The notes under the pieces: model-generated
Seen by the model: the letters and a program-made list of their open reading frames with translations, nothing else
What the model was told of the DNA's origin: nothing
Databases searched by the model: none
Position numbers and translations under genes: made by a program
Shown here: positions 1-64,000 of the stretch, piece after piece
Position numbering within the stretch: position 1 is the first letter of the stretch
Layout: each line of letters starts with the position of its first letter
DNA from: Candidatus Bathyarchaeota archaeon
GTDB taxonomy: Archaea > Thermoproteota > Bathyarchaeia > 40CM-2-53-6
Direction: 5' to 3'
Assembly: GCA_963833125.1 (NCBI GenBank)
Contig: CAWHWX010000001.1
Coordinates: forward strand, 32,001-96,000
Length of the DNA: 64,000 nt

Positions 1-1365
1 TCGCGATGGCATCAATTACGCCGGAACCGCATATTCCTCTAGGTTTCGCTTCGCCTATAGTGCTGTACTCCGCCTCTAGGGTAGTAGGGTCTACCCATAC
101 TCTTTCGATGGCTCCGACCTCAGCTCGCATCCCATGTTTGAGCTGTGCTCCCTTCAAATGCAGGGCCAGATGGTGAGGAGCAGGCAATCATTCGTTTCTC
201 ATTTCCTAGAACTATTTCAGTGTTCGTGCCGATATCAACAAGGAGTTCCAGATTAGGCGACGTGTGTATTTGGGTCGCCAGGACGTCAGCGACGGCATCT
301 GCACCGACGAAGCCAGCTACGTTGGGAAGAGCGTCAAGGAGGCAGCCCCGAATTGGCAATGATTCCCACTTCACTCGCATAGGTCCTAAAGGGCGCACAG
401 AGAGCGGGCGTGTACGGAGCTAGCGCCACGTACTTTGGCGACGATGCCTAGAAAGATGTAATGCATTGCCCGTATTGCCAACGATTCTTGACCACCTGGA
501 AGACCTCTTAAGGTTCAACGCGCAAGGCCTGTGCACAACACTCCTGAATAAGCGAGTTTGTCGCTTGAACGACTTTCCCTTGCAATTCGATAAGTTCGTT
601 AGGTCCATTCGAAACGTATGAGATTAGAGAGATTACATCGCCCGCAGAATGCGACCTGCGGATTTGGTCATGGAAGCGTTGGCTACGACGATTCCCGAAG
701 TCAGGTGGATTAAATCATCCCCGGCTAATTTTGTCGTTCCTATGTCTACGGCAAAACTCGTAAACCAGTCAGTCAGTTCGCCCTGCGTCAATCCAGGTGA
801 TGAGTCTGTCCCCAGATACGGTAACCGTGACGTCCCATTCGCCTTTACGGATGGCCTACTGGCAGCTGCTTGAGGGCCGCATATCCAAGCTGCAATCCTG
901 GAAGAGCACACTCCACCTGCATGACTTCGATAACTCTCTCAAAGTCACCTCTGAAATCTCTTAGCGAGGCCCGGCAGTTTGATGAAGTGTTTTTGGACAA
1001 TCGGCGACAAGTCGACTTTCGGTTGGATTCCAGCGACTAGGAGCTGATGCGCTTCGGTGAGACTTTCAGGCGGGATATGAACGGTGATTGGAGCAGCGGC
1101 AGTAATCTTGGCGCAACATGCAATCCTAAATCCTTGTTCAATGTCCTGCCCAGAGAGTGACATTCGCTCCAGGTCCGTTATTGGCGATACGTTCTCTGAT
1201 CCCGATGACACCTCAACTCGACACTTGCCGCACACGCCTCGCCCCGCACAGACGTTTGAGACCTGGAGTTGGGCTGCAAGTGCAGCGTCAAGCAGTGTTC
1301 TGCCCATCGCCACCTTCACGGTGTCGTTCTTGCGCCGGAAATTCTACCTCGGCTTCTGGTGCCAT
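1..1365 (-). CDS. ASKHA-domain corrinoid reactivation ATPase (RACo/RamA-like) with N-terminal 2Fe-2S domain; split by several frameshifts and truncated at the window edge
   Basis: Fragments: 945..1319 has CAGRGVCGKC...RIAC (2Fe-2S); 633..911 has AVDIGTT; 120..398 has LPNVAGFVGAD...LLVDIGTNTEIVLG...GPAFEG; GICGSGVID on the minus strand near position 30; ATG at 1365. Confidence 0.9.
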
Positions 1366-1506
1366 TGATTCTGTAGTCACTTATCCAACTAGTTCAACTC
1401 GAATCCTGTTAAGAGCATTTCGAAGTTTCGTTGGAACCCTATCCTCGATTCGACCCTGAGAATTGCGGAGCCTAGAGACGATTAGACGGCTTCATAGCAT
1501 TATTAT

Positions 1507-2572
1507 TTATTTACTATGCAATTTCCGGGCGGGCATTCTTATTTCTTCAATCGAACGGTTTTGTATTTTCTTGGATTGTTTATCGAGTTTCAGAGGCGGT
1601 GCGTTTTCTTGTAGAGCCTTCACTGCCTGTATGAATGTCTTGATACTGTCTGTAGGTGTTGATGAAGGTAAATTGCACCCAAAGCTTGCAACTAAGTTTT
1701 CAGTTCCACCTCCGGCCGTTAGCATCTGTGTGACGTTTGTCCGAATCGTTTCAGGTTTCTCAACTGACAGATTAGTCGGAGAATAATTTCCAAAAACCAA
1801 CACATCACTTGGCACTGCTTTAATGGCGTCAGAGAGTGAGACGGTCTGGTCGATACTAATCGCCGCCACGCCCGTTTCACCCATTTGTTTAAGGAGATGG
1901 TTCACGCGCCCACAAATGTGTAAGATGATGTCTGTGGAAACTGCCTCCGCCACAAGACTTAGTGGGGTTTTGGCGAACTGCTCAAAGTGGCGCGGCGAAA
2001 TCAGGCTCGACGACATGTCTGCCATCACAAGAAAATCCACCCCCGAGTCTCCTAGGCGTTTAGCATAATCAACCACAGTTTCGGTGCAGTCCGCAATCAA
2101 TTTCGAAATTACAGCTTCGGAGCGTAGAAGCCCTAGCAACAATTGCTGAACGCCAAGAATCTGGCTAACTAACGTAAATGGGCCTGTCACAAAGAAACCT
2201 GTGGGAACATCCTTCACTTGCTGTGAAATCTGCTTTGCCGCCTCGACCATCGATGACATTCTGTCGGTGCGCATCTGATGCAGTGATGCTGTGACGCTGT
2301 CGAGGGGCACATACGTCCTGATCTCCGGCGGGTCATAGTCGCTGAATAAGGGATTGAGACCGTATGACTCAGCTTCAACTGTTAGGTCCATGAGAGAGAT
2401 AACCGCATCAGGTTCGAATTGTCGAAGATTACTCCGAACTAGTTCAGCGTGAAGCCTAGGGTCATGGAGGCATTGCTGCGCAGTTAACCCTCCCGTTTTG
2501 AGGCCCGCGATACCCCAAGATTGGAACAACGCCGAACCGATCTAACGAGCTGAAATAATCACGCAGCGTCAT
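1507..2572 (-). CDS. mtaA: MtaA/CmuA-like methylcobamide methyltransferase (URO-D family); N-terminal frameshift
   Basis: DLTVEAESYG, GPFTL, Zn motif HICG plus C-terminal GCNLP; adjacent to mtaB; likely start MTLRDY at 2572. Confidence 0.8.
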
Positions 2573-2590
2573 ACTCGCTTCGCCGTCATG

Positions 2591-4004
2591 TCAGATATTC
2601 AGCCCATATTCCTCTGGGACAAACGTTTGGCCCCAATTTTTCTTGATCTCCGGCTCTAACTCTTCGGGGGTTTCAGGCATTGATGCAAGCGCCTTCTCAA
2701 TTCGAGCCAACCATTTGCTTTCTGCAGCACTTGTCGAAAGCAAATTCTTGTTGGTGGCATCTCGCATTGTGCTGCATGCGGAATTGGCCGCCTTCAAAGT
2801 TCGTGCGTAGTCGTCCGATTCACTCACTATAGCCTTAGCTAATGGGAAGCAGATGTCCGGGTCGAGAAAGAGAGCTTGTGGATCCCTATAATGGTCGGAT
2901 TCAATTAGCAGATTCCGAAGAATTTTCGACTGCCGAAGATCGTGCGCGGTGTTCATGAGGCGACAGTCGTAGATAAGCATCTCAGTGCACACCTCGGGCG
3001 CCTGGCCCCCTAACAGCCTGACATTCTGGACCGACTCATTGGTCCAAAGGTCACAGACCGCGGACGCAATATTCCCCAAAGGTGAAGAATGCGCGCAGGC
3101 AGCAGACTTTCCCTCCATAGCAATCGGTACTCCTGCAATGATTTTCATTACGGGGTTCTCGTAACCGCAATCCTCCCCGGGACCAACAGCTCCTTCCTCA
3201 AACGCACATAACGTCCTCACGGCCGACACTGCTCGCACAAACGCCGCCAACACACGTGGGATGTAGTTCTGATGTGCGAGCTGCATGGCAGTGTTGGCGA
3301 ACACGCAGGCTGAGTCTCCACCGCCTAAAATGTTGTGTCTCGTGGTAATGTCGGTGACGTGACGCCAAAGATATCTCATGTCGCTGCAGGCGAGAACGCC
3401 TAGACTGTAAAGAATCGCAGTCACGTCCCCGCGCATTATGGCCTTGTCGAAAAGTTCCTTACCCCCAGTGCTCTCGATAGATAGAATATCGGCGCCTGAT
3501 GCGGCGCACTTTTCCATTGACTCCATAATCTTCTTGAAGCCTTCCCCCGTCCGCATTCTGGGTGGCCGCTCTGCTTCCCTCACATCGGCCACCGTAACTC
3601 GAAGCGCTGACATCAAACCATGCTTCCTGTGCGCTTCTTCGATAATCGATTTCATCTGCCGTGTAATTTCTGCGCCCCACTCCGGATGAGTTGTCAATTC
3701 GTAAAGGTGCTCAAACTCCAAAGCTAATGCAGGACAACCCAGCTGCGTTGCCTTCGCTAGTACCCCTTTTGACATCTCTTGGTACTGATGTTGGACCTCG
3801 TTCCAAGTAGAGGGTCCAATTGACATTGTAGGCAGCGTGAAGTCAACTTCAGGTAAAACCGTCCCTCCACCTATGGTCAACCCAAACCCTGCGCTGGACT
3901 GGGTTTGGAGCCACACCGAAGATGATGTCGTCCGGGGAGTCATATGACAAGCTACGGAAGCGTCGCTTAGGCTCTCGCGACTCCTTAGCCGCCGGAACTT
4001 GCAA
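2591..4004 (-). CDS. mtaB: Methanol:corrinoid methyltransferase subunit B (MtaB family); frameshift near 3890
   Basis: SIESTGGKE, GDSACVFANTA, DCGYE, EGKSAACAHSS, WTNESVQ; the MtaB-like N-terminus SLSYDSPDDIIFGVAPNPV lies in another frame. Confidence 0.92.
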
Positions 4005-4273
4005 ATCGCATCGAGTCTCAAATCCAACCCGGTCACTAATAGCAAGCGCGTATGCAACCTACTTTTGCCAACAAGTTAACCAGCCTGCGCACTCCGACTG
4101 TCTCGATCATGGGCTACTTATCTAACGACAACTTTGAGATGAGCAGCAATGGATTTGCAGAATCCCCATTATGTAATGGTGGCATATTGCAGAAGTCGAG
4201 AGCATAGTCAGTGGACGTTGTGGTCGAAAATGACCATGCGGGCTATCCAGCACAAAGCTTCGACTGCTTTTTC

Positions 4274-4930
4274 TCAGTCGATCTCCAGAGATTTCATAGC
4301 TCTAGAAACGGCCGTGACGGCGTCCGGCGCGGAATCATCGGCACCAATCTCGTGCGCCCACTCTTGGGTAACTGGTGCTCCACCAACCATAATCTTCAGG
4401 CCGGACCGTAACCCTCTTTCAGTGAGCGTCTTGATAACCTCTGCTTGCTTCACCATTGTCGTTGAAAGCAGCGCTGAAAGTCCTAGTATGTTGGGTTTCA
4501 ACTCTTCGACTTTTTTTACGAAGACTTCTGTGTTAACGTCGCAGCCCAGGTCGTAGACCTTGAAACCATTCACCTCAAACATTGTAGCCACAATGGTCTT
4601 TCCGATGTCATGAATATCTCCTTCCACGGTACCAATCACTACGATCCCGACGTATTTCCGCTCCACTTTCGCTTTCCTCAACTCGGGCTCGATCACTTGT
4701 AGACCATTCTTCATGGCCTCGGCCGACATCATCAGATCTGTTAGGTAGGCTTCCTCTTTGCCGAATCTGTCTCCAACAATCATCAAACCCTTGGTTAAGC
4801 CTTCATTGAGTATTCTGACTGGGTCCATTCCAAGACTGACCAGTCTGGTGGTGAGTTCTTTGGATTTGTCAATGTCACCGTCTGTGACTGCCTGAACGAG
4901 TTCCGCAACGAGACCGTTCGTATCCGGCAA
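4274..4930 (-). CDS. mtaC: Methyltransferase corrinoid protein (MtaC/MttC family)
   Basis: Cap domain plus B12 motif GDIHDIGK...SALL...GGAP; upstream of mtaB on the same strand. Confidence 0.9.
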   Translation of the reverse strand: MPDTNGLVAELVQAVTDGDIDKSKELTTRLVSLGMDPVRILNEGLTKGLMIVGDRFGKEEAYLTDLMMSAEAMKNGLQVIEPELRKAKVERKYVGIVVIGTVEGDIHDIGKTIVATMFEVNGFKVYDLGCDVNTEVFVKKVEELKPNILGLSALLSTTMVKQAEVIKTLTERGLRSGLKIMVGGAPVTQEWAHEIGADDSAPDAVTAVSRAMKSLEID

Positions 4931-5113
4931 AGTGTTTCCAGGGACTTATTTCCGACGAGGGTTGATAAACCTGTTTTCCGTCTCGCAGGGTTTGAATCTT
5001 CCTTACCTTGAAATTGTCGATGAGTCAGTCGCCTACTTAGTCGGCAAATCCGATGTGGTAACATGTCGCAAAGTTTTATGGGTGCTTCCAGAAATTGCTC
5101 CTCGGCTAGGAAT

Positions 5114-5760
5114 TTGCGATCTACTGAAGAAATCCTCGAAGACCTCAGAATCGCCGTCGTCAGCTATGACAGAGATCTTGCGATTAGAGTTGCCGAAGAA
5201 GCTCTGAGTTGTGGCATAGATCCCCTAAGGGCGATGGAGGAGGGGCTAGCCAAGGGAATAAAAGAGATTGGCTCCAAATTTGGCACAGAATGTTTCCTGT
5301 CGGATCTGATGATGGCAGCAGACGCCATGAAGGCGGGCGTTACCGTGCTCGAACTCGGGAATGAAAAACGATGAAAAAGAGCGGAGCGTGGGAACAGTGG
5401 TCATTGGAACCGTAAAGGGCGATATACACGATATCGGCAAGAACCTCGTATCAACTATGCTCGGTCAATGGTTTCAAGGTAATGGATCTGGGAGTCGATG
5501 TCCCTTCGGAGGCATTCATCCACAAAGCCGAAGAAGGATCAGCCAACATCATAGCAGTCTCATCTTTGCTATCAACGACCATTGCCTACATGGAAGACTT
5601 GATCCATCTTATGCGAGACCTCGGCTGCAGAGACAAGTACAAAGTTCTCGTTGGCGGAGGACAAGTTACCGAAGAGTTCGCGAAAGAAATAGGCGCAGAT
5701 GGCTACGGAGAAGAAGCGGCACAGGCTCCGGTCATAGCCAAGCAGCTCCTAGGGAAATAG
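5114..5760 (+). CDS. Second corrinoid protein, divergently oriented; two frameshifts
   Basis: ORFs 5063..5374 (cap), 5361.. (GTVKGDIHDIGKNLV) and 5482..5760 (DLGVDVP...SSLLSTT...GGGQV...GADGY) join into one protein. Confidence 0.85.
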
Positions 5761-6012
5761 AACAATTTGTCTGGCAACTACAAACCTCGGTATTCTCCCG
5801 ATTTCGGCATGATCCACGTCTCGGAGAAGAAAGATAATGCAATCTGATACGTCAAGCCACTCAGGTCCAGCTCGGAGCACCTATCCTAAACCACACAGTT
5901 GTGCAGATCTTCCTAGGCATCAATTGATTTCAGCTCAGACTGCGAGTTAGATGAAGGTTAGACTAAATACTATCGTGAACTGAGTAAAATCGCATGGGAG
6001 AATCGGACGCCG

Positions 6013-6977
6013 ATGCTCGATGATCCGGTTCTTGTAAATGATTGGCATGTGGTGGCGTTTTCGAAGATATACAGAAAGATAGAACGTCTGCCGCGTCTCC
6101 TGAGGGAGGACCTTGTTCTATGGCGATGTGGAGGTGAAGTCAAGGCCTGGCAGGATCTGTGCGTTCATCGTGGAACTCGCCTATCTCTAGGCTGGATCAA
6201 GGACCAGACACTCACTTGTTCATATCATGGCTGGACTTACGATGATTCGGGTAAATGCATACGCATACCAGCTCATCCGGATCAAAAACCTCCTCTGACG
6301 GCCAGAGTCAAAACATACCAGGCTAAGGAGCGGTACGGGTTTGTCTGGGTCTGTTTAGGAGAACCGAGGGCGGATATCCCAGAGATTCCTCAGTTGGACA
6401 ACCCGAGCTATACAAAGATCTTCTGCGGTCCATACCGTTACAAAGCTAGCGGTCCTCGTGCGATCGAGAACTTCTTAGACGTTCTGCGCATTTTCCATTT
6501 GTACACGAAGGACTTCTTGGTGACCCAAGGCATCCAGAAATCGCGGATTATGAACCAGTGATCGAACCGAACGGTGTTACGGCCAAATCCATTTCAGTGT
6601 GGCAGCCAGATCCCGATGGCACAGGACAGCCCGCGGTAGTCACCTACACTTATCGTGTGCTACGTCCTTTGACGGCGTATTTGGCGAAGGAGTCTGGGGA
6701 GAACCGGTACACCCTACTTATGATCGTGACGCCTGTGGACGCAGTCGATAGTATCGCATGGATGCTGATTGCGACTAACTACGCTCACGATCAGGTTGAA
6801 CAACTTAGGAGTTTCCAAAATAAAATCGTAAGTCAAGATGTCCCGGTGGTAGAATCTCAGCGGCCCGAACTTCTTCCTCTCGACTTACAAGCTGAGCTGC
6901 ATCTACGATCGGACCGAATGTCTATCGCCTATCGGAAATGGTTGAGAGAGATCGGTCTTACGTTCGGCACCGGGTAA
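6013..6977 (+). CDS. Rieske non-heme iron oxygenase alpha subunit, VanA/NdmA demethylase-like; frameshift near 6485
   Basis: Rieske ligands CVH...CSYH; Fe motif ENFLDV-x-HFPFVH restored across the frameshift; VanA_C-type tail QDVPVVESQRP...DRMSIAYRKWL. Confidence 0.88.
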
Positions 6978-7076
6978 ATCGATTCGATCGCGATCAAGAT
7001 CAGGCTGTTGAAACCGTTCTTAAGAAGATGGCGCGTAAGCAATTGTTCATGCAGTGTTCCGTTACCCGGTTCCTCG

Positions 7077-8924
7077 TCATGACTTTCCCGCGGGTTTTTC
7101 GTCAACCGCTGCAATTATCGGACTGACTATCTTCTGTCTTTCGAGGTCTACCCACCCTTTGTCAGTGATATTGTACCGGCCTGTTTCCCAGCCCCATCCT
7201 GTCAGAGCGCCGGTGAAAAATCCTAGGTGCATGAATGGATGCGTAAGTTTGCACCCCATACCTCTGAGAGACTCTTTCATCGACTTGATTTTTTCTGCCA
7301 TTGTCTGAATGTCTATGTCCGCCATCAGCCCCACAATCGGTAACGGTAAGCTATTCAGGACTTTTCCGTTGGCAACCGCGACCTGTCCGCCATGCATTCG
7401 AGCGATCTCGTTGCCAGCAAAGGCCATGTCATGAGGAGTTGTGCCTATCATCACTATGTTGTGGTGATCATGAGCTACAGTCGTCCCGATTGCTCCCATC
7501 TTAAGGCCGAGATCGGAAGCGAAGCCCGCGTGGATGCGCCCGCTTGCTCTGTGGCGTTCCGCAACAGCAATCAGTACTACGTCGTGCTGGATGCTTGGGA
7601 GAATGATTCCGTTTTTCACTTCCAATACAGCTTCGCCGTTTCTGAATCCTCGAAGCTCCTCATTACTCACAAGAGTTTGGACTCTTACGCTCTTAACGTT
7701 CTTCTTCGTTCGGACCAAGAAGTCAGTTGCCTTTAGCTTTCGTTTCAGCTTGACAGTGTCCGTCAACGTTGGTGTGTACCGAGTCTTAGGGAGGTGCATT
7801 ACCATCGTTCCGTTTTTGGCTACTACCTTGCCCATCGATATTGTTGTGTCAACCTTGAATTCCTCTAATTTACGCACCAAAAGTATGTCTGCGTATCTAC
7901 TGGGCGTGATACTTCCAATGGCATGGTCAATTCGAAATAGTTCAGCTGCGTTCAGAGTACCAATTTGTATCGCGACGACGGGGTCAACCCCTTCCTCGAT
8001 CGCTCTCCTGACGTGATGATCTATATGCCCCCGTTCAGCAATGTCTTCGGCGCTCAAATCATCTGTTGCGAAGCTGATGTGCCGTGATTGTACATGATGC
8101 TCAGTTATCACTTTAGCTTGATTCTTGAGATTTTGCATCCAAACGTTTCCGCCTTCAATGAAGTTGACTCTGATACCGTTCCGTAACATTTCAAGCTCCC
8201 CTTTCGTTGTCCATTCACCTTCATGTGAATAATCGACACCTGCGCAAACACAAGCTGGAATGGTTCGCTGCAGATCTTCAACAATCCCACAAGGTCCGTC
8301 CGTAACTTTTCCCAACTCTCTTGCGCACGCAATTTTGTCTACGATGTCCGCGTTCTTCGAGAGCAGCATGGGCACGCTCAGTTCATCCCACCCGACAGCT
8401 TCTGGCCAAGCTAACATCTTCTTCAGAGCTTCCTTACTGAAATGCCCGCCTACTGTTTCAACCTTTGACGGAGTCATTGGAATCTCGAAGCAAACGCTAA
8501 GCCACTCTTTGAAGGGCAGTCTCCGTGCTTCTTCCACAATCTCTCGTATGCCTCTCAACCCGGCGACTAACCCCACCTCATGCAGATCACACATAACTGA
8601 AGTGGTTCCTCTCGGCAAGACCGCTTCAGCAAAACGAGTCATTGAGAGCATCGTGCTCTCAATGTGTATGTGGGTATCTACGAGACCGGGTACGAGAAAT
8701 GCGCCTTCGGCATCAACGACAACTGTCCCATCTCCCACGCAATGCTTAACATCCCCAATCTTCGCAATCCTGTTACCGGCGACCGCAACACCTCCAGCGT
8801 ATATCTCCCCCGTGCAAACATTCACGATCTGGCCGTTCAATACCACCAAACTAGCCGACCGCTTATCCAAAGCAACATCCATAGCCTGAGAGAGTTCTTC
8901 GAAATTCAAACGGGAGGAACCCAT
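7077..8924 (-). CDS. Adenine deaminase family amidohydrolase, divergent paralog
   Basis: DTHIHIES, DLHE, SHEG, ATDD, VAERH, TVAHDHHN, LPLPIVGLM; canonical EGH replaced by DGP. Confidence 0.85.
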   Translation of the reverse strand: MGSSRLNFEELSQAMDVALDKRSASLVVLNGQIVNVCTGEIYAGGVAVAGNRIAKIGDVKHCVGDGTVVVDAEGAFLVPGLVDTHIHIESTMLSMTRFAEAVLPRGTTSVMCDLHEVGLVAGLRGIREIVEEARRLPFKEWLSVCFEIPMTPSKVETVGGHFSKEALKKMLAWPEAVGWDELSVPMLLSKNADIVDKIACARELGKVTDGPCGIVEDLQRTIPACVCAGVDYSHEGEWTTKGELEMLRNGIRVNFIEGGNVWMQNLKNQAKVITEHHVQSRHISFATDDLSAEDIAERGHIDHHVRRAIEEGVDPVVAIQIGTLNAAELFRIDHAIGSITPSRYADILLVRKLEEFKVDTTISMGKVVAKNGTMVMHLPKTRYTPTLTDTVKLKRKLKATDFLVRTKKNVKSVRVQTLVSNEELRGFRNGEAVLEVKNGIILPSIQHDVVLIAVAERHRASGRIHAGFASDLGLKMGAIGTTVAHDHHNIVMIGTTPHDMAFAGNEIARMHGGQVAVANGKVLNSLPLPIVGLMADIDIQTMAEKIKSMKESLRGMGCKLTHPFMHLGFFTGALTGWGWETGRYNITDKGWVDLERQKIVSPIIAAVDEKPAGKS

Positions 8925-9066
8925 TGAAATCTTCCTTCCTGATCAAATCGCTAGGGGTCAGCCTGTTTCTGACGCTATTTACTGGTTTTCAACTATGCGA
9001 ATCAAAGGTGTGTGAGAGTGGAAATTTGGACCAGATTATGTTAAACGCAAGCGCCCCCAACAACCT

Positions 9067-9136
9067 CATAAGTACATCTTCGGTCGGCTGATAATCAGTC
9101 CTGAACATAAGTACGAAGATGTTAAATTTGCATAAG
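9067..9136. promoter_or_regulatory. Candidate operator region between the divergent deaminase paralog and the APC permease
   Basis: Inverted repeat ACATCTTCG (9074) / CGAAGATGT (9114), palindrome CTGAT-A-ATCAG (9088-9098), three CATAAG copies. Confidence 0.35.
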
Positions 9137-9159
9137 CCGAGCCCTAGTGTGGTAATCTT

Positions 9160-10704
9160 ATGACAAGTCAACCTGCCGCGTTTGTAAGAAAAGCTTCAGG
9201 GTTACGTAGAGACGTTTCCATGTTGGATGTCGTAAGCCTGAATATTGGTAACATGTCAGGCGGCGCAGCCCTCGGAATCATAGGTTTCACAACGGTACTG
9301 CTCTCATCGATGTCTGGGGTAAACTTGGTATACGGCTCGATACTGGCTTGGTGCCTATCAATCCCCGAGATCGTCGTCTACACGATGATGACGACTAGGG
9401 TCAGTCGGACCGGTGGAGACTACGTTTGGGTCTCACGCGTCTACGGCGGATTATTCGGAGGACCACTTTCCTTCATGGGCTACACGCTTGAGACTATGGC
9501 ATATATGGCACTGATCGCGCTCGCCATGGTTTTCGCGATAGGTTCAGTTGGGGTAGCACTTGGATACTCGAACATGCTTCAATTTGCGTTGCCAGGCAAT
9601 ATTCCTGGAGCGAACTTGACGGGACAATTCCTCATTGCCGCACTAATCTTTGCCGCGCTCATAGGCATCAACGTTGTCAAGCCTAAAGTAGGTTTCAAAG
9701 TCGTTGCGGTTACGATAATAATCGCGATAGCGGCAACTTTCGTTGGCATTTTCTCGCTCTTGGCCGCTGGGACGGCGGGAGTGCAGGGTTACATGAGCTT
9801 CCTAAACTCGATTGGCTCCAATACGACGTATACGGCGGTTGCTAATTCGTACACTGGCCCAACCTTCGACTTTAATGCTACCATATTTATGCTCCCATTC
9901 TTCGCCATCTTCGTCTACCCCTGGTTGAACGCAGGACCAGCGGTCGCTTCCGAGATTAAGGGTAAAGGCGCTTTGCGGTACAACGTATTCCTATCATCAG
10001 TAGTAACCCTCATAGTTGTAACTGCGGGATTTGGAGCGATGTATTATGCTGGCGGATTCAACTTCGTGAATGGGGCATTAGGAAATGCGAATCTAGTATT
10101 CAATTGGAGCTTCAACTTCTGGACCCTCGCAATGGGTGTCTCAAGCACCCCTGTAGCTTGGTTCATCGGCTTAGGTTGGATCCTGTGGAACGTCGGCATT
10201 CTAGCATACGCAATAATCGTCCTATCACGATACCTCTTTGCTCAATCATTCGACCGATTCCTGCCCGAGAAGATCTCATACATTAGCCCGAAGTTCGGTT
10301 CGCCAACTGTCGCATTAACCATCAACCTCATAGGCACGGTTGTCTTGATCGGATTAGCCTCGTACTTCTACGGAACTCTAGTTTCACTCTACGGAGCAGT
10401 GATCGCAGCGATGATCTACTTCTTCTTCATAGGAATCGCCGCCGTACGCTATGCAATGAAGAATGAGAAAGGACAATCTAAAGCAATTCTCGCAATCTGC
10501 GGAATCCTGATGGCGATTGTATTTGGATACATCACGTACCAATTCCTCGCATATTCATCGATATGGGGAGGAAATCCAATTGCATACGGTTACGCCGGCG
10601 GCAGCTTCATCGCAGGACTCATAATCTATGTCTGGTCGAAATCATATCATGCCAAACGTGGAATCGACATCACACTCGCATACAAGGAACTACCCCCACT
10701 GTAG
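9160..10704 (+). CDS. APC family permease
   Basis: FVRKASGLRR N-terminus, RTGGDYVWVSR, SRYLFAQSFDRFLP, about 12 TM segments, ELPP C-terminus. Confidence 0.9.
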   Translation: MTSQPAAFVRKASGLRRDVSMLDVVSLNIGNMSGGAALGIIGFTTVLLSSMSGVNLVYGSILAWCLSIPEIVVYTMMTTRVSRTGGDYVWVSRVYGGLFGGPLSFMGYTLETMAYMALIALAMVFAIGSVGVALGYSNMLQFALPGNIPGANLTGQFLIAALIFAALIGINVVKPKVGFKVVAVTIIIAIAATFVGIFSLLAAGTAGVQGYMSFLNSIGSNTTYTAVANSYTGPTFDFNATIFMLPFFAIFVYPWLNAGPAVASEIKGKGALRYNVFLSSVVTLIVVTAGFGAMYYAGGFNFVNGALGNANLVFNWSFNFWTLAMGVSSTPVAWFIGLGWILWNVGILAYAIIVLSRYLFAQSFDRFLPEKISYISPKFGSPTVALTINLIGTVVLIGLASYFYGTLVSLYGAVIAAMIYFFFIGIAAVRYAMKNEKGQSKAILAICGILMAIVFGYITYQFLAYSSIWGGNPIAYGYAGGSFIAGLIIYVWSKSYHAKRGIDITLAYKELPPL

Positions 10705-10922
10705 GTCAGCACTCATTCAGTAACCAACCTCAAATTCCCGTTAAGTCCGCGTCAGTGTCACACCGTGCGGTCCCCAGACTCCCACCAGTCTCCTGGCGGA
10801 AACGAGTCTGTATTAGCATACTCGGCGTTACGCGGATGGAAAATCAAGGATAACCAGTCAAACGTTCAGCTTCAAACCCGAGCATAGTTCATGTGAGACG
10901 TTAGCAAATAGCTGATTCTCAA

Positions 10923-11889
10923 TTATCCGGATGTGAGCTGTGAACTGAGAACTTTCTTGTCTCCGATATTGACGATCGCTCCCCTGAGCACTCCTTCAGG
11001 GTATTCGCTGCCAGGATTAACTACCAAAGTCTTTCCAATCCTGGTAGTTCCTCTAGATTCATGGATATGACCGCATAGGTCTACCAGAGGTTGATATTTT
11101 TCAACCTCGGACGAATTGCAGTGCTCCCAGCACCAATCATGACTGCCTGTCCCTTGTTGATAACGGGCTTCGGTGGATAAACGGATGCGTCCAGTTTCGG
11201 AACCGTATCTAATCCGCAGTCTATTGGAGGTACGTGAATGTTAAACACGCAATTTTCCCTATCCGATACCGAGGAAACCATCTTCTCGGTTGCTGTTTCA
11301 AGTTCTTCCTCAGTATGATCTCGCGGACATTTCCAGGGAGTGGGATTGCTCCACCCCAAGTTCACCATTTCGTGAAGCCCATCAATCTTGAGGACCCTGT
11401 TATCGGCGTTTTTCACATGAGGGGTGTCTCGGACGGCATCGACTATTTCTTGGTAATCATCATTTCCACCCGTCAAATAACACGTCACGCCCAGCTGAGA
11501 GAGGAATGGTTCAGCGGGTTGACCCACTTTGTTAACGTGTCCTTCATCTGGGTCATGAAGACCTTGTCAACTTTCTCCTTGGACGCGTTTAGCTCATCCA
11601 TCTCTGTCTTGCTACAAGGGTATGGGTAGTATCCGCTGTCAGTTATCTCCTGCGCCAAGGCTTTCGCCTCGTCTGGGCTATGTAGGGTTTTTTCGCCAAT
11701 ATAGTCCGCTTTGAACGTCCCGTCTCCATAATCAACGATCGGGACAAGCATCTTACCTGTCATGTCACCCCCCAGAACCAAGACGTCAACTTTGTAGAAT
11801 TTCGCGGCGCTCAATATCTTCTCGTAACATTTGCCAGAACCGTGGAGGTCTGTTGCAAAGAAAATCTTGGTGAACTTCTTGTCAGGCAT
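10923..11889 (-). CDS. Icc-like metallophosphoesterase; two frameshifts
   Basis: ATDLHG, GGDMTG, GGNDD, IHVPP, and CGHIHES...NPGSEY in a third frame ending at TAA 10923. Confidence 0.88.
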
Positions 11890-12074
11890 GTTTGCGCATC
11901 TTCGATGATCGCGTAGTGAACGGGGCGGTACTATAATTTATCTCCCCGAATTCCCGTCTGAGAAGAGCCTTTCGACTCTCTTCAGGCGCCTCGTGGCGAA
12001 GTTTGAATAAATCGAGGGCGAAATCATGAAGGTTCCTTAATTATGGAGACATTCGTGCTTTCGTATGAGAAACT

Positions 12075-13871
12075 ATGTTTGAAATCGACGGCAGGACACG
12101 CTTACATGATGTAACCCGCACGCTCGTAAACACTGCAATGGGTCGCACCAAAGCTGACTTGGTGATACGGAACGGCTCTCTTGTAAGTACAAACTCCGGC
12201 GAAATCATTGAGAATCAAGGAATAGCGATCAAGAACGACAGGATAGCGCTTGTTGGAAATGTGGAAAACACCATTGGACCTGATACTCAAGTAATTGACG
12301 CGCACAGAAAATGGGTTGCTCCAGGATTCATTGACGGTCACGTTCACGTAGAGAGCGCTATGGTCGCAGGGACTGAATTTGCGAGAGCCGTGATACCTCA
12401 CGGTACAACTACGGTTTTCATAGACCCTCACGAAATGGCAAACGTCCTTGGAATGGACGGTGTTCGATTCTTCATAAACGAAGCCCGAGGCCTTCCCCTT
12501 AAGATGCTCATCACATTTCCCTCCTGCGTTCCTGCCGCTCCCGGTTTCGAAACGAGCGGCGCTTCGTTTGGGCCGAAGGAGATTGAGGAGGCGATGAGTT
12601 GGAAGGAAGTCGTGGCCCTTGGCGAGATGATGAATTATCCCGGTGTTTTGGCAGCTGACCCAAACGTACACACGGAAATTGCAGCGACACTGAAGACCGG
12701 GCGGGTAGTGGAAGGTCACGCAGTCGATTTGCTAGACAGAGACCTGGGGGCTTATGCCGCAGCTGGAATAACCTCATGCCACGAATCAACAGAGGAAATT
12801 CAAGCAATCCAAAAACTCAGAAATGGCATGTACGCAATGCTAAGAGAGGCCTCCGGTGCGACAAACGTAGCCAATACAATCAAGGCCGTGACAAGAAAGA
12901 AACTTGATTCTCGCCACGCCTGTTTAGTTACAGACGACCGAGAACCAAGCGACCTGGTGAACGAAGGGCACGTAGATCACGTCATTCGCAGGGCCATTCA
13001 AGAGGGAGTTGACCCGATCGAAGCAATCCAGATGGCCACCCTCAACGTCGCAGAACATTTCGAATGTGCCAGAGAACTTGGGAACATAGCCCCAGCCCGT
13101 TTCGCGGATGTTGTCATTCTCGACAAACTCGAAACGGTCTCCGTAAACACAGTAATCACTGATGGAAAAGTCGTAAGTCACAATGGAAAGCTAACCACAC
13201 ACCTACCGACCCCGACCTACCCACAAGCAGTGATGCAGTCCATGCATCTGAAGCGCCCACCAAGCCTAGAGGATCTGGCTGTGAAGACCAAGACCAAGAA
13301 CGACTCGGTTAGGGTCAGGGCTATTGGAGTTTTGCCGACGAATATTCTCACACGCAACCTGGAGTTAGAAGTTCCTGTGAAAGATGGAAAGGCTTTGGCA
13401 AACCCAAGAGAGGATGTAGCGAAGATAGCTGTCTTTGAGCGACACAGAGGTTCAGGGAATGTGACAGTTGGATTCGTTAACGGGCTTGGGCTAAAGGAGG
13501 GAGCTGTCGCATCGACGGTAGGGCATGATTGCCACAACTTGGTCGTCGCTGGCATGGATGACGCCAGCATGATTGCGGCCGCAAATATCCTAGCTCAAAG
13601 CGGCGGAGGTATGGTCGCGGTTGAGGGTCAAAAATCGCTATCACATCTTCCGCTGCCCATAGCTGGGCTCATGTCGGACAAGTCCGTCGAAACGGTCTCA
13701 AAACAAATGAAGGAACTTAAGGACGCATGGGCAAAATTGGGCTCGAAGCTTCCGTCTCCTACGATCACACTCGCGTTCACTACACTCTCGGTTATTCCGG
13801 AACTAAGAATTACGGATAAGGGTGTCTTAGACACGGTCCACTTCAGATTCGTGAAGCCAATCATTGAATGA
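12075..13871 (+). CDS. ade: Adenine deaminase
   Basis: DGHVHVES, DPHE, LGEMMN, EGHA, CHES, VTDD, HDCHN, IPELRITDKG. Confidence 0.9.
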   Translation: MFEIDGRTRLHDVTRTLVNTAMGRTKADLVIRNGSLVSTNSGEIIENQGIAIKNDRIALVGNVENTIGPDTQVIDAHRKWVAPGFIDGHVHVESAMVAGTEFARAVIPHGTTTVFIDPHEMANVLGMDGVRFFINEARGLPLKMLITFPSCVPAAPGFETSGASFGPKEIEEAMSWKEVVALGEMMNYPGVLAADPNVHTEIAATLKTGRVVEGHAVDLLDRDLGAYAAAGITSCHESTEEIQAIQKLRNGMYAMLREASGATNVANTIKAVTRKKLDSRHACLVTDDREPSDLVNEGHVDHVIRRAIQEGVDPIEAIQMATLNVAEHFECARELGNIAPARFADVVILDKLETVSVNTVITDGKVVSHNGKLTTHLPTPTYPQAVMQSMHLKRPPSLEDLAVKTKTKNDSVRVRAIGVLPTNILTRNLELEVPVKDGKALANPREDVAKIAVFERHRGSGNVTVGFVNGLGLKEGAVASTVGHDCHNLVVAGMDDASMIAAANILAQSGGGMVAVEGQKSLSHLPLPIAGLMSDKSVETVSKQMKELKDAWAKLGSKLPSPTITLAFTTLSVIPELRITDKGVLDTVHFRFVKPIIE

Positions 13872-13930
13872 ACTGAATTCTAGGTGAAATGTGAACCTAT
13901 ATCAGTCATTCTCTCTCTGAGATTTGTGCG

Positions 13931-14991
13931 TTAGTACACAAATTCAGTTTTCAAGCGATCAGTGGACCTGCGGATGGTCTTGCCCTCGAATGCGTCAATC
14001 ATGGCGTGAACGTTGTCGGCTAAGGGGTAGAGGATTGGGCAGTGCATCCGGTGGAGTTGTACTCCTCAACCTTCTTGAGGCAATCTTCTGCGGTTCCGCA
14101 GGCTGTGATTAGTCGAACGAGTTCATCATCTACTAACTGCTTGGCCTTTTCTAAGCCACCCGGTTTGGCGGGCCAACCCCCCAACGCAGACTTCACCTCT
14201 TCAATCAAGGATTCTTTCACACCACTGGCTTTGGCGATGTGGGGTTGCTGGCCCAGATACTGGGCGACGAGCGGTCGCGCGTCATCAATAGCCTTGTCAG
14301 CGTCGTCGTCTAGCGAACAAACAATCAGCTGAGGTCTATCAATAGCCTCGAATCGTCGACCTCTCTTCGCCGCCCCTGCTTTCAGGTGGTCTAAGGCTTG
14401 GCGATTGTAATTCGGAGAGACTAGGTAGTTGAGTAGAAGACCGTCGGCGATCTCGCCAGTTAGTTCAATCATGTCCCAACCAGTCGCACCTATGAAAATT
14501 GGAATTTTACGTGGAGTAGTAGGGTCGCCGTAGACAACGTCTAGTCGTATGTCCCGTACTTTTACGAATTCTCCCTCGAACGTGACGTTCTCCATTTGGA
14601 AGAGGCGTTGGAGAACGGTGACGTATTCTCGCATTGCTTTCAGCGGTTTCTTCCGTTCGATCCCAACCTTTGACGCTAGGGGATCCCACCAAGCACCGAT
14701 TCCAAGCAAGCTTCGACCGTCAGAGAGTTCATCGAGAGTTAGAAAAGACACGGCGGTCAGCGCCACGTTCCGTGTCCAATTATTTATCACCCCAGTTCCC
14801 AGTTTGATTTTATTGGTTACGGCGGCCATAGCCGCTAATGGTGTGAGGGCGTCTCGTGCGAGGCGGGATTCGGCATGCCAGATCGCTTCGAACCCTTTCT
14901 GTTCAGCATACTGAGCGAGCTTCATCTCTTCGCGAATAGTATGCTTGTCCTGAAGGTACAGGGCGACTCTTTGTGCTTTATCCACTAGCAT
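13931..14991 (-). CDS. LLM-class (Mer-like, flavin/F420) oxidoreductase; C-terminal frameshift
   Basis: [42 protein letters not shown]; corrected tail [10 protein letters not shown] ends at 13931. Confidence 0.88.
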
Positions 14992-15448
14992 TAACTCCTC
15001 CCAGCTAACTTACTCTGCGGCATTCTAGGAAACGGATACGAATACATGTTTTGGAACACTGAAACGTCAAGAAATGAGCCGTTTCAACGGCAATATCTGT
15101 TATCGGGACGTTAAGCGGTTTCGTCGTCCTCTAATTCTGAAGCCACTATCCCGAACGGCTTCTAGCTAGAAAGATGTAGATGTGGTAGTCTAGAGGTACA
15201 AAGAAACAGCGTTATTCGGGAGGAAAATTTACCAAACTAGGGAAAAAGAATCTGTTTACCCGGCTCCAATTAGAGAAGCCACCGAGGATCAAAGCTCCGT
15301 TTCGGCAGGGGCAGACCTCGTTAGGAGGCTGTTCGGTGGACGCTACGCTAAAGACCGAAAACAAGTAAGGGAATACGGAACCTAGCTCGATTACCGTTTT
15401 GGCTTCGATTCCACGAAGTGCTAAGGTCTCAGCTTTCGCTTGTTCGGT

Positions 15449-15934
15449 TCACTCAATTTGTGGCTGACGATTAGTGATCGTTCTGGCAAATTCGATTAGC
15501 CCGATCTTTGACTCCAACTGTGCATTGACGTAGAGCGTGGCGACTGCAGATTTTGATTGCTGTAGTTCTCTCAAACGGATTACCTGTAACTCATTGAGCA
15601 TGCAAGTAGTGAAGACATCGCTGCGCCCTTTTGGTCGAATGCCTTCATCGGGTTTATCATAACACTTTGCGAAGGCGAAAAACTGTTGCTGAAGTAAGAT
15701 TTGAACTGTAAATTCGTGAACTCGCCATGCTAGATTCGTAAAGTTAGTTACCGTAAACCAGCCATGTACCATGGGCAAGTAAGTGCCAAGTACAAAGGAC
15801 AACGGGTTGGTGCTTCTGGTGTCAATTAAGACTTCTTTGTCTAGGCGCATTTTGCTATAGTATCGATGCAGAATGACGCTTGGTAATCGTGAAATGATCT
15901 TGTCCGCAGTCGTGAAGGCTAGTTCAGAAATCAA
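15449..15934 (-). CDS. Hypothetical protein
   Basis: 161-aa ORF with protein-like composition; no motif recognised. Confidence 0.55.
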   Translation of the reverse strand: MISELAFTTADKIISRLPSVILHRYYSKMRLDKEVLIDTRSTNPLSFVLGTYLPMVHGWFTVTNFTNLAWRVHEFTVQILLQQQFFAFAKCYDKPDEGIRPKGRSDVFTTCMLNELQVIRLRELQQSKSAVATLYVNAQLESKIGLIEFARTITNRQPQIE

Positions 15935-16054
15935 GTCCGAAATCCCTGGACTCTACTCTTTGCCTGCTAGTTGGCTCATTTTCCATTCACTTCGGTTGCT
16001 TAAGCCCTATGGTATGGAGCATCATTCATCATTCTTAGCGGGTAGGAGTCTCCG

Positions 16055-16351
16055 TTAGCTTATGTATGCTCGATCTTTGTTTCGCTTGAACCATTCAGAT
16101 AAAGTTCTAGCCGCCTCTGGGGACCTCGCCAACACGTAGGTACTCACGGCACTTAGAATTGCCGCCTTTTCGTCATCAGACAGACTATTCCAGAGTGCGG
16201 CGAGTAACCGCATAACGCTTTGCGCTATGTCGATAGGAGCGTAGAAAGGAGCATACGGCAGTGCTTGACGGTTAGCTTGACATGTTCCGCAACCATCGCA
16301 AAACGTCGCATCTTCAGTAAGATTCCGTCTACAAGATTCGCAAATATGCAT
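16055..16351 (-). CDS. Zinc-ribbon small protein
   Basis: CESC-x10-CDGC at the N-terminus, helical C-terminus. Confidence 0.7.
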   Translation of the reverse strand: MHICESCRRNLTEDATFCDGCGTCQANRQALPYAPFYAPIDIAQSVMRLLAALWNSLSDDEKAAILSAVSTYVLARSPEAARTLSEWFKRNKDRAYIS

Positions 16352-16496
16352 GCGAGTCTCTCGCGCGAGAACAACTTAAGATTTCGCGTATCCCAGAATC
16401 TTGAAGTTTGAATGACATACCTCGATTCATAAGAGGAACTGCCCTGCAAATTTTGGCTCATCGTCTTGCGGTGGTTTCGGGGAAGCCTGATCGGGG

Positions 16497-17151
16497 CTAA
16501 CTTGTTGAGTTAAGGATCGATGTAGCGGTGTTAAATTCGTCTGTCGCTTGGTTAACGAAGGCGTTGCCTTCTGTGATCAGCGATGGATTATTTTGGATAA
16601 GCCCGTCTTCGTAAAGCGTAAACGCTGAGTAGCAGAGACTCAAAGCGTTGACGATATGGACATGGGCTTCGGCGAAGTGCTGATGGAGGGTGTAGTCTGA
16701 GGGCGCTTTCCATCAGAACTTTGAGGTTGTCCTTTTGCTGGCTCACGAATGAGATTAAGTCAGTTTGAGACATCTGCCCGTTACTGAACGCACGAAAGTT
16801 ATCTGCGCTCTGAGTCGTTATGTTGTGAAATTCGGAGAATATGGCTGACATTGCGGTTTTGTATTCTGTAACGTTAGCTTCCACCGTGACCATGACTGGC
16901 AGCGTGTACGTGGTCGTCTCCGTTGCAGTTGTCGCCCCGCTATGGGTTGAACCGGCAGCCCCTAGCATACCTCCTATGACGAGTACGATGATTAGCAGAC
17001 CGAGTGTCTTAGCCTGAGATTTTTTCTTGGGAGCAATTGGTTGCTCGACAGTTTTGACGGGTGACGTGGAAGGCGTTGTTGGTGTTCCGCACGATGGACA
17101 GAAGCTCACGTTAGCAGCGAACTGGCTTCCACATTTCGAGCAGAAAGGCAA
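16497..17151 (-). CDS. Zinc-ribbon, single-TM protein with extracellular helical domain; frameshift near 16680
   Basis: CSKC-x10-CPSC, TM helix, Thr-rich linker; the alternative frame FAEAHVHIVNAL... runs to TAG at 16497. Confidence 0.75.
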
Positions 17152-17276
17152 GTCTTTCCCAGGTATGCCTATGCTTCAGTTCGTCGTGCTTAAGATTTTA
17201 CATGCCTTAAGGAATAGATTGTCTTGCATAATGTAAAATATGAATGAGTGGGGTTTTGATCCGAGGTTCAGTCAAA

Positions 17277-18134
17277 ATGCCCTTTTGCCGGAATTGTGGC
17301 GAAGCAACTGCAGTTGGGACGAGATTCTGTCCGAAATGTGGAGCAGACATGTGGAATGCGAACCCATCGCAACCTGCATCTGAACACCGCATCAATCGTA
17401 TGCCTGAACTTATTCTCGGACTGATTGGTGGCGTCTTGGGGCTTCTATTCATACCTGTAATGGTCTTCCTCGGTGCTTTCGGGGAGGCGTTTACTGGAAG
17501 CCCGGGTACTCTTTATGCGCAAGCAGCAGTTGCTGCTCTGATTTCTATCATCGGACTTGTTGCGGCAGTCCTGGTTAAGAGCAAACCCAGAGAGTGGGGC
17601 ATCTGCTTGGTGATTTGTGGAATTATCGGCGTCATAGTTGCTTCAGGCTTCTACGTTGGAGGTCTCTTGCTGCTAGTTGCTGGAATTCTAGCTCTCGTAA
17701 GAAGGGATTCTAAAGAAAGTCAAGACGATCTCTCTTTCTTAACTGAGGAGCAACCTCGGAGAACGGGGTTGAGGGGTTCGTTTCCGCTTGATGAACTCAC
17801 GATTAACAAGGAGGTTTCTAACGTTTCGCCTGGAGTATTTGTTCTCGGGCGCAAGGAGGGCAAGACTTTCTACGTTCGCACCGTCGGTCGGGCTGATGTT
17901 GACGTGAGGACTCGACTCAAGGAACACATTGGCAGATATGACCGGTTTAAGTTCGAATATGCAAATTCACCTGAAGATGCTTTCAGAAAGGAATGTGACT
18001 TGTACCACGACTTCCGGGGACCGGAAGGCAAACTCGACAATGAGAATCATCCTGAGAGACCCCAGGGTGTGGCTTGGCTTTGTACCAAGTGTAACAAGTT
18101 TAGTCCACAAGGTGTTGAGCAAACGACGACCTGA
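17277..18134 (+). CDS. Zinc-ribbon + 4-TM + GIY-YIG-like domain fusion protein
   Basis: CRNC-x10-CPKC; four hydrophobic helices; PGVFVLG...VRTVGRAD...RLKEH...KECDLYH...LDN; terminal CTKC. Confidence 0.7.
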   Translation: MPFCRNCGEATAVGTRFCPKCGADMWNANPSQPASEHRINRMPELILGLIGGVLGLLFIPVMVFLGAFGEAFTGSPGTLYAQAAVAALISIIGLVAAVLVKSKPREWGICLVICGIIGVIVASGFYVGGLLLLVAGILALVRRDSKESQDDLSFLTEEQPRRTGLRGSFPLDELTINKEVSNVSPGVFVLGRKEGKTFYVRTVGRADVDVRTRLKEHIGRYDRFKFEYANSPEDAFRKECDLYHDFRGPEGKLDNENHPERPQGVAWLCTKCNKFSPQGVEQTTT

Positions 18135-18459
18135 TGGAACCGACAACTTGCGAGCATCCGCTCGGGTACGGAGTTAGTCGGGCTTGTATTTGCTCGCTTC
18201 GATAAACCATTCCTTCTCGGACAGGCTCAGTAGGTACGATAAGAGTGCTACCGCTCATATAGTCTGCTTGCGCCGTTTCTGCAAGCCAAGCTAGATGAAT
18301 TTACTCTCGTTTGTCAGGAGTATCCGCTTCGGTTCTAAATTTGTCTCCAACCCCTATAGTTCTCGTGAATTCATAGTTACACTTCATTATGGTCAAGTAG
18401 GCTTTTCGTAAGTCCTCTCTTGTTTCATAAGGGAAAAACGCAACATCGCGATCAGGAAA

Positions 18460-18768
18460 CTACTTGAACAGGACTGGATTGACAGTGCACTCGTCAATCA
18501 CGATATTTTCTCCTCTCATAATCAGTCGCCAATACCGTTGATGAGGTTCAGACTTATGCCAATGCTCAGTTTCAATCATGATGCCACCGCCAATTTCTGC
18601 AACTTTCACGCTGGCAATTATTTGAGTATCATTTCTACACGAGCCATTTCGCCATTGCTTATCTATCTTGAGGGCTAAATCTGCGGTTAATGGTACTTCG
18701 ACCATACCCATGGACTCGCTAGTATACATGATAAAACTAGCGCTTGTCAGGCTCGGCAGCGTTTGCAT
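18460..18768 (-). CDS. Hypothetical protein (frame continues past TAG to 18301)
   Basis: 102-aa ORF; no motif recognised. Confidence 0.45.
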   Translation of the reverse strand: MQTLPSLTSASFIMYTSESMGMVEVPLTADLALKIDKQWRNGSCRNDTQIIASVKVAEIGGGIMIETEHWHKSEPHQRYWRLIMRGENIVIDECTVNPVLFK

Positions 18769-18977
18769 TACCGTCAGCCATTTGTCGTTAGGCTAAGTCA
18801 TATAGCATTCGGGTTTTGTAGCGATGGTTTTCCGAACGCAAGCTCAAAATCAAAGCGCTGAGCGATAATCAGGACTCGAATTGTCTGATTCGAACATAAA
18901 ATCGACGCAGAATCAAATTAGTGATTTGATTGGTCAAATTTTGATCCAATTGAAAGCGCTTTATCGGTCAGACGGAT

Positions 18978-19459
18978 GTGATGATCAGGATTAAGGCACC
19001 GTGTGAGTGTTTAGCTACGGAAAAGACGAATTTTATCGAACTGGTTAAAAAGGAAGATCAAGTTGAGCAAAATGGTTTGAAAGAGCGAGTTGAACTGAGC
19101 GAAATGCTTAGCGTTTTACAAAGAGACAAACGTGATAGTGGGTGTAGGTGCCATAAAACGACCTTATCATTCTTATCGAGATAAAATTTTTAAAATTGCA
19201 GAGTCAAAAGCCATACCTACGCAATATGAAATTGAGTTAGGATGGATTTCTATTGAGCGTGAGTTTACGGGGCGGCATATCGCCACGAAGATTGTGGGTA
19301 AATTACTCGGAAAAGTCAAGGGTACGAAAATCTAATGCAACCACTCGCACCAATAATGAGCCGATGAAACGCATACTAAAATCTTCTAATTTCCATCAGT
19401 CTGGTAAGGAATACAAATCTGGAGATAAACAATTCGTCCTATTTGTAAGGGATAGTTGA
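18978..19459 (+). CDS. GNAT family acetyltransferase; frameshifted, AT-rich
   Basis: IVGVGAIK, ELGWISIEREFTGRHIATKIV (motif A), ATTRTNNEPMKRIL...F (motif B) across three frames. Confidence 0.75.
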
Positions 19460-19565
19460 AAATTTTCGCTGAATTTGCAAGATCACTTTCCTGCAATCTA
19501 GCTGTTTGGTTCCCGGCAACATCAATATCTCCGCACACGACATAGTTCATCTAGAGAATTGTGAT

Positions 19566-20520
19566 TTGTCAGAATCCACCACGAATACGCCTATACCCGT
19601 GATTCTAGACCAGAAGATTGGATCTATCTTGCCCGAGGACGAAGCGGGGAAGATTCAGTAGAAGACTCAGCGAGTACCTCCGTAGTGCTGCCAGTGACAA
19701 TAAGGTGATAGTTCCGCTTTCTATTACTCACTTTGGAGAAACAGTGAAGCGACTCGATGAGCCGAGTAGGCGTCGTTTGGCTGGGTTCATGTTCGAACTC
19801 TCCAAAGGGAACGTAATAGTCCTGCACCGACGGCAATCAACTTCGAGATTGACAACGCATGCAGGAGACTTTGTGGCAGCTCTGCGACGGATTTGCGAAG
19901 TATAATCTTTGGAACAGGGATTTCTCATATGTTGGGAGCAAGGGCGTTATCGAAAGCAACAGTACTTTGGAACCAGAGTTAGAAAGTAACCTCCTTCAGA
20001 AAATAGAAAGTCCGGAAACGATTCTCGAATTGATGAGCATCGGTCTCAACCCTGAAAAAATAAAGACATTAAACGAGCGTGCAACACGTCTGCCGAGAGA
20101 TTGGAACGCATCAGAAAAGAAACCGCTTCCGTCAAAGACATGAAAGATCGTTACTTAAGGCAAGTCGTCGAATACTTCCATAGTACGATAGACCCCCCTT
20201 TACTCAAATGCCTCTTGGCGCATGAAGTTTCGCCTACAGTAATGGACTCAACATTCGGTAGTAAAGAGAAGATATTCGATTTATTCAAATCAATTCCCAC
20301 AGCTTATTGTTTCTTCGAACTTGATTTCTACAGAGATTCTCAGCAACAAAGGAGAATTCAACCAAATGACCTACATGACATTGTGGGTCTTGCTATAGCA
20401 GTTCCGTATGCGAAAGTGGTTGTGACTGAACGATTCTCTGGCAGAATGGAATCAAAAGCAGAAAGCTTGATTCAATCAATAATGCTATCGTACTCAGTTC
20501 TCGTGATTTGCCAAATCTGA
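19566..20520 (+). CDS. PIN-like domain hypothetical protein; frameshifted
   Basis: N-terminal LDQK..W, VIVPLSITHFGET, C-terminal NDLHD...AVPY..VVVTER acidic pattern. Confidence 0.55.
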
Positions 20521-20669
20521 GTAACGTTATTGAGAAGATGCTCTGAACTATCTAGTCTGCTTGAAGAATGCGATTCCTCTAGATGACCAGCCAAAGTGAG
20601 GTTGTGAGGTTCGCTCCCTACTACTGGGAATTCATCTGATACCTCTAAGAGAATGCACTCAAACAGCGA

Positions 20670-21653
20670 TCAATAACTCAAGCTAACTTTCGCTGAACCA
20701 GGCTCAGTTTCAGAACTCCATATCAACGCAGACCCGTGTGCCTGAAAACTTTCCAGAAGTTTCGCAATTATCTCTTGTGAGAAGCTCAGGTCGAAATGGA
20801 ACTTCATTGACGGCATGTTCATGTTTTCGAGAATTTTCTTTATGATTGGTTCTAATTGCTCTTTTCCAGGTGCCTGTCCAAACGGCGAACCCGGAAGAAG
20901 TAGCAGTTTGGGTGTGAATTTCCCATCCCCTAGCTCTCCTGGGAAGTAATCTTCCCCACAATTGACTGCGTAGAACAGGTGGTTTCCCGTTATGTAGGAA
21001 ATGACGCTACGCAAAGGCGTTATTATTGACTCGTAAATCTCAATTTGCGGCGACGGGACGAAGCATAGAATATTGAACCATCCGACCTGAGGCGGTACAA
21101 GGCTCTCTCTTGTTTCGATTGTGGTGCAAGACGGCGCTCTCGATCGTCTGTCAAGAGCAGTCAACAGCGATGCAGTTATTTGTTGTTGCGGGTTCTTCAG
21201 CTTCATTCCCGGTATCAGAGATAAACCATGTTTGAATTTGTTGTAGGGTATTGAGTTGCATTCGTAGAAGGTTATCACGACATTAAGAAGCCGTTCAAAT
21301 ACCATCTCGGTTTCTTCGAATGCTTTTATGATGATGTCCTTTTCTGATTGAGTCATCGATAGTTTGTTCAGGTCGGGAAGACCGGCAAGTCTTTGCAAGT
21401 CTATTTGCTGCGCTCTAAATTTCCCTATAAAGGCTAAGTTGGCGGAATCCCTGTAGCTTGCCATTGTTTCCGCAATTTTCGGATACCCCTTGGCAGGATC
21501 TGATATCGCATCCGACAGCGCAAGCAAGCCCTCGATCAGCATCATTATTTTTGCCAGCGCATCCATGTAGAGGAATTGCTTGGTTTCCGATAGAAAGTCC
21601 TCAGTTAGTCCGGTCTGAAATTCTCCTCTTTCGATCTTTCCATGTAACGCCAT
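20670..21653 (-). CDS. Hypothetical protein with HEPN-like motif; N-terminus may extend via frameshift
   Basis: Helical protein with YNKFKHG, resembling variant HEPN catalytic motifs. Confidence 0.5.
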   Translation of the reverse strand: MALHGKIERGEFQTGLTEDFLSETKQFLYMDALAKIMMLIEGLLALSDAISDPAKGYPKIAETMASYRDSANLAFIGKFRAQQIDLQRLAGLPDLNKLSMTQSEKDIIIKAFEETEMVFERLLNVVITFYECNSIPYNKFKHGLSLIPGMKLKNPQQQITASLLTALDRRSRAPSCTTIETRESLVPPQVGWFNILCFVPSPQIEIYESIITPLRSVISYITGNHLFYAVNCGEDYFPGELGDGKFTPKLLLLPGSPFGQAPGKEQLEPIIKKILENMNMPSMKFHFDLSFSQEIIAKLLESFQAHGSALIWSSETEPGSAKVSLSY

Positions 21654-21885
21654 TTCGAGCCTGATGACGTTTATCAGAGCGATGGAATGCGGTTGAACAA
21701 TGTTAATTCTATCAGAGCCGATTCTGTAAAGTTATTCGCAATGAAATCGAACTGCAGCCGCTTCTTTTCTTCAAGGTGCAAGGTAACCGATCGACCTTGA
21801 CAAACTAAAGTAAGCGTGAATATTGTGTTTTGCCGTATCTAGTTGAGCCTCAAAGAAAGACGAAAAACCGTAAGTTCCCGAGTGT

Positions 21886-23208
21886 TCACTGCGGAACCAG
21901 TCGCCCTGCATTGGATTGGATAGCTTCCAAGTAGGCACCGAGTTCGTAAATGGTGACCACTTGAATGTGGGAAGAATTCTGTGAGAATAGTGGTCTTTCA
22001 GTTACAAAAAGACCAAGAACTTTCCGTTCACCAGCAATAACTCGACCTAGCAATTGCTTTTCCAGCTCAGGAAGAATATCTTCTTTGCCCAATCCATTTT
22101 CTCTCGTAACTTCTGCTCCCATTCCAGAAGTACTCCGTCTTGGGCAGAAATTGACGAAGCTCAGGAACAAAAGCAGAAGTCTTGCACTCGATAACGATGC
22201 ATAAGGGTTCAGTCTCATGTACGCCTACGCAATCGATTTGCCCGGTTGGACATTGGAATTCAGAAATCTCACTTGCAGCAAATCCAGATTTGCTCACTAT
22301 TTGCCGCACGTGAACCTCGAACGACTTCGCATGCTCTGCCCGTACTTTCTCTGTGCGTGGACCAATGGGTGACCAAAAAACTCCTCGGTTACCCTAATTG
22401 GAATCGCTCGGGCCAAAGTAAACAGCCCAACAAATGTTACACCGCTGGAAATAGTCAAGAAAGGATGACGTCCTACGCTGCCCTTGCGCCCGTAAATCTT
22501 GGTGTATTCGAAGATGCCGCTAGGCGCTATCGTCTCCTTGCTAGACCCATAGTCAGCGAACATTGCCTCCACTCTCTTTCTCTCGAGAATCGGATTTCTT
22601 AACAACTCACTGACTAGCATATTCCTGGGTTCGGACAATATTCGATACTTGGGAAAAACCGATAATGCAATCGCCTTCTCCGTGGCGAGAAGGTCGTTTA
22701 CAGAATAACCGTGCTTATTCATGAACTCCTGCTTGTCAGGCGTAACTTGACCGTCGAATGATGGCGATGCCTTCCTCTTTTCATGTTCGAGTTGTGTGAG
22801 AATTTTGGGGCTATTAATCATCTCATCCTCAGGGAAATGGATACTCCCGTCTTCGTCTATTACCAGTTCTCCTTTCACAAGCTCATAAGTGAATGCTTCC
22901 GCAGTTCTTGAATAAGCCATTACTTCACGTGCTACTTCTAACAAGCTATGGGTTTGTTGTGTGGACAAGTCCTCTACGCCTTTTCCACTGTAAACCGTGG
23001 CGACCTCGGTCAAGTAGATCGAGACTACGGTGTTACCATTCGCTGCCGCTAGCGAGCTTTCGATGGACTCGGGAGGCAAACGTGCTGCGAATGTGCTTAG
23101 ACCAAGCGGGCTTGAATAGAAAGCGGAGTAGTCGAAGTATGAGTATATGGTTGAAAGCAGTTTAGCCGTATCCAAAGGAACACATAGACCAATGAGATGT
23201 TGATGCAA
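21886..23208 (-). CDS. Large hypothetical protein with C-terminal PD-(D/E)XK (NERD/REase-like) domain; frameshifted
   Basis: ORFs 22297..23208, 22067..22309 (GQIDCVG...IVIECKT) and 21886..22218 (LGLFVT.RP) overlap consecutively. Confidence 0.6.
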
Positions 23209-23585
23209 TTCACTCGCTATCCTACTGAGAATCGCACCAGCATCCTTCCACGATAGTGCCCCGGATTGCCTGAATGCAAAATGGTCTCCTTTGACCGGCT
23301 TTTGTCAAGCGTCAAGCTATATCACGGATCGACCTAGAGTAGCTCGAACAACACGTGCGAATGAACTAAACACCCCCATTGATCCCCCAACAACAAGCTG
23401 CTTAGCCACACTGGCAACAACCACAGTTAAAACACAACAAGCGCCAGCGCTGGCTTATACAATTACTAAGTCATTGCACTAAACATGCAAGCAAACGTGT
23501 TCCTCTGCTTTGGTTAGTTAGTTCAAATTCGTCACTCGAATAGCAATTACTATGGAGAGGATGCCCGTAACCAAAAAGATAATCC

Positions 23586-23798
23586 CTAGTATCTCAACAT
23601 AACCGAGACCTGAAAGTTTTCCGATTGTTGCGATAACTTTGCAAGCATAAAGCCTGCTTGCGTCGTTAGAGAATACGCTTGACCTATTGTAGCACCAGCA
23701 AGCACACCAAAGAGCGTAAGCACCAGATCACGTTGTCGTTGAGTTAGAGTTCTCTGTATTCTTGGACTTTTCCTGCGTTTTGAATTATGGTACGGCAT
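23586..23798 (-). CDS. Small hypothetical membrane protein
   Basis: Basic N-terminus followed by a hydrophobic helix. Confidence 0.4.
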   Translation of the reverse strand: MPYHNSKRRKSPRIQRTLTQRQRDLVLTLFGVLAGATIGQAYSLTTQAGFMLAKLSQQSENFQVSVMLRY

Positions 23799-24054
23799 TT
23801 ATCTTCTCCTAAAACATGAATGCTTGCAATATCAGCGGCTTTCTTGCCTTCTAAGGCTTAATGTGGACCCATGTAGTCATGGTAAAATGGTAAGCCAGTA
23901 ATCCACGAAGCAACAGTTACGTCTTAGTCGGAGTGCGGTGGGAGTCACATGGAATTATCTTTGGGAGGGAGGTCTTTGACAAGTTAGGTAAGGTCAGCGT
24001 CTCTTCTGGTGGTTCTCGAGACTATTATGCTTGAATAGTCACGGCTGAGTTTAG

Positions 24055-24285
24055 TTACGTGACGTTGGGGCTTGCTAGGTTCTTTCTAGAGTTGGGGTTT
24101 AGAGACCATCCAACCACATTGCCCTCTGTATCCAACTTGACTTCAAAAGGACCCAGATTTTGGTCGCTACCGACATCCCCTCGAACCACGAAGAATGTTC
24201 CATCAAAAGCTACGCTCGTAGCATGGAGACCAAGAGCCGCATAGTTAGGGAATGTGGTCTTGAAGTATTTTGAGGCTATTTGCAA
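24055..24285 (-). CDS. Small hypothetical protein
   Basis: 76-aa ORF with beta-strand pattern FFVVRG...FEVKLDTEGNVVGW. Confidence 0.5.
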   Translation of the reverse strand: MQIASKYFKTTFPNYAALGLHATSVAFDGTFFVVRGDVGSDQNLGPFEVKLDTEGNVVGWSLNPNSRKNLASPNVT

Positions 24286-24558
24286 TGCTTCGTCGGTTGT
24301 TTTTTCACTGGCACGTTAAGGTACGCATAGTATGCAAGTCTAGCCTATAGTATCATTGTTTGTGCCCTTTGGTTGAACAAGAGTGTTTTGCCCCGCTCTC
24401 AGCCGCGTTCACTTATTAAGCGTAAAATCGGTTGAAGAATTCCAGAGTCTTGCTGTCTGTTTCTGCAAGAACTCGTCAAGGGTTAAGAGTTACACGTATA
24501 GAATCGTTCCACCTTCGACGACTACGAAAATTCGTAATGATCCAGAGGTAAACAGCTC

Positions 24559-25035
24559 TTGCGGGTTGAAAAGACAGTGAATTTCAAACTCAACAGGGAG
24601 CCTGTTACTGTCAAGTGTCCCCCAGCTTACACTTTGCTTGAAGTCCTCCGCGAGGAACTCCACGTTACGGGTCCAAAGGAAGACTGCGCCAAGGGAGAGT
24701 GTGGAGCATGCACCGTAATCAAGGACGGTGTACCCGTGTGTTCATGCCTCGTGCTCGTTTCACAAGCCGAAGGATCTGAAATCATAACATCCGAGGGACT
24801 CGTTAAGGACGAAAGATTGAACTCGGTTCAAGAGGCTTTCCTGAATGAAGGAGCAGTGCAATGCGGCCACTGCATCCCAGGCATGATCGTCTCCGCCTCC
24901 GCCCTCTTGATGCACAACCCGCACCCAACAATAGATGAGATTCGCACTGCCCTCTCGGGTAACCTCTGCCGGTGCACGGGTTACTCAAAGATCATCACAG
25001 CTGTTCAGGAGGCCGCGAAGCTGCGGAGGCGTTAG
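24559..25035 (+). CDS. Xanthine dehydrogenase family 2Fe-2S subunit (CoxS-like) 1
   Basis: CAKGECGAC...C, QCGHC, NLCRCTGY. Confidence 0.95.
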   Translation: MRVEKTVNFKLNREPVTVKCPPAYTLLEVLREELHVTGPKEDCAKGECGACTVIKDGVPVCSCLVLVSQAEGSEIITSEGLVKDERLNSVQEAFLNEGAVQCGHCIPGMIVSASALLMHNPHPTIDEIRTALSGNLCRCTGYSKIITAVQEAAKLRRR

Positions 25036-25040
25036 AATCG

Positions 25041-25923
25041 TTGATGCGATCTGAAGTTGACGTACTAACGCCCAGAAACCTCGACGAAGCACTGAATATT
25101 CTCCATGAAAACCGGAGTGGGCTTAAGATTATCGCGGGAGGTTCTGATGTTATTGTTCAACTTAGGGACGGCGTCATCAAAGCGAATGAACTCCTCAACA
25201 TATTATCAATCAAGGAACTGAGATTTGTAAGAAAAGACAAGGATCGAATCCACATCGGAGCACTCGCAACCTATAGCGACATCGTTCACTCTCAAGCAAC
25301 CCGGGACCATGCTTGGCCCCTAGTGGAAGCGGCAAGACAGATTGGAGCAATTCAACTTCAAAATACAGCAACTATAGGTGGCAACCTAGGGAATGCTTCA
25401 CCGGCAGGTGACAGCCTACCCCCACTCTACGCCCTCGACGCAGTTGTAGTCACACGAAGCAAGATAGAAAGACGTGAAATTCCAATCGAAAAATTCTTCC
25501 TAGCCTACAGAAAGACCACGCTCAAGCCTGATGAATTAATCGAGCAAGTATACTTCGACGCTCTAGGTGAACAGGACCGAGGAGCGTATGTGAAGCTTGG
25601 ACTCCGCGAAGCGAACGCAATCTCAATCGTGGATGTGGCAACCGTATTGAGGCATAGGGGCAAGAATGAAACGTTTGCTGAAGCGAGGGTTGCTTTGGGA
25701 GCAGTCGCGCCTAACATTCTACGGGCCAGAGAATGTGAACGCGCCTTGACGAACAAACCCTTGAACCAAGAGATCTTGAAGAGTGCCGGATCTCTCGCGG
25801 CCGACGATGCTAAACCGATAGATGACATCCGGGGGTTCAGCTCAGTACAGAAAAGAGGTTGTAGCTTCCCTCGTGTTCGAGGCGTTAAACCAGGCGCTCT
25901 ACAGGAAGAAGTGGGATGAGTAG
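25041..25923 (+). CDS. Xanthine dehydrogenase family FAD subunit (CoxM-like) 1; C-terminal frameshift
   Basis: AGGSD, ATIGGNLGNASPAGD; removing one G from a G-run restores DDIRGSAQYR... Confidence 0.93.
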
Positions 25924-26155
25924 GCGGTTGCTGGTCAAGGTCAAGGTTTTCGGTGCCCCATCTCTCGCACTCGAAAGAAAGGAACTTATTCTCGAATTGA
26001 AAGACAACGCAACAACCGAAGACCTACTTCAATCACTACCCGTCAAAGACAAGGATTACCTGTACGTTGTTCGCGAAGGTATCCGGCTAGATTCCAAATC
26101 CAAGATCAAGGACGGCGACGAAATCCTAGTCGTCCCACCGATCGCAGGGGGTTGA
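25916..26155 (+). CDS. MoaD/ThiS ubiquitin-like sulfur carrier 1
   Basis: 79 aa; DGDEILVVPPIAGG C-terminal diglycine. Confidence 0.9.
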   Translation: MSRRLLVKVKVFGAPSLALERKELILELKDNATTEDLLQSLPVKDKDYLYVVREGIRLDSKSKIKDGDEILVVPPIAGG

Positions 26156-28471
26156 AACAAATGACCATCAAACGAGAAGGGACGCAGTGGGTAGGGAAAT
26201 CAATCGTACGTAAAGATGGTCGGGGCAAGGTCACGGGAGAGACGAAATTCTTCTCCGATATGGCCCTGCCTAACATGCTCTACGCAAAAGTCGCGCGTAG
26301 CAAATACCCGCACGCGCTGATCAAGAAAATCAGCACAGAGAAAGCCAAGGCTATTCCTGGCGTTGTAGCCGTCTTAACGTACAAGGACATTCCAGCGGTC
26401 AATGGGTTCGGTATCTTGATCCCCGACCAACCCGTTCTCTGCTTCGATAAGGTCAGGTATCTTGGAGACGCAGTCGCCGTAGTCGCGGCTGAAAGCCTAG
26501 AAGCTGCAGAAAGAGGGGTGCAGGCAGTTGAAGTTGAGTACGAACCGCTTCCAGTCGTATCTGATCCACTCGAAGCGATGAAACCCGACGCTCCTAAAGT
26601 TCACGAGAAAGGGAACATCCTCCGACACGCAACGGTTCGAGTGGGAGACGTAGACAAGGCATTCCGCGATGCGGCGGTAGTTGTGGAGAACACCTACCGG
26701 ACTGGGCGACAAATGCACATGTACCTCGAGACCGAGGCAGGGATCGCGATGTTAGACGAGCATGAACGGCTCGTTCTCTACACCGGGGGCCAGTCCCCGT
26801 ACCGAGATCAAATGCAGATCTCCAGATCTTTAGGAATCAAACCTGAGGAAATTAGAGTCATCTCGACTCCGGTAGGGGGCGCATTCGGCGGGAAGGAAGA
26901 AAATACCGTCCAAATTCACCTTGCTCTGCTGGCTATGAGAACAAAGCGTCCCGTCAGGATGGTCTGGACGCGCGAGGAATCGGGTGTGGCGGGGATGAAA
27001 AGGCACCCGATGATTGTAACAACGAAGACGGCGGCCGACCGGGACGGAAGAATCTTGGCGAATCAGGTTCGAATAGTGGCCGATACAGGTGCCTACGCAT
27101 CCCTCGGCCCCACAGTACTTGACGTCGCCGTCGAAAATTCCTGCGGGCCATATCGCATTCCGAACATCGATATCGATGCCTACTCAATCTATACGAATAA
27201 CGGAGTTGCCGGCGCCTTCCGTGGCTTCGGCGCGCCCCAAGTAAATTTTGCAATCGAATCGAACATAGATATCATCGCGGAGAAGTTAGGGATCGATAGA
27301 CTGGAAATTCGCAAAAAGAATGTGCTTCGTGAAGGTGACATCGGACCTTTCGGCTACAAAATGCTCGGCAGCGTTGGAATCTATGAAACGCTCCAGAACG
27401 CCGAGCGCACAGATCTTTGGAAAAATAGAATGAAACACAAATCCAAAGCGTCAGCTCCATGGTGTAAGAGAGGAATCGCTGTAACAACAGCTATCAAAGG
27501 CTTTGGCTTCGGCGCCCTTCCCGACTTCGCTGCCGCCTCAATTCAAATCACACCGACTGGCAAATTCGTAGTGGGCGTTAGTTGCCCCGAGATTGGCCAA
27601 GGTGCGGTCACAGCCTATTCCCAGATTGCTGCAGAGGCTTTGCATTGCAACATCGCAGACATATACCTCGCCTCCGCCGACTCACAACTCTCACCCGATA
27701 CTGGGACTTCATCCGCGTCGATGGCCCTGGTCAGGGGCGGAAATGCAATCTTGGCTGCCGCGCCTAAGATGAATGAATTACTCCTCGACGTAGCCAGCCA
27801 GATAACTGAGCAGCCCAAAAGTGATCTTGAATTCGGCGAATCAAGAATCATCAGTAGAGAGAAGACTGAGAAATCCGTCACATATGTTGAGATCGCGCAA
27901 TCTCTCAACAACAGAGGCTCGGAAACAAAGATTGTCGCTGGGTTCGAAGTTCCGCGTGTCGACAAACCGGTCGAGGGCAGCATAGAAATTCCCCATTGGT
28001 CATACATGTACGCCACCGCCATTGCCCTTGTAGAAGTTGACACCTTAACCGGCGCCACGAAAGTTCTGCGATTCTACCTCTCACCAGATTCTGGTACCGT
28101 AATCAACCCACAATCGTACACGGGCCAGTGCGAGGGCGCAATAGTGCAAGGATTAGGGTTCGCGTTTAACTGAAGAAACACAGATCGATAATGGAGTAGT
28201 CAAGACAAATAATTTCACAACATACATCATACCCACCATCCGCGACGTCCCGGAGATGCAGATCGAGCCAGTAGAGACGTACGAAAAGATCGGTCCCTTC
28301 GGCGCCAAGGGTTTGGGAGAGATCGGCATAATACCCGTCGGATCAGCCGTCGCAAACGCAATCTACGACGCCACAGGAACGCGGCTCTTCACCCTACCCG
28401 CAACTCCAGAACGGGTTTTCCAAGCCCTCAGACGGAATGAGAATCGAGATGGCGGCAAGAGTCAGGGTTAG
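26152..28471 (+). CDS. Xanthine dehydrogenase family molybdopterin subunit 1 (PucD-like); frameshift near 28165
   Basis: GGAFGGK, AFRGFG, EIGQG, GQCEGAIVQGLGFA(LTE), GAKGLGE; one extra T in the T-run explains the split. Confidence 0.93.
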
Positions 28472-28724
28472 GCTATTTCATGAACTGAGGGCCGCCCTGG
28501 GCCAAAGCGAGATAGAACTTGAAGCCAATACCCTCAACGACGTCGTGAAATCGTTGATTTCGGCGAATGGTTCCGTGAAAGAGCTGTTTTTCGACGCACA
28601 AGGGAAGCTGCGCAGCTACACCATGTTCTACATTAACAATACTCCTCAAAATCCTCCGGAATTAACAAGGAAACTAAATGACGGGGACCTAATCCTATTA
28701 GTTCCAACAGCAGCGGGTGGATGA
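28449..28724 (+). CDS. MoaD/ThiS ubiquitin-like sulfur carrier 2
   Basis: VRLFHELR N-terminus; DGDLILLVPTAAGG C-terminal diglycine. Confidence 0.9.
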   Translation: MAARVRVRLFHELRAALGQSEIELEANTLNDVVKSLISANGSVKELFFDAQGKLRSYTMFYINNTPQNPPELTRKLNDGDLILLVPTAAGG

Positions 28725-28730
28725 GAATAG

Positions 28731-29615
28731 TTGCGCAGGTTTGACATGTTCGTACCGGAAAACCTAGACGATCTGATGCAGTATCTCGACTCACATCAAG
28801 CTGGAGTCCATATAATCGCGAACGGCACCGACCTGATCAATAGGATTCAGCGAAAACAGGTTAGTCCGAAAATGCTAGTGGACCTCACGGGATTAACTGA
28901 GTTCAGTTATGTGAAGTGGGAGGGCGGTATGATTAAGATCGGAGGCTTAACGACCATATCGGAACTTATTGCCTCCCCCTTCCTAGACTCGCGATATAAT
29001 GTCTTCCGAGAGGTTGCAACGAAGTTTGGCGGACCGTCGATAATTAACATGGCAACCGTCGCGGGAAACATTTGCTCCGCTTCATCATCAGAGGACCTGC
29101 TGCCAGTGCTACTGGTTCTTGACGCAGAAGTTAAGGTTCGCAGTATCCACGGAGAGCGAACGCTGCGGGTGGAAGATTTCGTCAAAGGAAAACGAATGAC
29201 CGACCTAAAGCCAAACGAGATCCTCGTAGAGACAAGCTTCAAGGAATTAGAACCACGTTCCGCCTGCAGCTTTGAAAAGGTTGGAATGAGAAATTCACTC
29301 ATCATAGCATTCGTAAATTGCGCAGTCTACCTGAAGCTTGCTGAGAACAAGGAGTGCGAGGAGGTTCGGATCGCATTCAACCGAGTTAACGGAAAGATTC
29401 CGCAGCGGGCACGACAGACTGAAAGAATAATGAAAGGAAAGAAACTGAGTGAACAAACCTTATCCGACGCCGTCGAAATATTGAGAAAAGAATTCAAGCT
29501 GACCTCAGACTTTAGAGTCTCGGAAGAATACCGCGTAGAGGTCGCATGTTCCATCTTCAAGCGTACGGTAGGCAGATGCGCGGATAGACTCGTTGGAGAG
29601 AAAATACTTGTCTAA
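28731..29615 (+). CDS. Xanthine dehydrogenase family FAD subunit 2
   Basis: ANGTD, ATVAGNICSASSSED, SDFRVSEEYR. Confidence 0.92.
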   Translation: MRRFDMFVPENLDDLMQYLDSHQAGVHIIANGTDLINRIQRKQVSPKMLVDLTGLTEFSYVKWEGGMIKIGGLTTISELIASPFLDSRYNVFREVATKFGGPSIINMATVAGNICSASSSEDLLPVLLVLDAEVKVRSIHGERTLRVEDFVKGKRMTDLKPNEILVETSFKELEPRSACSFEKVGMRNSLIIAFVNCAVYLKLAENKECEEVRIAFNRVNGKIPQRARQTERIMKGKKLSEQTLSDAVEILRKEFKLTSDFRVSEEYRVEVACSIFKRTVGRCADRLVGEKILV

Positions 29616-30087
29616 ACATTTACTGAAATTCTCGGTTAACGGCAAAGACCACGCTGTCGTCGTCCAATCACATGAACGACTATTGGACGTGTTGCGGGAC
29701 AAGTTAGGGTTGAAGGGAACGAAGGAAGGCTGCAGCACAGGCGACTGTGGTATATGTGGCGTATTGATGGATGGGAAACTGGTGAACTCATGCCTGGTTT
29801 TTGCAATTCAAGCCAGAAACAAGAAAATCGTGACTATCGAAGGGGTAGGTTCCGCAGAAAACCCGCATCCAATACAACGGGCGTTCATGAAGTGGAATGC
29901 CTCCCAGTGTGGTTACTGTATCCCAGCCATGATCTTGGCAAGTAAGGATCTGCTCGAAAAGAATCCCGATCCCACTACTGAAGAGATCAAGAACGCGACT
30001 CGCGGCATCATTTGCCGATGCACAGGGTATCTGAAAATCTTCGAGGCCGTGAAAACGGCTGCCGCTGAAATGAGGGAGGCCGAGTAG
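29593..30087 (+). CDS. Xanthine dehydrogenase family 2Fe-2S subunit 2
   Basis: GTKEGCSTGDCGIC, QCGYC, ICRCTGY. Confidence 0.95.
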   Translation: MERKYLSKHLLKFSVNGKDHAVVVQSHERLLDVLRDKLGLKGTKEGCSTGDCGICGVLMDGKLVNSCLVFAIQARNKKIVTIEGVGSAENPHPIQRAFMKWNASQCGYCIPAMILASKDLLEKNPDPTTEEIKNATRGIICRCTGYLKIFEAVKTAAAEMREAE

Positions 30088-32412
30088 TTGACTGATCATG
30101 CAGTTGTGAAGAAGGTGGCGCAGAGCCAACAGATGCTGGTAGTTGGTAAGAGTGTTGGACGAGTAGATTCACTCGATAAAGTACTTGGTAAACCAATCTA
30201 CACGATGGACATTGTACCAGAAAACGCACTCTACTTGAAAGTAGTCAGATCCAGTGTAGCCCACGCGCTACTCAAGCGAGTGGATTTATCGGAAGCACGA
30301 AAATATCCAGGCGTCGTAGCTGTAGTAACAGCTCAGGACATCCCTGGAATCAACGAGTCGACTGCCCTACTCCCTGACAAACCATTGTTCGCGACGGATA
30401 GAGTACGTTTTGCGGGCGAACCGATAGCGGCGATTGCAGCCTACGACGCCTCCATCGCCGAGGAAGCAGTTGACCTCGTCAAGATAGAGTATGAGCCCCT
30501 CCCATCAGTATTCTCACCGCTCGACGCAATGAAACCTGAAGCGCCCAAGATTCATGAGAAAGGAAATGTAGCAAAGTATCTGAAGGTTCGAAAGGGCAAT
30601 GTGGAAGAAGGTTTCAAGCAAGCGGACATGATTGTTGAAGGAACTTACAAGACTCCATTTCAGGAACCCGTACCCTTGGAACCTGAAGCCGGGTTCGTGA
30701 TACCTGAACCCGACGGTTCGGTTACTTGCGTTGGCTCCATTCAGAGCCCTTACCACGTGCAAACAGGAATCGCAAAGATCCTCTCACTTCGTCCCGAACA
30801 GGTTCGAGTCATTCAAGCAGCCACCGGCGGAGCTTTCGGACCAAAATCCGACGAAATCCCAGTCGACGTGCTTGGGATGGCGGCGCTGGTTGCTGTTAGA
30901 ACGGGGAAGCCTGCCGCCCTCGCCTACACCAGAGAAGAGTCCATGATAGGCCACACGAAGCGACACCCATTCGTTATCTCCGTGAAGGTCGGCGTAAAGA
31001 AGAACGGGAAACTCACAGCTTGGGAGACGAAAATGGTCGCCGACACCGGCGCGTATGCCTCGCTTGGTCCGCTGGTCGTAATCCGTGCATGTTTCCACGC
31101 AACCGGCCCCTACGTCATACCAAACGTCAAAACCGACGCCTACTGCGTCTACACAAACAACACGATGGCCGGATCATTCAGAGGATTCGGAGGACCACAA
31201 TCCCATTTCGCTGCTGAATCCCACATGGATGAGATCGCAAAGAAGCTCGGCATGGATCCGTTGGAACTTCGTTTAATGAACATGCTTAGGCCTGGAACAC
31301 TAACCGCCACAAGCCAAATGGTTGACGAAGGCTGTGGGCTCGAAGAATGCGTAAAGAAAGCAATTGCGGAATCGGACTGGTATAATAAACGTCGAAAATT
31401 CCAGAGTATGACAGGGACAAAGAAACGAGGGTTAGGAATTGCAATCATGTATCATGGCAACAGCCTAGGCCCAGAAGGCAACGACTTTGCCACGGTGCAC
31501 ATGCAAATTGATAGCGAGTGCAAGATCAGAGTTAGAACGGCGCTCACCGAGTATGGAACAGGAGCTCCATCCGGCTTACTTCAGATCGCGGCCGAAACAA
31601 TGCATCTACCCTTAGACTACTTCACTCTCGATTCGTCCGACACAGAATATTGCGGCGACTCGGGGCCGACGGTCGCCTCCCGAACGATAACGATAGGCGG
31701 CCGTGCTACCCAGATGGTTGCTGGAAAGCTTGGCCAGAGGCTAAGAGAGATCGCAGCATCGATGCTTGAGTGCTCGGCAAATGAGGTGGAATCAAGCGAA
31801 GGAATCTTCCACTCCAAATCAGCTCACTCAGTATCCTTCCGTGAGGTAGTAGCTCACGCTTATTCACGAGGGATATCTTTGAAGGAGTCCAGCACGTTCA
31901 CAGCGCCAAAATGCGACTACGACCCTGAGACCACCCAAGGAACGGTGTATTTGCAATATACCTACGCTGCGGTCACAGCGGAGGTTGAGGTTGATACTGA
32001 AACTGGACGAGTGCAGGTACTGAAGATGGTAGCAGCCTACGACGTAGGTAAAGCCATCAACCCGATTTCGGTTGAAGGCCAAATAGAGGGAGGTACGATT
32101 CAAGGGTTAGGCTACGCCTTAATGGAAGAAATGATCCACAAGAATGGGGTAGTCGTTAACCCTAACCTGGGAGATTACTATGTTCCCACTTCACTCGACG
32201 TACCCGAAATCAAAACGATAATCGTAGAATACCCAGGCCGCTTGGGACCTTACGGTGCGAAGGCCATTGGTGAACCTCCAATAGTCTTGCCGGCCCCTGC
32301 GATCGTGAACGCCATCGACAACGCCATCGGTGTGAGAATCAACGAGATACCGGCGACTCCCGATAGAGTAATGGCGGGGTTGAGGACAACCAATCAGTTA
32401 CGGAAGAGGTAG
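30088..32412 (+). CDS. Xanthine dehydrogenase family molybdopterin subunit 2
   Basis: GGAFGPK, SFRGFG, GPTVASR, GQIEGG, AKAIGEPP. Confidence 0.95.
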   Translation: MTDHAVVKKVAQSQQMLVVGKSVGRVDSLDKVLGKPIYTMDIVPENALYLKVVRSSVAHALLKRVDLSEARKYPGVVAVVTAQDIPGINESTALLPDKPLFATDRVRFAGEPIAAIAAYDASIAEEAVDLVKIEYEPLPSVFSPLDAMKPEAPKIHEKGNVAKYLKVRKGNVEEGFKQADMIVEGTYKTPFQEPVPLEPEAGFVIPEPDGSVTCVGSIQSPYHVQTGIAKILSLRPEQVRVIQAATGGAFGPKSDEIPVDVLGMAALVAVRTGKPAALAYTREESMIGHTKRHPFVISVKVGVKKNGKLTAWETKMVADTGAYASLGPLVVIRACFHATGPYVIPNVKTDAYCVYTNNTMAGSFRGFGGPQSHFAAESHMDEIAKKLGMDPLELRLMNMLRPGTLTATSQMVDEGCGLEECVKKAIAESDWYNKRRKFQSMTGTKKRGLGIAIMYHGNSLGPEGNDFATVHMQIDSECKIRVRTALTEYGTGAPSGLLQIAAETMHLPLDYFTLDSSDTEYCGDSGPTVASRTITIGGRATQMVAGKLGQRLREIAASMLECSANEVESSEGIFHSKSAHSVSFREVVAHAYSRGISLKESSTFTAPKCDYDPETTQGTVYLQYTYAAVTAEVEVDTETGRVQVLKMVAAYDVGKAINPISVEGQIEGGTIQGLGYALMEEMIHKNGVVVNPNLGDYYVPTSLDVPEIKTIIVEYPGRLGPYGAKAIGEPPIVLPAPAIVNAIDNAIGVRINEIPATPDRVMAGLRTTNQLRKR

Positions 32413-32425
32413 GGCTGGGGATCAT

Positions 32426-33241
32426 TTGAAGCTCGTTCCCGTTTACTCTGATAAGGCGTTACTTGAGGAGGCCCATGAGCTTATGCAAGCATCGCAGCCG
32501 TTTGCTTGGGTAACGATAATCAATCAAGAGGGGTCGAGCGCTCGACATTTGGGTTCATCAATGTTGGTAACTAGCGAAGGTAAAGTCATAGGCACAGTTG
32601 GCGGAGCAATTGCTGAGCTTCAACTTATCGAACAGTCAATGCAAGCAATTAAGGAAGGGAAACCGCGGACAATCAAGATACCGTTACCGGTTTGTGCGGG
32701 CGTCATAACTTGTTTCGTAAATGTCTTCCACGCCCCTGATCACCTAATCCTCGTAGGAGGTGGTCACGTTGCCCAACCAATTTCAAAACTGGCGAAGATG
32801 CTTGGCTTTCAAGTTACTGTAATAGATGACAGGGGTGAGTATGCGACGAAGGAACGATTCCCTGAGGCTGACAGGGTCATCGTTGACGATTGGGCCAAAG
32901 CCTTGAACGAAGTCAGCATAAATTCGAACACGTACATCATTATCCTAACTTACGCTGGAGAATATGATGAGCTAGCTCTGAGAACGGTAGTCGCTTCGAA
33001 TGCGGCTTATATTGGGATGATCTCGAGCGAATCCAAAGCTAAAGGCATTCTCTCGAAGCTAAGGCGAGATGGAATTCCAGATGACCTCCTGCGAAAAGTC
33101 GTAACGCCCATCGGACTTGACATCGGTGCTGAGACACCTGCGGAGGTAGCTGTAAGCACGATGGCCGAGATAGTGATGCGAAGAAAGAAAAGGACAGGCA
33201 AACCTCTCTCAATAGCGGAACGAGAATTGATCAAGTCTTAA
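32426..33241 (+). CDS. xdhC: XdhC/CoxF-type Moco maturation factor
   Basis: GSSAR, GTVGG, CAG, GGGHVA, YIGMI, PIGLDIGAETPAEVA. Confidence 0.93.
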   Translation: MKLVPVYSDKALLEEAHELMQASQPFAWVTIINQEGSSARHLGSSMLVTSEGKVIGTVGGAIAELQLIEQSMQAIKEGKPRTIKIPLPVCAGVITCFVNVFHAPDHLILVGGGHVAQPISKLAKMLGFQVTVIDDRGEYATKERFPEADRVIVDDWAKALNEVSINSNTYIIILTYAGEYDELALRTVVASNAAYIGMISSESKAKGILSKLRRDGIPDDLLRKVVTPIGLDIGAETPAEVAVSTMAEIVMRRKKRTGKPLSIAERELIKS

Positions 33242-33317
33242 CCAACCCAAATTCAATTTGGATTCGTCTCGGAGTCCAGTTATGCTCTTCGGGGCCTGAG
33301 GAAGAAACTTTTAGATA

Positions 33318-33329
33318 CTACAGTTATAG
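33318..33329. promoter_or_regulatory. BlaI/MecI/CopY-type operator (CTACA-GT-TATAG)
   Basis: One mismatch from the TACAnnTGTA box; abuts the GGAGG RBS of the BlaI-family gene. Confidence 0.55.
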
Positions 33330-33333
33330 GAGG

Positions 33334-33723
33334 TTGTGGAGACTACCGATGTCATTAGGCGAACTTCAAGCCGACATACTTGGCGTCTTGCAGAGACTAG
33401 GCAAAGCGTCTGCTCGAGAAGTAATGAAAGAGTTGGCCACGACTCGCCAGGTTGCTTACACAACCGTTGGAACAGTTCTCGATCGCCTCTACCGGAAGGG
33501 CTTGGTTCGAAGGACCAAGGTGGTTGGGCGTGGGGGCGCCAAATATCTCTACTATCCTGCGCCCTCTGAGGAGATTCAATCGAATCTTGTTCAGCGAGCG
33601 CTCGGCCAGCTCATAAACGCCTTCGGACCGTCTATAGTTCCGACAATTTACGATAACCTCGAACGAATTTCGAAGGAAGAAGCCGACGAGCTAAAGAGAA
33701 AGGTCGATAAGGCGAGAAGGTAG
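33334..33723 (+). CDS. BlaI/MecI/CopY family transcriptional repressor
   Basis: LGELQADIL, AYTTVGTVLDRLYRKGLVRR. Confidence 0.92.
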   Translation: MWRLPMSLGELQADILGVLQRLGKASAREVMKELATTRQVAYTTVGTVLDRLYRKGLVRRTKVVGRGGAKYLYYPAPSEEIQSNLVQRALGQLINAFGPSIVPTIYDNLERISKEEADELKRKVDKARR

Positions 33724-33730
33724 CCCACAA

Positions 33731-34633
33731 TTGATCTTAGAAATCTATGCGGTCTACTTCAGCACTCTTAGAGTACTTGCCGCAATCATACTGCCTCTCG
33801 CATCCATCCTCGTATTATTCTTGATTTTCCGAAGAAGCAGTAACCCGAAATCCCGATCCTTGAGCCTCGGCATGATGATGCTCTCTTCAATCTTCTTCTG
33901 GCTCTTCATCAGCCTCAGCCTCGTCCTATGTTACGCCCTTTCAGAACTATACGAGTATCAACCAGGAGTTGCAGTTCGAACGGTCTTCGGAACCGTGCTA
34001 TTGCTTGCAATTATGGGCGGTCTGCCGCTATCCATCCTCCTAACGCGATTTTCTCCACGAATAGTTCTTGCAAAGGTGAAGAATCTCTCACCCCCTAAAC
34101 CAGATACCGCAGCCTCCTTCAACGCCCTCCGCAGAAGAATGGGAGTAGCAGACGCCGAACTAATGATCTCCAAGACAAACGTCCCCATCTCGTTCGCCGT
34201 TGAGGTCCACAAACCAATCATAGTCATGTCGGAGAAACTGCTAACTCTACTGAAGAAAGACGAAATTGAAGCGGTAATGGCTCACGAATTAGCTCACGTG
34301 AAGAACTCTGATACGATCCTGAAGGCCTTGGTCACCGCCTACAAGACCGCACTTCCCCATGACCCAATCATACGGTTGGTTGAAGCAGCTTTTCACCGAG
34401 AGAGGGAAATGGTTGCGGATGAGACCGCGGCCAGAACGACTGAGAAGCCTTTGTCACTTGCGTCGGCATTGCTGAAGATCTCTGACGCGTTTCCCAAGAA
34501 TGCCCTTCGATCCTACGGAACTCTATCGATTCTTGGGACGGGTAAAACACTGTTGAGCCGTCATCCGCCGATAAAGCTACGAATACAGCAGTTAGTTCAT
34601 TTGGCGGAAATCTATGGCTCTAGAACACGCTGA
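33731..34633 (+). CDS. M56/M48 family membrane zinc metallopeptidase (BlaR1-like, no sensor domain)
   Basis: TM helices, HELAH, REMVADE, HPP. Confidence 0.9.
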   Translation: MILEIYAVYFSTLRVLAAIILPLASILVLFLIFRRSSNPKSRSLSLGMMMLSSIFFWLFISLSLVLCYALSELYEYQPGVAVRTVFGTVLLLAIMGGLPLSILLTRFSPRIVLAKVKNLSPPKPDTAASFNALRRRMGVADAELMISKTNVPISFAVEVHKPIIVMSEKLLTLLKKDEIEAVMAHELAHVKNSDTILKALVTAYKTALPHDPIIRLVEAAFHREREMVADETAARTTEKPLSLASALLKISDAFPKNALRSYGTLSILGTGKTLLSRHPPIKLRIQQLVHLAEIYGSRTR

Positions 34634-34641
34634 TCTACGCT

Positions 34642-35491
34642 CTAGGTTTTCTCGTCCTTCTTCTTAGTGAGATCCGCAACACTCACTACTCCCAATGGGG
34701 GGAATCCCATAGAAACCCCTGCGGTCGGTGTGTTCGTCGGGACCAACATCAGGGTTCCTTTGCTTTGAAGGCCAAGCTCGTAGAGAATGTTCATCCAACG
34801 CAATTCCAAAGCCCGAATATTCTTCTCGTAGAGATTCGCGGCGTCAACCATCTTCTGGGCCGCCTCATACTCTGCCATAGCCAAAGTCACCCGTGCCCTT
34901 CGCTCGCGTTTCAGCCTGGGCTTGTCTAGACATGGCATCCTGTAAAGCTCCTGGTATTCCGATGTCTTTGACCTCAACAGAGGACACCTTAATCCCCCAA
35001 TGTTCTGTTTTCTCGTCGATTATGTTCCGGGCCTCGACGCCTACCTTCTCGCGTTCCGCGAGTAATTCGTCAAAGCTAACTTTGCCTATGACCTCTCGCA
35101 AGGTTGTCTGAGCAGCCAGAGTGGTAGCATCTAGGTACCTTTCGACGTTCAAAATCACTTTCTCTACATCTATAGCTTGGTAGAACATTATTGCATCGAC
35201 GTTGACGGGAACATTGTCTTTGGTGAAAGTTTGTTCGGTTCTAAATGGGAACGTTTGTACGCGCGTTGAGACGATGTTTGGAATTCGATCTATGAACGGG
35301 ATTATGTAAAAGAGGCCAGGACCCTTCAAACCGGTAAAACGCCCTAGGCGTAGAACGGGCGCCCGTTCCCATTCCCTGATTACCCTAATGCCAGACGCCA
35401 CGATGACTACAACGAAAAGTAGGACTATGACTCCCACAATGAACCCAGGGTCAAACAACAAATCTGCAAGCGCCATGAAACTGTCCCTCAC
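34642..35491 (-). CDS. SPFH/stomatin-like protein; frameshift near 34910
   Basis: TKDNVPVNVDA, AQTTLR, WGIKV, AMSRQAQAE|RERRA. Confidence 0.92.
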
Positions 35492-36858
35492 TCCTGAGTT
35501 TGCAACGGCTTGACCTTTAAGACTAGCCCTTCTCTCCCAACGATCTCGACTTGCTCGCCCTCTTTCACTTGCGCACCAAGACTTTCAGCTTTCCAAATCT
35601 GACCTTCAAAACTCACTTCACCCCTCGGGACGAGAGATGACACCGCCGTCCCAGTCTTACCCATCATTTGATCCGGGCCAGCCTTTACTTTCAGTCGTCT
35701 TGACTGGGCCACCTTGAAAACTACGAACCCGAATATTCCGGACATCACGAGGGCTAGCGAGATCAGTGTTTCCCGTGCCGATTGGACTGAACTTGCGGCG
35801 ATCAGCTCCCATCCCGGGAGCGGAAATTCCAAGAAGCTCGCGGCGATTACCATTCCGATTCCAGCTATGGCGAAAATTCCGACGTGCGTTTTGATCTCTA
35901 GCAGAGTAAGCGCGATACCAAGAAGGAACAGGAGGGTGGCAGCGAGGTTGATTCCTATCGCTCCAAATCCTATCAACGCAAACAAAACCATCAGTGCACC
36001 GACAATCTCAACGCCGAACCCTGGCGTCTTGAACCCAATTATGACCGCGTACATGCCGACTAGGAAGAGCGCGATTGAGATTATGGGGTTGGAGAGGAAT
36101 GTTAGGAGTTGGACGCTGTAGCTAGGTGTGTAATTGTAGGTTGGGGCTTGTGAGATTCCTGAGAAATCAAAGCTCTTCGTGTAGGTTACATTGCTTAGTG
36201 TGGATGTCAAAACGAGTTTCCGCACGGAAGTGCCCATCTGGGTGGTTGAAAGAACCAGGGTGTAAGGTTGAAGTTGAGAGAGCAGGCTGTCGAGAGTGTC
36301 AGCTGCAAATTCGATGATGTGAAGCCTGAGCGCTTCCTCCGGGCCGAGGTTGATGTTCTGCGTGATGAACTGTTGAGCCGCTGTTTCGTTTCTATCGTGA
36401 AGTCGAGCGTTGTCCCGCATCAGCCCGGTTAGAGCGTTGATGATCTTCGTTTCGTTGATGGGTTCCCCCGCTGCTGTAACCGGTTGAGCTGAGCCTATGG
36501 TCGTTCCGGAGGCCATCACGGCTACGTCCGACGCCATCAAAATGTACGTCCCGCCGCTCCAGGCCGCCGCACCTGAAGGAGTAACCCATACAACAACCGG
36601 TATTGGTGAACCGTTGAACGCATTCATAATATCCGTTACGGAACTCAAATCTCCCCCAGGAGTGTTAAGCTCATAGACGATGAGTCGTGCTCCCCCAGCG
36701 GTTGCCTCATCAATGGAACGCGTCACTAACTCTACGGTAGGGCCAGCAATGTCTGAACTTACGCTAACAACAAGCACACTGCCCTGAGCCCGAGCAGTAG
36801 GCTGGAGCGCCATGAGCACTACGATGGTGACAACTGCAACCAGCGCTAGAGGCTTCAT
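35488..36858 (-). CDS. nfeD: NfeD membrane-bound serine protease
   Basis: NTPGG, AWSGGTYI, GTTIGSAQP, TM region, C-terminal OB fold GEVSFEGQIWKA. Confidence 0.92.
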   Translation of the reverse strand: MKPLALVAVVTIVVLMALQPTARAQGSVLVVSVSSDIAGPTVELVTRSIDEATAGGARLIVYELNTPGGDLSSVTDIMNAFNGSPIPVVVWVTPSGAAAWSGGTYILMASDVAVMASGTTIGSAQPVTAAGEPINETKIINALTGLMRDNARLHDRNETAAQQFITQNINLGPEEALRLHIIEFAADTLDSLLSQLQPYTLVLSTTQMGTSVRKLVLTSTLSNVTYTKSFDFSGISQAPTYNYTPSYSVQLLTFLSNPIISIALFLVGMYAVIIGFKTPGFGVEIVGALMVLFALIGFGAIGINLAATLLFLLGIALTLLEIKTHVGIFAIAGIGMVIAASFLEFPLPGWELIAASSVQSARETLISLALVMSGIFGFVVFKVAQSRRLKVKAGPDQMMGKTGTAVSSLVPRGEVSFEGQIWKAESLGAQVKEGEQVEIVGREGLVLKVKPLQTQE

Positions 36859-36965
36859 TCAGTGTGGCGTCTCTTCATTGGGTAGGAGGAAGGCGTCCTT
36901 TAAACCCTGCTTCAGAATAGTCGACAAAATGTCCACAGTTCTGGAAAAGATTCGAGAGAAGACTC

Positions 36966-37625
36966 TTGTCACAATCAAGAACAACTAAGCAACGTTTGAT
37001 GCTTAGAATAATTGGCAGGAAATTTCCGGTAAAGGTCTGGAAGGCGGGGCGTCCTTTTGAAACCCTTATTGAAACCATACTATCACAGAACACTACCGAC
37101 CACAACAGTCACGCAGCGATGATAAAACTCAGGAAGCGGTACAAGATTAACCCGCGAACGCTCGCCAAAGCAAGGATTAGAGACTTAACGCCATGCATTA
37201 AGCAGGCTGGATTGTACAGGTCTAAGGGTCCACGAATCAAGGCAGTATCTAGAATTATTCAAACTCAGTACGGTGGGCGCCTCGCACCCATCATAAACCG
37301 GCCGTATGCGGAGGCAAAGGGTGAACTGATGACGCTTCCCGGAGTTGGGCCTAAGACCGCCGATATTCTGCTCGCATTCGTAGCGAAGAATCCAATAATC
37401 CCCGTAGATACGCACATTGCGAGAGTTACCAAACGACTCGGAATCGCTAAGCCTAACGCAAACTACGAACGAGTCCGATTGCCATTGGAGGCTCTGATTC
37501 CACCTCAAAAGAGAGTCCCATGGCACCTTTCCATTATTGCGTTCGGACGCGCAATCTGTCGCACACCCCGGCCTCGGTGCGCCATCTGTCCTGTGAATAA
37601 CTTGTGTCCCAGCAGCACCGTCTAA
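36966..37625 (+). CDS. nth: Endonuclease III
   Basis: ILSQNTTD, HhH LPGVGPKTA, VDTH, C-x6-C-x2-C-x5-C. Confidence 0.93.
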   Translation: MSQSRTTKQRLMLRIIGRKFPVKVWKAGRPFETLIETILSQNTTDHNSHAAMIKLRKRYKINPRTLAKARIRDLTPCIKQAGLYRSKGPRIKAVSRIIQTQYGGRLAPIINRPYAEAKGELMTLPGVGPKTADILLAFVAKNPIIPVDTHIARVTKRLGIAKPNANYERVRLPLEALIPPQKRVPWHLSIIAFGRAICRTPRPRCAICPVNNLCPSSTV

Positions 37626-37688
37626 CACGAAATCAACAGTAACCTGGTGTCAACAACTTTTTTTAGTGAATGTTCATTCCAAGCTTGA

Positions 37689-37895
37689 ATGAATGGTGAC
37701 TCGTTGCCAACAGAATTCAATGATGAGGACATTCCCTTCTACGCTGAAGTAACGGCAGGCGGAAGGATAACTATACCTGAAGAAATTCGCAAGATCTTCG
37801 AAATTAAGGATGGCGATGCAGTGTTCTGTCATTTGAAAATTATACCTAGGAAAAAGAACAATCTTCCTGCAAAGGAAGCCAAACAGGCTACTTAG
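37689..37895 (+). CDS. AbrB/MazE/SpoVT family DNA-binding protein
   Basis: VTAGGRITIPEEIRKIFEIKDGD. Confidence 0.88.
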   Translation: MNGDSLPTEFNDEDIPFYAEVTAGGRITIPEEIRKIFEIKDGDAVFCHLKIIPRKKNNLPAKEAKQAT

Positions 37896-38566
37896 TTTGT
37901 GTCGTTGAAAGAAGCGTTCGCCCAAGAGAGGTTAGCCTGACGCGGAGGCGGCCAGCGTTTTCCACGTTCAATCTCAACCAACCCCAGACTCTCCAATCCC
38001 TTACTCTCCTGCGATCCCCGAATGTGATAACTCAGAAGCGGCTTTCCGTAATTCACAATCTCACTCAACTTCTCTAGACTCTCAACATCGCCTCCAGAAC
38101 GCTCGATTGCACGCAGGATCTCGAGCTTAGGCTCAGTCACCGTTTGAGTATACCCATATTTCATAACCGGAAGCACTTCAGCACGATCTCCAGCCACGTC
38201 GAATGTTCTTATCCCGTGAATGAAAGCCGCCGTAACACCAGCGCACGTCAGATGCTTGCTGGCTGGTCCGACGTTTATGAGAAAATCCTGAAAGCCTTCC
38301 GTTTCCTTTTTCACTAGTTGCCCGATTGTATCGAGCATGGTTTGTATTGAGGAATCTTGAATCGGTACTATGTCAACCGCGAGCCGGAGTGTGTCATTTA
38401 GCTTTCCGGCAAGCTGTTGCGCTTGGTTCTTAGTTTCGGTTGTTGTAATGAGGACCAATTTGTGTGCTGGAAAGTTGCGGAGCCCAACAAAAACTGCTTC
38501 CTCGTTGCCTCCAAGAATCGCCATTTGAAGAGTCTTCAAAGGCATAGGGTCCGCATCCATTCGCAT
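37888..38566 (-). CDS. CARF-like + winged-HTH regulator (Csa3-like architecture); C-terminal frameshift
   Basis: Rossmann-like N-terminus (KLVLIT...FLINVGPASK), HTH SLEKLS...KPLLSYHI...GLVEI; corrected wing RGRLRVRLTSLGR. Confidence 0.7.
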
Positions 38567-38641
38567 CTAATTAAACACTCAGATGTTTAATTGACTTATA
38601 CAGAAGGTGACGGCTGATCGCAAGAAAACTCAATCGGCGAA

Positions 38642-39880
38642 ATGGAGGAAGGAAGAGTGTGGTATTCGTCACGGTTACCGTTGAGCCGTTCACTCCTTTT
38701 TCAATCGCCGCTATATGTCTCGGTTTTTCTGATGAGGTTCAGCTTCGGACTTGTACTCTTCACCCTTCCAATCTACCTTCCAAAACATGAATTCTCGAAC
38801 CTGACCGTTGGAATAATCGCAGCCGCATACCCAGCAACCGAGACCATCTGCGGGCCATGGATCGGAATTCTAGTTGATAGATTTGGGCGGCGAAAATGGA
38901 TCTATCTCGGCCTGACAATCTCCACTGTGGCGCTGTTTGCATTCACATTGAGCACGAACATCGGATACTTGGTAGCCGTGCACGCAGTGCAAGGCGTCGC
39001 GGCGGCCATGATCATTGTTAGCGCCCTGACCATGGTAACGGACGCGAGCACCAGCGCAACGCGAGGGAAAGAAATGGGGGTCTACGATTTCGCAAATCTA
39101 GGAGGGTATATGGTCGGCATTATAGCGGCCGGAATTCTGACGCGAATTAGCTCACAAACGGCTCCGTTTTACTTTGCCGCCGCTCTCGCGGCAATCGGCG
39201 CTCTCTTCGCTTATTTCAAAGTTAAGGAAACAAAAGAGAAAGGAAAGCAACGCGCCCTCTCCCCAATCCAAACATTAAAGATTCTTTTGAGCCACCGACG
39301 CGCAGCCGCGATGTTTCCGATCTGGTTGGCCATAACCACGTTCGTTGGTGTAGCCCTGACATTCGGTCCACGCCTCGGCCCATCACCGATCTTGACGAGC
39401 CTATTGTTTGGGGGAGCGGTATTGGTATTGGCGGTTACACAACCATTCTTCGGCCACCTCTCCGACAAGTATGGCCGTGATAAGCTCATGATGCTGGGCT
39501 TGCTTTCCGTTTTGGGGCTGTTCTTCACCGCCATAAACATGCTTCGGGGTAGGTTAGGGTTCAATTTCGGAGCCCCCTTCCTCGTAGTCTTCGGAATAGG
39601 TAGTTTCGCTTTTCCACCCGCCGCGCTCGCAACATTGGGCGATCTAGCCCCCGAGCGCAACCGAGGAACGACCATGGGAGTCTATAGCGTTGTCATAAGT
39701 TTAGGAACGATTATTGGCCCGCTTCTCGGCGGTTATTTGCTGGATAAGTATGGGATGAGTAGCCTGTTCTATTCCGGGCTCGTGATATTGATCGGAGCAT
39801 TGGGTCTGTCGATTCTCATAGCTGGCTCGGGGTTCAGAATCACAAGGCCGCTTGGGTTTCGTAGGCAGGGTCGAAGCTAG
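38642..39880 (+). CDS. MFS transporter
   Basis: GILVDRFGRR and GHLSDKYGRD motif A repeats; 12 TM segments. Confidence 0.92.
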   Translation: MEEGRVWYSSRLPLSRSLLFQSPLYVSVFLMRFSFGLVLFTLPIYLPKHEFSNLTVGIIAAAYPATETICGPWIGILVDRFGRRKWIYLGLTISTVALFAFTLSTNIGYLVAVHAVQGVAAAMIIVSALTMVTDASTSATRGKEMGVYDFANLGGYMVGIIAAGILTRISSQTAPFYFAAALAAIGALFAYFKVKETKEKGKQRALSPIQTLKILLSHRRAAAMFPIWLAITTFVGVALTFGPRLGPSPILTSLLFGGAVLVLAVTQPFFGHLSDKYGRDKLMMLGLLSVLGLFFTAINMLRGRLGFNFGAPFLVVFGIGSFAFPPAALATLGDLAPERNRGTTMGVYSVVISLGTIIGPLLGGYLLDKYGMSSLFYSGLVILIGALGLSILIAGSGFRITRPLGFRRQGRS

Positions 39881-41280
39881 GTTTTCTTGGAGAGGTGTGT
39901 GATGACGTCCATTTTTGTTAAGACGCCGATGGCTACTCCATCGTGTACGACTACAACGGCGTTGTGGCCTGCTGTCAAGTGCTTGTATAGTTCGGAGATG
40001 TCCGCTTTCGAGTCTACGCTCGGGAGCGCTGCGTCCATGACTTCTTGGGTTGGTTGAGACAATGATGCTCCTCTTGTGAGCAGTTTCTTCATCACCGTAT
40101 CGTCGTAGATGGTACCAAGGACATGGCCCTCTTCAATCACCGGAAGTTGAGATACGTCATGATTTCGCATCAGTTCGACTGCCTTCGCGAGTGGTTCATT
40201 GAGGGTCACCGCAATCATGGCTGGCACCTGAGAGGGTTTTGCGTTCAATATCGCCTCGACCGTGATCTTGCCTTCCTTCTCAGCCTCAATGTATCCTAGT
40301 TCGAGCATCCACTCATCAGAATACATCTTACTGAGGTAGTTTCTTCCAGTATCCGGAAAGATGACGACCACTACCTGATCTTTGGAAACCTTCTTGGCGA
40401 CCTGGAGGGTGGCGTACATCGCTGCGCCGGAGGACCCTCCAACCAAAAGCCCTTCTTCTCTAGCAAGACGGCGGGCGGTGATGAACGAATCTTTGTCGCT
40501 GACACTAATCACTTCATTCACATAATCCATCTCGAGCGTTTTGGGCATGAAGTCCTCTCCGATCCCTTCGACCTTGTAGGGGTGGGGCGGTTTGTCGATC
40601 TTGTTGTAGCGCGGATAGAAAATCGAGCCTTCGGGGTCTACGCCAATGACTTTGACTTCAGGTTTCTTCTCTTTCAGATATTTCCCAACACCCGTAATCG
40701 TGCCCCCGGTACCCATACCAATCACCACGATGTCGACTTTCCCGTCGGTTTGCTTCCAAATTTCCGGTCCCGTGGTTTTGTAGTGGACGAGTGGGTTGAT
40801 TGGGTTCACGTACTGGTTGGGCATGTACGCGTTTGATGTTTCATTCGCGATTCTTTGAGCTACGTTGTAGTAGTTTTCTGGTGAGTCGGGTGGTACGTTC
40901 GTGGGGGCGATAACCACGCGCCCGCCGAGTGCTCGAATGAGCCTACGTTTTTCTTCACTCATCTTGTCAGGCATGGTGAAGATGGCTCTGTACCCTCTTA
41001 TGGTGGCTGTGAGCGCTAGTCCCATACCTGTATTTCCCGAAGTGGGCTCAACTATTGTGCCGCGGGGCTTCAGCAAACCTTTGCGTTCGGCATCGTCAAT
41101 CATGGCGATTCCGATTCGATCCTTCACGCTTCCGCCTGGATTCAGGTACTCCAGTTTCGCGAGGATTAGGCATCGCGCGCCGTTGGTTACTTTGTTTATC
41201 TTCACAATGGGAGTGTTGCCGATTAGGCTGAGAATGTTTTCATGATACTCCAAGGTCAGCACTCCAGTAAACTCCCTCAT
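39877..41280 (-). CDS. cbs: Cystathionine beta-synthase with C-terminal CBS pair
   Basis: NPGGSVKDR, PTSGNTG, GMGTGGT, EGIG, C-terminal CBS domains. Confidence 0.92.
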   Translation of the reverse strand: MREFTGVLTLEYHENILSLIGNTPIVKINKVTNGARCLILAKLEYLNPGGSVKDRIGIAMIDDAERKGLLKPRGTIVEPTSGNTGMGLALTATIRGYRAIFTMPDKMSEEKRRLIRALGGRVVIAPTNVPPDSPENYYNVAQRIANETSNAYMPNQYVNPINPLVHYKTTGPEIWKQTDGKVDIVVIGMGTGGTITGVGKYLKEKKPEVKVIGVDPEGSIFYPRYNKIDKPPHPYKVEGIGEDFMPKTLEMDYVNEVISVSDKDSFITARRLAREEGLLVGGSSGAAMYATLQVAKKVSKDQVVVVIFPDTGRNYLSKMYSDEWMLELGYIEAEKEGKITVEAILNAKPSQVPAMIAVTLNEPLAKAVELMRNHDVSQLPVIEEGHVLGTIYDDTVMKKLLTRGASLSQPTQEVMDAALPSVDSKADISELYKHLTAGHNAVVVVHDGVAIGVLTKMDVITHLSKKT

Positions 41281-41348
41281 CCAAGGCTATATCTTGTGCC
41301 TCAAATCCGGCACAATCGATAAATCGACCTATACCCTAAACCGCTAAC

Positions 41349-41699
41349 ATGGAAGCAGTATTCTTAGTCCAACCTTGGGTTCAGACCCGGACGGCAATGG
41401 ACTGTTGCAAGCTATGTTACCAGGAGAGAGAAAGCAAAGATCATTTGGAATGTAAACGAGCCCATCTGGCCGCCTACAATTCCCTCCTCGCGATTCTCAG
41501 ACTTGAAAAGGGAAAGGAGTTCGAGGACGCTCTGAAACAGTTGGAAGAAGCGAAAGCCAAATGCCTCTCAACACCCAAACCGGACAACCAATGCCACGGT
41601 AAGTCTCAAGAAGCGTTGGGTCAAACGCTTGCGATCTACGATAAGATATTGGAAAATTACAAGAGAATAATACCCATGCGGGCTGCTCCAAAACTATAA
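41349..41699 (+). CDS. Hypothetical Cys-containing helical protein
   Basis: MDCCKLC... followed by amphipathic helices. Confidence 0.55.
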   Translation: MEAVFLVQPWVQTRTAMDCCKLCYQERESKDHLECKRAHLAAYNSLLAILRLEKGKEFEDALKQLEEAKAKCLSTPKPDNQCHGKSQEALGQTLAIYDKILENYKRIIPMRAAPKL

Positions 41700-41817
41700 G
41701 ATGCGCTAGGCGTGGATCGTGCGTATTGAGCTGTGAAAGGGTTCCTAAATCAGCCTTCCATACAACTTCAGATTTTAAGCCTCTTTAAGGCGGATTGAAA
41801 AAAGGGAACGTGGGAAC

Positions 41818-43562
41818 ATGCAACCTGAACAAGAGTCTAAGATCGGGTGGGTGGATTGGACCGAGGAAGCATTTCAGAGGGCGAAGGCAGAGAAGAAGCC
41901 GGTTCTAATGGACATTAGCGCGGTTTGGTGCCACTGGTGCCACAGACTCGATCAGGACACTTACGCGGTCCCCGACATAGCCGAATACATTCAAGCTAAT
42001 TTCATTCCGATCCGTGTGGACACAGACAAACGACCAGACATCAACCGCAGATACAACATGGGGGGTTGGCCCACAACCGCCTTCCTAACCCCAGACGGAC
42101 GTGTGATTGGCGGCGGGACTTACTTCCCTCCCGACCAGATGCGTCAACTTCTCGCGACATCAAATCAAACTGGCAGAAATCTCAAGAAAAAACCCCAACT
42201 GTGGCTTTGCCTTCCGAAGCCGAAAGCAGACCTGTCGGTGAATTGTCAAATTCCATCGTAGACGAAATACTTGGGGAGGTTGCCAACAACTTTGATCCCA
42301 TTTACGGCGGTTTCGGCTCGCAACCTAAGTTTCCCAACACGGAAGCTCAAGAATTAGCACTTTTGAAGTATCATTACACTCGGAATCGCGAGTTTCTGGG
42401 AATGGTACTTGTGACGTTGAACAATGCAGGCCGAAGTGGCACCTATGACAAGGAGATGGGAGGCTTCTTCCGATATTCAACATCTAGAGACTGGAGCATC
42501 CCACACTTTGAGAAAATGTCTGAGGACAACGCAAAATGGCTCGAACTGTACATGCACGCCTACCAATCCACCGCCGACCCATTCTACGCTGAAGTGTCAA
42601 GAGGCATTATCGAGTACGTGAACTCGTGGTTAAGTGATCAGAAGCAGGGGTGTTTCTACGGAAGCCAAGATGCGGATGAAGAATACTACAAACTAAGCAA
42701 AGCTGAACGCCTCAAGACAAAGCCACCCTTCGTTGACAAACGAATCTATACCAATTGGAATGCAATGATGATATCCGCATACCTCGATGCCTCCTTCATC
42801 CTAGCGGATCCGTTCCCACGAGAATTCGCACTCAAAAGTCTCGATCGGTTACTTCAGCTCAATTTCAGGAGAAATGAAGGCATGTACCATTGCTATGACG
42901 ACAAACCGCAACTGGAGAACCAGCTTGCCGACCAAGTACAAACCGTCAGTGCATTATGCCGTGCCAATGAATGCACGGGAGAAAGGAAGTACCTCAAGAC
43001 CGCAACAGAGCTGATGAATCTCACCGTAACAAAATTGCATGATCCAGAGTTTGGCGGGTTCTTCGATACTGTAGTTGACCCTAACGCTCCTGGCTTCCTC
43101 GGTAAACAAGCTAAACCCCTCGAAGAGAACAGCGCCGCGGCCCGCGTGCTTACAAAGCTACATCACCTAACAGGAGAACCATCCTATCGAACGCACGCGG
43201 AGGATACCTTGAAGCGTTTCGTGGATTCGTATCTCAGCTTCGGGTTCTCATCGGCCGAGTTCGCGTTGGCCGTTGACGCGTTCATGAATGAACCGAGTAT
43301 GATACAGATCGTTGGATCTCCGGACAAGCCGCAAACCAAGGGCCTACTTGCGGAGGCCAACCGCATCTATGAGCCAAGGAAGATCGTGCAAATCTTTGAC
43401 CCAGGTGTGGATTCCAAGGAAATAGAGGCGAAGGGTTACTCAATGAGTGATATTCCAACCGCCTACGTCTGTGTGGGAAGAGCCTGCACGGCTCCCATTA
43501 CGGAGCCGAAGCAGATTGCGCCGTCATTGGAACAGATGATCACGGCTAACATCAAACATTAA
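41818..43562 (+). CDS. YyaL/SSP411 (DUF255) thioredoxin-domain protein; frameshift near 42150
   Basis: WCHWCH, GGWP, GGTYFP, GGFG..PKFP, GGFFRYST..W.IPHFEKM. Confidence 0.92.
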
Positions 43563-44002
43563 GCTTCAAGCTTCAGATTATCGACCGCTAGTTTCTTCCT
43601 GATTTCCTCCATTTGTTCTGGGCGCATGAGTTTTCTTGCATTGAATCCGGCGTTGTCGTTTGGGCTTCGAGGGATTATGTGAACGTGCGCGTGGGGTATG
43701 AGTTGGTTTGCGGCAGCACCGTCGTTTATGGAAATATGGGACGCGGCGGCCCCCATCTTGGATGTTATGAGCTTATTCAGAGCGTGTACGTGCGAGTAGA
43801 GTGCACAGAATTCACGCTGGGACATGTCGTTCACACGCTCGAAGTGTGCCTTGGGTAAGACGAGAGTGTGCCCTATAGAGATTGGATACTTATCGAGAAA
43901 TGCAACGTAGCCCTGGTCTTCGTAGATGATGTATGCTGGTGTTGTTTTGCTTACGATGTCGCAGAAGACACATGCCAATTGATGAGCCACTCTAGCCGTC
44001 AC
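43559..44002 (-). CDS. HIT family protein
   Basis: CVFC, GHTLVLPK, HAHVHIIPR. Confidence 0.93.
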   Translation of the reverse strand: MTARVAHQLACVFCDIVSKTTPAYIIYEDQGYVAFLDKYPISIGHTLVLPKAHFERVNDMSQREFCALYSHVHALNKLITSKMGAAASHISINDGAAANQLIPHAHVHIIPRSPNDNAGFNARKLMRPEQMEEIRKKLAVDNLKLEA

Positions 44003-44073
44003 TAGGTGATAAGGCGAAAGTTAGATAAAACGACTCGCAACTATAGGAATACCTCATCTGTAGGCGAAGAAAC

Positions 44074-44361
44074 TTGCCAAAACGAAAAAGAACGAGGCCT
44101 AAGAAAGCAAGAAGTCGGACCACCAGGAGAACGACGCCGAGAAGGACGTCAAGAACCAGACGAAAGCATGCGGCGCCAAAAGAAACGCACTTCAATGCTT
44201 TGCTTGTCTTCATGATGTTCCTATACATGCTCAGGCTCGTGGACGAAAAAACACTCAAACGAATGCAAAGAGACCTATCCCCTCAGAAGAAACCTCCCAC
44301 GAGGCGTAAAACGAAGCGTAGGGCGAAACCCAAAGCGAAGCGCCAAAGACGCAGAAAGTAA
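44074..44361 (+). CDS. Extremely basic Arg/Lys-rich protein with a central hydrophobic helix
   Basis: 39 of 95 residues are R/K; core HFNALLVFMMFLYMLRL. Confidence 0.65.
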   Translation: MPKRKRTRPKKARSRTTRRTTPRRTSRTRRKHAAPKETHFNALLVFMMFLYMLRLVDEKTLKRMQRDLSPQKKPPTRRKTKRRAKPKAKRQRRRK

Positions 44362-44394
44362 GGCATATTAGCGATCAGGTGAAGGTGTTGCGTC

Positions 44395-44733
44395 ATGAAA
44401 ACATTTTGCGGAGCATTCCCACTCCTTCCAGGTAAGACGGAAGCTGGGAAAGAGTTTGCGAAGGCATGCATGGGACCCAGACGCGCCGAATTTGCGGAAT
44501 CACTGAAGACACAAGGCGTAACGAAGGAATCATGGTTCCTACAGAAGACTCCCCAAGGCGACATGGTGATCGTTCACTTTGAAGCCGAGGACGTGGAGAA
44601 GGCTTTCGAAATTTTAGCCACGTCAAAAGACCCGTTTAGGGTATGGTTCAAACAACAAGTGAAATCAGTTACGGGAGTCGACCTAGAACAGCCCAGCGAT
44701 GAGCCACCGCCAGAAGAAATCGTGCACATGTAA
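44395..44733 (+). CDS. Conserved hypothetical protein (dimeric alpha-beta barrel-like)
   Basis: FPLLPGK, GVTKESWFLQ, FRVWFK...VTGVDL; GAAGGTG RBS upstream. Confidence 0.7.
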   Translation: MKTFCGAFPLLPGKTEAGKEFAKACMGPRRAEFAESLKTQGVTKESWFLQKTPQGDMVIVHFEAEDVEKAFEILATSKDPFRVWFKQQVKSVTGVDLEQPSDEPPPEEIVHM

Positions 44734-44948
44734 GCAAGAACCAAGAACGACACGATCCATACTCATTATCTTGAAAAAACTAGGTGAGTATGGGCCACCT
44801 TCAATCGCATTTTCAAAACCCTTCTATCAAGCGGCAACTTCACGTTACCGTCCAATCTCATATCCGCGGTTCTCAGAGAGAAAATAATAGCTTCACTCAA
44901 CTCTCTTGCTTATCTTCACAGGGGGTCTATTGTTCCCGTTGAGTAAAA

Positions 44949-45284
44949 TTGCCACTGAGACCTCTACTCTTGAAGACGCTGGGGAGCGAGGCCCGGTTAA
45001 GGATCCTATTAGTTCTTGCTCGAAGTCGTGGAGAAGATTTGACGATTTACAAGATTGCGAAGTTCAGCGGGTTGGACAGGAAGGTAATACGGAAACATTT
45101 AGGAAAATTAGTTGAAACAAACCTCGTACACATGAAAAGTTACGGCCCAATATCCGTATACAGCATAAACAGTGACAACGGTCCCGTCCAACGAGTAATA
45201 GACCTATTCAACGAAGCACGCCTACTCGCACAAGCACCCTTAGCAACGGTGCAAACAATGCATTGGTACGACATACGTGCATAA
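44949..45284 (+). CDS. Winged-HTH (ArsR-like) regulator
   Basis: LGSEARLRIL, TIYKIAKFSGL.RKVIRKHLGKLVETNLV. Confidence 0.85.
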   Translation: MPLRPLLLKTLGSEARLRILLVLARSRGEDLTIYKIAKFSGLDRKVIRKHLGKLVETNLVHMKSYGPISVYSINSDNGPVQRVIDLFNEARLLAQAPLATVQTMHWYDIRA

Positions 45285-45354
45285 ACCGAAAAACCACTTT
45301 TTGTCATCCAGGGAATCCTACCGGTATCTTTAGAGTATTCCCCAACCTCCCGCA

Positions 45355-45768
45355 ATGGGACCATCATTGACTCTCTGGAAAACACTCTACGCGATGGTCT
45401 GGCTTGCTTTCTTGCAAATCGTTATCATCGTAATGCCGCGCTTCACCCTCTACCTCGTTGACGTGCATGCGCTCCTCGGCGTGGTAATCTTGGCATTGGC
45501 GCACTACAACAATGCGAAGATGAAACATACTGAAGCGCCGAATCGGCTTAAACGGATTACAAAAGCCACGGCTATTTTGGCAACGGTTCAGATAATTCTA
45601 GGGGTAATACTCTACGCTAACCTCAGGATGAACGTGAGCATCCCCCTAGTAGAAGTCATAGTCTTCATTCACATTGTAATAGCATTGGCAATTATAACTC
45701 AGGCCGCGTCGGTTGCGACCGCTTACGATATGTGGGAAGACCACGAATACGAGGCTCCTAAGAAATGA
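45355..45768 (+). CDS. 4-TM membrane protein with His in two helices
   Basis: VHALLG, IHIVIAL; four hydrophobic helices. Confidence 0.75.
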   Translation: MGPSLTLWKTLYAMVWLAFLQIVIIVMPRFTLYLVDVHALLGVVILALAHYNNAKMKHTEAPNRLKRITKATAILATVQIILGVILYANLRMNVSIPLVEVIVFIHIVIALAIITQAASVATAYDMWEDHEYEAPKK

Positions 45769-45908
45769 AACTGAGCAGGTTCAGATCCGCATAGAGATTC
45801 CAGAATTCATCTGGGAGCTGAAGTTCGATCCACGCACATTTTGTGACCTATGATTGGTGAGTCGCATTCAAATGCGATTCAGGATAGCTTGGAAGAGGTT
45901 TTGTTCCC

Positions 45909-46802
45909 ATGAGACATAGAATTGGTGTTATCGGTGCTCCGCTCTGTGATGGTGAGCGCGAATTTGGCGTTGAGAATGCCCCTAGGGCGCTTCGTGATGC
46001 TGGCGTCCTCGAGAGTCTGAAGACGCGCTCGGAGGGTAGGGACTTTGGAAACGTCCCGCTCAAAACGCCTCTGAAGGATGAGTTCACAGGGAAAGCCCGA
46101 AACTTGAGGTCGGTTATTGAGAGTTGTCAAGCAATAAAACGCATGGTTTCTCAGCTTGTCAGCAGGGAATATTTCCCCTTGGTAATTGGCGGCGATTGCA
46201 CCCTCGTTCCAGCCGTACTGGCTGGTATTGTATCAGCAGATCATGACATTAGCGTAATTTACTTGGACGGGCATCCAGATTTTCATACTCCCGACACCAC
46301 AAGGTCTGGTTATTTCTCAGGTATGGCTCTAGCTATTACTGTGGGTTCTGGGCCTGACGAATTAACGCACATGGGCAGCCGATTCCCTATCGTTAACCCT
46401 CAGAATGTTCTGCTCGCAGGCCCTCGTGTGGGAAACATAGATCCATCTGAAACTGATGATCTAGCCAAAGTGGGTGTCAGAACGCTCATTCTGGAAAGCC
46501 AGGGAGCTGACAATTTCAGGAGCGAATTAAAACGCCTAGCTGAACAAATTCAGGGACCAGTATACTTGCACTTCGATTGTGATGTAATGAACTCTCAAGA
46601 CATGCCTTCGCTGGCAGGTATGAAGGCTAAGGTTCATTCTTCTGGCGGACTTACCCTCGAAGAAGCATTGTCCGTTTGCAAGGTTTTGTCTGATCTGCCG
46701 CTTGTGGGAATGGACGTTACACTCTACGATCCAACCGCAGACACAGGCGGTATGTGCGCTAAGAAAATTATCAGGCTGTTGGAAAATGTGCTTGTCCCTT
46801 AG
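45909..46802 (+). CDS. Arginase/ureohydrolase family protein
   Basis: GGDCT, DGHPDFH, SGM, HFDCDV, GGLT. Confidence 0.9.
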   Translation: MRHRIGVIGAPLCDGEREFGVENAPRALRDAGVLESLKTRSEGRDFGNVPLKTPLKDEFTGKARNLRSVIESCQAIKRMVSQLVSREYFPLVIGGDCTLVPAVLAGIVSADHDISVIYLDGHPDFHTPDTTRSGYFSGMALAITVGSGPDELTHMGSRFPIVNPQNVLLAGPRVGNIDPSETDDLAKVGVRTLILESQGADNFRSELKRLAEQIQGPVYLHFDCDVMNSQDMPSLAGMKAKVHSSGGLTLEEALSVCKVLSDLPLVGMDVTLYDPTADTGGMCAKKIIRLLENVLVP

Positions 46803-46893
46803 CCTCTAGATTCGCTGACAATTAGTTGAGTGCGCCTGTTCTGTTTTGTTTTTTACAAAGGTGAGCCAACCCAGCTCCCGCTGCGTTAGTATC

Positions 46894-47220
46894 ATGGGCG
46901 GCCGTATTCACCAGGCTACTCTCGGAAACATGCGAGAGCTTCTAAAAAGCGAAAAACCGGTCGTTGTGGATTTTTGGGCTACCTGGTGCGCCCCCTGCCA
47001 CGTCATGACACCGATCCTTAGAGACATGGCTAAGAGATTTGAAGACCGGATAGTCTTCGCGAAAGTGGACACTCAGTACAGCAGGGACTTGGCCCAGCAA
47101 TTTGGAGTCAAAAGCATCCCAACCCTCATCCTCTTCAAGAACGGAAAAGAGTGGGACCGATTGACTGGGGTTAGGAGCCGGTCGGAACTTAACAAGCTTC
47201 TAGAGAAACTATCTTCCTGA
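46894..47220 (+). CDS. trxA: Thioredoxin
   Basis: VDFWATWCAPC, SIPTL. Confidence 0.93.
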   Translation: MGGRIHQATLGNMRELLKSEKPVVVDFWATWCAPCHVMTPILRDMAKRFEDRIVFAKVDTQYSRDLAQQFGVKSIPTLILFKNGKEWDRLTGVRSRSELNKLLEKLSS

Positions 47221-47289
47221 GGCTAATTTAATGGCTCTGAGGATCAAGAGAATAATTAGTCTCTCTAAGTGAATCATAGCTGAAGAGTT

Positions 47290-47523
47290 ATGGCTGCGGT
47301 TCGTCCGGAACAGATGCTGAAGATCCTTGAGGTAACGGATTCACTGAATATGCATCGGGAATCAGTCACGATTCCACTCTCGACCGAAGGTGAAGGTAGC
47401 GTTACGATTCTTCCCGACCGGCGCGTACGAATCGTAGTTCCGAGTAACAAGCCATTCGAGGACTGGCTCACCGAGCTACGAGCTCAGTTGTCGAGGATGG
47501 ATCTGCCAACCTCACAGGAGTAA
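47290..47523 (+). CDS. Small conserved hypothetical protein
   Basis: 77-aa ORF with globular pattern IPL...G.V......VRIVVP....FEDWL. Confidence 0.65.
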   Translation: MAAVRPEQMLKILEVTDSLNMHRESVTIPLSTEGEGSVTILPDRRVRIVVPSNKPFEDWLTELRAQLSRMDLPTSQE

Positions 47524-47529
47524 GCTAAC

Positions 47530-48618
47530 TCACTTGTTCGGGTTGGCCCAGCGTAGTATGCTCTCTTGCTCCGAGTCTAGGCCTATCAGGGTCGATACTC
47601 GTACGCCGACGAGGCGGATCTTGCGGGGTGGATTCTCGAATTCTCGGAAGAGTTGTTTTACGTATTCCTCGATGATGGATTTTTCGTTTGTGTACCTCGT
47701 ATGGGTTCTTGCTCGGGTGAAGGTTTCGAAGTCTTCTAGCCTAACCTTGATGCCGATGGTTCGGAAGAGCATTCTTTGAGATTGAACTCGGGCGTGTACG
47801 TCTTGGATGAGGGAGTCAAAAGCCTGCATGACCTTTGTCTTGTCGATCACGTCTTCGTCAAAGGTGGTTTCTGAGCTGATGGATTTGATCGCTGATGATG
47901 TGATGACCTCTTCTTCGTCTATTCCATTCGCTATTTGCCAGATTCTCATCCCATATTTTCCGAAAATCTCAGTCAACCTGCTGGGATGCGTGGAAGCCAG
48001 TTGGCCGATAGTTACGATCCCTGTTTGAGTCAGTACCTCTGAGCTCTTCTTGCCGACTCCACTGATCTTTGTTACGGGCAGAGGGTCTAGGAATTCTCGG
48101 ATTTTCTGTGGCGGAACGCTGGTTAAGCCGTCTGGTTTCTTGAAGTCGGAGGCAATTTTCGCGATGGCTTTGTTCGGGGCGATGCCTATGGAGCAGGTGA
48201 GTTTTGCTTTCTCACGTATTTCCCGCTTGATCGTTTCGGCCAGTGCGGCGGCTTCTTCGAAACTGGATACTTTGTCAGTTATGTCTAGGAAGGCTTCGTC
48301 GATGCTCATTTGTTCAAGTTTCTCTGAGAAAGCTCGAAGCAGTCCGATAATCTGCTCCGAAGCCTGTTCGTATCGAGTGAAGTTGGGGTGTAGGTAGACG
48401 CCGTTTGGGCAAAGCCTGTAAGCGATGGAGATGGGCAGTGCGGAATGTACTCCAAGTTTGCGTGCCTCGTAGGAGCAGCCCATCACAACTCCTCGCCCTT
48501 TTCCTTCCCTTGGGTCCGCGCCGACAATCACGGGTTTCCCAATGAGGGTCGGGTTCTCGCGCTGCTCAACTGAGGAGTAGAATGCATCCATATCGATATG
48601 CAATATGACCCGAGGCAA
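47530..48618 (-). CDS. dinB: DNA polymerase IV (Y family)
   Basis: HIDMDAFY, SYEAR, SIDEAFLD, KIASDFKKPDG, little-finger domain. Confidence 0.95.
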   Translation of the reverse strand: MPRVILHIDMDAFYSSVEQRENPTLIGKPVIVGADPREGKGRGVVMGCSYEARKLGVHSALPISIAYRLCPNGVYLHPNFTRYEQASEQIIGLLRAFSEKLEQMSIDEAFLDITDKVSSFEEAAALAETIKREIREKAKLTCSIGIAPNKAIAKIASDFKKPDGLTSVPPQKIREFLDPLPVTKISGVGKKSSEVLTQTGIVTIGQLASTHPSRLTEIFGKYGMRIWQIANGIDEEEVITSSAIKSISSETTFDEDVIDKTKVMQAFDSLIQDVHARVQSQRMLFRTIGIKVRLEDFETFTRARTHTRYTNEKSIIEEYVKQLFREFENPPRKIRLVGVRVSTLIGLDSEQESILRWANPNK

Positions 48619-48774
48619 GGCCTTAGGTTTCGGCTGGTTTCGTCGTTATTCAAGTTTGAGGAGTCTTCTGCGTTACCAGTTATATTCTATTATTTTCAGT
48701 TTCCTAGCTTTCAGTGGCCTGTCAGCTCAGAGTACAACTTGGATCAGCACAGAAGGAGCTACTCACATGAAACC

Positions 48775-49704
48775 TTACCGAGCCACTGCCATTTCCTGCT
48801 CGGCCATGGCTGTGAGCTCCTTTAGTTCAGCTGCGAGACCCTTTCTGATTGCCTGGTCCAGAGGGTAATATGGTGCTCTCGGCGGACCAGCCTTGAAGCC
48901 GCCCAGTTCTGCGCATGCTTTCAACCACGCCACCTCGTTTTCAGCTGTAATGTTCCTGAATAGTTCCGTGAACTTGACATGGAACGGAACGGCTCTTTCG
49001 AGATCCCGCTTCATGCAAGCGTTGAAGAATGCTAGAGTTCCTTTTGGCGTTCCAGGACCCACTACAGACACAATGCTGTTGGCACCAACCATTGCGTCCC
49101 CCAGGAGCCAATTCTCTCCTCCTGAGAACACATTGATACGACTAGAAATGTGACTGACCACCCGTGTCCTGTGAACGACTTCTCCATTAGATTCCTTCAC
49201 AGCTTTGATCCTCTCAAGCTCCATCAGCCTGTCCCAAAATTCAGGCGTCATATTGAAACGGAAGGAGGATGGATTGTTGTAAACCATTATCTGAATCTCA
49301 TCTACGGCATCGTTCACTTGGCGATAATGCTCATAGGCGGCCTCGAAAGTGCAGGGAATCAGATACGGCGAACCTATCATAACCCCATCGCCGCCCGCAT
49401 CTTCGACATATTTCGTACGCCTTATGCACTCAGCAGTATTGTGGAATGTAGTTCCGAAAACGCATGCAATCTTCTGAGTGACATCGACTGCGGTGTCCAC
49501 AACTTTTCTGAACTCTTCGTCGCTTGGAGCATAAAATTCGCCCATGCATCCAAAAGCCAAGTAACCTTGAAACCCTGCCTCCTCATAAGCAGTAATGTTG
49601 CTCTTGAGGCCATCCAAGTCGAGATCTTGGTTATTCTTGACGACAAACGGCATCAATGGAAAAACTCCTTTCAGGGCTTTTCGTGGCATTTTCTCTTGTC
49701 TCAC
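48775..49704 (-). CDS. DapA/DHDPS-family class I aldolase, divergent
   Basis: GCMGE (for GTTGE), MVYNNP, Schiff-base VKES, GPPRAPY. Confidence 0.88.
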   Translation of the reverse strand: MRQEKMPRKALKGVFPLMPFVVKNNQDLDLDGLKSNITAYEEAGFQGYLAFGCMGEFYAPSDEEFRKVVDTAVDVTQKIACVFGTTFHNTAECIRRTKYVEDAGGDGVMIGSPYLIPCTFEAAYEHYRQVNDAVDEIQIMVYNNPSSFRFNMTPEFWDRLMELERIKAVKESNGEVVHRTRVVSHISSRINVFSGGENWLLGDAMVGANSIVSVVGPGTPKGTLAFFNACMKRDLERAVPFHVKFTELFRNITAENEVAWLKACAELGGFKAGPPRAPYYPLDQAIRKGLAAELKELTAMAEQEMAVAR

Positions 49705-49749
49705 ATGATTGGAATCTAGCTGTGTCTGTTATAGAACTTGCAGTTTATA

Positions 49750-49795
49750 GTACCGGTAAGTTGGGGTCAGAATCCCCTACACCCTCTCTGATCTT
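49750..49795 (+). repeat. Dispersed repeat copy R1 (TACCGGTA box + GGGG-TCAGAAT-CCCC)
   Basis: gtaccggtaagttggggtcagaatcccc...tctgatctt. Confidence 0.75.
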
Positions 49796-49924
49796 ATTCG
49801 GCTCTGTACTAATACTGAAAATGTATGCAAGCATTGCCAGTTCCAGTGACAATTCATCCTACTGGTGCGGGCAGACCGGTTCATCTTCTAATTAGGAATT
49901 CCTTGACGATCGCAGAACGATTGC

Positions 49925-50995
49925 TCAGGTTACTAACACGGTTGTTGCGGTCACGGTATTGTAGCCGTATCCGTACGCATTCCATACGGGTTCGACTGGT
50001 TGCCGAGCGCCGCTTCTATCATATGCCCGAGACATCAGAGCAAATCTTCCGGGTTTCTCCGGGGTCCAAGTTACTGACCAACGCCGCCATGCATAGGAAT
50101 TAGGCGCAATTTCGGATAATTCGGCGGTTTTCCATTCCGAATTGTGAGTTTTGAATTCGACCTTCGTTATTTGGCCGTAGCCCGACCATGCAACGCCCTT
50201 AACACTGCATGATCTGCCGCGCTTGAGAATCGCTTCTTCAGCAGGTTTTAGGATTAAGGATTTGACCCGAATCCGGTCCACCCCATGGTGCAGCCCTTCG
50301 GGCGGATCGTTGTAGACATATCTCTCATTCTGGAAATATCCTTGAAACGGTTCGGTTAGGACACGTACTTCAGTGAGCCACTTCACTGAAGCCATACCGT
50401 ACCATCCAGGCACGATTAGCCTCGCTGGGGCTCCGTGGATCCTCGAGATTGGTCTCTCATTCATTTTGTACGCCAATACTACGTCTTCATGGAGCGCCTC
50501 AGATAACGAGAGGCTTCTCTCAAACGATAATTCGCGACCGGCCTCTACACCCATGTCCGCACCTTTAAAGAGAAGTTCAACTGCGCTGTCTTTTGGCCCG
50601 GCTTTCTCCAATACATCCTTCAATGGCACACCGGTCCACGAGGCAGTGGCTACGGCGCAATCGCCCCAAGGGGTGCTGGGGGGAATGGGGTGCATCCGTG
50701 TCCGGCCATTACCCGCGCACTCAAGCGTAACAACCAGAGTTTTCTCACGCATTCGTGTGATTTCGCTTAGCGGCAGGGCTAGATGATTTTTTACCGCGCC
50801 GATTACACGCAATCTCCATGTCTTAGGATCGATTGTGGGCACTGAGAAATGATTCCGAACATAGAAGGAGCCGCTGGGTGTTATATTTCTACGAAGTAGA
50901 ATCTCTCGCGGAGTTTCAGCATTATAGGGTTCCGTCTCGACAAGGATCGGACGAGCCCCTGCTATTTGTCTGGAACCTTCTTTCAAGTTGCTCAT
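49925..50995 (-). CDS. Sulfite oxidase family molybdoenzyme
   Basis: NAETP, FYVRNH, LECAGN (Mo-Cys), HGAPARLIVPGWYGMASVKWL, dimerisation domain. Confidence 0.93.
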   Translation of the reverse strand: MSNLKEGSRQIAGARPILVETEPYNAETPREILLRRNITPSGSFYVRNHFSVPTIDPKTWRLRVIGAVKNHLALPLSEITRMREKTLVVTLECAGNGRTRMHPIPPSTPWGDCAVATASWTGVPLKDVLEKAGPKDSAVELLFKGADMGVEAGRELSFERSLSLSEALHEDVVLAYKMNERPISRIHGAPARLIVPGWYGMASVKWLTEVRVLTEPFQGYFQNERYVYNDPPEGLHHGVDRIRVKSLILKPAEEAILKRGRSCSVKGVAWSGYGQITKVEFKTHNSEWKTAELSEIAPNSYAWRRWSVTWTPEKPGRFALMSRAYDRSGARQPVEPVWNAYGYGYNTVTATTVLVT

Positions 50996-51068
50996 CTACG
51001 TTCTAATTTGCACGGAATACTTGAGACTCTCTTCAAGGAACGAAGAGCTTGAAATACGATTAATTCGT

Positions 51069-51218
51069 TCAGCGTTTGCGTTCTAGCGCTTTCATTCGGC
51101 GTTCTAGTTCTTCGATGCGTCTCGTGAGACCGTGGATGGCTTTGTGATGACCGTAACTGTGATCCACGAGATCGTTGAGGAGCTTCTTCAACTCTCGAGC
51201 GGTTTTTTCTTCCACCAA
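51069..51218 (-). CDS. Unlisted 49-aa His-rich coiled-coil protein
   Basis: TTG-started frame MVEEKTARELKKLLNDLVDHSYGHHKAIHGLTRRIEELERRMKALERKR; clean heptad pattern, more protein-like than the overlapping 50992..51228 ORF. Confidence 0.65.
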   Translation of the reverse strand: MVEEKTARELKKLLNDLVDHSYGHHKAIHGLTRRIEELERRMKALERKR

Positions 51219-51468
51219 ATCCCATCATCCATTAATGGTTATCATGGTTATTTATGGGTAATTTGAGTCAGGTAATTTTGTGTGAGGGTCTACTGGATGT
51301 AGTTTAGGACCGTACCCAATCCGTTGTGGCCTTAGCCGTTCTCGAGTTACAATTTCCACTAAGTAGAAATGAGGCATAATTACCCTTTACGACTGTCTCT
51401 CCCAGTTACCTTAAATACTTAGTCGGCATATATACTCATTCTAGATGAGTTCTGGAGGTGTTTTGAGG

Positions 51469-51549
51469 ATGGCTAAGAGTCGCAAAGTTAAGATGAAGTT
51501 AGGTACTGAGCACGACAAGAACGTTAAGCAAGAGGAAATGGTAGCTTAA
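51469..51549 (+). CDS. Unlisted 26-aa peptide MAKSRKVKMKLGTEHDKNVKQEEMVA
   Basis: TTAAATA box near 51411, GGAGGTG RBS 8 nt before the ATG, terminator-like hairpin downstream. Confidence 0.5.
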   Translation: MAKSRKVKMKLGTEHDKNVKQEEMVA

Positions 51550-51561
51550 GGCTACAAAAGC

Positions 51562-51594
51562 GGGTGGATGTGTCCACCCCAATTTTCTTTCTTC
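51562..51594 (+). terminator. Hairpin GGGTGGA-TGTG-TCCACCC followed by a T-rich tract
   Basis: Perfect 7-bp stem, then aattttctttcttc. Confidence 0.55.
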
Positions 51595-51759
51595 ATTATC
51601 TAAACAATCCTTCAGACATTCCGGTCACTGCCAAAGGCGAATGGTTGACTCTGACTCAGAACGCTAAGAAACCGACTGAGCATGACCCTGGAAATACATA
51701 GGAAAAAGTGATTTGAGGGTGTGAATCTGGCGTTCAAGTGTAACTTTACGGGATCATGA

Positions 51760-52308
51760 TTAGATCATTATGGCGGCTGCGATTGCTGTCGTCCAGAGTC
51801 CGTCTTTGTTGCCTTCTGCCGATTGGCAGATGTTTCTTGTGGTGACCCTCATGCCTGATATGTTCCATATCTCTTGCTTAATGTCCCAAGCATTTTCAAC
51901 ATCAAACGACACGCCATGTGTCGAGGCGAGCATTGAAGCAGCCAGATCTTCGGCGTAGTCACCAGCTTTCTCCTGCGTCTGACCATACGAAGTGTGTTCA
52001 GACAGGTAACCGTACACCGCTCTTTCGTACGGTAAAGCCATCCCTATAGCCGCAGCCATCAGCCTGTTCGGCTCATTCGTATCAATCCGGCTCATCACAC
52101 AGAATAGTATTTGACCGGGTTTCAGAAGTGGCAAGATCTCGTGCCTCGACAGTACGTTGCAATTGGGAGGTACGATGCTTGACACATAGACTAGGTTACA
52201 GAAGGCTATGCCTGCATCGCGAAGAGCCAATTCGAAACTTGCCAGTCTTTCTTTGTGGGTACCGACGCCCTTTGTGAGAAATATTTTCTCAGGGATGTTT
52301 ACGTTCAT
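51760..52308 (-). CDS. pdaD: Pyruvoyl-dependent arginine decarboxylase
   Basis: SFELALRDAGI..NLVYVSSIVPP (Ser-Ser cleavage site), YGYLSEH, YAEDLAASML. Confidence 0.93.
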   Translation of the reverse strand: MNVNIPEKIFLTKGVGTHKERLASFELALRDAGIAFCNLVYVSSIVPPNCNVLSRHEILPLLKPGQILFCVMSRIDTNEPNRLMAAAIGMALPYERAVYGYLSEHTSYGQTQEKAGDYAEDLAASMLASTHGVSFDVENAWDIKQEIWNISGMRVTTRNICQSAEGNKDGLWTTAIAAAIMI

Positions 52309-52473
52309 CTAGGATACGATCAACAACGTTTCGTGGGCATTTTTCAAGATTACCATTTTGCAGGTTCAATGATGCGTGGCCGAGAGCGGGTAATGCGAAC
52401 GGTAGAAAACCGATGCCCGAGGATGGACCCGGGACGGAATTCTGCCTGTAGGTGTTAATGCGTTGAGGGTTTT

Positions 52474-52800
52474 CTAGATGAAGTGAAGTATTAGACCCAG
52501 CAAGCCGCCTAACAGCACTAGGATACCTCCAATGCCTCCGCCGAGAAAACCAACGACGATTAGAACAATCGCCCATATGGGTTCAAGGACACGTTTGGCT
52601 AGGATAATTGCTACTATCCCCAGAATCAGGGGGACGAAAGCGAAGCCAAATGTCATTCCTAGCAGCGGGACGCTGAAGGGGAGTGAAATGGCATGTCCGA
52701 TAAGTGCCAGGAGGGTCAAGACTACGAGTATAATGCCGCCAATGAGGACGAGGTAATAGGCTGCCTTATCCAATCCGTGTTGTTTAACCAAGTTTCTCAA
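52474..52800 (-). CDS. Small Gly/Leu-rich membrane protein
   Basis: 4 hydrophobic helices; GGGIGGILVLLGGLLGL. Confidence 0.75.
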   Translation of the reverse strand: MRNLVKQHGLDKAAYYLVLIGGIILVVLTLLALIGHAISLPFSVPLLGMTFGFAFVPLILGIVAIILAKRVLEPIWAIVLIVVGFLGGGIGGILVLLGGLLGLILHFI

Positions 52801-52980
52801 TCGAGGTTGTTATACCAGCTACTAGATAGCGTTATCTATGCTTCTCTGCGGCGACGTTGCGCGACGTTGATCTGCATCTTGGGTACACACGACTAATTCT
52901 TGTCGGTTATCGGGAGGTATCTGATGCGAGACCTAGAAAATACGCAAACCAAACTCACGGCCGGATCTTAGGGCTGAGAT

Positions 52981-53014
52981 GTACCGGTAAATTGGGGTCG
53001 GAACTCCCTGACCC
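52981..53014 (+). repeat. Dispersed repeat copy R2
   Basis: gtaccggtaaattggggtcggaactccctgaccc. Confidence 0.75.
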
Positions 53015-53062
53015 ATCTTGGAAGTCAGGTAGCCGATGATTTTTGTGAAGACGAAAAAAGGG

Positions 53063-53389
53063 CTAGGGCCAGAACCGTCTAGAATTTAGCAGGACTGGCC
53101 AGAGAGAGTTGGGTAGCATGTTACCGTAGCGATCAAACGCATATGATGCTGAAGGCATCTGTTTTTTTCTTAATTGGTATAGAACCGAGACAGGCATCGC
53201 GTCATTTACTTGCGGGTGCAGTTCAGTCGCATCTTGAATACGAAAGAGTTCAATGAACGGTGCTTGTTGTTCAGCGAACGTTCCAGCCTCTCTTCTTGTC
53301 GGGAAACGAGCTATGTTGAATGGCTGCTTTATGTCGATCATATTGCTTCGTAGGATATTTGGGTGATTCTGACCTAAAACCGTTGGCAT
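53063..53389 (-). CDS. Hypothetical protein between repeats R2 and R3
   Basis: 108-aa ATG-started ORF; no motif recognised. Confidence 0.55.
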   Translation of the reverse strand: MPTVLGQNHPNILRSNMIDIKQPFNIARFPTRREAGTFAEQQAPFIELFRIQDATELHPQVNDAMPVSVLYQLRKKQMPSASYAFDRYGNMLPNSLWPVLLNSRRFWP

Positions 53390-53471
53390 TCATCTTTATG
53401 CCATGATGCGACTATGGAACCCATTGTTCAGGCGTTGTTCAGGTATCCCTTGCTATTGTTACTCGGATGAC

Positions 53472-53498
53472 CGGGGTGAGAATCCCCGTCTCTGATTT
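53472..53498 (+). repeat. Dispersed repeat copy R3 (hairpin only)
   Basis: cggggtgagaatccccgtctctgattt: 5-bp stem, 7-nt loop, shares the tctctga tail with R1 and R4. Confidence 0.6.
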
Positions 53499-53783
53499 CG
53501 GGCTCAGTGCGAAAGGAGCTATTACTCGGAGTAGAAACTTGATTTTCTTACCCTGATGTTACAGAATGGGCACGTTGGCTGATATTCAGTGAAATTACTC
53601 TTGCATTTAGGACAATACCAAGCCATAGGAAGCACCCTTTCACTAATCTCTGAAGAACATACCTGAGTACTAGCCCTGCAAAGTGCCTACTACCGCAGAA
53701 ATGTCCGCTAGAACATCAGTAATACTCACATTGATGGGCAAAAAGTCCACTGAGAGTCAGAAAGCACGGTGCGCAGCGTATAC

Positions 53784-53895
53784 GTACCCGTAAATTGGGT
53801 GGTCAGAACCCCCATCGCCGGAAGGAGATTTGCTACGAGTAAGAGGGAGGCGCGCACCCAAACAGGTTCAAGCCCCTCCGTCTCTGACCCTGATC
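53784..53895 (+). repeat. Dispersed repeat copy R4 (extended)
   Basis: gtacccgtaaattgggtggtcagaaccccc ... cccctccgtctctgaccc; ggtcaga/tctgacc can pair. Confidence 0.7.
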
Positions 53896-53903
53896 GAGTT
53901 AAG

Positions 53904-54440
53904 TTAAGTGCGTGTCTTTGGAGAAATGACAAGAGCATCCGTCGTATCCGATGTCAATTTTCGTGAACGTAGCGCACCTTGAATTTTCAATTTTGCAGCA
54001 TCACAGTACGCACTCCAAACAAATGGGTTTGGGTCGTAGACTCTAAGAAATTCCCTATCATAACCAAGCACACTCAGCATATGCCAGTTTTTCGGCGGAA
54101 TCGGTACCGAAATTATGGCGGGTCTATTTTCGTCTACACATTCTTCAAGAAAGCTAACTAACGCATTGAATGACCCATGAAATTGATACTCTTCACAATA
54201 TCGGATATCGGCCCACGAAAACTCGGAGTATTGCTTCAATACATCTTGGATTGGTTTGAGTCCTATCTGATCCAGCCCTTTCCTTCTCACGAATTCGCGT
54301 AGTATTTGCCCCTGCGTTACTGTTGAGTTCGGCATGTGATATTTTGCGACTGCCTCAATACTCGCAGGGATACACCAATCATGGTTTGGCGGTTGTCTTA
54401 CTTCAAACGGAAAGCGTTCGAAGTATCGAATCAGTTGCAA
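53904..54440 (-). CDS. C39-like (papain-fold) cysteine peptidase
   Basis: Q-x5-WC (QPPNHDWCIPAS), PAIISV, WHMLSVLGYD, VYDP catalytic pattern. Confidence 0.8.
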   Translation of the reverse strand: MQLIRYFERFPFEVRQPPNHDWCIPASIEAVAKYHMPNSTVTQGQILREFVRRKGLDQIGLKPIQDVLKQYSEFSWADIRYCEEYQFHGSFNALVSFLEECVDENRPAIISVPIPPKNWHMLSVLGYDREFLRVYDPNPFVWSAYCDAAKLKIQGALRSRKLTSDTTDALVISPKTRT

Positions 54441-54751
54441 GTCTTCTTACTCCTATACCCTGTGTTATACCGTTCGGCGTTTGAATCAATGTACGCGACT
54501 TATTTTCTCTGGCCGCACGGATTCCTATGTCAGTCGGTGTCCTTTCATTTAACCCAACGGTCCACTAACTGGACTTGAGCTGAATTCCAAACTGGGATAC
54601 AAGAGCTTCCGTTGTGACCTGATTAACTAGCGAAAGTGACCTCGCCTCCGGCAGGCTGCGATTTATGCGTTCAAGCGCCCGAATCTCATGCCTTAGATTT
54701 TCGAAGTCTTATTATGACAATATCCCGATTTCACTGAAGAGGGCGAAAGAA

Positions 54752-55168
54752 GTGAGTGATTTCAACGATTGGAACAGAAAGATCATCGATGAGTTTCGAG
54801 CGAATGAGGGGAAGGTCGGCGGGATGTTTGAAGGCAAAACGTTGCTTCTTTTACACGCTAAAGGGGCTAAGAGCCAGCAGGAACGTATCAATCCACTAGC
54901 GTATGTGCGAGATGGGGAAAGGTTCGTGGTGATTGCGTCTAAAGGAGGCGCACCGACAAACCCGGATTGGTACTACAACGTTGTTGCAACCCCCGAACTC
55001 ACGGTTGAAGTTGAAACGGAAAGATTTCGGGTTCATGCCACCGTAGCTGAAGAACCGGAACGGACGCGGTTATACAATAAGATGGTTGAGATGATGCCTG
55101 CCTTTGATGATTATCGACATAAGACTACGCGCAAAATTCCAGTCGTTGTGCTGACACCTATGAAGTAA
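54752..55168 (+). CDS. Deazaflavin (F420)-dependent nitroreductase family (Ddn/FDOR-A)
   Basis: WNRKIIDEFRANEG, LLLLH..GAKS...R.NPL, ASKGGAPTNPDWYYN, RKIPVVVL. Confidence 0.93.
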   Translation: MSDFNDWNRKIIDEFRANEGKVGGMFEGKTLLLLHAKGAKSQQERINPLAYVRDGERFVVIASKGGAPTNPDWYYNVVATPELTVEVETERFRVHATVAEEPERTRLYNKMVEMMPAFDDYRHKTTRKIPVVVLTPMK

Positions 55169-55307
55169 GAGTGAAATTGCTAAAAATATCTCGTCACAGC
55201 ACACTTTGCAGCGATTTTCACGCTCTTCTCGCATGACACTCACAGCCATCACAGCCATAGCCCTTAACGTCCGCAGAACCAAGAGTACTTGTCCAAGGCG
55301 ATAGCGG

Positions 55308-56180
55308 ATGGTTACTTTAGCTGTGATTGTACCATGTCGGAACGACTGCGACGCAGCGGAGAAGTTGGTTTCAAGTTTCAGTGAACAAACCATTCAACCA
55401 GACAAAGTTGTCGTAGGTCACGATAAGTGTCTTGGCCAGAGTGGATGCGTCCAGTTTGGAAACAAAGCTGCAACAATCAACTTCTACGCCAAGCAGCTCG
55501 ACACCGACTACATTGTAGTCTTGGATGCCGACATGGAGTTAACGCCAACATTCTTTGAGGCATTCAAGATCGCCTTCGAACGAACAATGCCGACCGTAGG
55601 CAGCGGCGTTGTCTACGCACTATCAGAGAATACGGCGGCGAGGAAGAACCGACTTATTGGATTCGGTAGTGGGGCAATGCGCTGGTACTGGTTCGGGGGA
55701 TGCATGTACATGCAAAGAAGCTTCCTCGTAGCCAACCCTATGCCTACGGAAACTGTACTTGAGGACGTTGTTTACGGTAAACTACTCGAGCAGAGGGGAA
55801 TCAACGCCGAATTCGTTCCCAACGCTGTCTGTTTCATGTGGAGGAAAAACGAGACCTTAATCCGACAACTACGAAGACAAATTCGGTTCATGCTGGGATC
55901 ACTCGAACAAACACGTTTCCATCTGAGTCGACACACGCCTGTCCTTTACGCCGCCCTTTCCACCGGCTATGTTCTTACCCTGCTGGGGGCTTTCAGGCTT
56001 AACCTGGTTTTTGGATTCAGCCTCTTTCTCGGCTACACTCTCCTAGTCGCAGCATGCTATTACTCCGGTTCTCAGTATGAAGAGAACGGTCTCGCCGTCA
56101 CTCTCACATACAGCCTATTGTGGCTTCCAATCTGCTGCTACACGTTTGCACTGTTTATCGCAAGGAAAAAGATATGGTAG
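55308..56180 (+). CDS. GT2 family glycosyltransferase with C-terminal TM helices
   Basis: VIVPCRN, GNKA, LDADM, LEDV, QLRRQIRF. Confidence 0.82.
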   Translation: MVTLAVIVPCRNDCDAAEKLVSSFSEQTIQPDKVVVGHDKCLGQSGCVQFGNKAATINFYAKQLDTDYIVVLDADMELTPTFFEAFKIAFERTMPTVGSGVVYALSENTAARKNRLIGFGSGAMRWYWFGGCMYMQRSFLVANPMPTETVLEDVVYGKLLEQRGINAEFVPNAVCFMWRKNETLIRQLRRQIRFMLGSLEQTRFHLSRHTPVLYAALSTGYVLTLLGAFRLNLVFGFSLFLGYTLLVAACYYSGSQYEENGLAVTLTYSLLWLPICCYTFALFIARKKIW

Positions 56181-56238
56181 GCGCCGCCCCTATCAAGAGT
56201 CCCTCGGAGTCTCACTATACCTGATACTCGCTGAAGGC

Positions 56239-56279
56239 TTACTAGTAAACTGGGGCTGAAATCCCCTCCCCCGCACATT
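56239..56279 (+). repeat. Dispersed repeat copy R5
   Basis: ttactagtaaactggggctgaaatcccctcccccgcacatt. Confidence 0.8.
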
Positions 56280-56335
56280 GTACTGGCCTCAAAGAGTAGA
56301 AAGGCCCATCTCGATCTGTTAGGTCACGACTAATC

Positions 56336-56620
56336 ATGAGCTTGTTGAGTGGCATCGAACTCCTGTCGGTGCTTGTGGTAGTTGGTGTGCTGTTTCTTTT
56401 GGGCGTACGATTGAGAACGAGATCGAGTACCGCCATTCTATTGCTGATCATTACGTTTCTATTTCTGGCGTTGATCTCCTTAGGCAAATTGACTATGGCT
56501 TTGTTTACCGCGGCACTCTTTCTTGGGACGATACTAATCCTGTTTGTCTGGATCTCACTCCGCCACTCATCTCTTAGCATTCTACAGGTTTCGACGGAAG
56601 TCAGCCGGACCCGCACCTAA
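56336..56620 (+). CDS. Small 3-TM membrane protein flanked by R5 and R6
   Basis: 94 aa; three hydrophobic helices. Confidence 0.65.
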   Translation: MSLLSGIELLSVLVVVGVLFLLGVRLRTRSSTAILLLIITFLFLALISLGKLTMALFTAALFLGTILILFVWISLRHSSLSILQVSTEVSRTRT

Positions 56621-56668
56621 ATAGGTACAAGTCCCTCCGGACCCGCCACACTTACGGTTCGCTTATGG

Positions 56669-56709
56669 TTACTAGTAATTTGGACCTGAAATCCACTCCC
56701 CCACACATT
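56669..56709 (+). repeat. Dispersed repeat copy R6 (direct repeat of R5, 35/41 identical)
   Basis: ttactagtaatttggacctgaaatccactcccccacacatt. Confidence 0.8.
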
Positions 56710-56887
56710 CCATAGAACCACGTGTACTCCCAAACGAAATCTCCGCCCGACTCTTGGAACGTGCGTTATGAACGCGGGGGAAAGAATAACCTGTCCAAGA
56801 AGGTTCCTGAGAGAAGACTCGAAGTGACCGGTCAGTTGGATTGCATATTCAAATTGCGCTCTTACTGCCATTGGAATATATTCTAAA

Positions 56888-56905
56888 TAAATTGGGTCAA
56901 CAGAA
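56888..56905 (+). repeat. Degenerate repeat copy R7
   Basis: taaattgggtcaacagaa versus R4 taaattgggtggtcagaa (15/18 identical). Confidence 0.45.
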
Positions 56906-56934
56906 TTAGTGAAGATATACCGGGAGTATTGAAA

Positions 56935-57573
56935 CTATTCCTGAAGTTTGCGTTCTGATATTCGTCTGGCTGATGATACGATTAGTGGAATGAACCAGAA
57001 GTAGAATCGTATGGGTTGGTCGAAGAGTTTGATATTCCAGAATACTGGCAGCACGGTGATGGCGAATAGGGCTGCGGAGATGAATAGAATGTTCCTAACC
57101 CTCGTATATTTCGCGAGTGATTCCTTCGGAACCAACCCTTTCTCTTCCGAGGCTAATTGATGTGTGAATAATGCGAGGAGCAGCATCAGTCCGGCCATGT
57201 CTAGGGCGTACAGGATTGAGGCGTAGTAGAGGAATATTTCGTGGGTTAGGAGGTCGAAGGTTATGTTGAGGTAGAAGAGGTAGGGTTCAATGGAGACGAG
57301 AAAGAGTAGCACGAGGTTGAGGGTGACTATGGTGCTATCCTCCAGAGGGAGAACCGACATTATGTTCGTATAACTTAGCCATACAGAGATCAAAATCAGG
57401 AACCCAAAACCGAACTCTAGAATGTCGATAAGGATCCCGAACGGCTTCGGAGGGAGCCGAGTGATCAAGGGAATGGTACTGATCGCTAGGGCCAGTCCGA
57501 ATATGATGTCCGAGAGCGACTCGATCCGGGACTTGGCAATTCGCGGCCCAGCCTGTTTCATTGTTTCGTCCAA
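56935..57573 (-). CDS. TMEM175 (DUF1211) family potassium-channel-like protein
   Basis: RIESLSDIIFGLALAI (RxxxFSD-like), W, LNLVLLFLVSIEPY; 6 TM segments. Confidence 0.82.
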   Translation of the reverse strand: MDETMKQAGPRIAKSRIESLSDIIFGLALAISTIPLITRLPPKPFGILIDILEFGFGFLILISVWLSYTNIMSVLPLEDSTIVTLNLVLLFLVSIEPYLFYLNITFDLLTHEIFLYYASILYALDMAGLMLLLALFTHQLASEEKGLVPKESLAKYTRVRNILFISAALFAITVLPVFWNIKLFDQPIRFYFWFIPLIVSSARRISERKLQE

Positions 57574-57634
57574 AGAGGAATCGGGATTTAGTGGCTGAGC
57601 TGTGTTGAAAAGTTCTTTGATCGATTCTGGTAAA

Positions 57635-57892
57635 TCATGAGGATGGTTTCATGCGGTGACGTTTGGGTGGGTTCTGCCTGAGTGATATTTCGCAGACCAT
57701 CTTGACGATTTCCGAGACATCCTTTAACCCATCGAATGAGCCAATGAATTCGAAATTGTTTCTTTGAACTAAGAACGCTTTCCCTTTCCTCTTGCGTCTG
57801 GATTCAATGTCGAAAAGGATTGCTGGGCGAACTTGAGTAAGTTTACTTTGAATATGTGCTTTCAGCCTTACCCGGTTAAGTTTTGACATCAT
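57635..57892 (-). CDS. Hypothetical protein
   Basis: 85-aa ATG-started ORF. Confidence 0.4.
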   Translation of the reverse strand: MMSKLNRVRLKAHIQSKLTQVRPAILFDIESRRKRKGKAFLVQRNNFEFIGSFDGLKDVSEIVKMVCEISLRQNPPKRHRMKPSS

Positions 57893-58046
57893 ACAAGATT
57901 ACGTTTTCCAGTACCCAAAATCTCCATTACTTGTAACCTTCCTTCGCCTATGTGGCCGTGGCGTTTGAGGAGTTCAAAATCTTCCTCTGTTACTTCGCCT
58001 TTCCGATTGGGAGGGAATCGTAGGGTCTTGAATACTCGCACCGGAG

Positions 58047-58325
58047 ATGAAGGTTCGGTGGGCACGGCACAGCAACTACAGCTTCATACCAGCTCTGCGA
58101 TTGCGGCTCGATGTACATCAAACACTTTCCCATTATGAGGACCCAGTTTCCTCCCATCTCAGGAACTATTTCAAACTAATCGCAACACAACACATAGGAT
58201 TATTTGACATGGCTGTAAATCATCTAGAATCACATGAATTATTCGGAAAAATTGGCCATGAAGTTCTGCCAAAAATGACAAAGGGACGCGTAATCACCGG
58301 TAACGACGAGCCGCGCATCATGTGA
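58047..58325 (+). CDS. Hypothetical protein
   Basis: 92-aa ORF; no motif recognised. Confidence 0.3.
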   Translation: MKVRWARHSNYSFIPALRLRLDVHQTLSHYEDPVSSHLRNYFKLIATQHIGLFDMAVNHLESHELFGKIGHEVLPKMTKGRVITGNDEPRIM

Positions 58326-58652
58326 ATCAGTATTCATGTCGCGAAACAGATGAAATCTCCTCTTATCTTACATGACATTTCATAATACGATGAGAGGTGA
58401 AAAGATTTGACGAAGAGAGAGAGCTTCAAGAAGTGGACGAAGAAAATGAAGAACGTTCGACAGACGATTCCCAAGAGCACAAAGAGTAGACTCATAACCG
58501 CAGATGACAGAGCGGAATGTTTAGCGGCCTCATAGAAGGCTAGAGCAGGCGCTAGAAAGGACAAGTCTCTCTCTATAATATTCTACCCAAATTATCGTAA
58601 ATAGAAAAGCACTTTTACAGGCAAATCGCTCGTATAACGGGCTGGGAGAGTA

Positions 58653-59018
58653 ATTCTAACTCAAGACGGAGACAACGTCGCAAAGCTGGAAGAACGTTCC
58701 AATAGTGCACTCACCAAATCAATTGACGAAACAATCTCTGAATTCTTAGGTAGAGACGTTACCAAAGCCTTCAGCCATCACCTCTACGCGTATCTTGGAG
58801 TAAGTACGACAGACGTTCCGACCGATCTGAACGAGTTCTTCACAGAACTCAAGAGTTCGTTCGGTGTGGGCGGTAGTGTTCTAGGTCAGAGAATTATTCG
58901 AAGACTCCATGCGGAGTTTGGTTTGACTTTACCTACCCCGAATGCGGGGGTATCTGAATCTTCTCAACTGTTGGTCAATTTTGTTAAAGAAATCTCAACC
59001 TTAGGGAGAATGGTTTGA
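58653..59018 (+). CDS. Unlisted DUF3227/NitrOD5-like protein lacking an early ATG/GTG/TTG start
   Basis: Open frame 58638..59018: ...SIDETISEFLGRDVTKAFSHHLYAYLGV...FFTELKSSFGVGGSVLGQRIIRRLHAEFGL...; its TGA overlaps the TTG of the next gene. Confidence 0.7.
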   Translation: MLTQDGDNVAKLEERSNSALTKSIDETISEFLGRDVTKAFSHHLYAYLGVSTTDVPTDLNEFFTELKSSFGVGGSVLGQRIIRRLHAEFGLTLPTPNAGVSESSQLLVNFVKEISTLGRMV

Positions 59019-62000
59019 TCTTGTCGATGCCTAGGGGCAGATCAAGGCTTCCGCTCATAGTCTCAATATGCTTTGCTGCAGTAGCTGCGATTGGTGCGTT
59101 TGGAACTATAGCTTGGGTGACCGGTCAGTTTACCCTTGCACAAATTAACCCGTTGTTTGTTCCAATTGCCCCATTGACCATTCTGCTCCTAGTATTGCTG
59201 GGGACATCGTGGTTTCTGTACGGTATGAGGCCTAAATATTCCTGGTCTAGAATACAGGCTGGGGCGGTAGGTGTTCTCGTTGTCATACTGACATCCTTAA
59301 CCATTTATCACGCCGTGTTCCCGGGAAGTTTTAGTTTAGAAGCACTGCTATTTCCTAATCCCGGCACCGTTCAGGTATATCCGATAGCCAGGATATCACC
59401 CGTCACCAGCGTTATCTTCCTCCTTGGAGGCCTCTCCCTAGTCTTACTCGTCTCGTCTTCAGGTTCGCCGATCGAGAACCAGTGCCGCTTTGGTTGGGAT
59501 TGTTATCCTTTTCTCTGGTGTCGTGACGAGTCTCGGCTATCTGTATCAGGCACCGCTGCTTTATGGTAGCCCTACGATACCAGTTTCGATCCTAGCCGGG
59601 ATTGCTTTCCTGTTCTTGGGAACGGAAATTTGGGCGGCGGCTGGGCGAGATTGTTGGCCTACGCGGACTTTAACGGGTGATTCTGTCAAGGCTAGGCTAC
59701 TGCGTGCGTTTCTCCCAGCCTCAGCACTGACGTTGGTGATTTCTCTCGTCCTTGATGATGCGCTTGGGGGTATCTACGCTGCACCATTCGTAGCGTCGAT
59801 GACGCTGTTGGGATGGCTTGTGGTAGTGATCATTGGCATAGGGAGATTGAGCAGTAGGATTGGAGCTGGGATCGACCAAGGCATAGCCGAACGCGCACGT
59901 TTGGATAAGGCGCTGCAGGAGAGCGAAGATAAGTATCATGCGATGGTTGATAATTCTCCCAACATGATCGGCATTTTCCAGGATGGCATGCTGAAGTATG
60001 TCAACGCTACTGCAATCCAAGAGTTGGGTTGGAAGTACGAAGAGCTCGTATCGTCTTCTTTTGACCCAATGGAAAACATTGTGTCGCCGCAATCTAGGAG
60101 TCTGTTAAAGGAAAATGTTGGCAGGAGACTGCGTGGCGAAGACATCTCTCCTTACGAGATAAGCCTGACTAGGAAAGACGGTTCACAAATCCTAGTCAGT
60201 GTTAAAGGAACGATGCTTACCTACGAAGGAAAGCCTGCGATTCAGTTCTCATTTCGAGATATGACGAAGCGCGAACATGCTTATGAAACCAAGTCCTCTC
60301 TGGCTGCAATTGTTGAATCCTCGGATGATGCCATCATCGGCAAAACATTGGACGGAGTGATCACGAGCTGGAACAAGGGTGCCGAGAATTTATACGGCTA
60401 TTCTGCCGAAGAAACAAAGGGTAAGTCCGTCTCCATTCTCATCCCGCCTAGTCTTACCGATGAGCTGCCGAAGATATTCGAGAGAATCAAGAGAGGAGAG
60501 AGGATTGAACATTTCGAGACCGAACGCATGAAGAAAGATGGCACTGTCATACAAGTCTCTTTGGCAGTTTCCCCGATTCGAGATTCCACCGGTAGAATAG
60601 TTGGGGCCTCAACGATGGCCCGGGACATCACCGGTCGTAAACGGTTAGAGGAGGAATTGAAACAGCATTCGCTGCACTTGGAGGAATTGGTGGCTGAGAG
60701 GACGAAGGAGCTGGGTTCAGCTCGAGAACGACTGGAGTATGCAGTTGAATCGAATCCTGCGGTCCTCTGCATTGGAAAGCCTCTCCCCGATCAGTCGGAC
60801 TTCAATACAACATACCTTAGCAAGAACATCAAAGCCCTAACGGGATTTGAAGCTGACGAGTTGATTGGATTCAAAGGGGCGGAATTTTGGAAGACGAGAA
60901 TCCCACCCAATCACTATCAAAAATTCTTGGCTGAAATTCCACTCCTTTGGCGCAACGGACAGCATACCTTCGAGTATCAGTTCCTGCATAAGGACGGCGC
61001 CTATCGCTGGATACGTGAGGAGGAGAGAGTGATTCGTAATGCAAAGGGCGAGGTGCAGGATGTGATCGGTTACTGGACCGACGTAACGGAGAACAAGATG
61101 ATCGAGGAGCAGTATCGTGAGTTGTTCGAAGCCTCTCCAGTTTCCCTCTGGGAGGACGATTTCTCCGAAGTGAAACAGTTCCTAGACGAATTACGAAAAA
61201 GTGGGGTGTCAGATTTTGATGCTTACTTCGCCAACCATCCAAAAGATTTTGCTAAATGCGCTTCACTAATGCGAGTCGTCAACGTGAACAAAGCCACCTT
61301 AGACCTCACCGGCGCGAAGTCGAAGGATGAGATTATCGGAGGCGAACGGAAACACCGTAATCTTCTTAGACGGAGCGGGGCGGGAATTTGTGGGGGATAT
61401 CGTTGCGTTGGCTCAAGGCAAGACGCAGTATGAAGCAGAAATCGACAATCAGAACTGTGCACGGTGAGACGAAATACTGCAACTTGACATGCGCAGTGGC
61501 TCCTGGGTACGAGCAATCTCTCGCCAAGGTTCTGTACTGCTTAGTCGACTTAACTGCCCAGAAGAAAGCTGAGGAAGAGGTTCGAGCAGCGCGAGAACGC
61601 CTTGATTTCATATTACGCTCCAGCCCAGCTATCACTTTCACAGGTAAGCCTAATGCTGATCTAACTGATTTCACGATAACCTACATGAGTAGCAACGTTA
61701 AGCAGATTCTAGGTTACGATCCGGATAGATTACTTGGCCGATCCGAACTTTTGGGTGAATCATCTTCACCCCGAGGATTCCGATCTTACTCTATCACAAT
61801 TACGCCGCGTCTTCACAGATGGACACGTCAGCGTGGAGTACCGCTATTCATCGTAAGGACGGTACATATCAGTGGATGCGAGATACCGTCGATCTCATCA
61901 AAAATCCCGATGGCAAACCGATCGAGGTGGTGGGAACTTCCATCGAAATTAATGAACAAAAACGGATGGAGGAGGAAAACAGGAAGTTGAACGCTGAAGT

Positions 62001-62982
62001 GGCACTGCGTCTGACCGAAGTCACGGACCAGGTTGAATCATTATCCAGGTCAAGAGAGAGGTTGAAGACAGTTCCTGATGTAACTTCTGGGCTTGACATA
62101 ATTCTAGATTCAATTCTTTGGGATTTCGGTTTGGACTTTGGGGCTGTGCTCGTAATTGATCGGCATGAGAATCGAGCGAATGTTCGAGCGTCTAAGGGCA
62201 GAGAGCAGGCGCTTCGACTTGATGACAGTTATCCGCTTGGAAGCTTTGTGGAACTGGAAGACTTGCAGACAAAGAGCGTGAGTAAGTTAGCTGTGGAAGG
62301 TGAGAGAAGTATCTTTGGCAAAGCCGCAGTGCGGACAATAATCCCAATCCTTTCTGGAGCAGAGGTATATGGGCTGTTGGCGTTTGGCAGCGTGAAACAA
62401 CAAACGCTTGAACCAAGCAGCATGCGCATGCTGGAACTGTACGCCGAATTAGTCTACTCATTCATTATGGAAAAGTCCGTCGCCGTTGTTCCCGCACTAG
62501 AAACGAAAAGGGTTGGACGTGGATCGGGTGATCTTGAGACTGGTCAGATATACATAGTCAAGAAACATCCAGAAAAGGCATTCGAAATTTTCGCGAGCAA
62601 CGTGTTCAGTAACCATGAAGGCTTGTGTATAACGAGAAGGTATCCACCCAAGGTGCGGAGCGAGTATGGACTTGAGAAGACACCGATCGTTTGGTTGACG
62701 AGCGAAGCATCCGAGAGCGAGAAGACTGTTCAATCTATTCAGGACATATCAATCATAATCGCGAACTTCATGGAGAAAGCTACGAGCCCTGTAATATTGC
62801 TTGATGGGCTCGAATACCTCGTAACCAACAGTGGATTCGACTCTCTCATCAGGTTTCTACAGGTTCTCAATGACCGTCTTCAAAGAAAAAGCGGAGTGCT
62901 ATTCGCGCCCATCCTAGAGGAGGCTTTTGGAACCAAGGACCTTGCCCTACTGCACCGGGAAACAGTGAACTTAGCCGAGTAA
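59015..62982 (+). CDS. Membrane-anchored multi-PAS + GAF-like + DUF835 sensor protein; three frameshifts
   Basis: TM region, PAS repeats (AAIVESSDDAIIG...SWNKGAE; HKDGAYRWI), GAF-like segment, DUF835 GLCITR..P...VWLT...VILLDGLEYL. Confidence 0.85.
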
Positions 62983-63070
62983 GCGAGACGAATCACCAGT
63001 TTGAACAAACAAGTGTTACAATCTTCCGATCCACGGGCGAGTCGAGTATCTCGTCGCAACTGTTAGCGTA

Positions 63071-63811
63071 TTGCTCGTAATCGTGTACGCTTACGGCACG
63101 ACGAATTTACGATTTATCGCTTTCTTCTCGAATGCGATCACGCCGTTTGAGGCGTTGGCTGCTTTCGCAGCTGCCGCGTTCTTGTTCAAGAACAATGTTG
63201 GGAGTAGAGGGGGAGGGATGACACGTCCCTACGGGTTGTATTTCCTAGGTATGGGATGCTGGTTCGTTGCAGAATGCATCTGGTCCGTGTACGAGCTGAT
63301 ACTTGGTATCAGTGTTCCTTTCCCATCGCTCGCTGACCTATTTTGGTTAGTGGGATATGCGCCACTTTTGGGTGCGCTGGTCTCTCAAGCTTGGCCGTTC
63401 AGAGATGTATTCCCTCCACGGAAAGGAGTGGCATTGATTGTAGCGATGTTGGCTGTGACGAGTATCATTCTATTGTTAACGATTCCGCCACTGTTTAAGG
63501 AGGATTTAGACTCCCTTTCTTTCCTGGTAAGTGTTGCCTATCCGTTCTTGGACACTATTTTGTTAACGGTTGCTGTACCCCTTCTCTTGCTGTTCCGCAA
63601 AGGGAGCTACTGGCGGCCGATGTTGTTTGTATTACTCGGGCTTGTTCTGCAATTAGTAGGTGACTTAGCGTTTGCTCAGGGTTTGTTGAATGGGGTCTAT
63701 TACGCGGGCAGTCCTACCGACTTGATTTTTGACTGGTCGTATCTAGCGCTTGCTCTAGGCTTCTATGAGGCTGCTAAACCTGCCCTGTTTGGGGATGAAG
63801 CGTCACTATGA
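63071..63811 (+). CDS. Stand-alone 7-TM membrane sensor-like protein
   Basis: WFVAECIW..YE......PFPSLADLFWLVGY, VAYPFLD. Confidence 0.78.
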   Translation: MLVIVYAYGTTNLRFIAFFSNAITPFEALAAFAAAAFLFKNNVGSRGGGMTRPYGLYFLGMGCWFVAECIWSVYELILGISVPFPSLADLFWLVGYAPLLGALVSQAWPFRDVFPPRKGVALIVAMLAVTSIILLLTIPPLFKEDLDSLSFLVSVAYPFLDTILLTVAVPLLLLFRKGSYWRPMLFVLLGLVLQLVGDLAFAQGLLNGVYYAGSPTDLIFDWSYLALALGFYEAAKPALFGDEASL

Positions 63812-64000
63812 GTGCGAGGGCTGCGGGTTTCGACGAAGCGTTAATCGAATCCGTGGACGAGGGAGTGAAGGCGCTTTTCAGTCAACAGGTTGTTGACGCC
63901 CTCTACTTGAATCTCAGCTAAGAGAAACATTGCTCGTGCAGATCTACCTAATCAGTTGCCTATTCTCAGCGTTGTTTTCGCAGACTATTTTGGGTTGGGA
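63808..64000 (+). CDS. Second DUF3227/NitrOD5-like protein (partial, frameshifted)
   Basis: ATGA overlap; MSARAAGFDEALIESVDEGVKALFSQQVVDALYLNL, then LPNQLPILSVVFADYFGLG in another frame. Confidence 0.65.

Follow-up and report, generated by a model that had tools for sequence, protein, structure and literature searches.

The stretch of DNA analysed here, hereafter the window, comprises 64,000 nucleotides on contig C1 of the genome under study (G000), a MAG that is 87.8% complete with 7% contamination; the source organism is a peat archaeon (Bathyarchaeia). Using Pfam and NCBIfam profiles together with a PDB sequence search, we recovered all of the genes that an earlier sequence-only reading had named: 11 genes at 1-14991 and, starting at 24559, about 9.57 kb beyond the LLM gene that ends this series, two XDH-type sets.

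The left end of the window carries corrinoid methyl-transfer genes. A RACo-type reductive activator (1..1319, minus strand), matched on pieces by the Pfam models RACo_C_ter, Raco_middle and Fer2, is represented by its N-terminal two thirds, with the C-terminus left of the window at C1:31491-32000. In a frameshift-aware alignment, 438/624 residues are identical to the intact 624-aa ortholog of the related genome G002, which has all four domains; the Fer2, linker, middle and ASKHA C-terminal domains of the G000 gene are all in order, spread over about 15 frame disruptions. On the same strand follow an MtaA-like methylcobamide methyltransferase (MT2, URO-D family; 1507..2529; PF01208, 191 bits), which is 67% identical to its G012 ortholog and scores under the NCBIfam cut-offs for MtaA (155.5 against 244) and CmuA (127.4 against 235.4), and a member of the MtaB methanol:corrinoid methyltransferase family (2591..4057; PF12176, 518 bits), the sole MtaB in the genome. 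The MtaB match spans positions 25-460 of the 460 in the profile, with the first 25 or so in another frame; about 40 residues at the start of the protein are shifted out of frame near 3893. Compared with the intact G012 MtaB, 382/475 residues are identical with one frame change, and this ortholog (80% identical), scanned in place of the window copy, reaches 458 bits against the NF040651 cut-off of 720. Corrinoid protein 1 (MtaC1; 4274..4930, minus strand) is intact, with B12-binding and B12-binding_2 domains; it exceeds the TIGR02370 cut-off (218.9 against 215.3), and its top scores are to methylamine/betaine-type corrinoid models. This operon resembles the Methanosarcina MtaABC system with RamA/RACo in combining MtaB, an adjacent DxHxxG corrinoid protein, an MT2 of URO-D type and a gene for a RACo-type activase, the last read here across its frame disruptions. 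It differs in the sub-threshold scores of the MtaB ortholog and MtaA, in the corrinoid models that MtaC1 fits best and in that McrA was not found here.

Corrinoid protein 2 (MtaC2; 5063..5760, plus strand) has Pfam matches on three pieces and 2-3 frameshifts, at about 5357 and 5463; it shares 154/237 residues with the intact G002 ortholog, which scores 198.0 on TIGR02370, just below 215.3. Both window corrinoid proteins carry the DxHxxG motif as GDIHDIGK. The gene cluster runs past the left edge of the window, where the end of RACo is followed by an MtmB homolog without pyrrolysine (MtmB-like; C1:28989-30212) and a second APC permease (APC'; C1:27318-28868). In G002, the MtmB homolog is an open frame of 455 aa without an in-frame TAG (PF05369, 355.6 bits), to which the G000 gene is 78% identical with eight frame changes. 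In G002, L045-L048 and L050 the MtaC2 gene has the MtmB-like gene as its neighbour, and from this gene order we take MtaC2 as the putative cognate partner of the non-pyrrolysine MtmB homolog in relatives. McrA, CdhC and MtrH were not found in the 87.8% complete genome, and MTHFR is present; coenzyme M is unlikely to be the methyl acceptor of MtaA, given that McrA was not found.

A Rieske non-heme-iron oxygenase with Rieske and VanA_C domains lies at 6013..6977 (plus strand). Its gene has one frameshift near 6488, within the ENFLDxxHxxxxH iron-binding motif, plus a compensated pair. The encoded protein shares 231/321 residues with the G002 ortholog, which is intact at 321 aa; the motifs CVHRG..CSYHG and ENFLDV|AHFPFVH are read over one frameshift here and are intact in G002. 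The sequence-only reading had called this enzyme VanA/NdmA-type, and the PDB search bears out the NdmA type: the G002 ortholog aligns full length with SxtDIOX (268.6 bits) and SxtT (263.5 bits), followed by NdmA (156.5 bits) and NdmB (126 bits), so that by sequence the protein is assigned to the SxtT/GxtA-NdmA clade. Scores against quaternary-amine oxygenases are far lower, at 32 bits for carnitine oxygenase and 24 bits for the GbcA model. It shares with NdmA/NdmB and SxtT/GxtA (SxtDIOX), whose characterised members use purine-skeleton substrates, the CxH...CxxH and DxxHxxxxH motifs, a length of about 320 aa and a VanA_C-type catalytic domain. It differs from them in being archaeal, in lying outside caffeine and saxitoxin clusters and in that no NdmD/VanB-type reductase partner was seen at the locus. 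The apparent paradox of an anaerobic corrinoid system beside an O2-dependent oxygenase, which had been raised from the sequence, is weak because the genome encodes heme-copper oxidase subunit I (COX1). That Co(I) chemistry can go together with an aerobic way of life is shown by the CmuA/CmuB chloromethane dehalogenase of aerobic methylotrophs, where corrinoid methyl transfer takes place in an O2-respiring host; the Cmu system, likened here by description only, has another MT1 family and another substrate. Published peat Bathyarchaeia have been described as facultatively anaerobic organisms that carry an aa3 oxidase (PMC11619403).

Two adenine-deaminase-family paralogs had been proposed, and only the second can be called an adenine deaminase on its profile score. 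Ade2 (12075..13871, plus strand) is intact, passes the TIGR01178 equivalog cut-off (553.8 against 472.5), matches Agrobacterium Atu4426 (PDB 3nqb) with E = 4.9e-88, keeps all of the HxH, E, GH, HE and TDD motifs and has orthologs 64-93% identical across the genus. Ade1 (7077..8924, minus strand), a divergent amidohydrolase with Adenine_deam_C and Amidohydro_1 domains, is also intact and 87% identical to its G002 ortholog but fails the same cut-off (373.5). It has DGPCG in place of the GH metal ligand of Ade2 and 3nqb, as does the G002 ortholog; lacking one metal-ligand His, Ade1 may therefore not be a deaminase. Between the two lie an intact APC-superfamily permease (the backbone copy; 9160..10704, plus strand; AA_permease_2, 54 bits) and a calcineurin-fold metallophosphoesterase (PE; about 10919..11889, minus strand). 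The permease is 88-89% identical to those of G019 and G016 and 34% identical over its full length to a permease that adjoins a Rieske homolog in the distant archaeal family f50. The APC superfamily comprises amino acid/polyamine/organocation transporters, which are not known as usual nucleobase carriers. The phosphoesterase gene has two single-base deletions (11516 and 11109), seen as two frame changes against the G002 ortholog (270/324 residues identical). An AlphaFold model of the protein (pLDDT 94.9) is closest in Foldseek to aq_1956 (1.2e-11) and TT1561, then to 5'-nucleotidase; the DxH, GD, GNH-type and GH metal motifs are present, and 42 sequences all share D16, H18, N145, H221, H277 and H279. 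The family is uncharacterised and numbers 369 representative clusters at E <= 1e-30.

The last of the 11 genes encodes an F420-type luciferase-like oxidoreductase (LLM; 14020..14991, minus strand; PF00296, 234 bits). Its luciferase-like family holds, and it is Mer-like with scores that stay under the Mer cut-offs (NF002619, 200 against 276; TIGR03555, 188.2 against 348.7). It adjoins Ade2 in G019, G016 and G001. The two XDH/CoxSML-type S/M/L sets, with ThiS-like genes and XdhC, occupy 24559..33241 (plus strand; Pfam); the gene for the first large subunit has a frameshift near 28173, seen as a single frame change when aligned with the ortholog in G016. Both large subunits score best on the NCBIfam model pucD (575.7 and 585.5 against 783.65) and lower on aerobic CODH (250-322). 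The sets lie 1.3-2.5 kb from LLM in G019 and G016 and adjoin corrinoid/MtmB genes in G001. For the suggested Ade-XDH purine route, modelled on bacterial purine catabolism, the synteny of Ade2, LLM and the XDH-type sets with XdhC in four species of the genus speaks in favour, and the shortfall of the large subunits against the xanthine dehydrogenase cut-offs and the divergence of Ade1 speak against; G000 further holds six Ade-family genes, five DadD-like genes and nine XDH large subunits.

Comparison with the nearest species separates the locus into a backbone and an insertion. The common backbone consists of a DadD-like nucleoside deaminase, a 257-aa protein (unk257), APC permease, metallophosphoesterase, Ade2, LLM and the XDH-type enzymes, and G019 and G016 have the order amidohydrolase-unk257-APC-PE-Ade2-LLM-XDH. 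Into this backbone is inserted an accessory island of 13.6 kb (window -4682 to 8924), whose five-gene core cassette comprises APC', the non-pyrrolysine MtmB homolog (MT1), MtaC2, the Rieske oxygenase and Ade1; in G000, the methanol-type operon MtaC1-MtaB-MtaA-RACo is nested inside it. We regard the locus as composite because G019 and G016 carry the backbone without the island, and because APC' is closest to the G002 permease (88% identical) and the backbone copy to that of G019 (89%).

The adjacency of corrinoid and purine genes would be false if DNA of two organisms had been joined by misassembly, for which one could point to the 7% contamination and to a second copy of APC-PE-Ade2-LLM on contig C33 (92% nucleotide identity). 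We judge this extremely improbable: contigs about 90% identical, from a soil run of another study, bridge the RACo-MtaA, MtaA-MtaB, MtaB-MtaC1-MtaC2, MtaC2-Rieske and Rieske-Ade1 junctions in the same order, so the contig is not chimeric; G002, L045, L046 and L047 likewise have Rieske, Ade1 and APC side by side, and GC content is even (0.48-0.52) over 1-16000. The frameshifts raise a separate possibility. Five to six of the 11 locus genes are frameshifted in the assembly, RACo over its whole length with about 14 frameshifts and one in-frame TAA, and APC' has one or two stops. In a decaying island, the corrinoid, Rieske and phosphoesterase genes would be true pseudogenes and the pathway no longer functional here; the stops fit this, as does the concentration of breaks, with about 38 frame disruptions in 6 kb (C1:27.3-33.3 kb) against roughly one per 3 kb of coding sequence genome-wide. 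We nevertheless find decay very improbable, and conclude that the frameshifts are consensus errors of the assembly, because conserved genes are broken genome-wide, the genes affected have not diverged more than usual in amino-acid sequence, and at three sites the reading frame is open again in public contigs. Among 256 G016 ORFs of at least 200 aa from 400 kb, 171 had a top G000 match of at least 70% identity, and 48 of these (28%) contained frame changes, 67 in total (47/170 and 57 without one repeat-protein outlier); splits of this kind also affect domain 6 of rpoB, a class-I aaRS and COX1. Errors cluster elsewhere too, for example four frame changes in 1 kb at C18:36288-37266, and the disruptions are mostly +1 insertions (12 of 14 in RACo). 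Identity of the most-broken genes to intact orthologs is 88% for APC', 78% for MtmB-like and 70% for RACo, compared with 87% for the intact Ade1. The restoring changes in public contigs are an extra base each at 11109 and 11515/6 and an indel at 3893/3896. The stretch is best explained as a real and contiguous locus for catabolism, composite in make-up, in a peat Bathyarchaeon that is a facultative aerobe.

Across relatives, the conserved partner of Rieske/Ade1 is the non-pyrrolysine MtmB homolog with MtaC2, rather than MtaB. The cassette occurs as PE-APC-Ade1-unk258-MtaC2|MtmB-like-Rieske in G002, L045 and L046 and as Ade1|Rieske-MtaC2|MtmB-like|APC in L047, so that MtmB-like, MtaC2, Rieske, Ade1 and APC stay together across three gene orders, and it recurs in three arrangements without MtaB. 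The MtaB-MtaA-RACo operon lies on a separate contig in G002 and is missing from L047; of 23 genomes of the genus, only 3 carry MtaB. The linkage of Mta and purine genes that had been read from this one stretch therefore survives for the corrinoid methyltransferase pair, which remains with Rieske, Ade1, APC and phosphoesterase, and fails for the methanol operon. Beyond the cassette, G001 has corrinoid, two MtmB-like genes and LLM by an Ade2 ortholog, a Bmp/PnrA-type ABC transporter and the XDH sets, and G026, of a different family, has the order Ade-like, Bmp ABC transporter, Ade-like, MtmB-like, corrinoid. In a metagenome sample of 26 non-redundant loci of at least 8 kb with an MtmB-like gene, we counted a Bmp binding protein in 8, a DadD-like amidohydrolase in 5 and an Ade gene in 3, against chance expectations of 0, 0.7 and 0.8 that are crude, being taken from G000 gene densities; as the Ade, DadD-like and XDH families are expanded in G000, chance proximity is not negligible. 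Of 26 genomes that hold both MtmB-like and Ade-family genes, only G000, G001, G002 and G026 have them together, three of the four being of one genus. We also built a quick tree from 38 MtmB-like genes and mapped onto it whether a purine-type neighbour lies within 8 kb; this label takes 10 changes against a mean of 13.0 when shuffled (35 of 500 shuffles were as low); the MtmB-like genes with such neighbours thus form no dedicated clade.

MtqB of Methanococcoides methylutens Q3c, the only non-pyrrolysine MtmB with shown function, demethylates quaternary amines; its known substrates are choline and tetramethylammonium, not heterocycles (PMC13044021). The present pair resembles MtqB/MtqC, in family and context rather than by direct alignment, in belonging to the MtmB Pfam family without an in-frame TAG, in the adjacent gene for a cognate corrinoid protein and in the need for a separate MT2 and reductive activase. 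It differs in its host, a non-methanogen with an oxidase, and in its neighbours, which are Ade-family amidohydrolases, Rieske and Bmp-type transporters instead of methylamine genes. We propose, as a candidate pathway that is quite possible although short of probable, uptake, corrinoid- or O2-dependent demethylation and then hydrolysis of an N-methylated purine-like heterocycle. An N-methylated, nitrogen-rich heterocycle, with a methylated purine or nucleobase as leading candidate, would be imported; the MtmB homolog would move its methyl group to Co(I) of MtaC2 and MtaA would pass it on, with RACo re-reducing the oxidised cofactor. With O2, the Rieske enzyme may instead attack the compound oxidatively; Ade1 would hydrolyse the product, and Ade2 and the XDH-type enzymes would process adenine-type products further. 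We lean towards a purine-type substrate because the closest solved relatives of the Rieske enzyme are SxtDIOX/SxtT and NdmA/NdmB, because MtmB-like and corrinoid genes adjoin Ade and Bmp-type transporter genes in G001 and G026, and because such genes exceed the crude expectation at the 26 MtmB-like loci. MtqB serves as the precedent for the methyltransferase, and clusters of Rieske, APC, phosphoesterase and amidohydrolase genes in family f50 speak for a wider module.

The neighbours may instead have no common substrate, a reading we rate as a serious contender although a less probable one, in which a hot spot has accumulated independent modules: a methanol methyltransferase operon, an MtqB-like system for quaternary amines (choline/tetramethylammonium-type) with APC' as organocation permease, a module of Rieske enzyme, amidohydrolase, permease and phosphoesterase whose substrate is an N-heterocycle without methyl groups or a guanidino compound, and ordinary adenine salvage and oxidation. 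The family of the permeases allows this, the region evidently accepts insertions, as seen from the island and the 9.5-kb spacer, and the MtaB block is missing from the G002 and L047 cassettes. In 22 of the 26 genomes with both, the MtmB-like genes lie away from those of the Ade family, and in f50 the Rieske (37-44% identical), APC, PE (41%) and amidohydrolase genes cluster in 4 of 7 loci without any corrinoid genes; for their partners there (CN-hydrolase, formamidase, FAD oxidases and cyanate lyase), a substrate resembling hydantoin, guanidine or pyrimidine is as good a fit as a purine. The sole characterised non-pyrrolysine MtmB also uses quaternary amines (PMC13044021). Against independent modules stand the persistence of the five cassette genes through three gene orders, the MtmB-like/corrinoid pairs that G001 and G026 have directly amid genes for Ade-like proteins and Bmp-type transporters, and the distance of the Rieske enzyme (157-269 bits to NdmA/SxtT) from the quaternary-amine oxygenases.

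Within the proposed pathway, a more specific role for the non-pyrrolysine MtmB homologs of Bathyarchaeia, as corrinoid methyltransferases for ring-N-methylated purines or nucleosides of the m7G, m1A or m3A type, is a speculative candidate that we consider unlikely on balance; the charged rings of such compounds make them chemical analogues of quaternary amines. If it were true, methylated nucleobases set free as nucleic acids decay would be a methylotrophic substrate that has gone unrecognised until now, one cassette of this facultative aerobe would hold corrinoid and NdmA-like Rieske routes to the same compounds, and the demethylated bases would go to Ade-family deaminases and XDH-type enzymes.

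All of the genes named by the sequence-only reading were recovered by the ORF listing and by Pfam, NCBIfam and PDB searches of the window, which belongs to a 3.07-Mb Bathyarchaeia MAG (G000; 39 contigs, 87.8% complete, 7% contaminated). The minus strand carries the RACo pieces (2-1319), an MtaA-like URO-D methyltransferase (1507-2529), MtaB (2591-4057) and the first corrinoid protein, MtaC1 (4274-4930), followed on the plus strand by a second corrinoid protein, MtaC2 (5063-5760), and a Rieske/VanA_C oxygenase (6013-6977). Beyond these lie the Ade-family amidohydrolase Ade1 (7077-8924, minus), an APC permease (9160-10704, plus), a metallophosphoesterase (about 10919-11889, minus), the adenine deaminase Ade2 (12075-13871, plus), a luciferase-like (LLM) oxidoreductase (14020-14991, minus) and two XDH-type S/M/L sets with XdhC (24559-33241, plus). 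Protein-atlas look-ups returned names at the family level only. Elsewhere in the window, an F420H2-dependent quinone reductase (54665-55168) and a sulfite-oxidase-type molybdoenzyme (49925-50995) fit an F420-using, respiring lifestyle.

The assignment of an NdmA-type Rieske oxygenase was borne out. By bit scores against sequences of solved structures, the protein matches the saxitoxin-pathway oxygenases SxtDIOX (269 bits) and SxtT (264 bits) over its full length, with the methylxanthine demethylases NdmA (157 bits) and NdmB (126 bits) as its next relatives and all other solved oxygenases scoring far lower (carnitine oxygenase, 32 bits). Reading through the frameshift yields complete Rieske and iron motifs. 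Of the two proposed Ade paralogs, Ade2 scores above the NCBI adenine deaminase cut-off, but Ade1 falls below it and has DGPCG in place of the metal-binding His of the family, as does Ade1 in the independent assembly of G002, a relative from the same genus. The LLM enzyme is Mer-like, although it scores under the Mer cut-offs, and the XDH large subunits find their best models in pucD/XdhA, but again under the cut-offs, with nine such paralogs in the genome. The family of the phosphoesterase is large (369 representative clusters at E <= 1e-30) and uncharacterised; the model of the protein has a confident calcineurin fold, for which a fold search returned only generic calcineurin-fold relatives (TM 0.36-0.55), and the nearest solved structures are themselves uncharacterised.

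Several window genes are spread across different frames in the ORF listing. Aligning intact orthologs of relatives to the G000 DNA with a frameshift-aware script, we counted 14 frameshifts and one TAA in RACo, one disruption in MtaB, two to three in MtaC2, one plus a compensated pair in the Rieske gene, two in the phosphoesterase and none in Ade1, APC, Ade2 or LLM. Left of the window, a non-pyrrolysine MtmB homolog (MtmB-like) has eight disruptions and a second permease (APC') about 16 frameshifts and one to two stops. These breaks are consensus errors of the assembly, and a decay or pseudogene reading was rejected, because they occur genome-wide, hit indispensable genes, come with no excess divergence and, at three sites, are absent from public contigs. 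From 400 kb of the related genome G016 we took 256 ORFs with a minimum length of 200 aa; for 171 of them the top match in G000 reached 70% identity or more, and 48 of these conserved G000 genes (28%) had one or more frame changes, 67 altogether (47 of 170 genes and 57 changes without one repeat-protein outlier). The genes for rpoB domain 6, a class-I aminoacyl-tRNA synthetase, heme-copper oxidase subunit I and one XDH large subunit are likewise split (examples at C14:90087-91201, C19:78318-79914, C12:135377-136687 and window 26152-28471). The genes with the most breaks are not unusually diverged from their intact orthologs (identity of 88% for APC', 78% for the MtmB-like gene and 70% for RACo, with 87% for the unbroken Ade1). 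Public contigs restore the frame: at exactly 11109 and 11515/6 they contain an additional base, and at 3893/3896 an indel. Errors are several times denser at C1:27.3-33.3 kb than in the genome on average, with similar clusters elsewhere. With about a quarter of the conserved genes in this MAG split by assembly errors, its gene and pseudogene calls should not be taken at face value. In the same-genus genome G019, the Rieske ortholog (L018:9442-10319) is also in two frames, with its break inside the VanA_C domain ~160 bases downstream of the position matching that of the window. Separately, one Ade-family paralog occurs in two pieces (~430-520 aa and ~175-200 aa) with the same split point in three genomes (G000 C1:339123-340854; G016 C1:841631-843359; G003 C2:355264-356977), and may be a genuine two-gene form rather than an error.

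The locus is a composite in which an island sits within a backbone. In the nearest species, G019 and G016 (Ade2 identity of 91-93%), the order is a PLP enzyme, a DadD-like deaminase, a 257-aa protein, APC, phosphoesterase, Ade2, LLM and, 1.3-2.5 kb further on, the XDH-type sets; corrinoid genes, the Rieske gene and Ade1 are all missing from this locus. In G000 the 257-aa gene and the backbone APC are separated by a 13.6-kb island (C1:27318-40924, or window -4682 to 8924), which runs from APC' (plus) through MtmB-like, RACo, MtaA, MtaB and MtaC1 (all minus) to MtaC2 and Rieske (plus) and finally Ade1 (minus). The island permease APC' is 88% identical to a permease of G002, and the backbone APC 89% identical to that of G019. 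The 9.5-kb spacer between LLM and the XDH sets (window 15000-24500) is specific to G000, being absent in G019, G016 and the same-genus G001; it has lower GC (0.44) and encodes zinc-ribbon/DUF4064 membrane proteins and ORFs without a family, and it carries no Pfam or mobile-element hallmark, only two weak PHROG membrane-protein matches. As for integration signatures, window 1-34000 and the adjoining 20 kb on the left contain no tRNA gene. A 7.6-kb contig of the same MAG (C33) holds a second APC-phosphoesterase-Ade2-LLM series with 92% nucleotide identity to window 9084-14969 and an intact phosphoesterase, probably from a co-binned related strain or species.

A chimeric contig, which would have undone the proposed linkage of corrinoid and purine genes, is excluded, since soil-run contigs of another study, about 90% identical, bridge the RACo-MtaA, MtaA-MtaB, MtaB-MtaC1-MtaC2, MtaC2-Rieske, Rieske-Ade1 and phosphoesterase-Ade2 junctions in the order of the window, and synteny is kept in relatives. 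A cassette of five to seven genes is conserved among them: in G002 and the metagenome contigs L045 and L046, phosphoesterase, APC, Ade1, unk258 and MtaC2 are followed by MtmB-like and Rieske, and contig L047 has Ade1, Rieske, MtaC2, MtmB-like and APC, which is the window order minus the MtaB block. The linkage thus stands for MtaC2 and for the MtmB-like methyltransferase outside the window but not for MtaB itself, which occurs in 3 of 23 genomes of the genus (G000 included) and is missing from the cassette in relatives; we therefore rejected MtaB in this role and took the MtmB homolog as partner to the purine genes. MtaB and RACo of G002 are on a different contig from its Rieske and Ade1 genes. 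In the same-genus G012, a RACo-MtaC-MtaB-MtaA operon on an 8.4-kb contig adjoins a non-orthologous XDH-like set; at only 35-37% identity to the window XDH sets these genes are a different paralog, so we did not count the adjacency as support. In four more distant metagenome contigs (L107, L109, L110 and L111), genes for a corrinoid protein, an MtmB homolog and an MtaB homolog (39-43% identical) are directly consecutive, with a Bmp-type binding protein 4-5 kb away and, in L109 and L110, RACo upstream.

The Rieske gene has a wider context. Among 401 sampled genomes of the phylum, f50 is the only other family with homologs of the Rieske protein (37-44% identical; 7 of 15 genomes). Four of these seven loci (L118, L119, L121 and L122) pair the gene with one or two amidohydrolases; three of the four include an FAD-binding oxidase, with a CN-hydrolase or XDH-like gene also alongside, and three an APC permease. 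L121 has the same phosphoesterase family, with phosphoesterase and permease 41% and 34% identical over their full length, and L119 additionally a cyanate lyase and a urease accessory gene. These loci are a putative N-heterocycle catabolic module common to archaeal classes. The Rieske gene of G019, too, has an amidohydrolase on one side and an APC-like permease on the other, so the association of Rieske, permease, phosphoesterase and amidohydrolase genes predates the addition of corrinoid genes; it suggests a nitrogen-rich heterocycle or an amidine, not necessarily a purine. The contrast drawn between anaerobic and aerobic modules is less sharp than it looked, given that G000 encodes heme-copper oxidase subunit I. 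A published study (PMC11619403) describes peat Bathyarchaeia as facultatively anaerobic and equipped with an aa3 oxidase, and together with the oxidase gene this makes a Rieske oxygenase at home in G000. MTHFR is present, and cytochrome bd, McrA, CdhC and MtrH were not found in this 87.8% complete MAG.

The observation behind the sequence-only reading is thus confirmed and its interpretation partly supported. In the form that we favour, at a little short of even confidence, the cassette imports, demethylates and hydrolyses an N-methylated purine-like heterocycle and is nested in an adenine/XDH backbone together with a methanol-type operon. The heterocycle would be taken up through the cassette, its methyl group removed by the non-pyrrolysine MtmB/corrinoid route or by the Rieske route, and hydrolysis carried out by the Ade-family enzyme, while the methanol-type operon would supply MT2 and activase. 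The MtmB homolog of G002 is a 455-aa protein without an in-frame stop (PF05369, 355.6 bits), and non-pyrrolysine homologs occur in 57 of 301 sampled Bathyarchaeia genomes. Such a protein was first given a function in 2026, when MtqB was reported to demethylate tetramethylammonium and choline (PMC13044021). In G001 a corrinoid protein, two MtmB homologs and LLM, in this order, directly adjoin the two XDH sets, the ortholog of Ade2 and an ABC transporter of the Bmp/PnrA type. G026, from another family, has an MtmB homolog and the corresponding corrinoid protein next to two Ade-like genes and a Bmp-type transporter.

The main rival, that independent modules have gathered at a common insertion-prone site, is a real possibility, to which we give roughly a third of our belief. 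Conservation of the cassette in relatives speaks for a joint function. The 71 metagenome loci formed 58 clusters, 26 of them at least 8 kb long and used for counting; a corrinoid protein is present in 23 of the 26, and, against crude expectations from G000 gene densities, we found a Bmp-type binding protein in 8 (expected 0), a DadD-like amidohydrolase in 5 (0.7), an Ade gene in 3 (0.8) and an XDH large subunit in 2 (1.2). Of 26 genomes with both an MtmB-like and an Ade gene, only 4 have the two side by side, which counts against a strong link. So does a quick tree of MtmB homologs, on which the label of purine-type neighbours is scattered (10 changes, with 35 of 500 shuffles as low); a dedicated purine-linked clade was not found. 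In our literature searches no paper connected adenine deaminase or other purine genes to corrinoid methyltransferases, and none joined Bathyarchaeia, purine and xanthine dehydrogenase.

Non-pyrrolysine MtmB homologs are widespread; the function of only one is known. Here one of them is tied by a conserved cassette to an NdmA/SxtT-like oxygenase, an Ade-family hydrolase, a permease and a phosphoesterase, partners that give a short, testable list of candidate substrates. The cassette points to a pool of nitrogen-rich heterocycles as food of abundant peat archaea.

Follow-up and report, generated by a model that had tools for sequence, protein, structure and literature searches.

The window, i.e., the whole 64 kb stretch of DNA studied here, contains a 7 kb array in which a ~50-base repeat stands between small gene modules, in one direction only. 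Each repeat unit combines a short conserved arm with a copy of a tRNA-gene tail. Its consensus is G(C/T)TTATAT-GTACCGGTAAATT-GGGG[YYRR]AATCCCCT, with either of two tails after it. The tRNA-type tail CCCCCGCACCA equals the 3' end of tRNA genes in the same genome that are intron-rich and probably for Leu, while the second type (tail B, GCCCCATCTCTGA), carried by ~45% of the copies, is not tRNA sequence. On the left, the array is bordered by a conserved DHDPS-family gene (48775..49704, - strand) and, further out, by a DinB-type polymerase (47530-48618), which are syntenic in the relative G016 at 91% and 83% identity. The right flank is a TMEM175-family gene (56935..57573, - strand), found in synteny in G016 (84%) and also carried by G019 (87%). 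Gene assignments are based on Pfam, which agrees with the labels given in an earlier note on this DNA (sulfite oxidase, C39 peptidase, GT2, TMEM175).

That note had listed up to seven copies (R1 to R7), all on the + strand. R1 (49740..49791) is a full unit with TATA-like GCAGTTTATA, box TACCGGTA (49751-49758), hairpin (49763-49777) and tail ACACCCTCTCTGA (profile E 1.3e-12). Its ortholog in G016 adjoins the DHDPS gene, and homology to G016 stops at 49796. R2 (52972..53022) carries the same box at 52982-52989, hairpin GGGGTCGGAACTCCC, a degenerate TATA-like part and a B-like tail (E 1.9e-11); together with ~55 nt upstream it matches G019:C32 9922-10013 at 85%. The module block between R1 and R2 (49925..52800, - strand) holds a molybdopterin oxidoreductase of the sulfite-oxidase type (49925-50995), a 78-aa ORF, a multi-copy element of ~240 bp with a 26-aa ORF (51354-51600), a pyruvoyl arginine decarboxylase (PvlArgDC, 51760-52308) and a 108-aa membrane protein (52474-52800). 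Its pieces match different contigs of G019 (PvlArgDC at 94.2%, the membrane protein at 88%).

R3 (53471..53495) is a fragment, i.e., hairpin GGGGTGAGAATCCCC plus GTCTCTGA with neither box nor AAATT. In R4 (53671..53822), the unit itself spans 53775-53822, with box TACCCGTA (53785-92) and a 2-nt insertion in the stem (E 6.1e-7). The ~100 nt module that precedes it (53671-53774) is multi-copy in several genomes; it is 93% identical to G000:C1:152880-153020 in the window's own genome (G000) and recurs in G013, G017, G012, G002 and G015. The following R4-R6 block (53853..56620) encodes a C39-like peptidase (53904-54440, - strand), an F420H2-dependent quinone reductase (54665-55168, +), a GT2 (55308-56180, +) and, after R5, a 94-aa membrane protein (56336-56620, +). 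R5 (56230..56276) has box TACTAGTA (56240-47), hairpin GGGGCTGAAATCCCC and tRNA-type tail TCCCCCGCAC and lacks the TATA-like part (E 7.4e-8). It closes a GT2 module common to G019 at 97%, and identity falls from the box on. R6 (56661..56706) combines the box of R5 (at 56670-77) with a shifted stem TGGA/TCCA and tail CTCCCCCACAC (E 2.5e-5). Directly 5' of it lies module Y (56605..56649, +), a second kind of tRNA-3'-end relic (GGACCCGCACC ... GGTACAAGTCCCTCCGGACCCGCCAC), which recurs at module junctions in G019:C32, G019:C52, G016 and G000:C18. R7 (56884..56909) shows weak resemblance only (AAATTGGGTCAACAGAAT), and its stretch is kept as TMEM175 gene flank in G016 and G019 (83-89%). Even with filters off and a cutoff of E <= 10, the profile detects neither R3 nor R7. 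That is, R1, R2, R4, R5 and R6 stand as clear copies, while R3 is reduced to a fragment and R7 is not counted. The window copies are intergenic, and 4/5 face the 3' end of a gene on the opposite strand.

Copy statistics and conservation of the unit

Across the window, TACYRGTAANNTGG with at most one mismatch has five matches, all on the + strand (49751, 52982, 53785, 56240, 56670). Only 0.39 matches are expected by chance, and five were reached in 0/100 shuffles. The repeat is real, and its restriction to one strand in the window, noted before, is borne out. The profile scan of genome and relatives suggested in the earlier note used 102 distinct genus-wide copies. In the 3.07 Mb genome it detects 14 copies strongly (E <= 2.5e-5), and 5 of these fall inside the 7 kb array of the window. 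Beyond this genome, the repeat is limited to one genus of Candidatus Bathyarchaeia (present in 15/22 other genus genomes, in 0/18 outside the genus).

In the alignment of the 102 copies, 20 columns are nearly invariant (>=90%) and one is invariant; the TATA-like GCTTATAT is kept in at least 70% of the copies. R1 and R5 differ at 8/27 positions and, as observed earlier, every change is a transition. The proposed co-variation that keeps the box palindromic is weak, i.e., the central pair is CG in 70 copies and TA, with both sides changed, in 7, while the palindrome is lost in 25 (TG 11, other 14). Compensatory changes are found in 0/4 pairs of the hairpin stem. Folding of four + strand units as ssDNA is no better than for shuffles (z +0.97 to -1.64), no Rfam family is matched by the unit, and no T run follows the hairpin of the window copies on either strand. 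We rejected an integron attC reading, given the missing R''/R' boxes and the fold result, as well as a CRISPR reading, given the irregular spacing; both agree with what the note had said.

Orientation and relation to tRNA genes

Neighbouring copies at most 10 kb apart are co-oriented in 55/55 distinct pairs; only two pairs are flipped, both more than 28 kb apart. In G011:C5, all 14/14 copies lie on the - strand, downstream of a tRNA. Relative to genes, no such order is seen. Within 400 nt of the 102 copies, upstream genes are co-oriented in 45 and divergent in 40 cases, and downstream genes are co-oriented in 39 and convergent in 39. Random orientation to genes combined with strict co-orientation among neighbours argues against promoter, terminator and MITE readings. 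The REP/MITE-like element considered in the earlier note is thus ruled against by the 55/55 pairs and its argument against terminators is upheld, while a position 10-130 nt past a gene stop is no rule.

The core of the unit is of tRNA origin. Weak profile matches turned out to be real tRNA 3' ends (GGGGTTCGAATCCCCTCCCCCGCACCA), and the copy at C9:3888 has 21 consecutive bases (GAATCCCCTCCCCCGCACCAT) in common with a same-strand tRNA 2.9 kb upstream. The hairpin once described as T-arm-like is literally a relic of tRNA T-arm and acceptor. The loop differs systematically, reading TTCGAAT in tRNAs and YYRRAAT in units. Copies are co-oriented with matching tRNA genes and lie downstream of them. 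In G000, 2/4 tRNA genes with matching 3' end have a co-oriented copy at most 3 kb downstream (2.9 kb on C9, 0.2 kb on C14). The same arrangement is found in G011:C5, G013:C4, G013:C1, G014 and L065, among loci fetched around copies. A tRNA end followed by TTT and the box occurs at 11 sites in 9/22 genus genomes, and the reversed control gives 0. In the window array itself, ARAGORN, Rfam and regex searches found no tRNA gene. Fragments of a tRNA 3' end that recur downstream of the tRNA gene are a classical sign of integrative elements and of tandem tRNA accretion. The repeat, called unrecognised before, is therefore of a known kind.

Module exchange and framed elements

The modules between copies differ among related peat-soil archaea and are distributed as a mosaic. 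They recur elsewhere at 94-97% identity, compared to 83-91% for the flanking core genes (DinB, DHDPS, TMEM175). The GT2, for instance, is found in other contexts at 97.4% in G016 and 97.1% in G019, and the C39-like peptidase at 96.7% in G019:C3 with a second copy in G000:C18 (96.1%). From the R1 ortholog to TMEM175, the content of G016 is entirely unlike the window's 7 kb. Homology blocks end within 60 nt of a unit in 10/76 cases versus 2.2 expected under a uniform (not intergenic) null, and the maximum of 1000 randomisations equals the observed 10. One peat metagenome contig joins 53798 to 56706 via a single unit, skipping 2.9 kb, i.e., a present/absent form of R4-R6; other joints fall at the edges of units or of module Y (56605-56607 and 56649-56650). 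For any dispersed repeat, metagenome contigs are expected to show such loose ends at its edges. The shuffling of genes among relatives, with copies at module boundaries, is as the earlier note had anticipated. Its restriction to accessory genes was too narrow, since the arrays of relatives also hold housekeeping genes (argG, argH, TFB and eIF-1A within a 56 kb span), which is odd for pure MGE cargo. Synteny in the genus is low in general, even without units, and an insertion of three genes without any unit separates DinB from DHDPS in G016.

Two elements are framed by the same ends, one bearing an integrase and one with cargo only. In G011, a 4.2 kb segment with ~22-nt inverted ends equal to the left half of the unit separates the tRNA from the first copy in a co-oriented row of 14 (order: tRNA, 182-aa ORF, tyrosine recombinase (PF00589, E 2e-27), four ORFs, first unit). 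In G016, the tRNA plus TTTTACCGGTAC is followed by 2.2 kb with two GT2 genes only and a unit with the full CCCCGCACCA tail. Regarding the enzymes sought near copies, a tyrosine recombinase is thus present at the G011 array head, while no HUH/Y1 transposase is found in the window's genome. The window array has no recombinase, in line with the earlier expectation of an enzyme encoded elsewhere. Of the 12 PF00589 matches in G000, none is on a copy-bearing contig region, and no box or core is found within 4 kb of any. Above 27% identity, homologs of the G011 integrase are missing from G000, G013, G004, G019 and G016, such that no conserved partner enzyme was found.

Readings of the repeat and related systems

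The repeat looks like the footprint of an integration system, be it active gene capture or a graveyard of past junctions, and not like a promoter, terminator or integron. With moderate confidence, we read each unit as the attachment-site junction left by an integrative element that targets tRNA genes, or by a cargo-only derivative of it, with such insertions accreting in tandem. These elements would target a group of tRNA genes, probably tRNA-Leu, at the 3' end. The duplicated T-arm/acceptor core would make up the right half of the unit (GGGG....AATCCCCT plus CCCCCGCACCA), and the left half, i.e., TATA-like GCTTATAT and the near-palindromic box GTACCGGTAAATT, would stem from the incoming DNA as its conserved end. 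Strand exchange may take place within the 8-bp box or AATCCCC(T), and we infer a tyrosine recombinase as the maker of the junctions. Elements, and far more often recombinase-less cargo-only derivatives, would insert successively at a core-carrying site, each adding one unit in the same direction and displacing older modules outward. Recombination between units and decay would later leave single- or few-gene modules that are reshuffled, deleted and scattered. Several points count against these attachment-site junctions, among them the tRNA and recombinase missing from the window array, the lack of a conserved partner enzyme, the housekeeping genes in the arrays of relatives, the uniform null of the breakpoint comparison and the low synteny of the genus. 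If complete elements had integrated in tandem, an inverted left arm should follow each core, but a strict pattern search gave 0 matches inside the arrays covered; such arms are found only at tRNA genes and at two box-core-box junctions in metagenome contigs. Furthermore, if tail B were the element's other arm, its junction would break the acceptor stem of the tRNA, and no such tRNA was seen.

Alternatively, the units could descend from a transposon-like element with tRNA 3' ends as its target, i.e., a casposon (Cas1-solo) or another TIR element, of which they would be solo ends or short non-autonomous derivatives, with the left half as terminal repeat and the tRNA-like part as target sequence carried along or duplicated. 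We consider this rather unlikely, although Cas1-solo genes (~400 aa) occur in 12/22 other genus genomes with up to 11 matches each. In G013:C8, inverted repeats of 27 nt (89% complementary) enclose 2.8 kb with a cas1 gene, and a unit starts ~175 nt past this segment; Cas1 or a fragment thereof is also found 4-5 kb from a unit in G004:C45 and metagenome contig L139. The inverted repeats of the G013 element are formed by GTGTGTGGGTCTAGTGGTGCG, which precedes 'full-length' units and is itself a dispersed repeat (36 copies in G000); the motif GTGGGTCTARTGGTGCG, however, has no match in the window even if 3 mismatches are allowed. The G011 and G016 elements are framed by inverted ends with direct tRNA-like repeats outside them, and the tRNA-type tail ends in CGCA-CCA. 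Casposases of Methanosarcina mazei require the last 30 bp of tRNA-Leu plus CGCA, and solo-TIRs adjoining CGCA are known, according to the available parts of the literature. On the other hand, no Cas1 was found in G000 (88% complete), G011 (99% complete and the most unit-rich genome), G019 and G016, while G017 with 11 Cas1 matches has a single unit. Among the listed Cas1 matches, 2/31 are at most 5 kb from a listed unit versus ~1.2 expected from unit density. Single units show by eye neither an inverted repeat partner nor an evident target duplication, the loop difference is not what fill-in duplication gives, and the strict co-orientation is unexpected for independent transposition unless the target is polar.

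Quite improbable in our view is that the units are neutral relics of few ancient integrations without a dedicated mechanism of spread, copied by segmental duplication and ordinary homologous recombination in a very fluid gene order. The fast decay of synteny where units are absent, the drift of R1 orthologs like neutral sequence, the lack of covariation or fold signal and of an enzyme in cis in G000 speak for it. Yet 20 columns conserved at >=90% over 102 copies and many species are hard to reconcile with old relics, and the local polarity and the ties to tRNA genes and framed elements also count against them. For most copies, moreover, the flanks are unrelated right up to the unit edges, which argues against segmental duplication as their source. 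An expression signal, i.e., an archaeal promoter with palindromic operator or a terminator or processing site, possibly yielding a short tRNA-fragment-like RNA, seems highly improbable. In archaeal promoters, the TATA box lies ~25 nt before the start, and GCTTATAT stands ~25 nt before the hairpin, fitting a start near GGGG; the near-palindromic box is of the type bound by dimeric regulators. However, orientation to genes is random, most window copies face opposite-strand gene ends, R2 and R5 have a degenerate or missing TATA-like part, and the results on Rfam, folding, compensatory change and T runs given above are all negative.

Integrons have reportedly been found in archaeal MAGs. They likewise have co-oriented, short recombination-site-like repeats between mostly single genes, a cassette content that varies among relatives and an enzyme not necessarily beside every array. 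In contrast, the array here has no IntI-type integrase, attC architecture or ssDNA fold, and its repeat is tRNA-derived and tied to tRNA genes. Module genes here point either way and must therefore carry their own promoters. Archaeal chromosomes are also said to capture genes when integrated plasmids and viruses decay, and in bacteria cis-mobilizable elements accrete. In both, as here, mobile-origin genes stay between att repeats after integrase loss and tandem accretion proceeds by site-specific recombination. Those cases concern few, large elements with partitioned or decayed integrase genes, whereas here dozens of tiny modules per genome share a uniform short junction.

Parallels are also found in archaeal tyrosine-recombinase MGEs that recombine with the 3' part of tRNA genes, among them those of M. 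mazei, where, in the available part of Krupovic et al. 2016 (PMC4779613), tRNA-Leu 3' ends are targets common to casposons and two tyrosine-integrase element groups and solo ends are left behind. Alike are the partial tRNA 3' end downstream of and co-oriented with the tRNA gene, the stacking of unrelated elements at one tRNA, the tRNA end finishing in CGCA(CCA) and, for one element here, a tyrosine recombinase beside the tRNA. Compared with that partial account, the modules between most units here measure 0.3-5 kb and hold one to few ordinary genes, with no recombinase, replication or virion genes. The units form arrays of 4-14, some (including the window's) without a tRNA nearby, keep a ~21-nt non-tRNA arm in more than 100 copies with unrelated neighbouring DNA, and commonly carry the non-tRNA tail B. 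Tycheposons of Prochlorococcus, as far as covered by the available part of Hackl et al. (bioRxiv 10.1101/2020.12.28.424599), form islands at conserved places as well. There, serial tRNA integration drives older elements deeper into the island and leaves degenerate remnants and partial tRNAs scattered through it, and cargo-carrying forms exist. Those elements are bacterial and defined by their own tyrosine recombinase families, while here no conserved recombinase was found, the repeat has a conserved non-tRNA arm with palindromic box, and the modules are much smaller.

Under the favoured attachment-site reading, the window array would be an accreted, partly decayed stack at the conserved DHDPS-TMEM175 site that lost, or never had, its tRNA and recombinase. 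Present-day movement would thus need an enzyme in trans. The R1 orthologs of G000 and G016 have diverged about as much as the surrounding DNA, while copies at unrelated loci or in different species retain the consensus. This fits repeated fresh input from a mobile source. The system may still be active.

The repeat unit and its occurrence

The array between the DHDPS-family and TMEM175-family genes holds five clear copies of a unit of about 50 bases, i.e., a TATA-like stretch, a near-palindromic 8-bp box, a hairpin and a tail. All five (R1, R2, R4, R5, R6) lie within 49740-56706 on the + strand, with inter-copy spacings of 3231, 803, 2455 and 430 nt. Allowing at most one mismatch, TACYRGTAANNTGG is matched 5 times in the window versus 0.39 expected, and 0/100 shuffles reach 5. 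For these five copies, the mismatch scan and a profile built from 102 distinct collected copies uphold the real repeat proposed in the earlier note. The two partial copies named there did not hold up: R3 (53471-53495) is just a fragment, consisting of the hairpin and GTCTCTGA tail only, and R7 (~56884-56909) bears a faint likeness to the unit and is unsupported as a copy. Neither is detected by the profile, even when it is run unfiltered at E <= 10.

The same note had suggested a profile scan of the genome and its relatives. This yields 14 strong copies in the window's own genome (G000; a Candidatus Bathyarchaeia MAG of 3.07 Mb, 39 contigs, 88% complete), for a repeat confined to the genus. 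Five of these copies form the window array and another five lie on contig C14 (one at 12 kb, four at 41-51 kb), followed by two on C1 at 153-155 kb and one each on C9 and C11. For the wider distribution, we used a degenerate 27-mer from the unit with the reversed sequence as control. The exact scan of one genome per species matched 40 stretches, of which 36 are titled Bathyarchaeia or Bathyarchaeota and 2 stem from 'archaeon RBG_16_50_20'; the remaining two belong to one 'Promethearchaeati' and one 'Aminicenantes' bin, where mis-binning is possible. With up to 3 mismatches, 15/22 other genomes of the genus are positive and 0/18 genomes from other genera of the family and order, while the reversed control gives 0 everywhere. 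A viral source was rejected, with 0 matches of the degenerate 27-mer among viral contigs. Judged from titles and the openings of abstracts, literature searches on Bathyarchaeia integrons, gene cassettes, mobile elements, integrases and tRNA gave no account of the repeat.

The consensus of the 102-copy alignment begins nGCTTATATGTACCGGTAAATTGGGGTCAGAATCCCCTnCCCC..., and its columns TAC..GTAAATTGGGG....AATCCCC are conserved to at least 90%. Variable parts are the box centre and the first four loop bases (alignment columns 29-32). The latter almost always read YYRR and vary nearly exclusively by transitions (observed: TCAG, TCAA, CTGA, TTGA, CCAA, CCAG, CTAG); likewise, R1 and R5 differ at 8/27 positions by transitions exclusively. 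Counted by eye among the 102 copies, the tRNA-type tail A, (C/T)CCCCGCACCA, ends about 30 and the non-tRNA tail B, (G/A)CCCCATCTCTGA(A/G), about 45. In the window, the tRNA-type tail is kept only in R5 and R6; R1 and R2 carry tail B, and that of R4 is degenerate.

The hairpin has just 4 bp and its stem shows no compensatory change among the 102 copies. For the box, double changes are in weak excess (8 cells vs 3.7 +/- 1.6; 7/500 shuffles as high). Single units folded as ssDNA (three from the window and one consensus-like) give z-scores from +0.97 to -1.64 versus shuffles, i.e., no signal. The sole strong fold among those computed is that of the box-core-box junction L140 (z -4.5; core denotes the tRNA T-arm/acceptor part), and it is due to the inverted arms. 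Directly upstream of R4-type units, we also observed a conserved stretch of about 100 nt (window 53671-53774, G000:C1:152907-153020; also in the relatives G013, G017, G012, G002 and G015) that could encode a 30-aa ORF, the stop of which is the TAA of the box.

Polarity and comparison with known repeat classes

Next, we compared orientations. Neighbouring units up to 10 kb apart are co-oriented in 55/55 distinct pairs collected (33 at <=2 kb, 17 at 2-5 kb, 5 at 5-10 kb), a count that leaves aside one opposed pair 6.3 kb apart in the relative G014, whose members lay in separate loci. Only two opposed neighbour pairs were found, 28.7 and 64.2 kb apart. For genes within 400 nt of the 102 copies, 45 upstream genes are co-oriented and 40 divergent, 39 downstream genes are co-oriented and 39 convergent, and the unit-gene distances are scattered across 0-400 nt. 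Strict mutual polarity combined with random gene orientation excludes promoter, terminator and leader readings and differs from the behaviour of MITEs and REPs; that is, a promoter or intrinsic terminator would lack a fixed orientation or distance to any served gene. A link to the replication strand was rejected as well: the sign of the skew fits the unit strand for 11-12/14 G000 copies but fails on contig C5 of the relative G011, where GC skew is positive in 5/8 10-kb bins although all 14 units are on the - strand. Some units overlap ORFs of 75-76 aa and the R4 box could close the 30-aa ORF. This small-ORF reading was rejected because only 12/102 copies are overlapped by an ORF of at least 90 aa and the conservation, judged by eye, is without codon pattern.

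Among the known repeat classes, the integron was rejected since no IntI-type recombinase is found, i.e., neither the window region nor that part of contig C1 has a PF00589 match. Furthermore, the units show no paired R''/L'' and L'/R' boxes of attC sites (by eye) and no ssDNA fold signal, and the even split of downstream genes (39 vs 39) is at odds with cassette polarity. Single units without inverted termini and the co-orientation of all 55 neighbour pairs speak against a MITE. A REP/BIME family moved by a RAYT or IS200/IS605-type transposase is disfavoured by 0 matches of PF01797 in G000 (just 88% complete) with positive control genomes, and also by the 4-bp hairpin without fold signal. The irregular window spacings lack the repeat-spacer periodicity of a CRISPR array.

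tRNA ends, framed elements and casposons

The weakest matches of the 102-copy profile are genuine tRNA 3' ends, GGGGTTCGAATCCCCTCCCCCGCACCA. The tRNA genes ending in this sequence are long and intron-rich, and they are probably tRNA-Leu, given their 5' sequence GCGGGG..CC.AGCCAGGTCAAAGG and long extra arm, which fit the tRNA-Leu consensus; the ARAGORN labels of these loci disagree with Leu and are unreliable for such intron-rich genes. Since the tail and hairpin of the unit resemble the tRNA 3' end, we consider its right half a T-arm and acceptor relic. The unit at C9:3888 shares 21 consecutive identical bases with the tRNA at C9:6773-6799. Among the four G000 tRNA genes with a GGGGTTCGAATCCCCTCCCCCGCACCA-type end, two have a co-oriented unit downstream (C9 at 2.9 kb, C14 at ~0.2 kb), and the chance of a co-oriented unit within 3 kb of a given site is about 0.007 by simple arithmetic (14 units per 3.07 Mb). 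The relatives' loci, which were picked for holding units and thus illustrate the pattern rather than test it, include G011:C5, where a - strand tRNA at 220.1 kb is accompanied by 14 units from 215.9 down to 160.0 kb that are likewise all -, and G013:C4, where the 7 units at 129.8-141.8 kb all share the + strand with a tRNA at 118,982. A matching tRNA also precedes co-oriented units in G014, G016 and the locus L065. Within the 64 kb of the window, ARAGORN reports no tRNA gene and no Rfam family reaches its gathering score.

A reading of the units as 3' pieces of split or permuted tRNA genes was rejected: each genome has 9-20 copies, their tails are degenerate and mostly non-tRNA, the T-loop is non-canonical, and no matching 5' pieces were seen. 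As a side observation, long insertions (one or several per gene) extend some tRNA genes to 190-230 nt (G000:C9:6773-6961, C14:12575-12760, G011:C5:220090-220320); most such genes are overlooked or wrongly labelled by ARAGORN and by the Rfam tRNA model. In total, ARAGORN reports 35 tRNA genes for G000, many of them doubtful calls with introns up to 1870 nt long.

Some tRNA genes are followed by framed segments. On the - strand of G011, the order is tRNA, TTTTACCGGTACACATAATAGCC, a 182-aa ORF, a tyrosine recombinase (319 aa, G011:C5:218585-219544, PF00589 E 2e-27, SAM-like N-terminal domains), four ORFs without Pfam match at E <= 0.01, GCTTATATGTACGGGTAAATT, and the hairpin of the first unit. 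The ends of this element are inverted repeats of about 22 nt that correspond to the left half of the unit. In G016, the frame runs from the tRNA and TTTTACCGGTAC through to ...TTATCCGTACCAGTAAATT and GGGGTCAGAATCCCCTTCCCCGCACCA; it ends with inverted repeats of about 40 nt and holds 2.2 kb with two GT2 glycosyltransferase genes and nothing else. In G000:C9, genes for a methyltransferase and a GT4 enzyme occupy the corresponding segment. We found 'tRNA end, TTT, box' in this order at 11 sites across 9/22 other genomes of the genus (control 0); at one of these sites (L127), box, AAATT, hairpin and a B-like tail come directly after the tRNA.

Scanning metagenomes for box-core-box yielded 2 stretches, one with a truncated Cas1 about 4 kb off and neither beside an integrase, and a strict, narrow regular expression for box-hairpin-box matched 0 times inside the collected local sequences. 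Integrases are absent from the window, 4 other G000 unit loci and the arrays of G013, G019 and G004. No match to the G011 integrase exceeds 27% identity in G000 or 5 relatives, and the box and core motifs were not found in G000 integrase neighbourhoods. Apart from the units, six PF00589 matches are gathered in G000:C16:1-13000; their open frames measure 369-724 aa and share the + strand.

Further tRNA-tail relics accompany the units. One is module Y (56605-56649), which is similar to the end of a different tRNA and is seen again at junctions in G019, G016 and G000:C18. GTGGGTTCAAATCCCACCGGCCCCA is found about 9 nt ahead of several units, and ahead of 'full-length' units stands GTGTGTGGGTCTAGTGGTGCGGGCAAGCAAATTTGAACC, which on the opposite strand reads as a tRNA-like end with a conserved trailer. 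The core of GTGTGTGGGTCTAGTGGTGCGGGCAAGCAAATTTGAACC, GTGGGTCTARTGGTGCG, corresponds in reverse complement to a tRNA end (CGCACCA) with the trailer YTAGACCCAC and forms a larger dispersed family on both strands, with 36 copies in G000 (e.g., C1:99682, C6:3370, C18:126006, C29:4446), 1-50 copies in 21/22 relatives and 0 in the window. Some GTGGGTCTARTGGTGCG copies flank real tRNA genes, some pair up in inverted orientation, and a T-loop-like AATTTGAAC comes after many of them.

The units might instead be the work of a casposase or another transposase. In M. mazei, casposases aim for the CGCA of tRNA-Leu ends, where solo-TIRs are left behind, and tyrosine-integrase elements use this tRNA-Leu as a target too (PMC4779613). 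In line with this rival, a 2.8 kb segment on G013:C8, bounded by 27-nt inverted repeats containing the trailer motif, holds cas1 and, ~175 nt on, a unit; PolB is absent inside its inverted repeats and no clean 14-bp direct duplication was identified. Cas1-solo genes (PF01867) are present in 12/22 other genomes of the genus, with 0 matches in G000, G011, G019 and G016. However, Cas1 counts do not follow unit counts and Cas1-unit proximity is no higher than chance, so the casposase or transposase is retained just as a rival. The Cas1-solo genes of about 400 aa in Bathyarchaeia (e.g., 11 matches in G017; G013:C8:20750-21964) are multi-copy and hence likely casposons.

Module exchange and its interpretation

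An 11.1 kb query around the array is a mosaic in relatives. For the flanks, DinB shows 82.9% identity in G016 and 89% in G019, DHDPS with R1 90.7% in G016, and TMEM175 83.8% in G016 and 87.3% in G019. For the modules, GT2 reaches 97.4% (G016) and 97.1% (G019), the C39-like peptidase 96.7% in G019 with a second copy (96.1%) in G000:C18, and the arginine decarboxylase 94.2% in G019, there about 390 nt past a unit. The GNAT gene between the C1:153-155 kb units has 94.4% identity in G019, where it also lies between two units. The flanks are syntenic in G016, with DinB, DHDPS and an R1 ortholog to the one side and TMEM175 with the R7 stretch to the other, and the 7 kb in between are wholly different with one partial unit inside. 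High G019 identity of the GT2 module ends at the R5 box, beyond which 8 differences are found in about 45 nt. Considering homology blocks of at least 250 bp and 80% identity between relatives and G000, 10/76 block ends lie within 60 nt of a unit compared to 2.2 expected (maximum of 1000 trials: 10) under a null of random positions in the same loci that ignores homology's tendency to break in intergenic DNA.

The island is traceable only to G016 and G019; 6 genomes further away have DinB and DHDPS apart from each other and no unit beside DHDPS. Two further features of the region were observed. Window 51354-51600 is a multi-copy element of about 240 bp (an AT-rich, promoter-like part, an ORF of 26 aa (MAKSRKVKMKLGTEHDKNVKQEEMVA), and a GC hairpin with a T run behind it) with at least 7 further G000 copies (C12, C14, C19, C18, three on C1) and many in G015, G016 and G019 at 73-89%. 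Just right of the island, 59490-62982 encodes a sensor pair, i.e., a PAS-rich 647-aa protein followed by a GAF-DUF835 protein.

In soil and peat DNA, four runs from four studies each contain contig parts of the array stretch, and G019-like arrangements are present in three runs. Contig X7 joins 53798 to 56706 via one unit (70 letters on the shorter side, depth 3.7), placing the R4-upstream module beside R6-downstream sequence minus the 2.9 kb with the genes for C39, quinone reductase, GT2 and the 94-aa protein. Block insertion at, or deletion between, two direct units would be expected to give such a present/absent form. Other joints skip the 94-aa gene (56273 to 56606, contig X2), skip R5 and the 94-aa gene (56196 to 56607, contig X1), or run from the decarboxylase module straight into module Y (52366 to 56605, X7). 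Loose contig ends cluster at 49791, 52979, 56240 and 56271-56276, as they would for any dispersed repeat.

The best-supported reading is that the units are junctions from serial site-specific integration of elements targeting the tRNA tail. Most integrated elements would be cargo-only derivatives moved in trans, tandem accretion would yield the polarity of the arrays, and recombination between units would reshuffle modules. Such accretion matches the pattern described for tycheposon islands (bioRxiv 10.1101/2020.12.28.424599), and likewise that of archaeal tRNA-targeting elements. Compared to the att junctions of the latter, tail A is identical to the tRNA 3' end; however, the downstream co-oriented link holds for two of the four G000 tRNAs, the window array is without tRNA, and an integrase inside a bounded segment was seen once (G011). 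Integration poorly explains why nearly half of the copies carry GCCCCATCTCTGA, a non-tRNA tail, why inverted left arms are missing inside arrays, why the loop varies within YYRR only (with R1/R5 showing 8 transitions and nothing else), and why some arrays, the window's included, lie far from any tRNA. The same holds for the housekeeping genes that occur between relatives' units and for the lack of a conserved recombinase. The repeat belongs to the tRNA-tail attachment junctions, as an unusual small-module, arm-conserved variant in Bathyarchaeia. The idea of a cassette array that is not an integron and has its enzyme elsewhere fairly describes the pattern, but the kind of repeat is already known.

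We regard as rather doubtful a working integron-like gene-capture system, in which a site of about 50 bp (palindromic-box arm plus tRNA(Leu-like) T-arm/acceptor core) would serve a trans recombinase that inserts, excises and exchanges self-expressed modules of 1-3 genes between species, giving strictly polar arrays at tRNA genes and at secondary chromosomal sites, of which the window array would be one. That such a system would owe nothing to integrons is an equally tentative proposition.

In peat, soil and sediment, Bathyarchaeia form an abundant, uncultured group of archaea, and very little is known about how they exchange genes. Contigs of several relatives break off at a unit or close to one, so the units probably contribute to MAG fragmentation in the genus. 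If the units are live, they would explain single-gene movement between species at 94-97% identity, with metabolic, cell-surface and membrane genes being moved (glycosyltransferases, peptidase, decarboxylase, oxidoreductases). They would also make the flexible genome of MAGs easy to locate by a simple sequence tag, and provide a second, independent answer to the 'cassette array' problem solved in bacteria by integrons. Even as relics, they indicate that tRNA-tail junctions can travel far from tRNA genes and mark the seams of the genome mosaic.
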